Origin: Prorocentrum cordatum
Taxonomy: Eukaryota
DNA length: 56,826 bases
Assembly (NCBI GenBank): GCA_963575745.1
Contig: CAUYUJ010000063.1
Location: 62,001 to 118,826 of the forward strand
Direction of reading: 5' to 3'
Positions 1-56,826 of the stretch are shown here, one piece after another (position 1 is the stretch's first letter; every line of letters begins with the position of its first letter). Under the pieces are notes generated by a model that was not told the origin of the DNA, did not search any database, and worked only from the letters and a program-made list of their open reading frames with translations. The position numbers and the translations under genes were made by a program.

Positions 1-36
1 GCCCCCTCCCCCCCCCAATGTGATTTCTAGCCTTAA

Positions 37-186
37 GTCGGGCCTGTCCCTCTACAGGAGGAATATTCAAAAATACGAAGGAAATAGTATGGGGACGATT
101 TTTTGATTATGTTTAGCATGTTTGGAGTATTCTGGGGTATTTTTTATTTGTCGTTCAAAATCGGCCTGTAGGGGGACAGGCCCGGC
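37..186. repeat. Hairpin/MITE-like element with 22-bp inverted arms and AT-rich core
   Basis: gtcgggcctgtccctctacagg (37-58) matches the reverse complement of cctgtagggggacaggcccggc (165-186) at 20/22; diverged copy at 21202-21312 and a right arm near 20027. Confidence 0.7.
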
Positions 187-418
187 ATAATTCTAGCCCC
201 AGGGGGAGGGGGGGGGGAGGTGGGGGCAGCCAGGTATCTCACGCACCTCTACACCCCCGACAAGCGGGTGTCGGCGGATCCGCCGCCCCCTGTTGATTCA
301 TCACAGGGGTGCCTGGCGTGCTGACTCCTTTCGCTTTTGGTTTTGGCTCTTTTCCCAGAAGAACTCTCCTTGGGGCTTCGGCCCGTCCGGCCGGCCACCC
401 GAAAGGGACCTCAACGAC

Positions 419-1095
419 CGCAACAAATCCTCCAAGACGGCTCCAGATGGCCTCCAAGATGGCCACGTTGGCCCAAGATGGCCTCCAAGATGGCCCAAGA
501 TGGCCTCCAAGTACGCCACAGATGGTCCAAGTTGGCCTCCAAGACGGCCCAAGAGAGTCCACGATGCCTTCAAGTTCGTCCAAGAAGCCTCCAAGACGGC
601 CCAAGATGGCTCCAAGATGGCCTAAGACTGGCCAAGATGCCCCCTAAGAGGCCTCCAAGACGTCCTCCAGGAAGCCCCAAAGGGCAAAATTCATTGATGT
701 TCCTTAGGTGTTTGAAGGATTTGGGCCGGGCATTTTCTTATCAGCTCTTCGACGGCCCAAGACGGCCCAACAGGCCCCCGACATCGTCCCAAGAGCGCCC
801 AAGAGGCCTCCAAGATGGCCGCATGACAGCCCAAGAGGCCCCCAGGAGGGCTCCAAGAAGGCCTCAAGACGGCCCAAGATGGCCCCGAAGACGCTCAAGA
901 TGGCCTCCAAAACGGCCAAGATGGCCTCCAAGATGCCTCCAACCAAGACGGCCAAGAAGGCCTCCAAGACAGCGAAGATGGCCCCAAGATGCACCCAAGA
1001 CGATTCCATATGGCCTCAAGATGGCCTTAGATTGCACAAAAGGCCCGCCAGAGGCCTCCAAGACGGCCCAAGACCCCTCCATGACGACCTCCAGG
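419..1095 (+). repeat. CCAAGA-ladder dispersed repeat (10-12-bp units) with AT-rich internal module
   Basis: Alternating tggcccaaga / tggcctccaaga units; same family recurs about 10 times in the window, mostly on the minus strand. Confidence 0.85.
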
Positions 1096-2944
1096 AGGCC
1101 CGAAAGCTCGGAAACCACCTGGTCCAATAGCTCGCCCGACCCGGGGAACGTGTGGCACGAAGCTTGGCCAAGCTCAACCCCAACTTTCGGCCACGCAGGC
1201 GCTTCCAAAAAGGCAGGGGGCGGCGGTGATTCGCCGCAGGCGTCTTCGATCCTGAGAGCTTTGGGGTCGTTTGCTTCGGCGGCGCGCGGCGGCGGAGCAT
1301 TCGGCCTGCGCGTGGCGTGCGGCGGGGGGGGGGTCCGTCTGGCGCGCTCCTGTCTACTCTGGCGCTGGGCTCGCGTGTGAGATGGATGTCCTCTCGGCTC
1401 CTTCGCACGATTCTCGGGTGTGCGGGTGATCTCTGGCTTGGGCTTCGCAGCGTGGTCCTGGAAGTGCCTCTCCCGCTCCCTCGTCTTCTGAAGCCTGATG
1501 GCGGTACTGATCTTGGTAGGAACCTTGGGAGGTGCGTGCTGGTTCACATCGACGAGACTGGTTTGGCATGCCCGTTGCCTTGGGATCCAGACTTGGGCCT
1601 GGCAATTGGAAGTTCGCCTGGGGCAACGCCATGAGAGACTGCCCTCACCGTTTCGTTGATATTCGTAGATTGAAGGCAAGTCTGGCCATGATCATCCGTT
1701 CTACGGGATGTTTGCTGTGTTTGGCTTGCATTTTGCGATGCAATTTCACCCTGCTCCCAGAGTTGTGCTGGCATTCGAACGGAACATGCAGCAGAAGTTG
1801 TTCGTTGGGCTTCGGTTCTCTCTCAACCGCATCATGTGCGCTCGTCTTCGGGACCTAGGGCTCAGCCTGGAATTTCCCGACCTGGCCAGCATCGGTATTG
1901 GGCCCAGGTTCGTCTGGCACGCGAGTCTGTTGCGTTTGGGAAAGTCCGTTCGCTGGTGGGGGGCTTTCAGATGCAGGGTGACTTTCGCCCAGCTCGGATG
2001 AGCCACCCTTGGTGGCAGAATTCTCCAGTGCGCTCCGCGGTTGCGAACTTGGGCCAGAGCGTTGGTTATTGCGAGAGGCGTTCGTTCCGCCTTCGGGGTT
2101 CCAGGGGAAACTCATAAAGAGGATTCAGGCGAGGGCCCCGCCCATCCTCCCGATTCATTGCCTGCAGATTTGAATTACGCGGTGACTCCGAGGAATTGCT
2201 GTCTCCTGTGTTTCTTGCGTCATTCAAGTTATCCGTCAGGTTGTGTAGGGCAACTCGTATCATCTTGAGATTGCTGTGCTTCGCGTGTTGTCTCGCGGGG
2301 TCTGCGCCATTGCTCGATATCACCGTGGGCCTGAAAGGTGTCGCTGGAATTGTGGTAGGCATGGTTCTATGTATTCGATAGGGCACTCGCGTGCGGTATG
2401 TCCAGAATTTTCACGTCTGCGCTTAGATGTTGTCCCTTGTCTTTTTATTGTTTTAAACGAAGAGTCTGGGTTCGAATCTTTAGTGCTTACATCCCTCCTC
2501 GTTCCCAGTGCAACGTTTACTTTGTGCAAGTTTTGTGGGCGTTGTCTTGTTTGTTCAAGGTTGCTGTCGCGAGGGCTCGATTACCCTGCTCTTATAAACG
2601 CGCGTGCAGTTCCACTGGTCGGAGGCATGCGAACTCCAGGCTGCCTGGCTCGAGCTCCGTGGTTAAGTGTTGGCCCTTGGGGGTGTGTTGCGTTGGCCTG
2701 TTGTTGTCTTCGATTCCCGTTGGTGGGATGGTGTTCGCGCCCCCTCCTACTGCGGCCAGGGGAGCGGGGGCTGGTGTCACGAGCTCGCCTCGCGCATGAG
2801 GTGCGGCTGGCCGAGCCTGCGGACCCGCTGCCCGTGGCCGCAGGTCCCCGCTGGTGGAAGCAGAGCTTCGGCGAGGAGGACAACGACCCCGGGTACCTCG
2901 GCTCCTAGCGGCAGAACGACGACGCCGTGTCGAGCGCGAGCTAC

Positions 2945-3100
2945 AGTAGGGGCCCGTCCACAAGAAAGCTTCCACAAGAAACCCAACCCCGAGACCCCAG
3001 GACGTCACGCCTTCCACTGCACAACCATCGAGGCCCAAGAGAAGCCCAGGGCACCCTGGAGGCAGGCAGGGTGCATCTTGGCATGGGCCTCCCACTGCAG
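2945..3100 (+). repeat. Dispersed repeat, inverted copy at ~12505-12680
   Basis: aagcccagggcaccctggaggcaggcagggtgcatcttggcatgggcctcccactgca aligns to the reverse complement of tgcagtggaagcccatgccaagaaccaccctgcttgccgccagggtgccctgggttt. Confidence 0.75.
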
Positions 3101-3751
3101 GAGCCCCAGGGCGCGTTGGACGGCCGGGCGCACGGCGGGCGCCGCCAGCACGACGAGGGCACGGGCCGGCCCCCCCCGCGGCGACGGCGCGGGGGCGGAG
3201 GCGCGCGAACGGCTCCCGCTGCGCAGGGCGACGGAGGAGCTCGCCGCCCCCGCGGCCGAGGCGGGGCGGGGAGCCGCGCACGGAGCTCGCGAGGGCCGAC
3301 GTCCGCGCGCTGGAGGCGCGGCTCCTCCGCGAGCACGGCGTGGCCGAGGCGAGGGGCCCCGAGCTCGGGGAGCTGCGGGCCCAGGCGGCGCGGGGCGCCC
3401 AGGAGGTCGCCCCCCTGCGCGGCGGCAGGGCAGCCAACCGCGCCGAGCGCCGCCCGGCCCAGGGCCAAGCGCCGCCCGGCCCAGGGCCACCGCCCCGCGG
3501 GGGGTCTGCCGCGGCCGAGCCTGACCAACCTTACGGCGCCGCGCGGGGACTCCGAGCGAAGCAGCCGACGAGTTCCCAGCAGCCTTGTAAGAGGCTCGGG
3601 CCGTTGGTGCTTTGATCGCGGCCCTGCACGACGACCCGGACCATCGTTTTCAGTAGTTTCGATGGGTTTCTAGCGGCGATATCCGAACCTTCCATGTTTT
3701 GCATCGGCATTGCAATCGAAGTTCTGTGTCGTTGATGGCTTGTGGCAGTAC

Positions 3752-3813
<62 letters not shown>

Positions 3814-3869
3814 GCAGCAGCATCATCATCATCATCATCATCGTCATCATCGTCATTATGATCATTATG

Positions 3870-3928
<59 letters not shown>

Positions 3929-4004
3929 TGCCATCACCATCACCAACACCGTCCTCATCGTCATCGTCAGCATCATCATCGTCATAATCCTCGTCATCAT
4001 CAGC

Positions 4005-4051
<47 letters not shown>

Positions 4052-4178
4052 TATCATCATCACAATCATCATAATCATCTTCCTCATCACCATAATCATC
4101 ATCACCACCACCATCATCATCATCATATCATCATCCTCCTCCTCCTCCTCCTCCTCCTCATCATCATCATCATCATCA

Positions 4179-4240
<62 letters not shown>

Positions 4241-4312
4241 ATCCTTCCTCCTCCTCCTCCTACCTCTTCCTCCTCCTCCTCCTCCTCCTCCTCCTCCTCC
4301 TCCTCCCTCCTC
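3752..4312. repeat. Compound microsatellite (CAT)n/(CGT)n/(CCT)n
   Basis: Direct reading of trinucleotide runs. Confidence 0.95.
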
Positions 4313-4589
4313 CTTGTTTTGCTCCTCCTCTCCCTTCGGGGCCATCCCCCTTCTGCCCCATACTCCCTCCCCTCACCCCAGCCATTCCTCGTGCCCCTGC
4401 TGCTCCGCCTGCCCCACCCCGCTCTCCCTCCTCCCCAGAGCGCACACCCCCCCGCCCTGGCGAGCGCGGCTGCGCGCGGCGGGGCCGCGGCGCCGGGAAG
4501 GGCAGGCCTGGGTCTGGGAGAAGAACGGCGGCCTCGATCGCCGGAGGCAGGAGGCCGGGCCGCGGGGCGGAGATCCGGGCCGCACGAGC

Positions 4590-4715
4590 CTTGGCACCGC
4601 TCGGACGTGCGCATTTCCTTTCGGCGGGGACCACCGAGGGCCATCCCAGATCATCCAGCAGAAAGAGCACGTTCCAGGCCGAAACATGCACGGGGAAGGT
4701 GCGTTCGAGCGAGGG
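4590..4715 (+). repeat. Dispersed repeat, second copy at ~56585-56720
   Basis: ggcaccgctcggacgtgcgcat...ggaccaccgagg...atgcacggggaa shared with ggcatcgctcgggcgtgcgcat...ggaccaccgagg...atgcacggggaa. Confidence 0.7.
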
Positions 4716-5329
4716 CGAGGGGCGGGGCCAGAGCAGGCGGGGACGGAGGATCACGCCGCATCGGCGACGCATCGGCGATGCGGTTTGATTCAGGGCCCGT
4801 TTTTCTCCCTCTCGACGTCGCCTGCGAATCGCCGATGCATCGGCGATGCGGCGCGATCCTCCGACACCAGCTGCTCGGACCCCATCAGGGCGGCTTCCAG
4901 GAGGGCCCAACTGGGCGGGGCGCGACCTTGGCGAACTACTTGGGTCGGCTTGGAAGGGTAGCTTGGCGAAATGAGGATAGACGTAGGACAGAGCATGAGG
5001 ATACAATAGGATAACCATGAGGATCCAAGACCTTCACTTTGAATGCCCATCCTCCAGGAAAAGCCACCCCAACAGAGTAGGCGAAAGCCTCCAGAGTTGA
5101 GGCCGAATGTCGAACTCCACTCTGGAGTTGTTGGACCCTCTGGGGGTGGGGATCGAGGAGGATCAATGCTCAAAAGGTGCGCAAATTCTGGATGTCCAGA
5201 AGGCCTCCGAGGGCCTCCAGAGGCGCACTTCCGCAGGGACCTCCAGAGGCGCCCAGATGCGGGTGGAACTCTCGAGGAGGTGAAGGAGGAGGGCTACGCA
5301 GGAAGGGGAAGGAGAAGGAGCAGGATCAT

Positions 5330-5422
5330 GAACATTATGGTGATAATGATGGAGATGGTGATGGTGATGGTGATGGCGATGGTGATGGTGATGGTGATGG
5401 TGATGGTGATGGTGATGGTGGG

Positions 5423-5460
<38 letters not shown>

Positions 5461-6366
5461 GTGATCATGGTGATCATGGTGATGATGGTGATGATGGTGA
5501 TGGTGGTGATGATGATGATGCTGATGCTGATGCTGCTGCTGCTGATGATGATGACTACGATGACGATGACGACGACGACAACGACGATGATGATGTTGAT
5601 GATGATGATGCTGATGCTGATGATGATGTCGATGCTGGTGATGGTGCTGGTGCTGCTGCTGATGACGATAGTGATGATGGTGATAATGATGATGCTGCTG
5701 ATGATGATGATGGTGGTGACGATACTGGCCATGTCGATGACTATGACGATGACGATGACGATGGCGGTGAACACAAACATTATGGTGAGGATGATGCTGG
5801 TGATGATGACGGTGACGGTGACGATGACGATGACGATGACGATAACTATAACGATGATGATGACAATGACGGTGATAATGACAATAACTACGACGATGAT
5901 GATGAATACGAAAATGATGATCATGAGCATGATGATGATGGTGCTGCTGATGATGATGCTGATGGTGAGAATGAGGATGATGACGATGGTGGTGGTGGTG
6001 ATGATGGTGGTGATGATTATGACGATGGCGATGATTATGATGATGGTGAAGATGATGATGTTGATGATGCTGATGCTGATGATGATGCTGGTGATGATGC
6101 TGATGATGACGATGATGTTGATGCTGATGATGATGCTGATGATGCTGCTGCTGATGATGATGGTGGTGATGACGATGATGATGAGGATGATGGTGGTGGT
6201 GGTGGTGGGGGTGATGATGATGGTGGTGGTGATGACGATGGTAAGTTTCATTGTTTTTGTTATTGATCGGATGATGACGATTGGTGATGATGACGACGAC
6301 GATGACGATGTCGATGACAACTACGATCATGCTGATGTTGACGGTGATGCTGATGCTGACGGTAAT
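5330..6366. repeat. Degenerate (GAT/GAC/GGT/GCT)n microsatellite
   Basis: Trinucleotide mosaic; produces the spurious poly-D/poly-M/poly-H ORFs. Confidence 0.95.
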
Positions 6367-7094
6367 GGTGCGGCGCAATCGGCGGCGCTCCTATGGATTA
6401 CCTGTCCCTGGTGTCCTCAGGAATGTCGAGGACCAGGGGTAGGAGGAGGAGCAGGCGGAGCGGGAGCGGGAAGAGGGAAGGGAGCAGGAGGCCGAGCGGC
6501 AGGGAACGCGTTCCCACCTGGCACTAGCAAATGGAAGGCGCTCGCTTGCGGCCCCACTTGCGGCGACTTGGCGAAAGGTAAACTGCGCGGTCGCGCAGGG
6601 GCGGGAGCGGTACAATTTCCAATGGTCGCGGCGAAGACGAATCATGCGCCGCGCTGGCATAGCATTGTCGATGTCATTCATAAGTTGCGCGGCCCTTGGG
6701 CGAGGTCGGCCCTTTCTCCCCGCCCTCGCGCGGCCCCGCTGCGGCTGTCGCTCCTCGTGCGATCTTGGCGGACGGGCGGGGTGCTGCTCCCGAGCGGAGT
6801 GCGCACAGGGCCTGGGCGTGGGCGACAAGTCGCCCGCTCGCGCGGGCCCCCCGGGGGAGCGGCGAGTGCCCAGAACGCGGCGCGCCGAGGCGGGAGAGCG
6901 CCACTTAGCAGGCGGAAGCTGCGCGGCACCCGCGGCGGGAACGACACTCGCGTCCGCGCTGCGCGTCGGCGAAGGGGCGTGCGCCAGGCGTGCGCCGCGC
7001 CCAGCCAGGAGTTCCACTCTCGCGATCAAGGGGCGCGGCGCCGAGGCGAGAGCGGCATGTTCTGCCTTTCGCGGGGGATGTGCCCCCAGCCGTG

Positions 7095-7165
7095 TGATGC
7101 TCCAACCGACTTTAGCCTTGACCACCAGAAAGAATTTCGAGCACCCGAAAAATACCGGAACTGGA
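7095..7165 (+). repeat. Dispersed repeat, second copy at ~55750-55820
   Basis: tttagccttgaccaccagaaagaatttcgagc identical in both copies with similar flanks. Confidence 0.8.
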
Positions 7166-7363
7166 GGGTTTTCACGGAGCAACATAACCCCCGCCCCACT
7201 TTTGCCGCGCTTTCTGCAACATGGACACGATGTTCAGGCTGAAGGCGGAAATGCAGACTTTGCATTTCGTTTGGCAGTTCTGGTGGGCGGTCCCCGTCTC
7301 GTTGGCCATCGGCCGGCCAGGTGGCAGAGTAGGAGAAAAAATGAAACGATGAGGGATGCAGGC

Positions 7364-7388
7364 TGATGATGATGATGATGATGATGAC

Positions 7389-7468
<80 letters not shown>

Positions 7469-7480
7469 TGCTGCTGCTTC

Positions 7481-7541
<61 letters not shown>

Positions 7542-7549
7542 GATGATGC

Positions 7550-7639
<90 letters not shown>

Positions 7640-7743
7640 GGAGGAGGACAGGAGGAGCAGGAGGAGCAGGAGGGAGGAGGGCGGGAGCATGAGGAGGAGG
7701 AGGAGGAGGAGGAGGAGGAGGAGGAGGAGGAGGAAGAGGAGGA
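7364..7743. repeat. (GAT)n/(GATGAC)n/(GAG)n microsatellite
   Basis: Direct reading. Confidence 0.95.
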
Positions 7744-7886
7744 CCACCTTCGCGGCTAGGAGTGACAGGGTGCTCCTTGCAGCTTGCAGCCCTCAAGAGG
7801 CATCCCCATGCCCTGCGTCCAGGGCCTCCAGGGGCACGCAGTCGCTCAGGGCCAGTGGAGTTCTGCTGCGCCCATCGTTCCGAAGA

Positions 7887-9863
7887 CAGGGTGGCGGGTT
7901 GATCATACCCGTCTTTAATCGCTTCGCTCACTCCGCCGGCCCGTATTTTTCCATCGCAGGCGTTTGCCTGCGCGTTCGTGGCCTCTTGGGGGCCGTTTGG
8001 GGGCCTCTTGGAGCCTTTTTTAGGCCCTCTTCGGGGCCTCCTGGGGCCTCCAGGGGGCCTCCTGGGCTCTCTTGGGGGCCTCCTGGGGGCTTCTTGGGGC
8101 GGAAGGCTCGAATCGGTCGGTGGTTCGTGTTCCCCCTCTTGGGGCCGTCTTGGGGCTTTCTTGAGCGGTCTTGGGCGCGTCTGGGGCCGTTTTGGGGCTG
8201 TCTTGGACCGTCTGGGGGCCCTCTTGGGGGCCTCTTGGGGCGGCCTTGGTGGCTTCTTGGGCCATCCTGGAACGTCGGAAAGCAGAAAAGACGAGAAGGC
8301 TAAAAACCGCCAATCAGGAAAATCAATGATTGCTAAGGCCTTACGGCTGGTGCCGCCGACCCTGGAGGTCTCGGCCTTCGACGGAAATGGGAGGGAGAGG
8401 GCGGGCCATGGGCCCCGGGAGGGTGGTATTCTGACTCAAGACCCCCCCTGGGACCCCCTTCTGGGACCCCCCCCCTTCGAGTAAACACCGACGTTGCTCA
8501 GATTGGTTTCCCCTCCGCGTCGCGGCCACTCCCCTCCCCCGAAGGGAGCCGCCCAGTTGCCCCCCCCCTCCCCCCCCTTGCGCATCTGGGTGCGACCCCC
8601 CCCCATCCTTACTTCCAATGATTAAACACCCCCACATCCCCACCTAGCCGGCCGATAGCAACCCCGCCGTCCTAATTATCAGAAATCAACACAAACTCTT
8701 TTTTTCTCGCCAGCATGTCGTCGAGTTGCGAAAAGTATAGCAATAATGGGACGGAATGAATATCGCTTGGGCAACCCTAAGCGGGTGGTCGCGTCCTACC
8801 TATCAACAAAAACAATACAGCGTCAACGTTTTCCTCGTCAACATGGACTTTCTTGTCGTCGACGCTTCGAAAAGTGTAGTAGGAATTGGACGCGGCGCGC
8901 ATCGCGCGCGGACGCCTGGCCAACCACCCTACGCGGGACCCCCCGTCCTACCTGTCAAAGAACACCGCAACGTCGACGTATTTCTTGCCAACATGTGTTT
9001 TCTCCTCGTCGGCGCTGCGAATCGCGTAGCGGGAATGGGACGCGGCGCACATCGCGCGGGGACGCCTGCTCGTCAACATGGATTTTCTTGTGGTCGACGC
9101 TGCGGCCCGTCGGGTTGAGGAGCTGGGCGGGCTGCAAGTCTGAATGCTTCAAGCAAGTGCTTCAGGAGACCCCCAGGAGGGCGAAAAAAGGCGTCCAGGA
9201 GGTCCTGGGGGGGGCAACACAAGTATTGATTTGCCTTTGGTGTTTGAAGGATTGTGAGGTTAGCACCTACTTGTGTTGGCAATGTTCCAACCCAGAAGAT
9301 GTATCCAACAGGCCCTCAGGCGCATGCCAGAAAGCTCCCCGGGCGCCCCGCGAATTCCCAGGAGGCATTCTCCTCTTCCTCCTCAGTTTCTCCCTCTCTC
9401 CCTCTCTCCCTCTCTCCCTCCCCTCCTCCTCCTCCTCCTCCTGATCCTCCGCCTCCTCCTCCTCCCCCTCCTCCTCCCCTTCCTCCATGCGCGGCAGGAG
9501 CGAAACGATTGGCGGTGCAACGCGCGCGGCTGGAATGAGACGCGGCGCGCTTCGTGCGCCTGACACGTTGGCGCCGACGATGCAACATGAGAGGCCGGAG
9601 CGGGGCGCGGCGTACATCGCGCGCGGTCTTGTTTCTCGTCGACGTTGCTCAACGCGCGGCAGGAATAGGACGCAGCTCATGTCGTGGGCTGAGCGTCTAG
9701 CCGCCCACGATATAATATGAACGACAGGCGTCGGACGCGACGCACTTGCTTCTTATGTTGCGGGAGGGCGGGTGGGAGTGGTCGGAACCCTCTGGCTCGT
9801 TCGAGTTGGCTAACTTGACCCCCCCGCACCCCCCCCCCGCACCCCCTCTCGCCACTCGGGGGG
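7887..9863 (+). repeat. ~2-kb direct repeat, copy 1 (copy 2 at 15517-17470)
   Basis: Near-identical from cagggtggcgggttgatcataccc to ctctcgccactcggg; ORF-track translations of the two copies are almost identical. Confidence 0.95.
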
Positions 9864-10177
9864 AAGGGATCCAAGGGAAGTGGCTTCGTTTTCGAGTAAA
9901 CTACGACGTTGCTCAGATTGGCTTCCCCCCCGTGTCCGGGGGGGGCAGGTTGGCTCCCCCCCCGGGTCGCGGCTGCTCCCTTCGCCCGGGGAGAGTCGAC
10001 CGTTCCCCATTTTGGAGCCGACGTGGCGGTGCCGCGGGCAGCTCCCCTCCCCCGAGGGGAGCCGACCATCCGTTCTGGAGCCGACGTGACGATCCCGTGG
10101 GCGACGACGACCCACGCAAGATGACGAGACCAGGATACGCTTTCCACGCGCCGACAGGGTCGGCGGATTTCTGTCTT

Positions 10178-10940
10178 TGGGGACCTCTTGGGAGGCATCT
10201 TGGAAACCTCGTGGGCCGTCTTGGCGGCCTCTTGGGCCGTTTTGAGGCCATTTTGGGAGGTTTGGGGCGATTTGGAGGCGTCTCCTGCCCTTCTTGGGTT
10301 CGTTTCGGAGCGTTCTTGGGCCCGTGCGTGTGGCCGCCTCCTGGGCCGTCTTGGAGCCGTCTTGGGCCATCGTGGGGCCATTTGGGGGGCCTCTTGGGCT
10401 GTGGTGGGGCGGTGTTGGAGGCCTCTTGGGCCATATTAGGGCGTCGGAAAGCCGAACAGGCGAGAAGGCTGAAAACTTCAAAAGCCCTAAGGAAAATCAA
10501 ACATTTTGTCGCGTGGGGATCTTGGGAGGCCTCGTGGAAGCCTCTTGGGCCGTCTTGGCGGCCTTTTGGGCCGTCTTGAAACCATCTTGGGCGGCTTGGG
10601 GCGATTTGGGTGTGTCTCTGGCCCCTCTTGGGGCCGTCTTGGGGTGTTTTTGGGCCGGCTTGGGCGCCTCTTGGGCCATCTTGGTGCCCTCTTGGGCCGT
10701 CTTGGGGCCGTCTTGGGCTCTTTTGGGCCGATCTTGGGGGCGTGTAGGGCCGTCCGGGGATGATGTTGGAGGCCTCTGGGGCAGTTCTGGACGCTGTGAA
10801 CCCCCAAGCGTCGCACATGCGAAAAATGTACGTTTTCCGAAGGAAATGGGACGATTTTTGCTTGTTGGGGCCCTCTTGGAGAGCCTCTTGAGGCGTTCTT
10901 GGGGCTTTTTCGCGGCCTCGGCGCCCTCCTGGCGCGCTCC
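10178..10940 (-). repeat. CCAAGA-ladder repeat (minus orientation)
   Basis: gggccgtcttgg units with the conserved cgtcggaaagccga...aaaatcaa module. Confidence 0.85.
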
Positions 10941-11269
10941 TGGAGCGCACTGGGGGAGTCAGCCAGTCACCGCCCGGGCATCGGCCGGGGTACTTTTCGT
11001 CCAGGGGTCCCCACGGGCCGCCACGCGCGCACGGACTAGAAGTATTGTTAACCTGTCACCGGAGATCTTGGCACGCCTCTGGCCCGTTGGGCCGGCGAAT
11101 TTCCACGTCATCGTCCGTCTCGCTCTTCGTCGGCATCCCTCCCCTTTCTCCTGCTCCTTCTCTCCTATCATCATCCTGATCCTCCTCATCATCTCCTCCA
11201 CTCCTTGATCCACCTTCACACCCCGTCCTCGATGCCCTGTCGGGCTCCGTTCCTGCTTCTCGTGTTCTG

Positions 11270-11290
11270 CCGTAGCCGTTCTGGCTCAAG
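11270..11290 (+). promoter_or_regulatory. Relic dinoflagellate spliced leader (DinoSL)
   Basis: CCGTAGCCGTTCTGGCTCAAG matches CCGTAGCCATTTTGGCTCAAG at 19/21, 74 nt upstream of ATG 11365. Confidence 0.9.
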
Positions 11291-11364
11291 GTCCCAGCTG
11301 AGGGGTCCTTTCTGAGCCGTTCAGCCGTCGCAGAGCACGCACTGAACACTTCATATTTTGGCGC

Positions 11365-12288
11365 ATGTTATCTTCGAGTGCGTTTTTACTTCTGTGCCTG
11401 AGTTGTACATACCCCACTTTGTCATTGTCTCTCAACAGATACTCGCCAGGCATCCTGGAGGGGGGATGCGCAGACACTCCAGACCCCCTTCAAGTTGGAC
11501 TTGGACGGGCCCCGTTCATAGTCAATCCGGATTATGAGAACCAGTCCGGGTTTTTGGAAACGATGGATTTGGCCTTCGGTGCTGCTCATGGATATAACAA
11601 TTTAGGGGGCCCAAACTGGTTTCCGTCGAAGGAGTCGTTTCTTCTAGAGAGAAGAGTGCCAGCGAAAAAAAAGGCAATGACCATCAATCTTGTTATCAGT
11701 CTGACCAACGAAACGCTCCCGCATTGGGCTTACGATATCGTTGATGGAAAATGGGGCGCTGACGTTTCGGTCTCTGCGTACGTCAAAACCCCAGGTCTCA
11801 GTCGCAGAGAGAGCGAGGAAGGGAGGGTGTTGAGAGTAAGCGATCGTCTGGAGATGATCGCCATTCCCGATGTCGGGCGAAACGAACATGCTTACGTGTG
11901 GCATCTGGCGCGAAAAGCTCCGTCCTTCGCAGACGTTGAGATTTTTACAAAAACCAATGGTGCGAATTGCCACGTCGACGTTCGGGAGGTAATGGTAAAA
12001 ACCATGGTGGACGTAGCGCGGAACGGCACTTATGGATCTGTGTCCTACCCATGGGAGTATGACCGGCGGTATTTGCAGGTGCGGTGCGACAGCGCATGGG
12101 CAGATTTCCCTCTCTACCACGCATTCTGCGAGTCTGGTGCCAAGGGGGTCTTGATCCCCGCGAAGAGTTACAAGAACGGCAGTGTTCCTCTGTATGCAGT
12201 AACGTCACGGGTTACAGCTAGCAAAGGCCCAGCCGATCTCAGTTTTGCCTTGAGCCAGTTGAAGCAGCCGCTCCCTTTTATCCAAGAG
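11365..12288 (+). CDS. DUF3431-like secreted/membrane-anchored protein, exon 1 (308 codons)
   Basis: Hydrophobic N-terminus (MLSSSAFLLLCLSC); NLVISLTNETLPHW and IPDVGRNEHAYVWHLARKAPSFADVEIF resemble the DUF3431 LPNVGRE-H-YL-HI...AD..VF pattern; ends at CAAGAG|GC donor, phase 0. Confidence 0.75.
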
Positions 12289-14942
12289 GCTTAAGCCATT
12301 CCACCGACCCCCCCGAGGAGGAGATTCAAGAGGTAAACAACACGCAGATACAACCAGAAGTCGATTCCCAGGGAAAACGGGAAAGTATAGGAAGGGGGGG
12401 GAAGACGATACTCCAGAAAATATGGAAGCATAGGGGCAATCCTGGGTTTGGTGTCTGTTAATTTTGCCCCTGGGCCCATTCAAAGATGTGCGGCCTCCGA
12501 TTCGGTGCAGTGGAAGCCCATGCCAAGAACCACCCTGCTTGCCGCCAGGGTGCCCTGGGTTTCCTAGGTTTCGAGGGTTTTGCTGTGGGAAGCGCGGCGT
12601 TCCCACACCAAAGATCAGTGATGGGGCCTCAGGGTTAGTTTTCCTGTGGAAGGTTTCCTGCGGTCGAGCTCCTGCTGCATTTGCTGCTTGTCGTGCAGGC
12701 GTTGCTCCGCCCCCTCCTCCGCGCCGCGCCCGCTGCGGGGGCCTCTCGGAGGCCTCTGGGGGGGGGGGGGGCGGGGCGGCCTCTTGGGCGCCACTGGCTG
12801 GGGGCGCGGGGCGGCCCGCTGGGGGCGCTGGGGGCCTCGGGGGCCATGCCGTGATCGTCGGCGGGCGAGCGAGCCCGAAGCTCTCGGGCGCTCTCGCCAT
12901 TTCCCGGCGGCTTGCCGCCCTCGGTGTGCGCTCCACCGGCTGCGCCTCGCCGAGAGCGTCTTGGGGGGCCCAGGCCCTCCCGAGCGCCCACGGGAGAGCC
13001 GAGTGGGGACCCGAGCCTGGGGGGGGGGGAATGGAGCAGGAGGAGGCCCTCTCAGAAGGCGGCGGGACGGATCAGAGGCCCTCGCGCCTTCTGAGGAGTT
13101 TCGTCCGCGTCTTCAGGGAAGGCTGAGAAAACTTCTCAGACGGCGGCCGGGGCACTTCCAGGCCTTCTGGGAAGGCCCGTCCCTTCTTGCTTCCCCCCCG
13201 GGCGCGCCGCCTATGTGAGGGAGGGCTCCCCGGGCCACCTCTTGGGACCCCCTTGGGGGAGTTTGCTTGCCATCCTGGGGGCCTCTTGCGGCAGGTTCGT
13301 GCGGCTTTGGCGCGCTGGCGACGTTGGCGAAGGCGTTCAAGGTTGAATTCTGCGACGCGGAAGCACGGAGGGGCACGGTAACGCCACAGGACCCGACGGA
13401 ATTCAACCTTGAATGATCGGGGCCGCGATCGGTTCAAGGCTGAACGATCGATGCTGTGTCAAAAACCTTCGCGTGCACCGTGCGCCGCCATCGCATGAAC
13501 CTACCGTAGGCAGTCTTGGGGCCCTCTTCGCTCGTCTCCCGGCTCTCCTTGGGGGCCTCTGGGGCCGTCTTGGGCGGGTCTGGGTGGCCTCGCGGGCCGC
13601 CCTCGAATTTGCAGAAACCCCAGAAACGCGAGAGTCATCAACGATGTTGGAATTAACCCTCCCTCCAAGCTCCCTCTTCATAGGCCCATGCAACGGTCCA
13701 TTTCCCTTGAGGGAACTGTCTCGTTGAAAGACAACAGGTTGAAGATCCTGAAGCGTGCCAAAAAATGGTTCTCGGGATTTCATTGCCACGTATCAACCTG
13801 ACTGCTGCGTCTTGACGATACACAATCGTGCCAGAACGCCGCTTTTGGGACTTCAACACCGCGAATCAACATAACTGCTGCGCCCGCAAAAACCGGAATC
13901 CTTCCAAACACAATTTCTGGTATGTTGATCATGAAAATCCGTGAAACTGTTGCAAATTTAGATAACGAATGTGCGTGGCGCTAAGGCGAGAGCCACATTT
14001 TGAAAAGGAACCGCCCTCAATGCGTGAAGCCCTTGCGATGTTTTAAATCGAATGTGCGCTGCGCTAAGGCGAGAGCCACATTTTGAAAACCATCCGCCCT
14101 CAATCGGTGAAGCCCTTGCAATGTTTTAAAACTAATGTGCGCGGCGCTAAGGCGAGAGCCACAGGTTGAAAACGACCCGCACTCAATCCGTGAAACTCTT
14201 GCAAATGCTTAAACGAAGGTGCGCGGCGCTAAGGCGAGAGCCACATTTTGAAACACTCGCCCTCCATCTGTGAAGATGTTGTCACTTTTAAAGCTTCAGG
14301 ATCGTAAATGGTGAGGAAGTCTCAGGCGAAACGCCCGGCCCGCCCTAAAAATTGGCCTCGGGGTGCGACAGGGAGGAGTTATCTATAAGGAGAAGGAATG
14401 GAGGAGGAGGAGGAGCGAGGAGGAGGAGCGAGGAGGAGCGAGGAGGAGGGGGTCATCTTTGAGCCCTGTTGAAGCTGCTTGGGTTGGGCCGTCTCGAGGC
14501 CTCTCCGGCGCGAGGGCGCCCGTCTGGATCCCTCTCGGCGGGCATCTTCGAGGCCACGGGTGGTGGATCTGGAGGCTCCGAGGGCCCCCGAGGTTTGCAG
14601 GCGAGCTCCTGCCCCCACCCCCCTGGATCCTGTGGACCCCCGTGGACGGGTGCGCTGCAGGTGTGGCGCCCTTGCCTCCCCCCTCCCTTCTCCCCCTCCC
14701 TTCCCCCCCCCTCTTCTGCACTTTTCCGAACTGCCAATTCTCCGTGTTCTGTTCATGTTTCACGTGCTTGTGGTTTGGCTGGTAGGCTGATCGCTCAGCC
14801 CATGCCCTGCATAGGGCCGAGCAGCCGACGGGCATGCTCGCGAGGCTCGCTCGCTCTGCGGATGGGGAATGGGGGAGGGGAGCAGCCAGTCATCTCACAC
14901 GCCTTCTCACCCCTAGCAAGCGCAGGTCGGCGGATTCATGAG
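12289..14942 (+). other. GC-AG intron (2654 nt) with subterminal inverted repeats, Introner-like
   Basis: Starts gcttaagccattccaccgacc, ends ggtcggcggattcatgag; tccaccgacc vs ggtcggcgga complementary at 9/10; splicing joins PFIQE|TYGEGMF in frame. Confidence 0.7.
13625..14400 (+). repeat. Dispersed repeat family containing 4 tandem ~83-bp units
   Basis: Units gaatgtgcgcggcgctaaggcgagagccacattttgaaa start at ~13967, 14050, 14133, 14215; whole block homologous to 22315-22925 and more weakly to ~50640-51080. Confidence 0.85.
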
Positions 14943-15212
14943 ACGTACGGTGAGGGCATGTTCTCTGTGCGGCGAGACGTGCTGAACAAGTTTTCTGATA
15001 GCTGGTACCGCGACTGGAGGAATATCACTTATGCAGCTAGTTGGGGAGCCGAGTACGATGGCCACCACCACGACCAGGCTATGATGGACACCTTCCCTTT
15101 GCTGTTCGCCCGGGCATCCGAAGTTTCGGAGTTTCCCGCGTGGTTCGTGTCTACAAGCACCGTGGACTTGTTCGATCGGGTCGACCTGTTCGAGAAGTTC
15201 AAAGGTCAATAG
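14943..15212 (+). CDS. DUF3431-like protein, exon 2 (89 aa + stop)
   Basis: TYGEGMFSVRRDVLNKFSDSWYRDW...HHDQAMMDTFPLLF parallels the DUF3431 C-terminal GAQFAVSR..I......FY...ER.W..IF pattern; AG acceptor at 14941-14942. Confidence 0.7.
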   Translation, partial: TYGEGMFSVRRDVLNKFSDSWYRDWRNITYAASWGAEYDGHHHDQAMMDTFPLLFARASEVSEFPAWFVSTSTVDLFDRVDLFEKFKGQ

Positions 15213-15516
15213 GGCCGACCTGACGAGGAGGGCCAATGGCGCTCTGGCAATGAGGTGTGGGCACGACAGGACGCTCGAGATCGCTCAAACGGTGTCAGAG
15301 CAGATGGGGATCTTGCCGCATCGCCGATGCGTCGCGATGCGGTGCGATCCGCAGACCACAGCAAGCTACTCTGGCCCCACTTGGGTGGCCTCCAAAAGCC
15401 CCCCCGTGGCCTTGATCGTTTCTGCTGCCAGGTAATAGGCAACTCATTGCCTTCAACGGCATTCCGCTGCCGTGCAGAACTACCAAAATCGGTTGGCCGT
15501 GCAGAACTACCAAAAT

Positions 15517-17470
15517 CAGGGTGGCGGGTTGATCATACCCTTATTCAATCGCTTCGCTCACTCCGCCGGCCCGTATTTTTCCATCGCAGGCGTTTGCCTG
15601 CGCGTTCGTGGCCTCTTGGGGGCCGTTTGGGGGCCTCTTGGAGCCTTTTGTAGGCCCTTTTCGGGGCCTCGTGGGGCCTCCAGGGGGCCTCCTGGGCTCT
15701 CTTGGGGGCCTCCTGGGGGCTGCTTGGGGCGGAAGGCTCGAATCGGTCGGTGGTTCGTGTTCCCGCTCTTGGGGCCGTCTTGGGGCTTTCTTGAGCGATC
15801 TTGGGCGCGTCTGGGGCCGTTTTGGGGCTGTCTTGGACCGTCTGGGGACCCTCTTGGGGGCCTCTCGGGCCGTCTTGGGGCGGTCTTGGTGGCTTCTTGG
15901 GCCATCCTGGAACGTCGGAAAGCAGAAAAGACGAGAAGGCTAAAAACCGCCAATCAGGAAAATCAATGATTGCTAAGGCCTTCCGGCTGGTGCCGCCGAC
16001 CCTGGAGGTCTCGGCCTTCGACGGAAATGGGAGGGAGAGGGCGGGCCATGGGCCCCGGGAGGGTGGTATTCTGACCCAGGACCCCCCCTGGGACCCCCTT
16101 CCGGGACCCCCCCCCTTCGAGTAAACACCGACGTTGCTCAGATTGGTTTCCCCTCCGCGTCGCGGCCACTCCCCTCCCCCGAAGGGAGCCGCCCAGTTGC
16201 CCCCCCCCTCCCCCCCCCTTGCGCATCTGGGTGCGACCCCCCCCCATCCTTACTTCCAATGATTAAACACCCCCACATCCCCACCTAGCCGGCCGATAGC
16301 AACCCCGCCGTCCTAACTATCAGAAATCAACACAAACTCTTTTTTTCTCGCCAGCATGTCGTCGAGTTGCGAAAAGTATAGCAATAATGGGACGGAATGA
16401 ATATCGCTTGGGCAACCCTAAGCGGGTGGTCGCGTCCTACCTATCAACAAAAACAATACAGCGTCAACGTTTTCCTCGTCAACATGGACTTTCTTGTCGT
16501 CGACGCTTCGAAAAGTGTAGTAGGAATTGGACGCGGCGCGCATCGCGCGCGGACGCCTGGCCAACCACCCTACGCGGGACCCCCCGTCCTACCTGTCAAA
16601 GAACACCGCAACGTCGACGTTTTTCTTGCCAACATGTGTTTTCTCCTCGTCGGCGCTGCGAATCGCGTAGCGGGAATGGGACGCGGCGCACATCGCGCGG
16701 GGACGCCTGCTCGTCAACATAGATTTTCTTGTGGTCGACGCTGCGGCCCGTCGGGTTGAGGAGCTGGGCGGGCTGCAAGTCATAATAATTCAAGCAAGTG
16801 CTTCAGGAGACCCCCAGGAGGGCGAAAAAAGGCGTCCAGGAGGTCCTGGGGGGGCAACACAAGTATTGATTTGCCCTTGGTGTTTGAAGAACTGTGAGGT
16901 TAACACCTACTTGTGTTGGCAATGTTCCAACCCAGAAGATGTATCCAACAGGCCCTCAGGCGCATGCCAGAAAGCTCCCCGGGCGCCCCGCGAATTCCCA
17001 GGAGGCATTCTCCTCTTCCTCCTCAGTTTCTCCCTCTCTCCCTCTCTCCCTCTCTCCCTCCCCTCCTCCTCCTCCTCCTCCTGATCCTCCGCCTCCTCCT
17101 CCTCCCCCTCCTCCTCCCCTTCCTCCATGCGCGGCAGGAGCGAAACGATTGGCGGTGCAACGCGCGCGGCTGGAATGAGACGCGGCGCGCTTCGTGCGCC
17201 TGACACGTTGGCGCCGACGATGCAACATGAGAGGCCGGAGCGGGGCGCGGCGTACATCGCGCGCGGTCTTGTTTCTCGTCGACGTTGCTCAACGCGCGGC
17301 AGGAATAGGACGCAGCTCGTGTCGTGCGGTGAACGTCTAGCCGCCCACGATATAATATGAGCGACAGGCGTCGGACGCGACGCACTTGCTTCTTATGTTG
17401 TGAACCCTCTGGCTCGTTCGAGTTGGCTAACTTGACCCCCCCCGCACCCCCTCTCGCCATTCGGGGGGGG
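15517..17470 (+). repeat. ~2-kb direct repeat, copy 2
   Basis: Matches 7887-9863 with scattered substitutions and small indels. Confidence 0.95.
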
Positions 17471-17712
17471 CCGCCCCCGGTCGCCATGGAGAAGTGGCGG
17501 TCGCAGTGCCATTTGCCACCTATGTTGTGCCTGCCATGTCGTGCGCACTGCAGCCCAGTAGGGAGCGTCCAAGAGCAAGGCGTTGCCGGAGCGCCGAACT
17601 TGAGGGTGTGGTGGCGGCGGCAGTAACGGCGGCCATCTGCGCACGCGGGGCCTTTAGGCAGCACAGAGCAAGGGGGCCCATCGGGGTGGACGAAAGCGCA
17701 CTTACCACCCAT
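17470..17712 (-). pseudogene. Tandem CCCH-type zinc-knuckle ORF fragment, truncated at the 2-kb repeat
   Basis: CAFVHPDGPPC...YCRRHH and CSWTLPTGLQC...HCDRHF repeat a C-xn-G-x2-C-xn-C-x2-H pattern; weak SL-like sequence at 17828-17848 (-). Confidence 0.5.
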
Positions 17713-18149
17713 TGCGACTGGCAAGCCGACGATGAGCCAGAGGAACTGGTGAGGACAGGATGGGCTCATGCTGTGGCTGGCCCAGGCGTGCCGAGCCGCG
17801 CAGCTTGGGGCGATACCTGGAGAAGCATTCGAGCCGAGACGGCGACAGGCGCAGAGGCGGCAGGGAGGGAAGCGGTTGCAAGCAGGTCAGCAAAGGGTGG
17901 GCATAAGTAAGGGAGGACGCACGGGAGGGAGGGCCGCCCAGTTAGATGATGCCACCGGTGGGTGGGAAGACGCGGGGGGAAGTTCCTCTCCCTCGGCCCC
18001 CTCTCGTCCTGTGCAGCCTTCTGCTTACCGCTTCTGTGATCTCCCCGACGGGCAGCGCCAGGACCACGGGAGTGTAAAACATTGTGCTTTTGGGCCTGCG
18101 AATGGCCTCTCGCCTCTCGTCCGCCCCTCTCTCTGGGAGGCAGTTTTGA

Positions 18150-18760
18150 AGCCTCTAGGGGGCCGCTTGGGAGCTCTATGGGGGGTCTCTTGGGCCTCTT
18201 GGGGGCTCCTCGGGGCCCTCTTGGGCCGTGTATGGCGCCGCTTGGGCCGTCTTGGGGCCGTCTTGGGCCACCTTGGGCGCCACTTGGGCCGTCTTGGGGC
18301 CATCTTGGACTCTCTCGGGCCCCTTTTCAGCACTTCTTGGAGTCCTCTTGGGCCGTCTTGGGCGCCCCTGGGGCCGTCCTGGGGCTGTCTCCGCCATCTT
18401 TGGGCCCTATTGGGGGCCGTCTTGGGCAATCTTGGAGGTCTCTGGGGCTGTCTTGGACGCTTGGAAAAGGAAAATGTCGAATCTGTTGAAAATGTGCATT
18501 TTACGAAGGGAATGTGGCCATTTTTGCTTGATGGAACCCTCATGGGTGAGCCCTCGGACCCTCCCGGAGCCGTCCGGGGGCGTCTTTGGGGCGTATGGGG
18601 CCGTCTGGAGAACATCGTGGGCAGCCTGAAAGCCGTCTTGGGTCGTCTCGGGGCCTCCGTAAGCCGTCTTGGGTTTTTTTCTGGGGAGCTCCGACGCCGT
18701 GTGGAGCCCCTCCAGGGGCCTTCCGGTGCCGTTTTGGAGCCCCCGGGAGGCTCGGGGAGC
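18150..18760 (-). repeat. CCAAGA-ladder repeat
   Basis: cttgggccgtcttggggcc units. Confidence 0.8.
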
Positions 18761-18966
18761 CGGGGGCCCACGCAAACCCACAAGGCCTAATTCGGATTTA
18801 TTTGAATGGATATCCGTCAGGGCTTCGCCCCCTGCCGCCGGCCCCCTCTCTCGGAGAATGGGCCATGGAAGAGCTAAGTCATGAGGCCTTGGCGCTGTCG
18901 TGCAGCAGTATCGAAACTTCATGCGAAGCCGATTCGCAATCAGCAAAACCAACTGATCACAAGAGG

Positions 18967-19081
18967 GGTTACCACACCTGGCGATTGGTAAGACGTGTAT
19001 GGTTTACGGGCTTGGTTACCACACCTTGCGATTAAAGGGCCGAGGGAGTTCTCGCAGTTTGGGTTACCACGCCTTGCGATG
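18967..19081 (+). repeat. Three 20-bp direct repeats separated by unrelated 27- and 28-bp spacers
   Basis: ggttaccacacctggcgatt / ggttaccacaccttgcgatt / ggttaccacgccttgcgatg at 18967, 19014, 19062. Confidence 0.75.
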
Positions 19082-19082
19082 G

Positions 19083-19679
19083 ATGTGCGTGAAGGGTGGC
19101 ACCGAATTTCAGAAATGTGGCAAATCCCCTGTGTTTTTGGACCCTGACCCCGCGGATCTGCGTGAGGGGTGGCACCGAATTTCAGAAATGTGGCAAATCC
19201 CTGTGTTTTTGGACCCTGACCCCGCGGATCTGCGTGAGGGGTGGCACCGAATTTCAGAAATGTGGCAAATCCCTGTGTTTTTGGACCCTGACCCCGCGGA
19301 TCTGCGTGAGGGGTGGCACCGAATTTCAGAAATGTGGCAAATCCCTTGTGTTTTTGGACCCTGACCCCGCGGATCTGCGTGAGGGGTGGCACCGAATTTC
19401 AGAAATGTGGCAAATCCCCTGTGTTTTTGGACCCTGACCCCGCGGATCTGCGTGAGGGGTGGCACCGAATTTCAGAAATGTGGCAAATCCCTTGTGTTTT
19501 TGGACCCTGACCCCGCGGATCTGCGTGAGGGGTGGCACCGAATTTCAGAAATGTGGCAAATCCCATGTGTTTTTGGACCCTGACCCCGCGGATCTGCGTG
19601 AGGGGTGGCACCGAATTTCAGAAATGTGGCAAATCCCTGTGTTTTTGGACCCTGACCCCGCGGATCTGCGTGAGGGGTG
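19083..19679 (+). repeat. 72-73-bp tandem satellite, ~8 copies
   Basis: Unit ggatctgcgtgaggggtggcaccgaatttcagaaatgtggcaaatccc(n)tgtgtttttggaccctgaccccgc; near-identical copies. Confidence 0.97.
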
Positions 19680-19920
19680 TCGATTTCGAGCCCCCCCAGC
19701 AATTCAGACAACGCGCCCAGGGGGTGCTAAAAAGCCGGTTTGGGCCTCCCCCCCCCTCGCGCGGTCAATCAACTAGTTACAGTAACCAGCAATGAAGTCA
19801 ACTAGTTACAGTAACCAGCAAGAAGCAGAACTGTAACACTGGAAACTACAAGCTACAACTGGCACAGGAAACTGCGAACCTCGCTCCTACAGCCTGGTGG
19901 CCCCACAAGGGGGCCGGCGG

Positions 19921-19997
<77 letters not shown>

Positions 19998-20482
19998 ACT
20001 TGGAAACAGATCTTCAAAACATTTTGCCTGTAGGAGGACATGCCCGACCTGTGGTTCGAGCGCGCAGGGCTGAGTCCAGGGGCCGACGTTCCACCACCAC
20101 GGCCATAGCCAGGAGGGGGAGGAGGAGGAGGAGGAGGAGGAGGAGGAGGAGGAGGAGGAGGAGGAGGAGGAGGTAGGAGGAGGAGGAGGAGGGAGGATCG
20201 GAGGAGGAAGGAGGAGGAGGAGGAGGAGGATGAGGAGGAGGAGGAGGAGGAGGGAAGGAGGAGGAGGAGGAGGAGGAGAGTAGGAGGAGGGAGGAGGAGG
20301 AGGAGAGGAGGAGGAGGAGGAGGAGGAGGAGGGCGGAGAGGAGGAGAGGAGGAGGAGGGGAGGAGGAGGAGGAGGAGGAGGAGGAGGAGGAGGGAGGAGG
20401 AGGGAGGAGGAGGAGGAGGAGGAGGAGGAGGAGGGAGGAGGAGGAGGAGGAGGGAGCAGGAGGAGGAGGAGGAGGAGGAGGA
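19921..20482. repeat. (TG)n and (GGA)n microsatellites
   Basis: Direct reading. Confidence 0.95.
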
Positions 20483-21201
20483 CAAAGAGGCCTCTTCCTG
20501 CTGGTGCTCCTCATGACCCGAAGACACGTAGGGCTTGGGGGCAGGAGGACCCAGCAGGCTCACGGGTTCCGATTCGTGGCTTCGGGGCATTGTGGCTGCT
20601 CGGCGGCCCCCGCCTTCGTGCCGACGTGCCGTGCAGTGGCGGAGCCGTGCGGTGCCGTGTCGCCGCTTCGCGTTGGGCCTCTGGTGTGAGGTGCCGTGCG
20701 GTGCCGTGTAGTGCCGCGTGGTCCGCCTAGACTCCGGGGTGGGACAGCAAGTACCAGGCTCGCAGGCTCGCTACGTCGGAAACGGTGGCCCACGGCCGCC
20801 CGTCGCACCCCTATCCATCCCGTCCGGTGCAGGGCCGTGTCCTCCGAGTGGCACTGGCGCTGGGCCGTCCTTGTGTGGCTCGGTCGCGCCCAGCGCCAGC
20901 AGCGCTTCGTGTCCACCGCCATCAGTCGGCGCGGCCCCTCGGAGGCTGCATAGGGGTCCTCCCGTTCCTGCTGCTGTTCCTCCTGCTGTTCCTCCTGCTT
21001 CTCCTGCTCCTCCTCCTCCTCCTCGCTCTTGTTCTCGTCCTCTGCTTCTTCTCTCTCTCTCTCTCTTCTCCTCCCGCCTCTGCTCCTCTCCCTCCTCCCT
21101 TCTCCCCCGTCCTAATTACCTGGGGAGGCGGTGGTGAAGGATCGGCCCAGGAGCCATGGTCGCGTGCCCGGGTCGGGACTCAGGGCCAGGGCCAGGGTCA
21201 A

Positions 21202-21312
21202 GTCGAGCACGTCCCGCAACAGGAGGAATATCCCCAAATAGTCAAGCAATAATCCGTATTTTCATTTTTTCGCCCAAAATCCCCTTGTAGGGTGTAGGGG
21301 GACATGCCCGAC
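21202..21312. repeat. Diverged copy of the 37-186 hairpin element
   Basis: gtcgagcacgtcccgcaacaggaggaatat ... gtagggggacatgcccgac. Confidence 0.6.
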
Positions 21313-22314
21313 CTAAGGCTAGGGCCGAGGTCCAGGGCCGAGGCTCGGGTGGAGGTGCGAGGCCACGGGGCCGTTTGTCGGATGTTCTTCTACTCAACAG
21401 GAATCCACAAGCTATAGTGCAAGTTCGCCGGGAACTGGAGCCCATTCGAATCTCACTTAGCGCCAAGGAGGGACATGTGAAGGCTTCGGCCCCTGCGCCT
21501 TGCTCCCTGCGGGTCGGCCTCCTTGGCCGGACACGGCGCGCCTCGCCTCGTCTCGCCTCCTCCCTCCACCGTGGGACGGTGACCGCGAATGGACGGGCGG
21601 CGAGGTCCATGTTCTATCCCGCCGCTACTCCTTTTGTAGCTACGTTGCACATTCCTGCACGCTCCCCTCCTCCTTCCCCCTCGTCGGCCTGGGTCGATGG
21701 CTGGGGCCGCGGTGTTGTCTGGCCGCCGGGCAGGGCGGGCTGCGAGTGCTGCCGATGCTGCTTGTGAGCTGGCGGCCCTGCACCCGCGGCCCCCCGCAAG
21801 GCGGGGGCCCCAGGCAGAGCGGCGGAGCTGGACGAATCCTCCTGCCGAGTCGATCCGAACCCCCCTCGGCGCCTCCCCCGCCGGCTCAGAGGAGGAGGGG
21901 GGGGGAGGGGGGGAGGGAGAGGAGGAGGAGGCGGAGTGCCGCCTCCAGCCGAGCCCGCGATCGGAACGCCCAGGGCTACAGGAAGCAGATCGAGCGGATC
22001 ATGGCGATGCGGATCCCCGAGGCCGCCGCGGGGGGGTGGCTGTGAGGGCCCTCTGGGAGGATGCTTCCTCAGGCTTCGTCGTCGTTGTCCTCGTCCTCGC
22101 GCGCACGACCTCCCGCGCGCGCGGCGGAGGAGGAGGATGAGGAGCAGGAGGAACAGGAGGAGGAGGAGGAGGACGAGGACGAGGAGCAGGAGGAGGAGGA
22201 GGAGGAGGAGGAGGAGGAACAGGAACAGGAGCAGCAGGAGAAGGAGGAGGAAGAAGGAGATAAGGAGGGGGGAGGAATGCATGGGGGAGGGGGGGGGGGA
22301 GGAGGACCAGTGTA

Positions 22315-22925
22315 AACCCGAGATTCATCAAAGATATCGCAATGAGCCGTCCCTCCAAGTTCCCTCTTGATTGGCTCCTACACGGGTTCATTTTCACTGA
22401 GGGAGATGCCCCGTTGGAAGACAACCGATTGAAAATCCGGAAATGTGCCAGGTTGCCATGCTTGGGGCTTCGATGCCGCTAATCACCGTTGCTGTTGCGT
22501 CTTGACGACCCTGAACCGGGCCAGAACACCATTTATGGGACTTCAACACCGCGAGTCAACGTGATTGCTTCGACCTGCCATCCTTACATAGTGCCAAAAC
22601 GTTATTCCTGGCACGTTAACCATGAGACTACATGAAATTGCTGCGAACTCTTACAGCGAATGTGCGCGGCGCCACGGCGACAGCAACCTTTTGAAAAGGA
22701 ACCGCTCTCCATCCGTGACATTCTTGTAAACTTTCGACGAGTGTGCGCGGCGTTCAGGCGAGAGCCGCATTTTGAAAACGGACCACCCTCCATCCGTGAA
22801 GCTGCTGCAACATTCAAGCTCCAGGATCATAGTTGGTGAGGAACTGTCAGGCGGAAGCTCCAGCCTACCTTGTCGACCGACCTCGGGGTGCTATAGGGAG
22901 GAGGTCTCTAGAAAGGAAATAATGG
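22315..22925 (+). repeat. Second copy of the 13625-14400 repeat family
   Basis: Shared blocks ccctccaag.tccctct, gggacttcaacaccgcga.tcaac, ggcgagagcc.cattttgaaa. Confidence 0.85.
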
Positions 22926-23267
22926 AGGGTGGGGGAGAAGGCGCGGAAAGAAGCAGGAGCAGGATGGGAAGGAGGGTTCGTATGAGTAGGATAAGGAGGG
23001 AGCATGGGGACTAGGAGTAGGACGACGGGGAGAAGGACTGGTGAGTGGGAGGGGCAGGACGAGGAGCAGGCTGAAAAGGAGGGCGGGGGGAAGAAAAGGA
23101 CCAGCAGCAGCCAGAATCAGGAAGGAACGAAACACATATCTTACCAGCTGCATTATGGCAAATCCCGCCGCCGTGCCAGCCCAGCATTCTGAGTGGCGAA
23201 TGTTCGAGGGGGCGCTGGAGGCCGTCACGAGTGACACATCGTGCCCACAGGCTTGGGGGAGCCGAGA

Positions 23268-24205
23268 TGAGGATGACGATGGCGATGACGGTGATGATGG
23301 TGATGCTGATGAGGCTGATAATAATGAAGATGGTCATGATGATGTTGATGATGATGGTTGTGGTGGTGATGATGATGATGATGATGATGAATATTCTGAT
23401 GATGCTGATGGTTATGATGATGATGATGATGATGATTATGATGATGAGGAGGAGGAGGAAGAGAGGGGATGATTGTGGTTATGCTGATGCTGATAATGAT
23501 GCTGATGCTGATGCTGATCGGGATGATGATGAGGATGATGATGATGCTGATGCTAATGGTGACGATGATGCTGATGCTGATGCTGATGCTGAGTATGATG
23601 ATGATGGTATGTATGATGATGGTGGTTGTGATACTGATGATGGTATGTATGATGATGATGGTGATGACGATGGTGATGATGATGCTGGTGGTGGTGATGA
23701 TGCTGGCGAGGATGACGACCACGACGACGGTGATGAGGATGCTGACTATGATGATGATGATGGTGATGATGATGATGATGATGGTGTTGAACATGATGAC
23801 GATGCTGATGATGCTGATGATGCTGATGCTGATGCTGCTGATGCTGATGCTGATGATGAAGGTCATATGATCATGATGATGATCATGATGATCATGATGA
23901 TGATGCTGATGGTGGTGGTGGTGGTGGTGGTGATGGTGATGAGGAGGATGAGGAGGAGGATGCCGAGGATGGTGATGATGGTGATGATGATGATGATGAT
24001 GATGATGAGGATGATGAGGATGATGAGGGGGATGAGGATGATGAGGGCGATGATGATTCTGAGGATGATGGTGGTGGTGATGATGGTGATGGTAGTGAGG
24101 AGGTGGAGGAGGAGGAGCAGGGGGAGGAGGAGGAGGAGGAGGAGGAGGAGGAGGAGGAGGAGGAAGAGGAGCAGGAAGAGGAGGAGGAGGAGGAGGAAGA
24201 AGAAG
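23268..24205. repeat. Degenerate (GAT)n/(GAG)n microsatellite
   Basis: Direct reading. Confidence 0.95.
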
Positions 24206-25050
24206 CGAGTCAAACGTGTTACCTTTCGTCTTCACTTCTTGAGGAGCTCCCATAGGACAGTAAGCTCCTTTGACCCGCCTTGCGGCTGTCGTTGCCTCCT
24301 GTGCGGCATTCTTAGGAGTCCCGTGGGGCCGTCTTTGAGCCCTCTTATGCCGTCTTAGGGCCCTCTTCGGCAATTTTGGGGGGCTCACTTGGGCCATTTT
24401 GGGGCCCTCCCATCTTGGGTTCCTATTGGGGCGTCTTGAGTCGCCTTGGGGCCATCTTGGAGGCTTCTTGGGCCGTCTCGAGCTGACGGAAGCCCCCACA
24501 GGCGAGAAAGCGAGCATCCGTCAAAAACCGTTGGACGATGTTCGGTTTGGATTTCTCCGGGCCCTGCTTGGGGTCCTCTTGCAGCACCCCCGGGCACTCC
24601 TGGAGGCCTCGCGAGCCGTCTCGAGGCCATCTCGGGCCACACATTGGGTCCATGTGGGCCTCTGCTGCCTGCCTGGGCCGTCTCGGAAGCTCGGAACGCA
24701 GAACGCGGAGCCATCTGCTCAGAGCTGTCGTTTTCCCCGCGGCCTTTGTAGAGGGCCTGCGTGCTACAGGCGCGCCTGCCTCCCCTGCAGGGACGCCTGG
24801 GGCTCCCGGCGGCGGCGAAGTGTCGTTCGTTCGTTCGCTCGTGGCCTCGGGAGCGCGGACCCATCGCTGCTTCTACGGAGAGGCCGTGGCCTCGGGGAGG
24901 GGGGGGGGGAGTCTGCGGCGCTCTGCGGGCAGGGGGGGGTGGTGGCGTCCTGCAGGAGCCGGGGGGCCCCGCTAGAGAGCCATCGGCGTTCGTCCACGCT
25001 TCAATGTGCCAGGCAGGGTCAAGCAGTGGCGAAGCGTCGTGGCTCGCCTA

Positions 25051-25223
25051 TAGGCCCACCAAATAATGCTCTAAGAACCTTTTTTATGGTTTCCACGAAA
25101 TGTTCTTAGAACGTGTCTGGCTGGGACTGCCTTATTTTATCGCATCGGGCTTACGTTCTAAGAACACTGATTTTGTTTTTAGAGAACGTTTTTGGGTTCT
25201 AAGAGCATGTCGTGGTAGGCCTA
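25051..25223. mobile_element. MITE with TA ends and nested inverted repeats
   Basis: taggcccacca....atgctctaagaacc vs reverse complement of ggttctaagagcat....tggtaggccta; inner perfect 14-bp IR tgttcttagaacgt / acgttctaagaaca. Confidence 0.75.
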
Positions 25224-26469
25224 CAGAAAAGCCGGGACGGTCGGTCCCTGCTCAACAGGGGGTGCGGTGGCAGATATCGGAGCGCCCGTGCGCGTTTCCG
25301 CTTATTTCCGTGATGGAGCGATTGCAGCGTGGTTCACTGACAAAATGTAGCACCCCCCAACGCTTAGGCTGTGGTGCGTCGCTGTTGTTGATGTTTGTTG
25401 CTCATGCGGGCCAGAGTTATATCCACATTTACTGCGTCTTGGAGTTTTGGGCTCTCTCCCCCAGAACTGAGGCGCAGCGGATATGTATTAAAATCTGGCC
25501 CCCAAAGGCTCGACTGTTATCCATATCCAGTGCGCCTCGGCATTGCGGCACCCCTTCCCGAAAAGTCCAAGACGCTTTGGATATGGCTATGAGTATTGCC
25601 CGCAGTTCACCCCCCTCTCCCCCAACTCAAAAATTAAGATTGGCAACGCAGTTCGGTGGTGCAACGTCCGTCGATCGCTTGGGAAATACCTATAGTTCAC
25701 TCCTCCTTGCCGCGAACAGTAGATTGGGGGGAGGGAGGGACGAGTGTCGAAGCGTGCGTGCGCATACCAGCCCAGAGTTCAAGAAAACAGAACCATGGAT
25801 TCAGGCGCGTGGATTAGCGACGGGTCCCGTTTCGGTGCCGAATCGGCGCGCTCCGTCGACAATTCGGGCGGCGTTGGCCTCAGGTTCCCAAGGGTACTCT
25901 CCCCGATCCACGGGCCTGGCGCCCACGAGCCAGTTCTCGGATCCGTAATCCATGCCAGTGCGTCCGAAACGTGATGCAATATGACGCCGTGTGCGCAGGA
26001 GAGTGTCGTGACATGCTGCGCGTGAGAAGGGAACGTTGGCGATCACGTTGTTGCTCACTGTCGCCCGCTCTCCCCCAGGACTCCGGCAAGGGCGCGAAGA
26101 CAGCCGTGCTTCGCGTTAGAGGGTGGGGACTGCGTACCGCGCTTCGCGCGGCACGAAGCGCGAGATTCTAGCTATCTCTCGCTCTCTCTCTCTCTCTTTC
26201 TATCTCTCTTTCTCTTTCTCTCTCTCTCTCTAGCTGTCGGTCTGTCTGTCTGTCTGTCCTTTTGTCGGTATTTTCCTCCCTCTGTCTCTGTTTCTCTCTC
26301 TCTCTCTCCCTCTTTGCCTCTCTCATTGTTTATGGTTTGGTATTTTTTCCCTACCTAGGCTCTGCCTAGAAGGGTTCTTACTCTCTGGGCTTCAAGGGGC
26401 CAGGCAGTGGAAAGCGCCCCGGGCGGTTCCCCCAGTATCCGCCCCGCGGTTCCCCCAGTTACGTCCCCT

Positions 26470-27470
26470 TAGCTTAGCGTTGCTTATCTCATCTTAGCTT
26501 AGCTTACCTCATCTTAGCTTAGCTTAGCTTCATCCTAGCTCAGGTTTAGCTTAGTTTAGCTTACCTTCATCTTAGCTTCGCTGAGCTTTAGCAGAGCAGA
26601 GCAAAGCATAGCATAGCGTAGCATAGCATAGCGCAGCACAGCATGTCATAGCATAGCCCAGCATAGCATAGCATGGCGCAGCATAGCATGGCATAGCATA
26701 GCATAGCATAACATAGCGCAGCACAGCACAGCACAGTATAGCACAGCGCAGCATAGCATAGCATAGCAGAGCAGAGCAGAGCATAGCATAGCAGAGCAGC
26801 AAAGCAAAGGCAACGCAACAGCAGCGACAGCAAAGCAAAGCACAAGCAACGCAAAGCAAAATCAAGAGCAAAGCAAAATAACGGCAAACCAAAAGCAATG
26901 TGCGACAGATGCCGAGCTAGCCTCGATGGCCGGACCGGAGCCCCCGCAAGCAGTGCCTTCCGTAACCATTGCGGTTCAAGTCCGGAGGCCCTGCCACACA
27001 GCCGCCCACGCTCATGCATACATACATCTACATACATGCATACATACATACATCATGTATGCATGCATACCTCTACATGCATACATAAATACATTCATAC
27101 ATACATACATACATACACACATACATACAAACATACATACACACACATACATACATACATTATGTATACCTGCATACACACATACATGCATGCAGCCATA
27201 CTCTATATGCATGTATACATGATGTATGTATGCATGCATTCTTGCATACGTACATCATGCATACATGCACACATACATACATACATCTACACACATACAT
27301 ACATGCATGCATACATCCACATACATACATGCATACATACATGCATACACACCGCTATACATCTATACACATATACATGCATACATACATACATACATGC
27401 ATACATACATACATACGGACGTACGTACACACATACGCACATACATGCATACACACGTACGTACATACAT
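26470..27470. repeat. (CTTAG)n, (GCATA/GCAAA)n and (CATA)n microsatellites
   Basis: Direct reading. Confidence 0.95.
26960..26980 (+). promoter_or_regulatory. Degenerate DinoSL relic with no downstream gene
   Basis: CCGTAACCATTGCGGTTCAAG, 17/21 to DinoSL. Confidence 0.55.
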
Positions 27471-28858
27471 GATGATGTTTATGCACCACCTTCTTCGGCC
27501 CCTCTGGGGACCCTTCTCGTAGCCAGCGCTGCAGTCGCCTCGAGATTCTGGTCATGGGGGTGCCCGGGAGACCAGGGTTTGATTAGTGTTGTCGGTCTCT
27601 GTTTCGGTACAACGAGATATGTATGTTATCCTTGCATTCAGGACCCTCATTGAGGAGGCCCCGGGCCCCGCCTCACACGGCGCCCCCTCTCGGGATATCT
27701 CAAGAGGCCCTCCAGGGAAGCCCTGGCGAGAGTTCCATTTTGAAGGACGAGCCCCCCAAGCTGGGGCCAGGGCCGGGTCCAGACTCCCGGTTGTTGAGTA
27801 GATGCAGATGTAGATGTAGTCTCGTTGTTGATGTTGATGTAAATGTAGATGCAGGTGTAGATATTAATGTAGCTGTCGGTATAGATGTAGATGTTGCTCT
27901 CCTAGATGCTACAACTCCTAGGCAGGGTCGTTCTGGGATAATTCTTTGCTTATACATATAGATGTATGCAGACACGACCATACACATCTATCTATATATA
28001 TAGTATCCTTATTGCATGACACGGAAGACCCGCCCCCGGATGGGGGGGCACTTCATTCTAGGCTGTCCAGGAGCATTGGCGACGACCCCGAAAGAGTCTT
28101 CGAGGGCATCTCCCGGAATGTCCAGACAGCCCGCGAACACTCCTAGAACAAGCACAAACAGTCTCAAGACGGCTCAAGAGGCCCCCATGAAACGCTTCAG
28201 AACGGCCCAAGAGGCTCCCAAATGATTCCCAGACGGCCCCAGAAGCTTCCAACAGCCTCCAAGAGGTCCGTCAGGAAGGCCCAGGAGGGTCCAAATCGTT
28301 CATTTTCCATCCGTTTCAAAAGTCTGTCCTTCTTTTCCGCCTTCCGACTGCCCGAAGCGGCCCCAGGGGTCCCCAAACCCGCTCCAACATCGCCCAAGCA
28401 ACCTTCAAGATCGCCCGATGACGGCCCAAGAGGTCCTCAACACGGCCCCAGGACAGTTCCAAGACGGCCCATCCCAAGATAGCTTCTAACACGGAACTCA
28501 AACGCCCCAAGAGGGCTCCAGGTCAGCTTTGAGCGGCCACCCAAACAATTTCCGACGGCGTCAGACGAGTCAGGGCCCGCCTTACGACGGTCAAAAAGGC
28601 TTTCACGTGGCCCCCAGTGGCCCCCAACAGACCCAAGGAGCCCCAAGGCTCCTCTGAGATCTCCGGAAGGCCCTTTCGAGAGCACCCTGTTCTTTGCGCC
28701 TCTCTCGCTCCTCATCGCCCCCTTATCCCCACTCGTGTGGCTCAGACAACGTCATTTTCTTCGCCAGGCGGCGCTGCCCAAGCCACCCTTTCGCCTGCGT
28801 CGCTGCCATTTCCGTCGCATCCCCTCTCGTCTGTAGCCGCCCAGGCTCAGACGGCCCC

Positions 28859-29410
28859 ATGTTCTCTGGCTTCCGCAAAGTTGGTTCTGGAGCGTGGCTT
28901 CCCCCTGGCTCTGCAACTGCGTTCCTCACAGGCCTGCACTTCCGTCGCACACGTTGCACGCGTTGTGCTGGCGACGACGGTCAAACAGAGCAAGTCCACA
29001 GACGACCCGCCGGTCGTGGTCGACCCAGCGCCCCTGAGCTGCATTGCTCCTGTTGTGGCTTGGATCTCCCGCGTGGAAGTTTCAGCAACAAGCGAACCAA
29101 ACGGGCGGCTCGAAAATGTCGCACTTGCACAGCGAGCGCTCCCCAATCGTCTGACCAGACCCGTTCTCGACTGGAGAACACCTGCGATAATGCGGCCTCG
29201 CGGTGCCCAGTGACGTATTCGCCCACCACTAGCGGTCTGCAGCAGGAGTGCACCACGAAGGAGCGCCCACCCCCTGACGACGAACTTTTCGTGGTCGGCG
29301 GCGTGACGCGGATATGCCAGCGCTGTTCAGCGCGCCTGTTCCTTTGCAAGCCGTTCGCACTCTGCTGCAACAGCGGCAGATGGTCCGCTTCTTTTTTAAC
29401 GGCTTCTTTC
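28859..29410 (+). pseudogene. Helitron RepHel-like N-terminal fragment with Stc1-like zinc finger
   Basis: CSCCGLDLPRGSFSNKRTKRAARKCRTC (C-x2-C...FS...C-x2-C) and VGGVTRICQRCSARLF...ALCCNSGR resembling the Helitron G.M...C..C.A..F...CC..GK motif; SL-like ctgtagccgcccaggctcaga at 28831-28851 just before the ATG. Confidence 0.55.
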
Positions 29411-29580
29411 CAGTAGCCGACGATATGTTGAGGCGCGGCTTGTCAGCCCCGTCCTCCAGGGCAGGCGCGGAGTCCTCGGGAGGCTTCCCCTGCGCCTCGG
29501 CGTCGATCTCAATGGGATCAGCCAGGGGGGCGGAATTGCAGACAACTTCCGCGCAACCGGGGTCGACGCGAGTCGCGTGA
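29411..29580 (-). pseudogene. Continuation of the OTU-LINE ORF on the far side of the 17-kb insertion
   Basis: Minus-strand frame DPIEIDAEAQGKPPEDSAPALEDGADKPRLNISSA with GC3-rich codons; LNISSA resembles the first strand of an APE endonuclease; joins 46605 across the TSD with a 1-nt shift in a C-run. Confidence 0.55.
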
Positions 29581-29831
29581 GAGTCCCACCTGAAGGCCCT
29601 GGGTAGTTAGTAACAGTTAGCGGAACTTACAACTGTTGCTAACTGAGTTATAACTAGTTATATTTGGCCATTGTGAAGCTGTTTTTTCTATGTTTATGTT
29701 GTGTTTTTGCAACTCATGTAGTTGGAAACTGGGGCATCATGATTGGGCGCTTCGTCGATCTGAATCTGCTCAGACGGCCAGCAGAATTTGTTTTCCGTCC
29801 TGGGGCGAACGACGGTTCGCAGTGCATCATG

Positions 29832-30977
29832 CTAGCAACACCGCGATTTGTATTCTACTGGCCAAATACACGTGATGTCGTTCTCTATTTTCCTGTAAAC
29901 CACAGGAGCTCTCAGCGAGGTCAGAGGCATCAAAACAGGGTCTGAATCACCTAAAAAGATGTGTCTGGAAAACCCTTCAACGGCATTCACATGCTTAGTT
30001 GCAAGCTGCTGGACCAGCACCTGCGACTCGCCATCGTCGCATTTCACGTGGAACCACACTTGCACTGCTGCATGCATTCCGCCCGACCCCAGAAGTACAA
30101 TATCACCGCGCCTGATGCGGCCGTAATCTGCGTTGGCTTCGATGCTGGAGACGGCTGTCTGCGTCCCAGGGCACATGCGTTTCAACGAATTCAGCAACTT
30201 CTGCGTTGCGTTCGTTGGGTCGACTAAGCCAGTTGAAACACGCATGGTCTTTAAATCGTGCGCGTGCTGCGCAGTGAGTTGGACCATGAGAGCCTTCTCT
30301 AGCCCCTTCTTGCTCATGTAATCTTTGGCGAAAAATTTTACGAATTTGTGCTTGCGTTCCTGGACAAAGCAACTGAGTGACCCATGTTTTTTTTTCAAAC
30401 ACATCTGGCAAACGGGTTGCCATATGGTGCCGATACCCCCAATAGCTTCACCATATGCGTCCTCACCGAAGATGCTTCACCATCGCTGGCTCTATCTGCG
30501 CGGTTGTGACTGGAAGCCGCCGCGCCGCCGCGATGATGAAGCCAACGGCATCTTGCAGCGCCGGCGCGCTTGCGATCTGGGGGGGGGGGGGGCACTAGAT
30601 CCGACGAAGGACGCTCGGCAATCACTTGCCGAATATACCTACGCAAAACAGGCAACGTTGAGAGCTCCTCTGAAGCACTTGCTTGGAGCTCACCAGTCTC
30701 CCATGCAGTTGCGGCTGAGTGGCGTTTACTCGGCCGCGCCCAGTTCATGAAATACGCATGCAAACCGCTTGCATCACACAAATGCTTGAACTGCGCATGC
30801 CCTAGAAGTGCTCTTACTTCTCCGTCGGATATACCAGCCGCGAAATAAATATGCACCCAGTCAAAGCAAACTAATGACGCAGGGAGATATCGCGAAACTG
30901 GGCCCAGCGCTATGTGTTCGGGGTGGAGGTTCCATCCTTTGTGCTGTGTGATGGTCGCGTGCTGCCCCTCCGAAAAC

Positions 30978-31009
<32 letters not shown>

Positions 31010-31954
31010 CGCTGAAATTTATCCCAATCGGGCCGAATTCGTTCCAGGATCGCGATGATTGTCGCGTCGTAGTTTCTGCGGATCTTGGACGCATCCAAAC
31101 GCGCGTCTGTCACAAAGATACCAGATGCATCATAAGGAAGGTAATCGAACTTTCTGTTCAGGACGTCGCGACATAACGCGCAGGGCTTGGAACCAGCGTG
31201 CTTTTTATTCATGCGTAGTTCCCGCGGTGCCTCTGCGCCCCCTATGGCGCACGACAGTTGCGCGACGATCGTCGCGTGCGGCGTTGCGTCGCCGTTCTCT
31301 GACACGTCTAACGCAACGCCGCTCGTTTCAAAACTGAAGCCACCAGCATTTCTTTTTTATAGAAAAAGCAACTTCTTTGAGGATCATCTGGGTGATCTGC
31401 CCGATGCCACCTGGCATGCTTTCTATTTTTGCGCACCGCGCAATGCTAAGCGTGAACCGCGCATCTTCGTTGCCCGAGGACTCGTCGAACTCAGCGAACG
31501 ACCAGTAGACAGCATCAACCCCCCGATAACCTTTTCCTTTCGCCAGGGGTTCTCGCGGTGAAATACCATCGAAATATATAATGATGTGCCGCGGCGACGC
31601 CAAGCTGCGCGGGCGCGCCTGGCGAGAGCGGCGAAGCAGCTCCCTGACTGGAGCGCTAGCCTTGCAGCAGGAATGCAAAACTGGCCCAGGACAGCACGCC
31701 CAGTTCTCGAAATGTCTACCACTCTCCAAAGGCGTGTCGATGCAACGCAAGACATTCCCATGTGCATTCGGCTCTTTGGCAATGACGTTTTCGTCTGCCC
31801 TGTATTGTGAGCTCCGTGAAATATTCTCGGGCAACCCATGGTCTCGCACATATTTTAGGACACCCGCCAGTGCGCGCTGTGACAGGCATGGGCCCCTGTG
31901 GAGCTCCACCAGCGCCTCATCCGCCCTGCGGCGCCTGACGGAGGACGCGGCCAT
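29832..31954 (-). pseudogene. CMC/EnSpm/Plavaka-like DDE transposase, frameshifted
   Basis: Collinear motifs over 4 ORF pieces: IIIYFDGISP...AVYWSFAEF; IGGAEA...KKHAGSKPCALC; WVHIYFAAG; SCFVQERKHK. ATG at 31954 with SL relic 31957-31977. Confidence 0.7.
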
Positions 31955-32471
31955 GTTTTGAGCCCAAATGTGTACATGCTCGATGACGATGTCAGTGCGC
32001 GTCATAGGGTGCATGCGTCGTGTTACGGTAAGGGCACGCTGCATGATGCAGCTGAATGCAGTGAGACGATAGATCACAACAGAAGTGCACGTTGCATATC
32101 GATGCATATGGCATGATACGGTGTCGCCTCAGAAGCACCTGTAGGTGCATAGTAATGCATATGACGTGCGACGGTAGCTCGCATCAGAAGGGGATGTTGC
32201 GCATTGATGCATGTGACCTGCGATGTAAAGATCGCAACAGACTTGTGTTTTCGACATGCGTTGCAACAACATACAAACAAGAGCGAGTTTGCCGATGCGG
32301 CACCGCACCCCGCAGCTGCGATGCGAGCTCACAACCCCAATGGTCCTCATCATCCCCCTGGTTCTCCTCGTCGGTATGTTCCTTCTCCGCTTCCTCATAC
32401 TCGCCCCCCTCATCATCTTTCACGCCCCCCTCCTCCTCGCCCTCGCCCCCCCCCCCCCCCGCGTCGAGCGC

Positions 32472-33864
32472 CTAACGCTTGGCGTCGATCCACGCCAGCG
32501 CCGCGCGCCAAGCCTCAGCGCGATTCATCGTCGCATCGCTGTCAAAGCGGAGGCGCCGATCTGCCCGCCCCACAACGGCCCTGAACAACTTCTGAGAAGG
32601 CTTGTAAATCACGTAGCCGCACCTGCACGGCGCGTTGCGCTCGCTAGTCGGCGGCTTGGGCAGCGCGGCGGGCGTCGGCGCGGCAGCTGCGTGTCGCAGC
32701 ATGGCAGGGGGCCTCGCTTTCTTCATTACCACTGTAAGTGTAGCGTCGTCGTCTGCTCCCTCGGTGTCACCGACGCCTTCAGTAGCCGCGGAGGGGCGCT
32801 TCTCCGTTGTGGCGGCTTTGGCCTTGGTGGAGAGGATTGCCCTGAGCTTGTCCTCTTCGTCGGATAGGTCTGCTTCCTCTGGCGGCACCTTCGCCTGATC
32901 AGGACTAGGCGACACCGCCGCCATATCAGGCTGCGGCTCCTCGCGCGGCGGGAGCTTTGGTTTCGGGGGTTCCAGCTCCACGCGCGGCCGCGCAGGCGGC
33001 GCGGGCGACCTGAGAGCCGCGGTCGCCGAGTTGGCGAAGAGCGCCGCGGCCAGCGGTGCACCGAACAGGGCCTGCATGACTTGCAACTGCCCGCCAGCCG
33101 TAGGGTCTGGGGCTGTCATTGGGGGCGCTGCATATGCAGGCGTGGCCTTCGCTGCGCGGCGCCTGCTCGACTTCCTCGCGCTGTCGGGCGCGTCCGCCCG
33201 GATATCCTCCAAGGCGGGCCCCTCGTCCCTGTAAGCCGCTTTCCACCGCGGCTCCGCCGACATGTCCGCGACGCGGCCGAAGTCCCGCACCGTGGCGTAC
33301 CCGAGCGCGGACCAACCTTTGCACGTGATGGCCTGAGAGATAGCACTCTCCACTTCCCCGAGGAGCCTGAGCCAATCGCCCCCCTGCCCCTTCCCGCTGC
33401 CACGCGCCGCGAGCGCGGCCATCTTGCCCTTGCAGCTCTCGGAGAGCGCGCGGGCGCCGATCAACTTGCACCGAGCGGCGACCAGGCGTACACACGCCTT
33501 CTCACTCAGGCCGCCGCTCTTCAGCTATTTTACCTCGCTCGCTGTGAAGACCCTCGAGGCAAAGCTAATATCTTGCCACTGCTTGGGCCCGCCTGGCATT
33601 GGCAACATGCCTGTCTTGGCCCCGACGCTCTGGCACAAGCGTGCGCTGTTCTGGTGTCCAATTGTTCAGCGAGCACTCCCTGATTGTTTTCACCAGGGCT
33701 GTCGCCTCGTCAGTAGTGATCTGGTACAGGTTGCTGATCTTCATGAGGAGGCTGTCGCACTGGTGCTGGGCCACGGCTGATGGGCACAGGCCACGCTGGA
33801 CCTGCGTGGCGACCCACTCGGCCATGTGCGACAGTTCCGCACGAAGGTTGGAGACTGTCGTCAT
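32472..33864 (-). pseudogene. Element-borne protein with C-terminal AP2-like DNA-binding region, frameshifted
   Basis: MTTVSNLRAELSHMAEW... joins ...ARCKLIGARALSESC...; C-terminus GYVIYKPSQKLFRAVVGRADRRLRF...AEAWRAALAWID (3 strands + helix); SL relic 33900-33920. Confidence 0.55.
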
Positions 33865-34809
33865 CCCCGAGAGAAACTCGCGCCTCGCGACAGCTCGCGA
33901 TCGAGCCAGAATGGCTATGTACGCGAAGAGGTATGCAACCCGTTCCAGGTGGCAAACTCGCATCCGACACAAATCTTCAATGCGTCGGGTATTGCAAGTA
34001 GGCATCAGTTGATGTCGAGTTCTCGTTTCGAATATAGACCACACGCGCCCGCGTCGCATGCAACCATCGCATATATGACAATGCAAGTGTTGCCGCGGCG
34101 CGTGCCCCCGCCAGCCCATCCGATTCGAACGAAGAGCGCAGATCACCAGCAGTTGTTATCATCATACGTCTCATCCACATGTTCGTTAAGCGCGCGCGCG
34201 GCGCTCCGCCCGCGCGCGCTGGCGCCGGGGGGAAGGTCCAAGACGTGTCTTGTGGCCGCCTTGGAAGACATCAAAGAACTGGTGTTCCTGACTTAGCCCT
34301 GTCCCCCCCCCCCCCCCCTCGGGGCCATCCCAAAATCGTTTCTTGGAGCGCGCCTGGGCCGCTCTCGGAGCGTTCTTGGGCGCCATCGGTGCAGCCTTGG
34401 GGCTCTGTATGCGGTTTCTCTTGGGGCTATAGCTGTGCCATCTAACAGATATCGTGGGGCTGCGGGTGACCGCATGACGCGAAAAGGCGGAAACGCCTAA
34501 CACCATGAATTTCATTCAGGGCGCGAAGAATTATAATAGTAGTCGGAGGAGGAGCAGCGGCAGCAGCAGCAGTAGGAGGACAATGATGAGGAGGGGCGAA
34601 GAAGGAAGAGGAGGAGGATGAGGATGAGGAGGGAGGAGGGAGGAGGAGGGGGGAGGAGGGGGGAGGGAGTAGGAATATGAGGATGAGGAGGAGGAGGAGG
34701 AAGAGGAGCCTGCGTTATCATACCGCAATCTTCATCACAGAATCAACTTGCATTGTTGCATGCAGTTTTTTTTTCTGCAATCAATGCGCACCCCTCGATC
34801 CGTCGGGCC

Positions 34810-35290
34810 CTAGAGTGCCTCGCGCTCGCGGTGCGCCAGCTCAGTCAAGGCCCGTGCGTGGGCCGCGTCCGCATCATCTTTGTCGAGCAGCGCGTTCATC
34901 CACGCGTCCTTGCTCCTCGCAAACTCCCTGATCATCGTCTCTGCCCATCGGGCGGCGACGACCGAACGACGGCGCGGGGGGGGGGGGGGGCGCGGGGCGG
35001 GGGGGGATGGCGTCACCGATGTTGTCATTTAATAGGGGGGGCGGGCTCGAAGGCCCACCCTGGGGGGGGGAGGGGGGCCTCGAAAGGCCCTGCAGGGTCC
35101 GAAAGCAATGTGTTGCTGTTAGCCATAGATCACCCGCCCTCTCCTCAGCCTGCGTCACTGTCGCTTTGGTCTGCTTCGCCGCCGCCCTGGCAATCTTCGC
35201 TGCCTGCTTGCTTTCCTGTTTGGCGTCGCCTCCCGCAACTCAAACCGCACCTGCGCCTCCATCGCGAGCATCTTCGCGGATTTTCCAATG
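34810..35290 (-). pseudogene. Degraded helical/coiled-coil ORF within the element
   Basis: Pieces AKQESKQAAKIARAAAKQTKATVTQAEERAGDLW and RWAETMIREFARSKDAWMNALLDKDD broken at homopolymer runs. Confidence 0.3.
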
Positions 35291-35555
35291 GGCGCGTGGA
35301 CCGCAGATGAGGGGCGCGTGTACCACGCGTGAACAGTTTTGCAAAGGTCGGCGAGTGAACCACAAATCCTACTGACGGTTTGCCAAACGTTCGGCCCCGA
35401 CATCGTTGGCGACATGTAGTGTAGGTGTGATTGACTGGGGGGCGCGAGAGATGTGAACAGAAGGAGGGTTGGGATACGGAGGTGGCTGAGGGTGGACATG
35501 CAACGGCAGCGCCCTCTCACGACGTCGATGTGGCTGGGTGTGTGTGTGTGGTGGT

Positions 35556-35608
<53 letters not shown>

Positions 35609-36368
35609 GCGTGTGCGTGTGCGTGCGTGCGTGTGTGTGGAGGGTGGGTGGGTGTGCGTGTGCGTGTGCGTGTGCGTGTGCGTGCGTGTGTGTGTGTGGA
35701 GGGTGGGTGGGTGGGTGGGTGGGTAGGGCAGTGATGTGTGACCATCTGGTTAGCGCTCATGGCACGTGACCGCGCCGCAGCCGAGTTGGCTGAGAGTTGA
35801 GCACGCAGCGCGTAAGCTGCGGCGCGCGTGCGTGCGCGACTACGCCTGCCGCGTCAGCCCGCTTGAAGGCGCTGCGCGCCAAGCACCGCAAGGAGGGCGC
35901 GGATTATTTCAACGAAAGGTTGAACGCCTTGGTCAAGCACGCGCAGCGTTGCCAGAAGATATATCCAAATCCGCCGACCACAAGGCAGCCGTATCATGTA
36001 TGACATGGTGCAAGTGGTTGCAATTCATTCGCGTCGAAAGACGCGCTTGTTCTAGCATAGACGTTTAGGCATCGCCCAATGCAGTTGTATGCGTGATCGG
36101 TTGCGTTGAAACGCATTGCAAGCGGTTGCAGGCAGCTCGCGTCGAAAAGGCGCGCTTGTGATACTGCGGGGGGGGGGGGGGGGGGAGGGGCGTTGAGGCA
36201 GCGCCCAATGCAGTTGCATGCGCGTTCGGTTGCGTTGAAACGCACATATGCATTAACATAATGTCAGGATGTGTAATCGGTTGTGCAATGACTTGTCGGT
36301 GCGACTGTGGTTGCATGCTCTTCATCGGCTGGGCGAACGGTCGTGCTTGGCAACGGCGTGTCAACGCC

Positions 36369-36599
36369 ATGTCTGAACCCCCGCCCATGCCCGCTCGAAA
36401 AGCAGCAGCTGCATTCAAGAAGCTGGAGAAGATCGTGAAGAAGGCGGAGCGCGCCGCGGATGCGTTCACGATGCTCTTGGGTGATGCCAAGAGGTGCAAG
36501 GGTGCGGTTGATCGGGCGAAGGGTCGCCTTGTGGAGGCAGGTGCTGCCGATCGCGCGCGGGGGCGCAAGGCCGTGGGCACCGGTGGGCGCGCCGCCTGA
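36369..36599 (+). CDS. Small basic helical protein (76 aa), hypothetical
   Basis: MSEPPPMPARKAAAAFKKLEKIVKKAERAADAF...; K/R/A-rich with GC3-biased codons. Confidence 0.35.
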   Translation: MSEPPPMPARKAAAAFKKLEKIVKKAERAADAFTMLLGDAKRCKGAVDRAKGRLVEAGAADRARGRKAVGTGGRAA

Positions 36600-37829
36600 T
36601 TGTGGGTGTCGGGGCGTACTTAGATGCAGGCTCGCTGGGGCGTTGCGTGCATGCGCATATATGTGAGCCTTCAGATTGCCGTTGCCGCCTGTCGCGTGAA
36701 CCAGCGCCCTGCGGGGGGAACGAGGAGAAGATTGCGAAGGAGGGCGATGGGAAGGATGAATCTGATGAGGGGGGTGACGCGGAGGAGGCGAAGGAAACGG
36801 AGGAGGAGGACGAGGAGGATAATGGCGAGGGGGAGAGGGGGGGGGAGAAGGAGGAGGAGGAGGAGGAGGAGGAGGAGGAGAAGGAGGAGGAGGAGGAGGA
36901 GGCGTCGCCCCCGCCGTCGCCACCGCCGCCGTCGAACCCGTCGCCGCCAACTCGTCGCCGCCAACTCGTCGCCGCCGCCGTCGCTCTCGTCGCCGCCAAC
37001 TCGTCGTCGCCGCGGCCGTCGTCGCCAGAGTCGCCGCCATCGTCGTCGCTCAATCGTGGTCGCCAGCGTCGCCGACATCGTCGTCGCTCAGTCGTCGCTC
37101 AATCGTGGTCGTCACTGTGGCCGCCGCCGTCAATCGCGGTCGCCATTGCGTCGTCAATCGTGGTCGTCACTGCGGTCAGACGACGACGCAGGCGATGGCG
37201 TCGACAGCGACGACGGCGACGGCAGGAACGACGGCGACGACGTCGACGACGGCTGCGACAACGACGACGCAGGCGACAGGAGGGGGAGAATGATGAGGAG
37301 GAAGAGGAGGAAGAGGAGGAGGGGGAGGAGGAGGGGGAGGGGGAGCGGGAAGAAGAGGAGAAGGAGGACGATGATAAGGAGGGGGGGAGAGGGGAGGGAG
37401 GGGGAGGAGGGGGAGGATGAGGATGAGGAGGAGGGGGGGCCTCCCCCTCCTTCTCCTCCTCCGCCTCCTCCTCCTCCTTCTCCTGAACCTCCTCCTCCTC
37501 TCCTCCCCCTTCTCCTCGTTCTCACTCGCGCCGCGCTCGCCGCCCCACCGCGCCCTCGTCCTGATCGCCATTCGCCCTCGCCCACCCCCATCATGCGCCC
37601 CTCCCTGCCCCCCCTCTATCCCTCCCACCGCCCCTCCCTCACTCAGCGAAGATGGCGACGACTGAGATACTTTTACCAAGAAGATGGCCAGCGCGACTCA
37701 GCGGTTCGCGCCGACAAGTCATTCTAGGAACGCGTCGACCACGGGCGAGAGGGAAGCCATCCTGACCTGCGTGCTAGAACTTGATGCCCCAGGACCGAAC
37801 AATTCTGAACATGAGCTCAAGCCCCCGGC

Positions 37830-37992
37830 GTCGTATGTGAGAATCTCACATGCGACAAATCTGTCGTATGTTAGAATCTCACATACGACATCTCGCTCTT
37901 ATAGATATCTTAAGGATTATATTAACACATCCGTCGCATGTGAGACTCTCGCATACGACAACGGCGTCGCATGTTGGATTCTGACATACGAC
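37830..37992. promoter_or_regulatory. Array of four 27-bp palindromes in two pairs around an AT-rich spacer
   Basis: Consensus gtcgYatgtKagaNtctcacatacgac at 37830, 37863, 37933, 37966; spacers 6, 43 and 6 nt. Confidence 0.85.
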
Positions 37993-38217
37993 AACCCCCA
38001 CCCCAAAGCGCCATGTCGCGGGGGGGAGATGCAGCGCGCGGTCTAGAATCATCTCGGCGCCTATACGGCCGCGCTGGTGCAGCGCGCGGCGCCTATGGCG
38101 CCGCTCTCGCGGGGGCGCCCGCTCGGGCGCATCAGCGGCGAACCGCCGCCTGCGCCCAGATAGTGGGAGGAGGAACACGTTGCATTTCAAGTTCTTGGCC
38201 CTCCTCCGCCCCCCTCG

Positions 38218-38268
38218 TCACTGATAAAAATCGAGGGGTGAGGAGGGATGGGGATGCCCAAGAGAACT

Positions 38269-38304
<36 letters not shown>

Positions 38305-39555
38305 TCCCTCCTCCCAGATGCGCCAGTGGACGCTCTTGCCCCACTCGATGTAGTCGGCCTTGCCGCGGCCCGACATCAGGTCGTCAAGCCCGCTCTGCTG
38401 CTCCTTGGCAGCAGGGGCCTTCGCCAACCTGATGTGTCGGCCGCCGCGCGCCTTTTCGCCGATGTGGCCCTTGCTGCCCTTGCCGTCGTCGTAGGTGGTG
38501 CCCTTGCCGCCGTCGTGGCCTGTGTCGCCATCGTCGTAGCTCGGATCGCCGCCGTCGTAGCCCTTGCCACCGTCGCAACCAGCGCCACCGTCGTCGTAGC
38601 CCTTGCGATCAAAGTAGTCGTCGCCATTGTTGTCGTAGCCCGACCTGTCGCAGCCCTGGCTCGAGCCCTTGTCGTAGCCCGACCTGTCGCCCCAGCGCTT
38701 GAAGTAGCCGCTGTTGTCGTAGCCTGACCTGCCGTAGCCCCACGTGTCGTAGTCCCTGCTCGAGCACGCGCTGCCGCTGCGGTCGTACCGCGCGTTGTCG
38801 TAGCCACCGTCGTAGCCCTTGCGTGAGCTGCCACTGCGGTCGTGCCACTTGTTGCCGCGGTACGGGCCGTAGCTTCGGTCGTAGCCCTTGTCGCCCTTGC
38901 CACCGTCGTAGCCTTTGCCGCCCTTGCCACCGTCGTAGCCTTCGTCGCGGCCCTTGCCACTGTCGTGGCCTTTGTCACGGCCCTTGTCGCTGTCGTAGCC
39001 TTTGTCGCTGCCCTTGCTACCGCCGCAGCCATTGCCGCCCTCGTAGCCCTTGCCACCGTCGCAACCAGTGCCACCGTCGTCGTAGCCCTTGCGATCGAAG
39101 TAGCCCTGGCGATCGCTGTAGCCCTTGCCACCGCCATAGTCGCTCTGACGACTGGCGTAGTAGCCATTGTCTTCGTCGCAGTATCCTTTGGCGTCGTAGT
39201 AGCCCTGAGGGCTGTCGTCGTAGCCCTTGCCACCGTCGTAGTAGTCCTGGCCATCACCGCCATCGTCGTCGTCCTGGCCCATGAACTCCTCCACACCCTT
39301 GAACGCGTTCAAGTCGGGATCCAGCGCTGGCGCCATGCCCATGGGCGCGAGCAAGTCGTCGGCCACGCGCGAACGATAGGCGTTGTTCAGGACCCTCGCC
39401 GACGGCGGCGCCGCTGGCGACTGCGGCGTCTTCGGCCGCGGCGCCCATTTGCTGCTGGGCAGCAGAGCAGGGCGGCCGCGCTGAAGCCGCCGCTTGTTGA
39501 TGTCCTCCGCCGCCTGCAGCAACAGCGACACGGCCGCGTCGTCATCGTCCGCCAT
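38218..39555 (-). CDS. Gly/Tyr/Asp/Lys-rich (GKGYDG-repeat) low-complexity protein A
   Basis: Open frame from MADDDDAAVSLLLQAAEDINKRR through a long tract of GKGYD-type units to a non-repetitive C-terminus; runs into (AT)n. Confidence 0.55.
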
Positions 39556-40449
39556 CGCGCTGCTGCGATGGTGCTGCTGGTTACGAATGGTGCTGCTGGT
39601 TGCGCTGGTTGCGCCGGTAGCTGCTGCGCGTGGAGCGCTGCTGCTGGTCGCGCGCTGCCGCGACCCAAGCAATGCTCGGGTCACAACGGTTGTGGCTACG
39701 GATGAGGATGAGGTCGGGGGGGTATTCACATCATAGCGTAGCATTGCATGTCGCACCATAGCCACATCATGGCGCGCGGCGCTGAGGTCGCTGTGAGGTT
39801 GCCTGGGACTGAGTTAATTGCGAGGCTGTCTCGAGCGAGCGCAGACGACGATGGCTGCGCAGGCTATATCTCATTTTAGTGTTCACGTCCACAAGTCTAT
39901 TCTGAAACAACGCATGCCTGTAGCAAACTACTGCATGCACCCATAAGTGCACATGGCGAAAATAGTCGGCCGCGTCGGCCGCGACGTCGCGAGTCCTGGC
40001 ACTCCCCCCCCCCCCCCCCCATCATTCGAATAGTTTCTGGTTGGGGTTCGGGGTCGGCCCAGGGGGCGCGTTGTTTCCGCTGCTGCATGTTGCGCAAGGC
40101 CCCCTGGAGGACCCCTTTCTTCTCTTGAGGGGGGCGTGGCCGCTCGCGAGCGGCGTCGCGCCCGATGGCTTCGCTGCCCGACGCCGCGGCCGACGAGGCC
40201 GAGGTGTCGCTCCACGGCGCGCAGGCGGCGGCCTTCGCCCGCCTGCGCGAGGACTGCGGGAACGAGAACGGGGGGAGGTGGAGATGGAGTTGGACGAGAA
40301 GGATGAGGGAGGAAGAGGATGACGACGATGGCGACGAGGATGGCGAGGAAGAAGGGGGGGGAGGATGAGGATGAGGAGGGATGCACATGAGGAGGAGGAC
40401 GAGGAGGAGGACGCACATGATGAGGAGGAGTGATCTGTCTTCTATATAG

Positions 40450-41475
40450 GAGCTGGCGTGGGAGCGGCAGCTGACGGGCCGCTACGAGAGGCCGCTGCAG
40501 TGCGTGCAGATGGCCAGTGCGCTGATCAGCAGCAAGGGCAAGGGCAAGGGCAACTGCGACGACGGCAAGGGCTACTACGGCGGCAAGGGCTACTACGACG
40601 ACGATGTCAAGGGCTACTTCGGTGGCAAGGGCATCCACATGGACTACGACGGTGATGGCAAGGGCTACTGCGACGACGTTGGGAAGGGTTACGACGGCAA
40701 GGGCTACGACGGCAGCGGCAAGGGCCGCGACAAAGGCTACGACAGTGACGGCCGCAAGGGCTACTACGGCGCCCGCTATGGCTTGCGGTGCTACTCGAGC
40801 GACGACGACGCCGACAGCGGCAAGGGCCACGACGGTGGCAAGGGCCACGACGGTGGCGCGGGCAGCGACGCAGGCTACGACGGTGGCAAGGGCAGCTCGA
40901 GCAAGGGCTTCGACAAGGGCTACGACGGCAGCAAGGGCAGCGACAGCGGCTGCGACCCGTGCGGCAGCTCGAGCAAGGGCCACAACAAGGGCTACGACGG
41001 CAAGGGCCACGACAAAGGCTACGACGACAGGGCCATCGACGACGATGGCAAGGGCTACTACTACGGTGGCAAGGGCTACTACGACGGTGGCACGGGCTAC
41101 AACGGTGGCAAGGGCAGCACCGACGGTGGCGAGGGCTACGACGGTGGCAAGGGCAGCACCGACAGTGGCAATGGCTACGACGGTGGCAAGGGCAACTGCG
41201 ACGGTGGCACGGGCTACGACGGTGGCAAGGGCGACGACGATGGCGGCGACCTTAAGGGCCCCAGCGACTCCTCGGGCTACGGCGGCGAAGCTGCCAACGA
41301 CACGGACCGCGACGGATGCATGAGCATCGGCAGCAGCACGAGGGCGGATGGTCACACGATCATCACGGGGGACGCCGATGTGCCGAACAGCGGCATGCCT
41401 GACGGCGGCCCTCCGTATCTTGAGCTGAGTTCTGTTACTGCGTCCCCGCCGCCAGCGGTGTCGGGGCCGGAATGA
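40450..41475 (+). pseudogene. GKGYDG-repeat protein B, divergent from A; 5' part disrupted
   Basis: Same ggcaagggctacgac unit on the opposite strand; open 323-aa frame; upstream acidic segment has stops. Confidence 0.5.
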
Positions 41476-41573
41476 GCGTGCGAGGCTAAAACCGAATAAA
41501 GATGGGAGGGGAGGGGAAGGGGAGGTAAGGGAAGGTGAAGAGGGGGTGGGGCTGCATGCATGCTGCTGCTGCC

Positions 41574-43067
41574 CTAAGCGTCCTCGAGATGCGATCCATC
41601 ACCTGGCGGCGAACCGTCGCCTGGCGAACCATCGCCTAGTGGCGGACCATCGCCTGGTGGCGAACCATCGCCTGGTGCGGCTGGCGAGCCATCGCCTTCC
41701 TCCACCATCCCATCCTCCACCATCTCCTCGTCCTGCAGCTCGGTTGCGGTCTGTCTCGCTAGGCGCTCACGAAGGGTCTGGGCCGCGTTGTTGATGTATG
41801 TAGGCGTCCAATCGTCCACCCATTCCTGCATCCGCCTACCGTTGACCACCAGAAATGCAGTCTTGCGACGTTTGTCGCATTTCACACCTTCCACCCCTGC
41901 TGCTGGCGCCGACCGCACACGTTGCGCTTCCTCTTGGATGCGCGACGCCGCTGCTGCGATAGATGCAACTCGTATATACTCAAGCGCCTGTGGCGCACAT
42001 TCGACCCATGCCTTTTTAGTAGCATTCACTTCGAAAAGCAACTTCAAGGTCACTGCATCGCGATGCAAACTCTCGTCACCATGATCGCACTGGGCCGCGG
42101 GCATGTGCACCGAGACAGTGGCTGGTAGGCCACCAGCCCTTGGGGGCGCATGTCTAGAATGTCCACGAAGATTGCACAAGATAGCACGCGATGCATCAAC
42201 ATGTCCCCAAAACTGCCCCACGCAGCCCCACGACCGCCTCAAGACGGCCCCCCAATGGTGCCCCCAAGACGCCACAATGTTTCGAACCGTAGGGAAAGAG
42301 AATGTGTTGGTGTTCTCGCCGTTTCCCTTCCGATACTCATCCGAAGTCTCAAGACCCCGCGACGACCCAACAGAGCGCCACGAGGGGCCCGATTTTTATA
42401 CATATAAATGTGTTAAATATCCACAAGACAGAACGCCGAAGGGCGCTCCAAGAGTGGCCCAAGAGCGGCCCATGGGGGGAGGTGAATTAAGGTACCCCTC
42501 CTCGTCCTCCTCCTCCTCCGCTGCCCTCCTGCTCCTGCCCCCCCCCCCCCCCTCCCTTTCGTCATCCTCGCCTTCCTCTTCCTCATCCTCCGTTGTCCTC
42601 CTCGCCATCCTTCAATTTCTTTTCCTCCTCCTGTCTCCGCCCCGCCCCTCCTCCTCATCATCGCATTTCTCCTCCTCTTCCTCGCCGTTCCTCCTTCTCT
42701 GGTGGGAATGCGCGAAGCGTCTACAATAGCGACGCATCCAGAGTACCTCGAGTGTTCTCAATGGCACTGGCTCTGTCACAATCTTGCTGAAGCAAGGGGT
42801 CGTTCTGCAGCAAGCGATTCCAAATGGCCCCGTCGCAGGCGGCGCTGCGCATCCTCTTGGTCTGATCGAAGAACGGGTTTGTCGCCGACGGCGCGTTGCT
42901 CTTGTTGGGGCTGGGGGCAGAGGTGAACTTCTGAAGCTGGCGATCGGCCCTCGACAGCTCCACGACGAGGGCCCCTGCCGTATGCATCGCAGCCCTCGGG
43001 GCCCATGGCTCGCGATCCTTAAGGCCACCCCGTCTATGGCCGCGCGGAGCTGCACGCTCGCTGCCAT
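41574..43067 (-). pseudogene. Element-borne protein with AP2-like motif, split by a repeat insertion (~42150-42715)
   Basis: VELSRADRQLQKF...NPFFDQTKRMRSAACD then KAWVECAPQALEYIR...VEGVKCDKRRKTAFLVV (cf. AP2 GV.WDK...W). Confidence 0.45.
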
Positions 43068-43262
43068 CTGCAGCCGTAGCGCGTGCGAAGCCGCAGCGTG
43101 CACTCGCTCGGGCACGACGCAATGAACAATTGCAGACGAGGCCAAGGCGTGGACACAATGATGCAACAATTGCAGACGAACGATAACGACTATGCTTACA
43201 TACATTTCATGAACACCCCCTCACCATATGTTATGTGTAACCGATGCTGCAGAACGCAAGTC

Positions 43263-45675
43263 TCAGCGCCTCCTAGCCTTCTTTGCCGCGGGCGCAGCAG
43301 GCACATCGTCTACCTTGCGCTCCGGCATGAGCGATGTCATCTGGGCGCTATGGACATCGCCCTTATTGATGGCGCACTTGTTCGTCAAAACTGGCACAGA
43401 CACTGATGGGGCAGCTGTAGACTTGATGTTATTGACATTCATGTTGGGGGTGCCGTGCTCACCTGAATCCTGCGCGAGCCAGAAGGGGATGACGAGCGAA
43501 GTCGGTGCCTGCTTCAGCCCCCCAACGCCAGTGTTCGTCTCAGCCTTAGGCATCTTGATGCCACCACTGGGGGCCAACGCGATATTGAACGTCAATCCCT
43601 CGGGGTCTTTGTGCGTCTTTATGAACGCATTCCCGCCCTGAGCTATACCAGTTTGCTTCTTCATGAAGATAGTCGACGTGAGTGGGGCAAGCACCAGCTC
43701 TTCAGCCTCAAACGAACGCGTTGCGGTGAGAGCACGAAGCTTAACAGGCGTAATCACGCCACTCAAGTACTTCAGACAGTCACTGTTCTGGTTGTATACG
43801 TCGTCCAAGGCCAGCCTGATTTTGGCCCCCTCGATACTCCACTGGTAATCGACCGACTTGAGGGGGCCATGCTCAACAAACGTGTCGATAGTTTCTTATC
43901 GGATGGGAGAGCAGCGACGAAAAACGCTGAGACATGAAGACGGGTGGTAAGCTGAATGAGATGGGGGAGCGACGAAAGAGAATTCAAATGCATGGTGATG
44001 TATATGCATTTCAAATGCATTGCGACGAGATCGCAAGACTGTCCTTCATAATCGTGTACACGACGAACTTGCCACGTAGGAAGTCGTCGACGGGGTGGGA
44101 TACCGCATTGCCAGTGGCCTGAAGCTTCAACTTCACGCCAGTCGCGGCGTCGATGGAGATCAGCTCGTAGATGTTCTCACCCGAGTTGTCGCTCGCCAAG
44201 GCGACTTTGGCGCCAACCTCAAACCCCTTGTCACTGAGCTTGTCCACTTGGTTCGACCACTTGCCTGAAGCGGTGTGCACTTTCACATCTGAGCTGCGCC
44301 CCTGCCCTGTCACGGCTTTGGGCGCGCTCTCGGTCTGTTTCCATGGGCTAGCAACTGATTTGCCAACGTGCGTTGCCAACGCAGAGGTGAAGCTGACCCC
44401 GGTGTCATTCAGCGTCTTGCAAGTGCCTAAGCGCTCATCGGGCTTGTTGGACACGAAGTGAACTACGCGAACGTCAGTCAATCCCACGATGGTGCCGTAG
44501 GCGACCGTGTCTGCCTTGATGCCTTGACCGTTTGCGATCTGTCACGCCTTCTGAAGAAACTCATCGGCCATCACTACAATCGTAGACTTCTTATCGCTCG
44601 ACAAGGCGGTCACGTCGCCTGGCTTCAAAAGCATCTGATGACCATCCCTCGCGAGCTCACCCGTCGCGCATGTCATCGCCTTCGCGCGTGCGAGCTTGAA
44701 TGTTACAGCGGCCCCCCCTTGCTTGATCTGCGCGTCGGCGAGAGACTTCGCCATGGAACCCGCGACCGCGCACTGGGAGGTCAGCTGCCGCGAGAAGTCG
44801 CGAAGCTCGTTCAGGAAGATCGGGTTGGCGAGGCCGCCAGACAACTCGTTCACGTATTTTACTAAGCTACCGATCTCCCCGGGCAAGAGAGAGCCTGCGC
44901 GAGTCGTCTCGCGGATGACGCTGTCCCAGTCGATGGCGCCGCTTGCATGGTGGCGGTTCGCAATGGCTGCGATCTTGTACATCAGACTCATGCGACTCTC
45001 GCACCTCGCAATCTGCTGACCAGCATTGCCAGCTTCTTGCGCAAGGTTGCTAATCCATGGGAGCTGCTTGACAAACTCAGATCGAAACACCTTCCATTCG
45101 ATGCCCTCGTCGCAAGCCTTTGCGTAATCGGGCTGCACTCCCCGCAATCTCGTCAATGAAAATTTGCCTTGATGCGAAATTTTGTCAAATCGCTCTGGCA
45201 TTACCGAAGGCACTGTAACTTCTGCGTTGAAGCAACGCAAACCCATGCTAGTGTGCCCACAAGTATAGCTTGCGAACTTGGCATCGCAATCATCGCGCGG
45301 CAACTTGCCTGCAGAATCCTGCATTATTTTGAAATTGAACGTCTTGATCTTCTCATACTCAGGCGTACCAACTGGTGGAAGTTACATGCAAGCTGGATTC
45401 TGGAGGGCCGACGTTTTGAATCCATTCCTGAAGATCTTCGAGACCAAATCCAAAACCTCGTCGGGGATAATACCATCCCCATACAGATTCTCCATGCTCA
45501 CAAACATATATTTCGAGTGTATCTTCTCCACCCTGAGGCAATCGATGCTCCTGGCGATCCCGCATACATCTTCAAATAATGAGACCACCGCTGCATCTGG
45601 ATGCAAATTCGATTGCTTGATTGCCACCATCTTACCACTGACATCCGCTATCTGCTGTTCACGGGAGGCGTTCAT
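43263..45675 (-). pseudogene. Large protein: N-terminal ParB/Srx-like domain, C-terminal SET-like domain, basic NLS-like tail; frameshifted
   Basis: MFVSMENLYGDGIIPDEVLDLVSKIFRNGF ... ASYTCGHTSMGLR (ParB-like helix/GF and GH..R boxes); LTATRSFEAEELVLAP ... PNM ... VPVLTNKCAINKGDV (SET-like); ends KKARRR; tandem SL relics 45717-45750. Confidence 0.55.
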
Positions 45676-46096
45676 TACGCCGTGTGCAGGAGGACGCCAC
45701 AAGCGCCAGCAGCAATCCTAGCCCAAACGGCTTGAGCCCAAACTCTACTGACATTCAAAAAACGTGCAACAGAGGGTTGCACATTCGAAATGAGATGTCG
45801 CATTTGCCATGCGCAACATTATTGCAACGCTCGAGACAATATCCTGACTGCGTTCACACGCAAGTCTAAATCATGATTTCCGATCTGTATCACAACAAAA
45901 TCCAAACACATGCGTGCGTTTCTGGGGGCAACATCCAAGGACAACCCGATGCAGCAGCTCTGTTTGCAAGTAAGCATGTAAAAGTTAGCGAATTTAGTAA
46001 CTTTGCGAATTCGGGCGATCTACCTCCAACTGCACCGACCGAGTTAGCCGAGTTAGTAACGTTACTAACGGCTATAACCTACTTGTAACATACTTA

Positions 46097-46532
46097 CTCC
46101 GAGTACCTCAATAGTTCTGGGGTGCGCAATAGTCCGGGGGCGGCCCCTGTAGTCTGGGGGTTGGGCCCCTGTAGTCCGGGGTGGGTTTTTTGGGGGCCCT
46201 TGTAGTCCGGGGGGGGGCCCTTGTAGTCCGGGGGGGGGGCCCTTGAAGTCCGGGGGGGGGTCCCTGTAGCCCGGGGGGGGGGGGGAGGGGCGGTGTGATC
46301 TTCGCGGGGCGACGTCCCGCTCGACGACCGCCTTGCTTCCGGGTCATTGTAGTCCGGGGGTGGGTTCCTGTAGTCCGGGGGGGGTGCCCTTGTAGTCCGG
46401 GGGGGGGTCCTGGTAGTCCGGGGGGGGGTCCCTGTAGTCCGGGGGGGGGGCCCTTGTAGTCCGGGGGAGGGGCCCTTGAAAGCCGGGGGGCCCCTGTAGT
46501 CCGGGGGACCAGAACTATTGAGGTACTCAGAG
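46097..46532. mobile_element. Tc1/mariner-type MITE with TA TSD inserted in the right TIR of the 17-kb element
   Basis: ta|ctccgagtacctcaatagttctgg ... ccagaactattgaggtactcagag|ta (23/24 TIR match); interior of ~21-bp tgtagtccggggggg units. Confidence 0.9.
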
Positions 46533-46604
46533 TACAACCCAGTTACAACCTACTTGCAACTGCAGCTAACTATTAGTAAGGCCGAGGGTTTTCAGGCAGG
46601 ACTC

Positions 46605-48440
46605 CGTGGGGGGCTCTTCCCGGGCCTGGGCCGCAGCCATTGAGAATGTTCATCACGAAGCTTCAACCGCGCGACGGGGCTCGAGCGTCCCGCCGCCGCC
46701 CTGGTCGGGCGCACGACAATGTGGCGCCACACCGAAACGTCCTAACCATTTACCAGGGCCCAGACGCGCAGCGTGTGGCCGAGATGGGAGGAAAGCGCCC
46801 GCAGGCACGTCACGTCACCGAAGTCCCCGGGCGTCAGCACCTTAGCCGCCCGAGCCTTGATGTGGATATCGCTAAGCCCGTGCAGGCCGCCTTGCTTGCA
46901 CAATTCGGCCGCAGTCCAAGCCCGCAGCTGCGCCTGCAGAGGGCCGCGAACGGCCAGCAGTTTGGGGTCCACGTCCTTCTTGCCACCTAAGTGGTTGAGC
47001 GCGTGGGCGAGAGACGTGTATATACAATCCCCCTCCCCCCCGCATTCGACCGCGTCGAAAAAGTCGGACGAGGGGGGGGAACCAGCCGGGGCCCTCTGGG
47101 AAGCCTCAGGGGCCTTCGGGGCCCCCGAGAGAGCAGGACCGTCGGTCGTCTTAGTAGGGGGAGCCTTCTCGGCCAAGACGCCTCAGCGAGCAGGCGCGGA
47201 GGCTTCGACGGGCTTCCGGCGCTGCTTGGAGACTTCAGCGGGGGTCACGGCGATGCCGGAAGAAAACCCCCCCCCTCGCCAAGCCGCGGTCTCGCCGGAA
47301 AGCGGCCAGGCCCGGAAAGTCGCATCCGTTTTGCCGCGCTTGGAAACGGAGGGGACATCGGTGGCACCTCGCTCGGAAACCCACTTGGTGATGTCGTCGA
47401 GAGTCCAAGACGCCGGAACGCATGAAACGTACCACCGAGGTGCGACCAAGGTACCGGAGGAGGCAGAATCAGGGGGAGGACCCAGGATCCCGAGATTCGA
47501 GTGACCTCCCAGGCGGTAGACCGGGGTGCCGCCCGCGTCCTTGGCAGCCGCCGCCGCGGCGTCGAAGTATTCTATCGGCCCTTGGGGTTCAGAGGCCAAC
47601 CGGGGTTTACGAGAGACCCAACTAAGGATCCGGCTTTCAGACTTGTCCCGGGGGGGGGGGGACACGAACACCCCCAGAGGCAGGGGAGCCGCAAGAAGCG
47701 CGCTGAGGCCAGACCGCTTGATGGACAGGAGGGTGGTAGTCTCGTCGGAGTTCCGCTGCACGGAGGCTGTCTTAATGACCGCGCCGCGGGCCTCGGCCGA
47801 AAGCGTGGCCGACGCTAGGACAGAGGGGGAGGCCGAAACCTTGGTCCAGAGGGCCCCCTCGGCAAACTCACGGGCAACCGTGAGGCGGACCATGGCGAGG
47901 GCCTCGGTAGACGGGGACGCTGTGTCGTCATTCGCCTTAGGCTGAGCAACCGAGCACGTGGGGGCCTCGGCCCCACTCGAAGAAGCGACGGGCACCACTG
48001 TGGCCTGGGCCACCACGGGGCCAAACCGACCGCGGATAAGAACCTTAGCCGCACCCTCACGATGCAGGCGAACGAAAGTGGTACTGGCCTTGCGGGGGCC
48101 CGCATGCAACCAACTCTGAGCATTCTTGAGCTCATCAGCCGTACAGGCATGAACGACGAGTGGGACATCGGGGTGAACGCCGGCCACGCGGGAGGCGGGA
48201 AACACCGTCGCGCCGCTCCACGCGGGCTCCCACAAGATCGACCGGGGGGGCTCTTGGGGTGGAGGAGGGGACGAAGTCTGGCCTGTCGAGCTCTTGAACA
48301 GATCCGCCCACACGTTGGGACGATCGCGGCGCCCCGGAACCTTCTCAGGGCGTTGCGCAGCACCGGAGGGCGGAGCAGCCTTGGCCTTCGGCGACGCCGA
48401 GGCGTTCGGGGGAGCGGCGGCCTCGGGCCGATATTATGAA
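46605..48440 (-). pseudogene. Non-LTR retrotransposon-like ORF with RRM-like and OTU-like protease domains
   Basis: WYVSCVPASWTLDDITKWVSERG (RRM-like); VECGGEGDCIYTSLAHAL (OTU Cys box) and LKLRDEHSQWL (His box) read through in-frame stops at 47183 and 46742. Confidence 0.65.
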
Positions 48441-48695
48441 GCTCCCTTCTGGTGCCGCAGATGCATTTAGTTGCAGGGCGCGGTCTTCGTGAGGGGCGTG
48501 CTCTCTGGGGATGGAATCACGTGGGTCTCCATGTGGGACGCGATGCCTGTGAAGGGTGTGCCAGCATGGTCTTGGGGACCCAAGCTTGTCTGATGGGCCG
48601 CAGGTGGACCCCCCTGAGGTGCACGATCCTTGTGACAATCAATGTCCTCCGATGCCGAACAATTTAGACTACAACTGGGGCTCGCTGGAACCTAA

Positions 48696-48724
48696 GCGCG
48701 CGCGAAGCGCGCGCGTGGTTCTAG
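48696..48724 (+). mobile_element. Helitron-type 3' terminus
   Basis: Hairpin gcgcgcgc-gaa-gcgcgcgc, 6 nt, then CTAG followed by T. Confidence 0.6.
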
Positions 48725-49069
48725 TATATGTATGTGTATATATTTGTATATATGTATATATATAGGCAATGCATTGTATACGCGTGTATGTGTATGTATC
48801 GCATGTGCAAACACCGTCTATATTTATGTATATATACAAGACTGCAATGGCGTTTCGCGCCATGCACCCTGGTCCTTGAAGTTTGGTATGCAGGCGGAAT
48901 GGCAGGAAGGCCAAGCCGACAATTTAGCGATGACTCCTTGTTGCCTTTTCCGGCACTGCCGTTATAATAATGTTCTTCGCGATATTTCCTCCACGATTCT
49001 CCTTCATTCTCGCCATACCTTGCGCATTCTCCCCATCCTCCGCGGCTCTTTTTGCGAAGGCTCCTCCTT

Positions 49070-49859
49070 GGAGAGCCTCTGGGGGCTTCACAACAGTTTT
49101 TCAAGTTTTCTTTAGGCCTCTGGAGGCCTCCTCGGCGTGTTCTGGGGGCCTCTGGGGGCTTCCTCGGGCCACCCTGCCTCCAACCGCGGTCTCCCTGAAC
49201 GACCGGGTCGCGATTTGGAATGCCTCGGAGGGCGTCTTGGGGCCATCTTGGGCCGCCATGGGGCTCTCTTAGGGTCATCTTGAGCCCCTGTTGTGCCGTT
49301 TTGGGGCTCTCTTGGACTGCCTGGAAACCCCCTCGGATGGTTGTGCGACGATATTGTTGCCGCCCAGGTGGCTTCGGACGCCCAGAAGACCGCCGTCTTG
49401 GAGCGTCGGGAAGCCGAAAAGAGGAGAACCCCCAAATTCACCAAAAACCAGCAGAAAATCAATGATGTTTACCTCTTGGGGCCTTCTTGCGAGTGCTCTT
49501 GGATGCCTCTTGGGACGTTTTGGATCGATCCTTGGGGGTATGACGGCTTCTTGGGGGTAGTCGTGGACTCAGGGGTCGTTTCTGGAGCGCGCCGGAATGC
49601 CTGGAACCTGTGTGGGGCCGTCTTCAGGCTCTCGTGAGGTTCTTCCGTGTCGTCTGAGGGGTTGCCCGGAGGCCCGTGGAGGGCCAAATTCGTTGGGGGG
49701 CGGGGGGGGAGCTTTTTTCCGGCGTCCCCAGCCTTATAAAGAATATATGAATTGGAAGGAGTGTGTATGTATATGTGTACATATGTTTATATACACATTG
49801 ATTACCATCCCTTTTACCTCACTGTGCCCCTCTCTCCATACATACATACATACATACAT

Positions 49860-49910
<51 letters not shown>

Positions 49911-49969
49911 TATATACATACATACACACACATACATACATACATACATACATACATACATACATACAT

Positions 49970-50058
<89 letters not shown>

Positions 50059-50105
50059 AAGACAGACAGACAGGCAGGCAGGCAGACAGACAGACAGACA
50101 GACCG
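49070..50105. repeat. CCAAGA-ladder (minus) followed by (CATA)n/(CAGA)n microsatellite
   Basis: Direct reading. Confidence 0.85.
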
Positions 50106-51647
50106 ACATATGTATATATGTGTACTGTTACGTTCGAGCGTGGCGCACTTGTTGGTCGATCTCTCGCATCGTCTCTTCTCTCTTGCTGCATCATGGCGCC
50201 CGCCGAGTTCTGCTGGGAGGGTGGGGGAGAACGGGGGAAGCAGCCACGCGCTGTCGGACACGGCAACACATGTTAGATGATGACAGTCTGCAGGGCGACG
50301 AGACGAATATGATGAGTAGGAGTAGGAGGGGAGCAGGAGGAGGAGGCAGAGGAGGAGGAGGAGGAGGAGGAGGAGGAGGAGGAGGAAAAGAAGGACGCGG
50401 AAAAGGAGAGGGAGCTTTGCAGCGAGAGGAGCAGGAGGAGTTGGACGAGAGTAAAGCCACGATGCGTAGGCGATGCTGTGATACACCCTCCTTTCCAGCG
50501 TTTCCTGCTCAAGTCTTGACAGGTATTCTCTTCTACTGCGGGAAGCGCGCCCCTTGGAGCAACGCTGGCCTGGCGCGCCTGCCACTCAGGCGAGAACCCG
50601 TTCTGGCGAGGATCCTGGGGGCACGATGAGAAAGATCCAGATGAAGTGTCCAGCGATAGCCCCGTTTTGACAGGGGATCTGCCTTCGATCCGTGTACGCG
50701 TGGCATAGTGGAAGGCTTCGGTCGTAACGTCGGTGGAGGGTTTCAAGCGACAGAACAGGTTTGGATTAAAAACATCCGCTTGGAAAGCTGGTGCGCAATT
50801 TGGAAATTAGGGTTATGCATGGCGTGGATAATTCTCAAGCGAGAGCTTCATTTTGAAAACCGCTGAATTAGCCTCCATCCTTGCAACTGATGGAGATGTT
50901 GAAATTGAGCGGGCGCGGTGACAGCGCGAGATCCGTTTTCTTAACCACTGTTTCCATCCTTGTGACTGTTGTTGTTTGTTGTGAAGACGAGGCGCAAGGG
51001 AGTCTCAAGCGAAACGTCATGCCCGACCAACGAACACGCTGGTGGTGCGAAATACAAGGAATGACTTATCAGGAAAGGGGATGCAGAGGGAGGAGGAGGA
51101 AGAGGATCAGCGTAGGAGGGACAGGAGGAGCTTCGCAGCGAGAGGAGTAGGAGGAGGAAGAGGTGCCGCAGGTCCAAACGGCAGAGCGAAACGCCCAACA
51201 CGGCGTGAGCACGTCTGCCCCAACACGTGACGCCCTACAGTGCGTGCGCAAATCCTCTTAGAGGAAGAGGAGGAAGAGGAGGAGGAAGAAAAACATGTGC
51301 ATCTTAGGCGGAAGCGGAGGACGAGGAGCTCCGGATCAAGGGGAGGAGCGTTGGACCAGGCAGCGGCGGCCAAAGATGTGCGGGAGCGCGGTGTCCCGAG
51401 GAAACGCGGCAGAAGGCGATCGACAAGGTGAAGGCGCATTCCGAGAGCCTCGTTGCCGCGCCTGGCGCGTCTGGCGTCAGTTTTCCAGTGCTTGTTATCA
51501 GTTTGTTCTTCCTCCTCCTCCTCCTCCTCCTCCTCCTCCTCCTCCTCCTCCTCCAGCTGCCATCTGGGCCTAAGAGATTGTCAGGGCAGCCCAGACCGCC
51601 ACCATGCCATTCCTCAGTTCGAGCTGACAGAAGGGGCGGCGACCCGC

Positions 51648-54158
51648 ATGATGGCGGCACTAACAGCATATCTCGCATTGCTTCTCTTCAACCCGCTCTC
51701 GGCAAAGCCCGACAGATTGGCGGAGATATACGAGGAGGCTCACAACTTCGACATTATCGTGCTGACGGGGATCTCCCGCAAAACACGTGACCCCACCATC
51801 ACGCAGCACCGTTGCGCCGACACCCGCTACTACGAGGCGGGCTGGCAGCCAGGCGACCTGACCAACCGCAGCACGGGCATCATCATAGCGCTCCAGGGTC
51901 GACCTCGAGGCGCCAAGGTGACATAACTACATGAGCCACCACAGGAACTCAGCGGACGTGGACTAGCGATCACCCTGCAGCACCATGACCAGACCATACT
52001 GATCATCGGATACTACAGCCCCCCGCAGCCCATCAAGGGCAAGACAACGCGAAAGGACTACTACGCGACGACTTGCCGCCTGTTCGCATGTATAGAAGAC
52101 GTGAGCCAACAGAAGAACCGCAACACGATGCTCATAGTGGAAGGCGACCTCAACGACGGAGTGGGCATCACAAACAAGGGCGACCGACCAGAGACGGCAA
52201 CACTCGGCGAAGGACGATCACCAGAACGACTACCAGGAGGCGCTGGACAGAGAACCCGAAACTACGCGGATCGCCACCAGCTCAGCATAGTGAGCACCAT
52301 TGGTAGTTGGAGGCCCACATACTTCGGCGAGAAGCACGCCAGCTGCATTGACTACATCATGATACCGCAGAGCATGAGAGAAACGATGATCTCACAAGGA
52401 CCCCTGCTACACATGGGAGCGCGCCTTCAACATATACGATGCCGAGCACGACGGGATCATGTCCCAGTTCACGTGACGTTTCGCCTACCACTACGACAAC
52501 GGGTACAACACCGACCACAGCCACCCAAGTGGGACAAGGATAGCTTGGCCCACGCAGTGCGACACGGACTTCACCGAGAAGAGTTCATCGAGCAAGTGGA
52601 GCAGGCCATGCAATATTACGATCCGGCGTGTGCATCAAGCCACACTGCGGAGGCCTCACTGGCGACCCGTACATGGCACGCAACCTCGTGGCCAGCTTCG
52701 CGCCCTGCATTCAGCGCTGGACTAAGGACTGCAACGAGGAGACCACGAACGACAAGCTACTATACGGCACGAGCGAACTATTCCAGCACCCCGTCTACGT
52801 TGGTCTGACCAAGTATGCGGACGACGTACGCAAACTCATCCTGAGCGGACGCAAGCAGACGCTCGCGTCCTCGTTGATCAGGCTCGCAAGATAGACGACA
52901 CCCTGAACGTACGCCTCACCGAGATCGGCCTCAAGCAGAACCAAGACAAGCAGGAGACGGTCGTTTACTTCCGGGGCTCGGGTGCCAGCTAGGCACATCA
53001 ACGACTCAAGCAGGACCCGCGGCGCAAGCTCCCTGGCAAGGTGGCGTCGGCAGCGAGGTACCTGGGCCCGCAGATCACCGCGACACAGCAGTATTACCCC
53101 GAGCTGCAGAAACGCATCCAGGCTATGAAGAAGAGTTACGACGAGTGCGGCAAGTTCTGGACCAAGCGTGAGATACCGTATAGGTGGAAGCGCGCCGTCC
53201 TCATATGCAGGGTCATCAACGCGGGACTCTCCTGCATCGAGTGCTACCTGCCAACGCCCAACGAGTAGCATATACTACAGAGCGCAATGGGGGCATGCTG
53301 AGGAGAGCGATGGCGGGCAAGGCGAGCACACATTACGAGGGCGGCGCCGTGCGCAGCATGACCACGCTGGAGGTTTTCCGCTACTGGCAGATCCTGCCGC
53401 CAGCGGAGGAAGCCCTGGTCCGAAGGCTTGGCTGGACCAAAAACATCCTCAGATTTCCGAACAATCACCGCCAACTTATCGTCGCCCTGTTCGGGCGCCT
53501 CGATTTCGAGACGAACGCCGACGAGGGCGCGAACGAGCTGACGACGTATACGAACCCCTGGGCCCGACGAATCGAGGAGGACGTCACGAAAGCCTGCCAA
53601 GTCCCGGAGAACTTCAGATCCATCTTCGGGGAGGAGGAGGTCAAGATAGGTAAGATGTTCACACTCGAAGTCAGAGAGCAACTACACCTACTAGACGTTC
53701 GGGAGGTCAGAGCGGCTAAACTGACAGTAGCAATCCCTCCACCAGGACAGGCCCCAAACGACGAGCTCAGAGAAGATTTGGCCCTCCAGTGCCTCCAGCC
53801 GTGGAAATGCTCTCTCGGGGGCAGTTTTGGGGATTGCGGACTCCTGTTCGCCAGCAAGAAGGCGTTGCACAGCCGCATCATCCGAAATCATCATGTACGC
53901 AATCTAGCCGCTCTGCTGACTACTAACAACGAGTGCATCAACTGCCACCAGTGTTTCACTAGCCGAGGAGCGAGAAGTTTGATTACAGGAAGCTGCAATT
54001 CAGTTAGGACACGAAATCAATGCCGGCCGACGAAACCCAGTGCGAAATGCCCTCTCTGCAGCCATCTCTTCTTAGACAAGGGCACGTTCTTTTCGCACCT
54101 GTGCTCTCACTTGCCAAGACAGCTACTCCGACCACGAGCACGGGATGGCGCTCTTTGA
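51648..54158 (+). pseudogene. LINE pol: APE endonuclease, partial reverse transcriptase, C2H2 zinc fingers
   Basis: LLFNPLS, DIIVLTG, GDLND, SCIDYIMIP, RDHVPV (APE); GGLTGDP, KYADD, GLKQNQDK, RYLG (RT); CPLCSHLF...HLCSH; stops and frameshifts, and the RT N-terminal half is missing near 52620. Confidence 0.88.
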
Positions 54159-54846
54159 CCAGCGCCCATCATGGGCGCCAGCGGCCCCGGCAGGAGGACC
54201 GACGCGCCCCGACCGCAGTCGCCAGCCGAGACGCCCCGCGGGAGGAGCACCAGCAGGAGGACCAGGAGGAGCAGCGGCGGCGCCCAACCTGCAGGTGGTC
54301 GACATCGCAGCGCGCCTCGCCCTGACGCTGGCGCGCGAACAAGCCGAGTTGGCGGCGGCCATCCTCCAGACGTGGGAGCTCAGCACTCAGAGCGACATCG
54401 CGCAGGCAGGCCTGACAGCAGGCCAGTCCTACAACGAAGCGGCGCAGGAGCTACGCCGCAGAGCAGGCGAAGGAGAACAAGTGGACACGGCATCGCTGGG
54501 CAGCCCCCGCATCCGCGCGTGGACCGAGGTGGTGAACTACATGGGCCGCGCCTTGGAGTCGGGCGCGGAGCGCGACTACTTGGAGAAGCACTACCAGGAC
54601 GCCATCTTGAATGGCAACGCGGAGACCGTGGCCGACAGCATCCCGATCTTCAGGGTGCGCAAGAACAAAGGCAAGGAGTGCGGCGCGAACGAGAAGTGCA
54701 CTTTCCAGTTCCAGGTGAAGTCTACGAACCCGCAGCTGGAGGCTATCCTCGCGCGGGTACTACGCAAGGAAGGAGCAGTCCGCAAAATCGGATCGGCACC
54801 GAGGGGAGCGCTGGAGCGGGAGCTAGGGCGCCTGATCAACGGATGA
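54145..54846 (+). CDS. Intact 233-aa ORF downstream of and overlapping LINE pol
   Basis: ATG lies 14 nt inside the pol 3' end; uninterrupted, GC3-rich, helical; ends GSAPRGALERELGRLING. Confidence 0.7.
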   Translation: MALFDQRPSWAPAAPAGGPTRPDRSRQPRRPAGGAPAGGPGGAAAAPNLQVVDIAARLALTLAREQAELAAAILQTWELSTQSDIAQAGLTAGQSYNEAAQELRRRAGEGEQVDTASLGSPRIRAWTEVVNYMGRALESGAERDYLEKHYQDAILNGNAETVADSIPIFRVRKNKGKECGANEKCTFQFQVKSTNPQLEAILARVLRKEGAVRKIGSAPRGALERELGRLING

Positions 54847-56826
54847 GCGACCCGACTCGTGAGGCAGAAGGCCATGAGCGAACCGTGCAGCTCTGTTCTG
54901 TGCCAGCCAGCGCCGTAGCCCAGGCAATCCCGAAGGCGTTCAGAGGCAGTGAACGTTTCAGCATGCTGGTAAGGGAAGGCCGCCCCCCCCTCCTACGTCG
55001 TCTGAGACTCCTGACCTTTTCCGACTCCGAGGCCCGAGCTTTCCCGAGCATTTTGTTGTGCACCGACCTCCCCCACCCCCCCACCCCCGAACCGAAGCGA
55101 AAGGGAAGGGGCAGAGGAGGCCAGGGCAGGGGAGTAGAGGAACCAGCGAGAGGGCATTCGTAAAAGCGGGTGCTACCCTGCCCGCGGACCCTTTGCGTGG
55201 GGTAGGTCGGTGCAGGTAGGGCCCGAGCATCTAGGTGATGCCAGCGACCCCCTTTCAGCAAAGTGATCTCAGCTAGGCCACCAGATTTTGTAATGCCGCA
55301 CTAACCCCGAGAGAGTGTAGCACCGAACTGGCCCGAGAGCTCGATCGATCGATCGATCCTCCTCCTCCTCCTCCTCCCCCTCCCCCTCCTCCTCCTTCTC
55401 CTCCTCCTCCTCCTCCTCCTCCTCCTCCTCCTCCTGTCCCTCCTCCCGCTTCCCCTCCGCCCCTCCCCTCCTCGCTGTCGCGCCTGTCGCGTGCTCCGTC
55501 TTGCTTCTCTCCCTCCCCCTCGCCACATAGAGAGAGAGGCTCGAGCCTCAAGCATCGAAGTTCGGACACTCTGAGGGCCCTCCCCGGCCTCTGGGAAGCC
55601 CTTCGTCGTCACGACTAGACTCCTTCGACGCCATGGGGATCGGTGGGCATCGAGGGACGTGGTTGCCGAGGGTTTCGGGGATTTGCCAGAACTTTGTGAG
55701 GGTCCCTGTCGCCACGGCGGAAGTCCCTTCGGAATCCGTGTCTCAGATTATGATGTTCCAACCTATTTTAGCCTTGACCACCAGAAAGAATTTCGAGCGC
55801 CAACAAAATACCGAAATTCATGGATTTTCGCGTGTCGGGCCCTGGGAGACACTCGTCCGACACTGTTTCGACACTTTTTCGGCACTTTTCCGGGTGCTCG
55901 AAATTATTTCTGGGATGTGGTCTTGAAGTACGATGGGAGCAACATACATCTCAGAGCGCATCCTACGAGAGGCCTAGAGGACGACATTTTCGAAGCACCA
56001 TCAAGAGAAGAAGGTACTGATGCAAAGGGGTTATGATATTCTTCGCCTCTCTCGGCCTTCTATGGACCAGCCTCTTCAGTCATTACCAACGCTCCCATCG
56101 CCTCGTTGCATCGTTTAGGCTGACCGTGCCGCTCGCAGGGCTGGTATCCATTGACTCAGAAACGTTGCGCAGCCATCTGCCTACAGGTAGAAGCGCGCGC
56201 GCGGCTGGCCTCCCTCCCTCGGCCGGATCATACACGCATATGCTTGTGCCTATCTCGCTGAGCGGACACACCCAAAGCCATGGCCGCCTCACCCCCATGC
56301 CCCCCTTGTCCCCTCCGATCCGAAGCTGCAGAAGGAATGCATCAGCGCAAACATCACGACCGGAGCCCCGCACCCCTATCTTCCTGCGTCATTGTCCGAG
56401 CCGGATCGATTTGCGAGGGCCTCTTGGGGCTCGAAGCCTGGCGGCCCCGCCCGTCGTGAAAATGCAGATGCAACGCCGAGATCTGCGGACCCCCCGCCCC
56501 CCGCTGGCCCGCGTCATGATCCCCCCCCGGGCCTCTGGCACGGCCCCCGCCCGGCCCCCAGCTCCACCGCATCCTGGCGGTGCCCCTGGCATCGCTCGGG
56601 CGTGCGCATCTCTGGGGGGCGAGGACCACCGAGGAGCATCCTGGACCAGCTTGCGAAAAAATGCACGCACGACACCGGCAAATGCACGGGGAACGGACGG
56701 ACGTCTGAGCGATGGCGAGCCCCCCCCCCTCGCGGGCGGGGGTTGGGCCTCCCTGCCCGCCTCGAGGGACACCCAGTCACCCTCCCCGCCTCCCCTGAGT
56801 GATCCGACGTAGGGGGGGGGGGGGGG

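What the first reader, a model, noticed from the sequence alone, without database searches (positions are those of the whole stretch)
37830..37992. Four 27-bp palindromes around an AT-rich core at the centre of the giant element
Seen: gtcgtatgtgaga-a-tctcacatgcgac and three variants (13-bp arms, 1-nt centre). They form two pairs with 33-bp period (about 3 helical turns) flanking a 43-nt spacer with an AT-rich core, and lie close to the element midpoint once the MITE is subtracted. Inference: this architecture resembles dimeric protein-binding sites such as a parS-like loading site, an iteron+DUE origin or a recombination site. The same element encodes ParB-like and AP2-like candidate binders, suggesting a cis-site/trans-factor system.
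Basis: partly seen in the sequence, partly recalled or inferred. Interest (0 to 1): 0.8.

Follow-up and report, generated by a model that had tools for sequence, protein, structure and literature searches.

The report
Palindrome array in ParB-bearing mobile element
Four near-identical 27-base palindromes around an AT-rich core are real and sit in a high-copy repeat that also carries a gene with a bacterial ParB-type DNA-binding fold, so they are probably docking sites for that protein, an arrangement recently proposed but never tested for algal transposons.

Summary
Four 27-bp palindromes lie at 37830-37856, 37863-37889, 37933-37959 and 37966-37992, in two pairs 33 bp apart, around a 43-nt spacer of 30% GC (0 of 100 shuffles give any match).

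A second copy survives as a protein record (P0008, EukProt, Pyramimonas sp.). It has the same left flank, four units instead of two, and almost the same spacer. Contigs of run X1 also show extra units in 33-bp register. So palindromes plus spacer form a conserved module with a variable unit number. In the three copies seen it is not a free MITE.

The "ParB-like" gene is real (43266-45810, minus strand) but dead in this copy. Its family is large (2637 clusters) and has no Pfam match. A confident model aligns to ParB, Noc and KorB at modest Z. I found no transposase, AP2 domain or element ends.

Best reading (0.42): a cluster of binding sites for a dimeric element protein, most likely the ParB-like one. 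A 2025 preprint proposes the same pairing for red-algal Plavaka transposons. This scan noted it twice on other DNA. I file it as a new member of a known, untested kind.

The parts
37804..37829 (.). Left flank that travels with the array
   Evidence: Its translation SEHELKPPA aligns to SKHEIKPVV of P0008. An X1 contig starts to match the window at 37804 (table 7).
37830..37856 (.). Palindrome P1 (13-bp arms, centre A; one arm mismatch at position 5)
   Evidence: Its translation plus linker (SYVRISHATNL) is identical to unit 1 of P0008.
37863..37889 (.). Palindrome P2 (one arm mismatch at position 10)
37890..37932 (.). 43-nt AT-rich spacer (30% GC) holding an 8-bp perfect palindrome AGATATCT
   Evidence: It is conserved in P0008 (SRSYRYLKDYINTS against SRSYRYHKDYINTS). 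It is not a decayed fifth unit (shuffle fractions 0.61 and 0.375).
37933..37959 (.). Palindrome P3 (two arm mismatches)
   Evidence: It is closer to the reverse complement of P1 (2 differences) than to P1 itself (4).
37966..37992 (.). Palindrome P4 (three arm mismatches)
44014..45810 (-). ParB-like gene, N-terminal and middle part (ParB/Srx-like domain, helix-turn-helix, helical region); dead copy
   Evidence: tblastn of P0001-P0007 (P0001 at 73% over 393 columns). The translation has 4 in-frame stops, 2 of them inside the conserved part, and the near-invariant NR motif reads NL. Family model pLDDT 93.2; ParB-family structural matches.
43266..43904 (-). C-terminal domain of the same gene, in another frame (frameshift or short intron near 44012-44041)
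   Evidence: Residues about 530-745 of five long family members (P0011, P0029, P0038, P0065, P0090) align to 43353-44012. No Pfam match.
30000..46000 (.). Stretch shown to be a high-copy repeat in run X1 (tested extent only, not the element's ends)
   Evidence: 2798 X1 contigs laid at 80% or more likeness, all 30 bins covered, summed word depth 24-880 outside low-complexity bins.

Best explanation
The array is a cis-acting cluster of recognition sites for a sequence-specific DNA-binding protein that binds as a dimer and is encoded by the same repeat family. The most likely binder is the ParB-like protein, whose gene lies 5.3 kb away (43266-45810, minus strand). That copy is dead, so protein would come from intact copies elsewhere. 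Each 27-bp palindrome would take one dimer. Sites 33 bp apart (about three helical turns) would put neighbouring dimers on roughly the same face of the DNA. The conserved AT-rich spacer would be an easily bent or melted centre between the two blocks. By analogy with ParB-parS and KorB-OB, and with the proposal for PAG3 in red-algal Plavaka transposons, binding would mark the element as self. It could then bring the protein's C-terminal domain, of unknown activity, to the element's DNA or chromatin. Shown: the sites, their conservation with the spacer in a second copy, the variable unit number, the ParB-like fold, and the high copy number of the 30-46 kb stretch that holds both. Inferred: binding, the identity of the binder, dimer formation, and any downstream effect. 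Of the 0.42, about 0.3 is for the ParB-like protein and about 0.12 for another element protein.
For: Site anatomy. There are four units with 13-bp arms and a 1-nt centre, and the half-site occurs nowhere else in 56.8 kb beyond chance. The same 9 of 13 half-site positions are invariant in all 8 arms. All 7 arm mismatches fall on positions 5, 9, 10 and 11 and none is compensated. This fits position-specific reading by a protein better than selection for pairing.

Conservation. P0008 carries the same left flank, unit 1 identical (11 of 11 residues), 13 of 14 spacer residues identical, and two extra 11-residue (33-nt) units. The left flank matches in only 5 of 9 residues. An X1 contig of depth 172 joins 37890 back to 37826 with one letter between, which keeps the 33-bp register.

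Binder. The family of the 43266-45810 gene has 2637 representatives at E up to 0.001. Its model has pLDDT 93.2. The top 12 of the 50 rows listed in the second-look alignment (995 chains aligned) are ParB-family chains. 6sdk_B, 7bnk_A and 7ng0 align over 191-197 residues, nearly their whole N-terminal plus DNA-binding domains, to model residues 50-367. Residues 223-290 also match TetR-type helix-turn-helix domains.

Precedent. The Bostrychia preprint (passages read) reports tandem arrays of inverted repeats next to ParB-like PAG3 genes across Plavaka families and proposes self-binding.
Against: No binding data exist. The structural matches are modest: Z 5.2-6.3, where the tool warns that Z under 8 can reflect a common arrangement. 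Foldseek gave no match at E up to 0.001. The gene is 5.3 kb from the array, with other ORFs between, and is dead in this copy. Only three copies of the array were seen, two of them indirectly (a protein translation, and summary rows from contigs). Unit number varies, as in any minisatellite. In this copy 8 of 104 half-site positions depart from the consensus, which is not clearly less than the decay of the surrounding element, so selection is not shown. I could not show that the gene family is homologous to PAG3, nor that the repeat is a transposon.
Confidence: 0.42

Rival explanations
1. The array is a neutral internal minisatellite. A 33-bp unit that happens to be palindromic was amplified by slippage inside a decaying repeat and does nothing.
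For: Unit number differs between copies: 2 on the left in the window, 4 in P0008, and more in register in X1. The window is full of tandem arrays (93 rows). This copy's units carry 1-3 arm mismatches, mostly transitions.
Against: The non-repeated AT-rich spacer is kept between copies (13 of 14 residues) while the flank is less alike (5 of 9). The linkers between units differ much more than the units do (by eye). Each unit is a 13+1+13 palindrome, which slippage does not explain.
Confidence: 0.22
2. It is a foldback-type nested element or long hairpin. The 163 bp would be one inverted repeat (60-nt arms built of sub-repeats, 43-nt loop) that extrudes as a cruciform or hairpin and acts through structure. 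It would be either a small non-autonomous element that landed in the big repeat before it spread, or a recombination or processing signal.
For: Arms 37830-37889 and 37933-37992 are 80% complementary. The lowest-energy fold pairs P1 with P4 and P2 with P3. P1 is nearer to the reverse complements of P3 and P4 (2 and 3 differences) than to P3 and P4 themselves (4 and 6). Variable numbers of sub-repeats in the arms recall foldback transposons (recalled, not checked).
Against: I saw no target-site duplication at the borders (by eye). Homology with P0008 and the X1 contig runs 26 nt past the left border and, weakly and by eye, further. The context is therefore the same in all three copies. No arm mismatch is compensated.
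Confidence: 0.16
3. It acts as an RNA hairpin. The array would be transcribed and the hairpins would serve as a source of small RNAs against the element, or as an RNA signal.
For: The predicted RNA fold is strong (z -9.4). A copy appears in a protein set of a cultured alga that may derive from a transcriptome. I recall that many EukProt algal sets do, but I did not check this one.
Against: Of the 6 arm mismatches that are transitions, 4 are G-U-compatible on the plus strand and 2 on the minus strand, so there is no strand bias (my count). No RNA run was listed for the stretch, which shows nothing either way. Rfam has no match in the window.
Confidence: 0.1
4. It is a replication origin (repeated initiator sites plus an AT-rich unwinding element) of an episomal or viral phase; or it is a junction or subterminal set of transposase-binding sites.
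For: The AT-rich core lies between repeated sites and is conserved in a second copy.
Against: No Rep, helicase, polymerase, ParA or transposase match reached its Pfam cut-off in the 278 ORFs scanned. No element ends or symmetric flanks lie around the array. No circular form was seen; I could not test for one.
Confidence: 0.1

Closest known systems
PAG3 (Plavaka accessory gene 3) with adjacent tandem arrays of inverted repeats, giant Plavaka/EnSpm transposons of the red alga Bostrychia moritziana (bioRxiv 10.1101/2025.02.11.637652; passages read)
   Same: Both have a large high-copy element and an accessory protein with no InterPro or Pfam domain whose N-terminus resembles ParB only by remote methods. 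Their best HHpred hit is 7BNR; 7bnr_A is row 7 here (Z 6.0). Both have a second, C-terminal domain and a tandem array of inverted repeats in the same element. Self-binding is proposed and untested in both.
   Different: Homology of this family to PAG3 was not tested, as I had no PAG3 sequence. No PAG2-type methylase or SET gene and no EnSpm transposase were found here. The C-terminal domain here shows no conserved His-x-Asp...His in the family consensus. The array is 5.3 kb from the gene, not next to it, and is split by a conserved AT-rich spacer. The host is not a red alga.
ParB-like domain fused to a DNA methyltransferase in the 21.5-kb Sola1-1_Ec32 transposon of Ectocarpus (PMC12477816; passages read)
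   Same: A ParB-like DNA-binding accessory protein carried by a giant algal DNA transposon, proposed to bind its own element.
   Different: No methyltransferase domain was found in this family (0 Pfam families in 24 long members). No site array is described in the passage I read.
Bacterial ParB-parS, Noc-NBS and KorB-OB (solved chains 6sdk, 7bnk, 7bnr, 7bm8, 7ng0, 7ol9, 8qa8)
   Same: The order of domains that aligns is the same (N-terminal ParB/Srx-like domain, then helix-turn-helix). The sites are palindromes bound by dimers and often clustered.
   Different: Z is only 5.2-6.3 at 9-12% identity. The CTP-binding motif was not checked. No ParA was found. The site is 27 bp, not the shorter bacterial sites (lengths recalled). 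The host is eukaryotic.
VANDAL transposons of eudicots, whose accessory protein binds motifs of its own element and lifts silencing (named in the preprint passage; otherwise recalled)
   Same: An element-encoded protein that recognises repeated short motifs of its own element.
   Different: The protein family is unrelated, and the motifs are dispersed rather than in one array.
Foldback transposons and MITEs with sub-repeated arms (recalled)
   Same: Inverted arms built of tandem sub-repeats in variable number, around a unique centre.
   Different: No target duplication was seen and no copy lies in a foreign context among the three seen. Each sub-repeat is itself a palindrome.

Membership tests
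ParB-like accessory gene plus inverted-repeat array in giant algal DNA transposons (PAG3 / Plavaka type) | Accessory protein with an N-terminal ParB-like DNA-binding domain | tested here: met
   Model pLDDT 93.2. The top 12 of the 50 rows listed (995 chains aligned) are ParB-family chains, Z 5.2-6.3, with up to 197 of 199 target residues aligned. The Z values are modest, and Foldseek gave nothing at E up to 0.001.
ParB-like accessory gene plus inverted-repeat array in giant algal DNA transposons (PAG3 / Plavaka type) | Tandem array of inverted repeats adjacent to that gene | tested here: inconclusive
   The array is real and lies in the same high-copy stretch. It is 5.3 kb from the gene's 3' end, with ORFs between.
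ParB-like accessory gene plus inverted-repeat array in giant algal DNA transposons (PAG3 / Plavaka type) | C-terminal 2OG-dependent oxygenase domain | tested here: inconclusive
   A C-terminal domain exists. It has no Pfam match and no PDB sequence match. The family consensus shows no conserved histidines there. It was not folded on its own.
ParB-like accessory gene plus inverted-repeat array in giant algal DNA transposons (PAG3 / Plavaka type) | Sequence homology to PAG3 | not tested
ParB-like accessory gene plus inverted-repeat array in giant algal DNA transposons (PAG3 / Plavaka type) | DDE transposase, terminal inverted repeats and target duplication | tested here: not met
   None of 278 scanned ORFs reached a transposase family. 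No credible long-range inverted ends were found. The window may not hold the whole element, and 160 low-complexity ORFs were not scanned.
ParB-like accessory gene plus inverted-repeat array in giant algal DNA transposons (PAG3 / Plavaka type) | Companion genes PAG1 and PAG2 (N6-adenine methylase PF01555 plus SET) | tested here: not met
   No PF01555 or SET match among the scanned ORFs.
Bacterial ParABS partition system | ParA ATPase partner | tested here: not met
   No ParA/CbiA-type Pfam match in 278 ORFs.
Bacterial ParABS partition system | CTP-binding arginine motif in the N-terminal domain | not tested
   The near-invariant residues are N-R after the first strand and a histidine in a C-x-H-T motif. 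I did not map them onto the ParB pocket.
Iteron plus unwinding-element origin | AT-rich unwinding element beside repeated sites | tested here: met
   43 nt at 30% GC in a window of about 60% GC, conserved in P0008.
Iteron plus unwinding-element origin | Initiator (Rep) gene in the element | tested here: not met
   No Rep, helicase or polymerase match.
MITE / foldback element | Terminal inverted repeats | tested here: met
   60-nt arms, 80% complementary.
MITE / foldback element | Target-site duplication and copies in unrelated contexts | tested here: not met
   No flanking direct repeat (by eye). The three copies seen share the left flank. A genome-wide census was impossible because no genome is held.

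The most novel reading that the evidence does not exclude
The palindromes are a eukaryotic counterpart of parS. The element's ParB-like protein would load on them as a nucleotide-gated clamp, with the AT-rich core as entry or bending point. It would then spread over the 10-kb-scale element and deliver its C-terminal domain, marking the element as self to escape or set silencing. That would be a bacterial partition-type module reused by a very large, unannotated family of eukaryotic mobile elements (2637 protein clusters).
Probability: 0.15. Interest if true: 0.85.

Novelty: new member of a known kind. Interest (0 to 1): 0.45.

Why it matters
ParB-like accessory proteins of giant algal transposons have been proposed to bind their own element (passages read). 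In those passages no site-protein pair is tested. This locus gives a sharply defined candidate site: a 13-bp half-site with nine invariant positions, in a compact array with a conserved spacer. It also gives intact relatives of the candidate binder (P0160, P0161). Together these make a direct EMSA or DAP-seq test simple. The protein family is large (2637 clusters at 50% identity), matched no Pfam family in the 30 members scanned, and was not found in the prokaryote genome or viral contig scans. Naming its fold and a likely target is useful for annotating protist genomes.

Tried and rejected
- **Whole genome:** none is held, so no census of the palindrome was possible.
- **Public DNA scans with the degenerate 27-mer:** the metagenome contigs gave 2 loci, both single GC-rich chance matches with other inner bases. 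Viral contigs gave 0.
- **Loci of the ParB-like family:** viral contigs gave 0 confirmed of 60 and of 5 pattern matches. Prokaryote genomes gave 0 of 17 and 0 of 46. Alignment A2 was too diverse to scan with.
- **Sequencing runs:** no RNA holder was listed. Only Logan contigs could be laid, so starts, ends, strand and copy number cannot be read.
- **Spacer as a decayed fifth unit:** rejected. The alignment score is no better than shuffles (fractions 0.61, and 0.375 with transitions ignored).
- **Homology upstream of 37804 between the window and P0008:** not significant in one frame (p 0.10) and not found by tblastn. By eye, the X1 loose end resembles 37742-37762, with about 32 extra nt in the window.
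- **Second protein search with the minus-strand frame over P3, P4 and the right flank:** 0 of 387 candidates.
- **ESM Atlas:** no usable hit for the ParB-like ORF or for P0008.
- **First structure model from 6 sequences:** too poor to use (pLDDT 55.7).
- **Homodimer prediction of the ParB-like protein:** no verdict.
- **Profile searches against PDB sequences:** nothing meaningful.
- **Rfam:** no match in the window.
- **AP2-like and other minus-strand ORFs at E up to 10:** no relevant Pfam family.
- **Long-range inverted ends:** only low-complexity pairs, plus a short repeat family at 7095-7160, 55751-55815 and 55890-55950. These do not bound an element centred on the array.
- **Literature:** searches. 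"CCMP1952" is in none of the papers held.

Full report
**The observation**

Reading 37600-38250 and a pattern search confirm four 27-bp units with 13-bp arms and a 1-nt centre. They lie at 37830-37856, 37863-37889, 37933-37959 and 37966-37992, with 0, 1, 1 and 3 mismatches to the degenerate consensus. None of 100 dinucleotide-preserving shuffles of the window gave a match.

Starts are 33, 70 and 33 bp apart. The 43-nt spacer (37890-37932) is 30% GC, in a window that runs near 60% GC. It is one of only 10 AT-rich islands in 56.8 kb.

The 13-nt half-site at up to 2 mismatches occurs 10 times. Eight of these are the eight arms. The other two have 2 mismatches each, as chance predicts (mean 2.17). 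So the motif is confined to this one place.

In the eight half-sites, positions 1-4, 6-8 and 12-13 never vary. Positions 5, 9, 10 and 11 carry all 7 arm mismatches, and none is compensated.

The whole 163 bp is also one imperfect inverted repeat with 60-nt arms, 80% complementary. P1 is closer to the reverse complements of P3 and P4 than to P3 and P4 themselves. The lowest-energy fold is one long hairpin (z -8.0 as DNA, -9.4 as RNA).

**Other copies**

No genome is held for this window. Scans of metagenome and viral contigs with the degenerate 27-mer gave only two chance matches and none, respectively. Two indirect routes did work.

First, contigs of a low-coverage run X1 (547 million letters) were laid at 80% or more likeness. 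They cover all 30 bins of 30000-46000, with summed word depths mostly between 60 and 530. Of the 2798 contigs laid, 2426 are under 95% alike. The stretch is therefore an old, high-copy repeat in organism A.

One X1 contig of depth 172 joins 37890 back to 37826 with a single letter between. This adds units while keeping the 33-bp register exactly. One contig departs from the window to the left of 37804.

Second, I translated the open frame that happens to run through the array and searched the protein collection with it. This found one record (1 of 8 candidates): P0008, 105 residues, EukProt EP00959, labelled Pyramimonas sp. CCMP1952.

Its alignment shows the following:
- the same left flank (SKHEIKPVV against SEHELKPPA);
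- a first unit plus linker identical in 11 of 11 residues;
- two extra 11-residue units, so four units where the window has two;
- the same spacer (13 of 14 residues);
- the start of the next palindrome, where the record ends.

By eye, the X1 loose end translates to the residues that precede the flank in P0008. The X1 form and the P0008 form therefore look like the same variant.

Three conclusions follow. Palindromes plus AT-rich spacer are one conserved module. The number of units is not fixed, so the tidy "two pairs" is a feature of this copy only. It does not settle that case.

The spacer is not a decayed fifth unit. A search with the other frame over the right half found nothing.

**The surroundings**

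I scanned 278 stop-to-stop ORFs against Pfam in three sets:
- 184 of the 358 ORFs of 90 aa or more, chosen by sequence entropy;
- 80 ORFs of 50-89 aa from 19 kb onward (the 80 kept, by entropy and position, from 317 window-wide);
- 14 long low-entropy ORFs.

About 160 low-complexity ORFs were left out. No family reached its curated cut-off, and no transposase, AP2, ParA, Rep or methylase match appeared.

I found no credible long-range terminal inverted repeats. The only non-trivial pair belongs to a short repeat family at about 7.1 kb and 55.8-55.9 kb. So I cannot confirm that there is a bounded "giant element", nor that the array is at its midpoint.

**The ParB-like gene**

The minus-strand ORF 44545-45381 has real relatives: 7 proteins, the best at 83% identity. 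tblastn extends the gene to 45810-44041.

This copy is dead. It has four in-frame stops, two of them in the conserved part, and the near-invariant NR motif reads NL. Five long relatives place a further C-terminal domain on 43353-44012, in another frame. Intact relatives of 633-646 residues exist (P0160, P0161).

A profile search of 1.84 billion representatives found 2637 family members at E up to 0.001, of which 371 are at 1e-30 or better. None of the 30 members scanned has a Pfam match. The named members are all "hypothetical protein" from metagenomes. Prokaryote genomes and viral contigs hold no relative.

With 83 sequences, AlphaFold gave a confident model (pLDDT 93.2, pTM 0.84). The structure searches gave this:
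- Foldseek found nothing at E up to 0.001, though Noc and ParB appear among its weak rows.
- The exhaustive aligner gave a best Z of 6.1. ParB-N, sulfiredoxin, PadC, serine kinase and KorB scored Z 5.0-5.5. TetR-type helix-turn-helix domains matched residues 223-290.
- In the second look at Foldseek's top 1000 chains, the top 12 of the 50 rows listed are all ParB-family chains (Z 5.2-6.3). Several align over 189-197 residues, almost their full N-terminal plus DNA-binding domains, to model residues 50-369.

Each Z is modest and the tool warns about values under 8. My judgement rests on how consistently the ParB family leads the list and how fully its chains are covered. On that basis, "ParB-like N-terminal domain followed by a helix-turn-helix" is the right description of the fold. 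It does not show function.

**Comparison with what is known**

Two papers bear on this directly.

The Ectocarpus transposon survey (PMC12477816; passages) describes a ParB-like domain fused to a DNA methyltransferase in a 21.5-kb Sola1 element. It says such proteins may bind and modify their own transposon.

The Bostrychia preprint (10.1101/2025.02.11.637652; passages) describes PAG3. This is an accessory protein of giant Plavaka transposons that has no InterPro domain. Its N-terminus matches ParB by HHpred (best hit 7BNR, E 0.29), and it has a putative 2OG-oxygenase C-terminus. [quoted passage not shown]

The present locus has the same ingredients: a remote ParB-like fold (7bnr_A is among my matches), a second C-terminal domain, a high-copy large repeat, and a tandem array of inverted repeats. 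I therefore file it as a new member of that known but untested kind.

Several caveats apply. Homology to PAG3 was not tested. No transposase or PAG2-like gene was seen here. The C-terminal domain shows no conserved histidines in the family consensus. The array is 5.3 kb from the gene.

This scan has noted the same pairing twice before on other DNA: e1-7359102 in a euglenid and e1-7335275. In both, the palindromes are scattered through non-coding stretches rather than gathered in one array.

**Mechanism**

The reading I favour (0.42) is that the palindromes are docking sites for a dimeric, sequence-specific protein of the element, most likely the ParB-like one supplied in trans from intact copies. 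The 33-bp spacing would phase neighbouring dimers on roughly one face of the DNA. The conserved AT-rich core would act as a flexible or meltable centre.

The pattern of variation fits reading by a protein better than selection for base pairing. The same nine positions are fixed in all arms, and position 5 is free and uncompensated. With four units in one decayed copy, this is suggestive only.

The rivals are:
- a functionless palindromic minisatellite (0.22);
- a foldback-type nested element or structural hairpin (0.16);
- an RNA hairpin or small-RNA source (0.10);
- an origin or transposase-site cluster (0.10).

A dimer prediction for the protein gave no verdict and counts neither way.

**Verdict**

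Interest is moderate. The idea is already in print for red algae and has been seen elsewhere in this scan. This locus nonetheless offers a clean, testable site-protein pair for a very large, unannotated family.

Noticed in passing
window 43266-45810 (-): Dead copy of a gene from a very large protein family with no Pfam match in the 30 members scanned (2637 clusters at 50% identity; 700-950 aa intact forms on metagenome contigs, intronless). It has a ParB-like N-terminal fold, a helix-turn-helix and an uncharacterised beta-rich C-terminal domain.
   Followed up: partly
window 38221-39813 (-) and 40450-41475 (+): Two ORFs in opposite orientation, both encoding Gly/Lys/Tyr/Asp-rich repeats (GGKGYD-like), 72-80% alike at DNA level as an inverted pair. 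X1 depth is lower here (60-95) than on either side, so this may be a separate insert or cargo lying just right of the array.
   Followed up: no
window 7887-9760 and 15517-17400: 1.9-kb direct repeat, 97.7% identical, 7.6 kb apart. This is a recent segmental duplication or two copies of another element.
   Followed up: no
window 19081-19679: Tandem array of a 73-bp unit, 8.2 copies, 98% matches.
   Followed up: no
window 4756-4783, 4825-4850 and 15316-15335: Two further palindromes (12- and 13-bp arms) sharing the core GCATCGGCGATGC, 70 bp apart, with a related 20-nt inverted match 10.5 kb away. This is a different motif from the one studied.
   Followed up: no
window 7095-7160 (+), 55751-55815 (+), 55890-55950 (-): Short repeat family of about 65-100 nt. 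The two right-hand copies face each other like the ends of a small inverted-repeat element.
   Followed up: partly
whole window: Earlier notes on this genome call it a dinoflagellate or a GC-rich marine protist. The only named relative of the array is labelled as a prasinophyte green alga, Pyramimonas sp. CCMP1952. The host's identity, or contamination of one data set, is unresolved.
   Followed up: no
window 46192-46507: Tandem 21-bp repeats rich in G and C runs (units containing GGGCCC), 4.2 and 7.7 copies, 400-700 bp upstream of the ParB-like gene. They also read as a Pro-rich minus-strand ORF.
   Followed up: no
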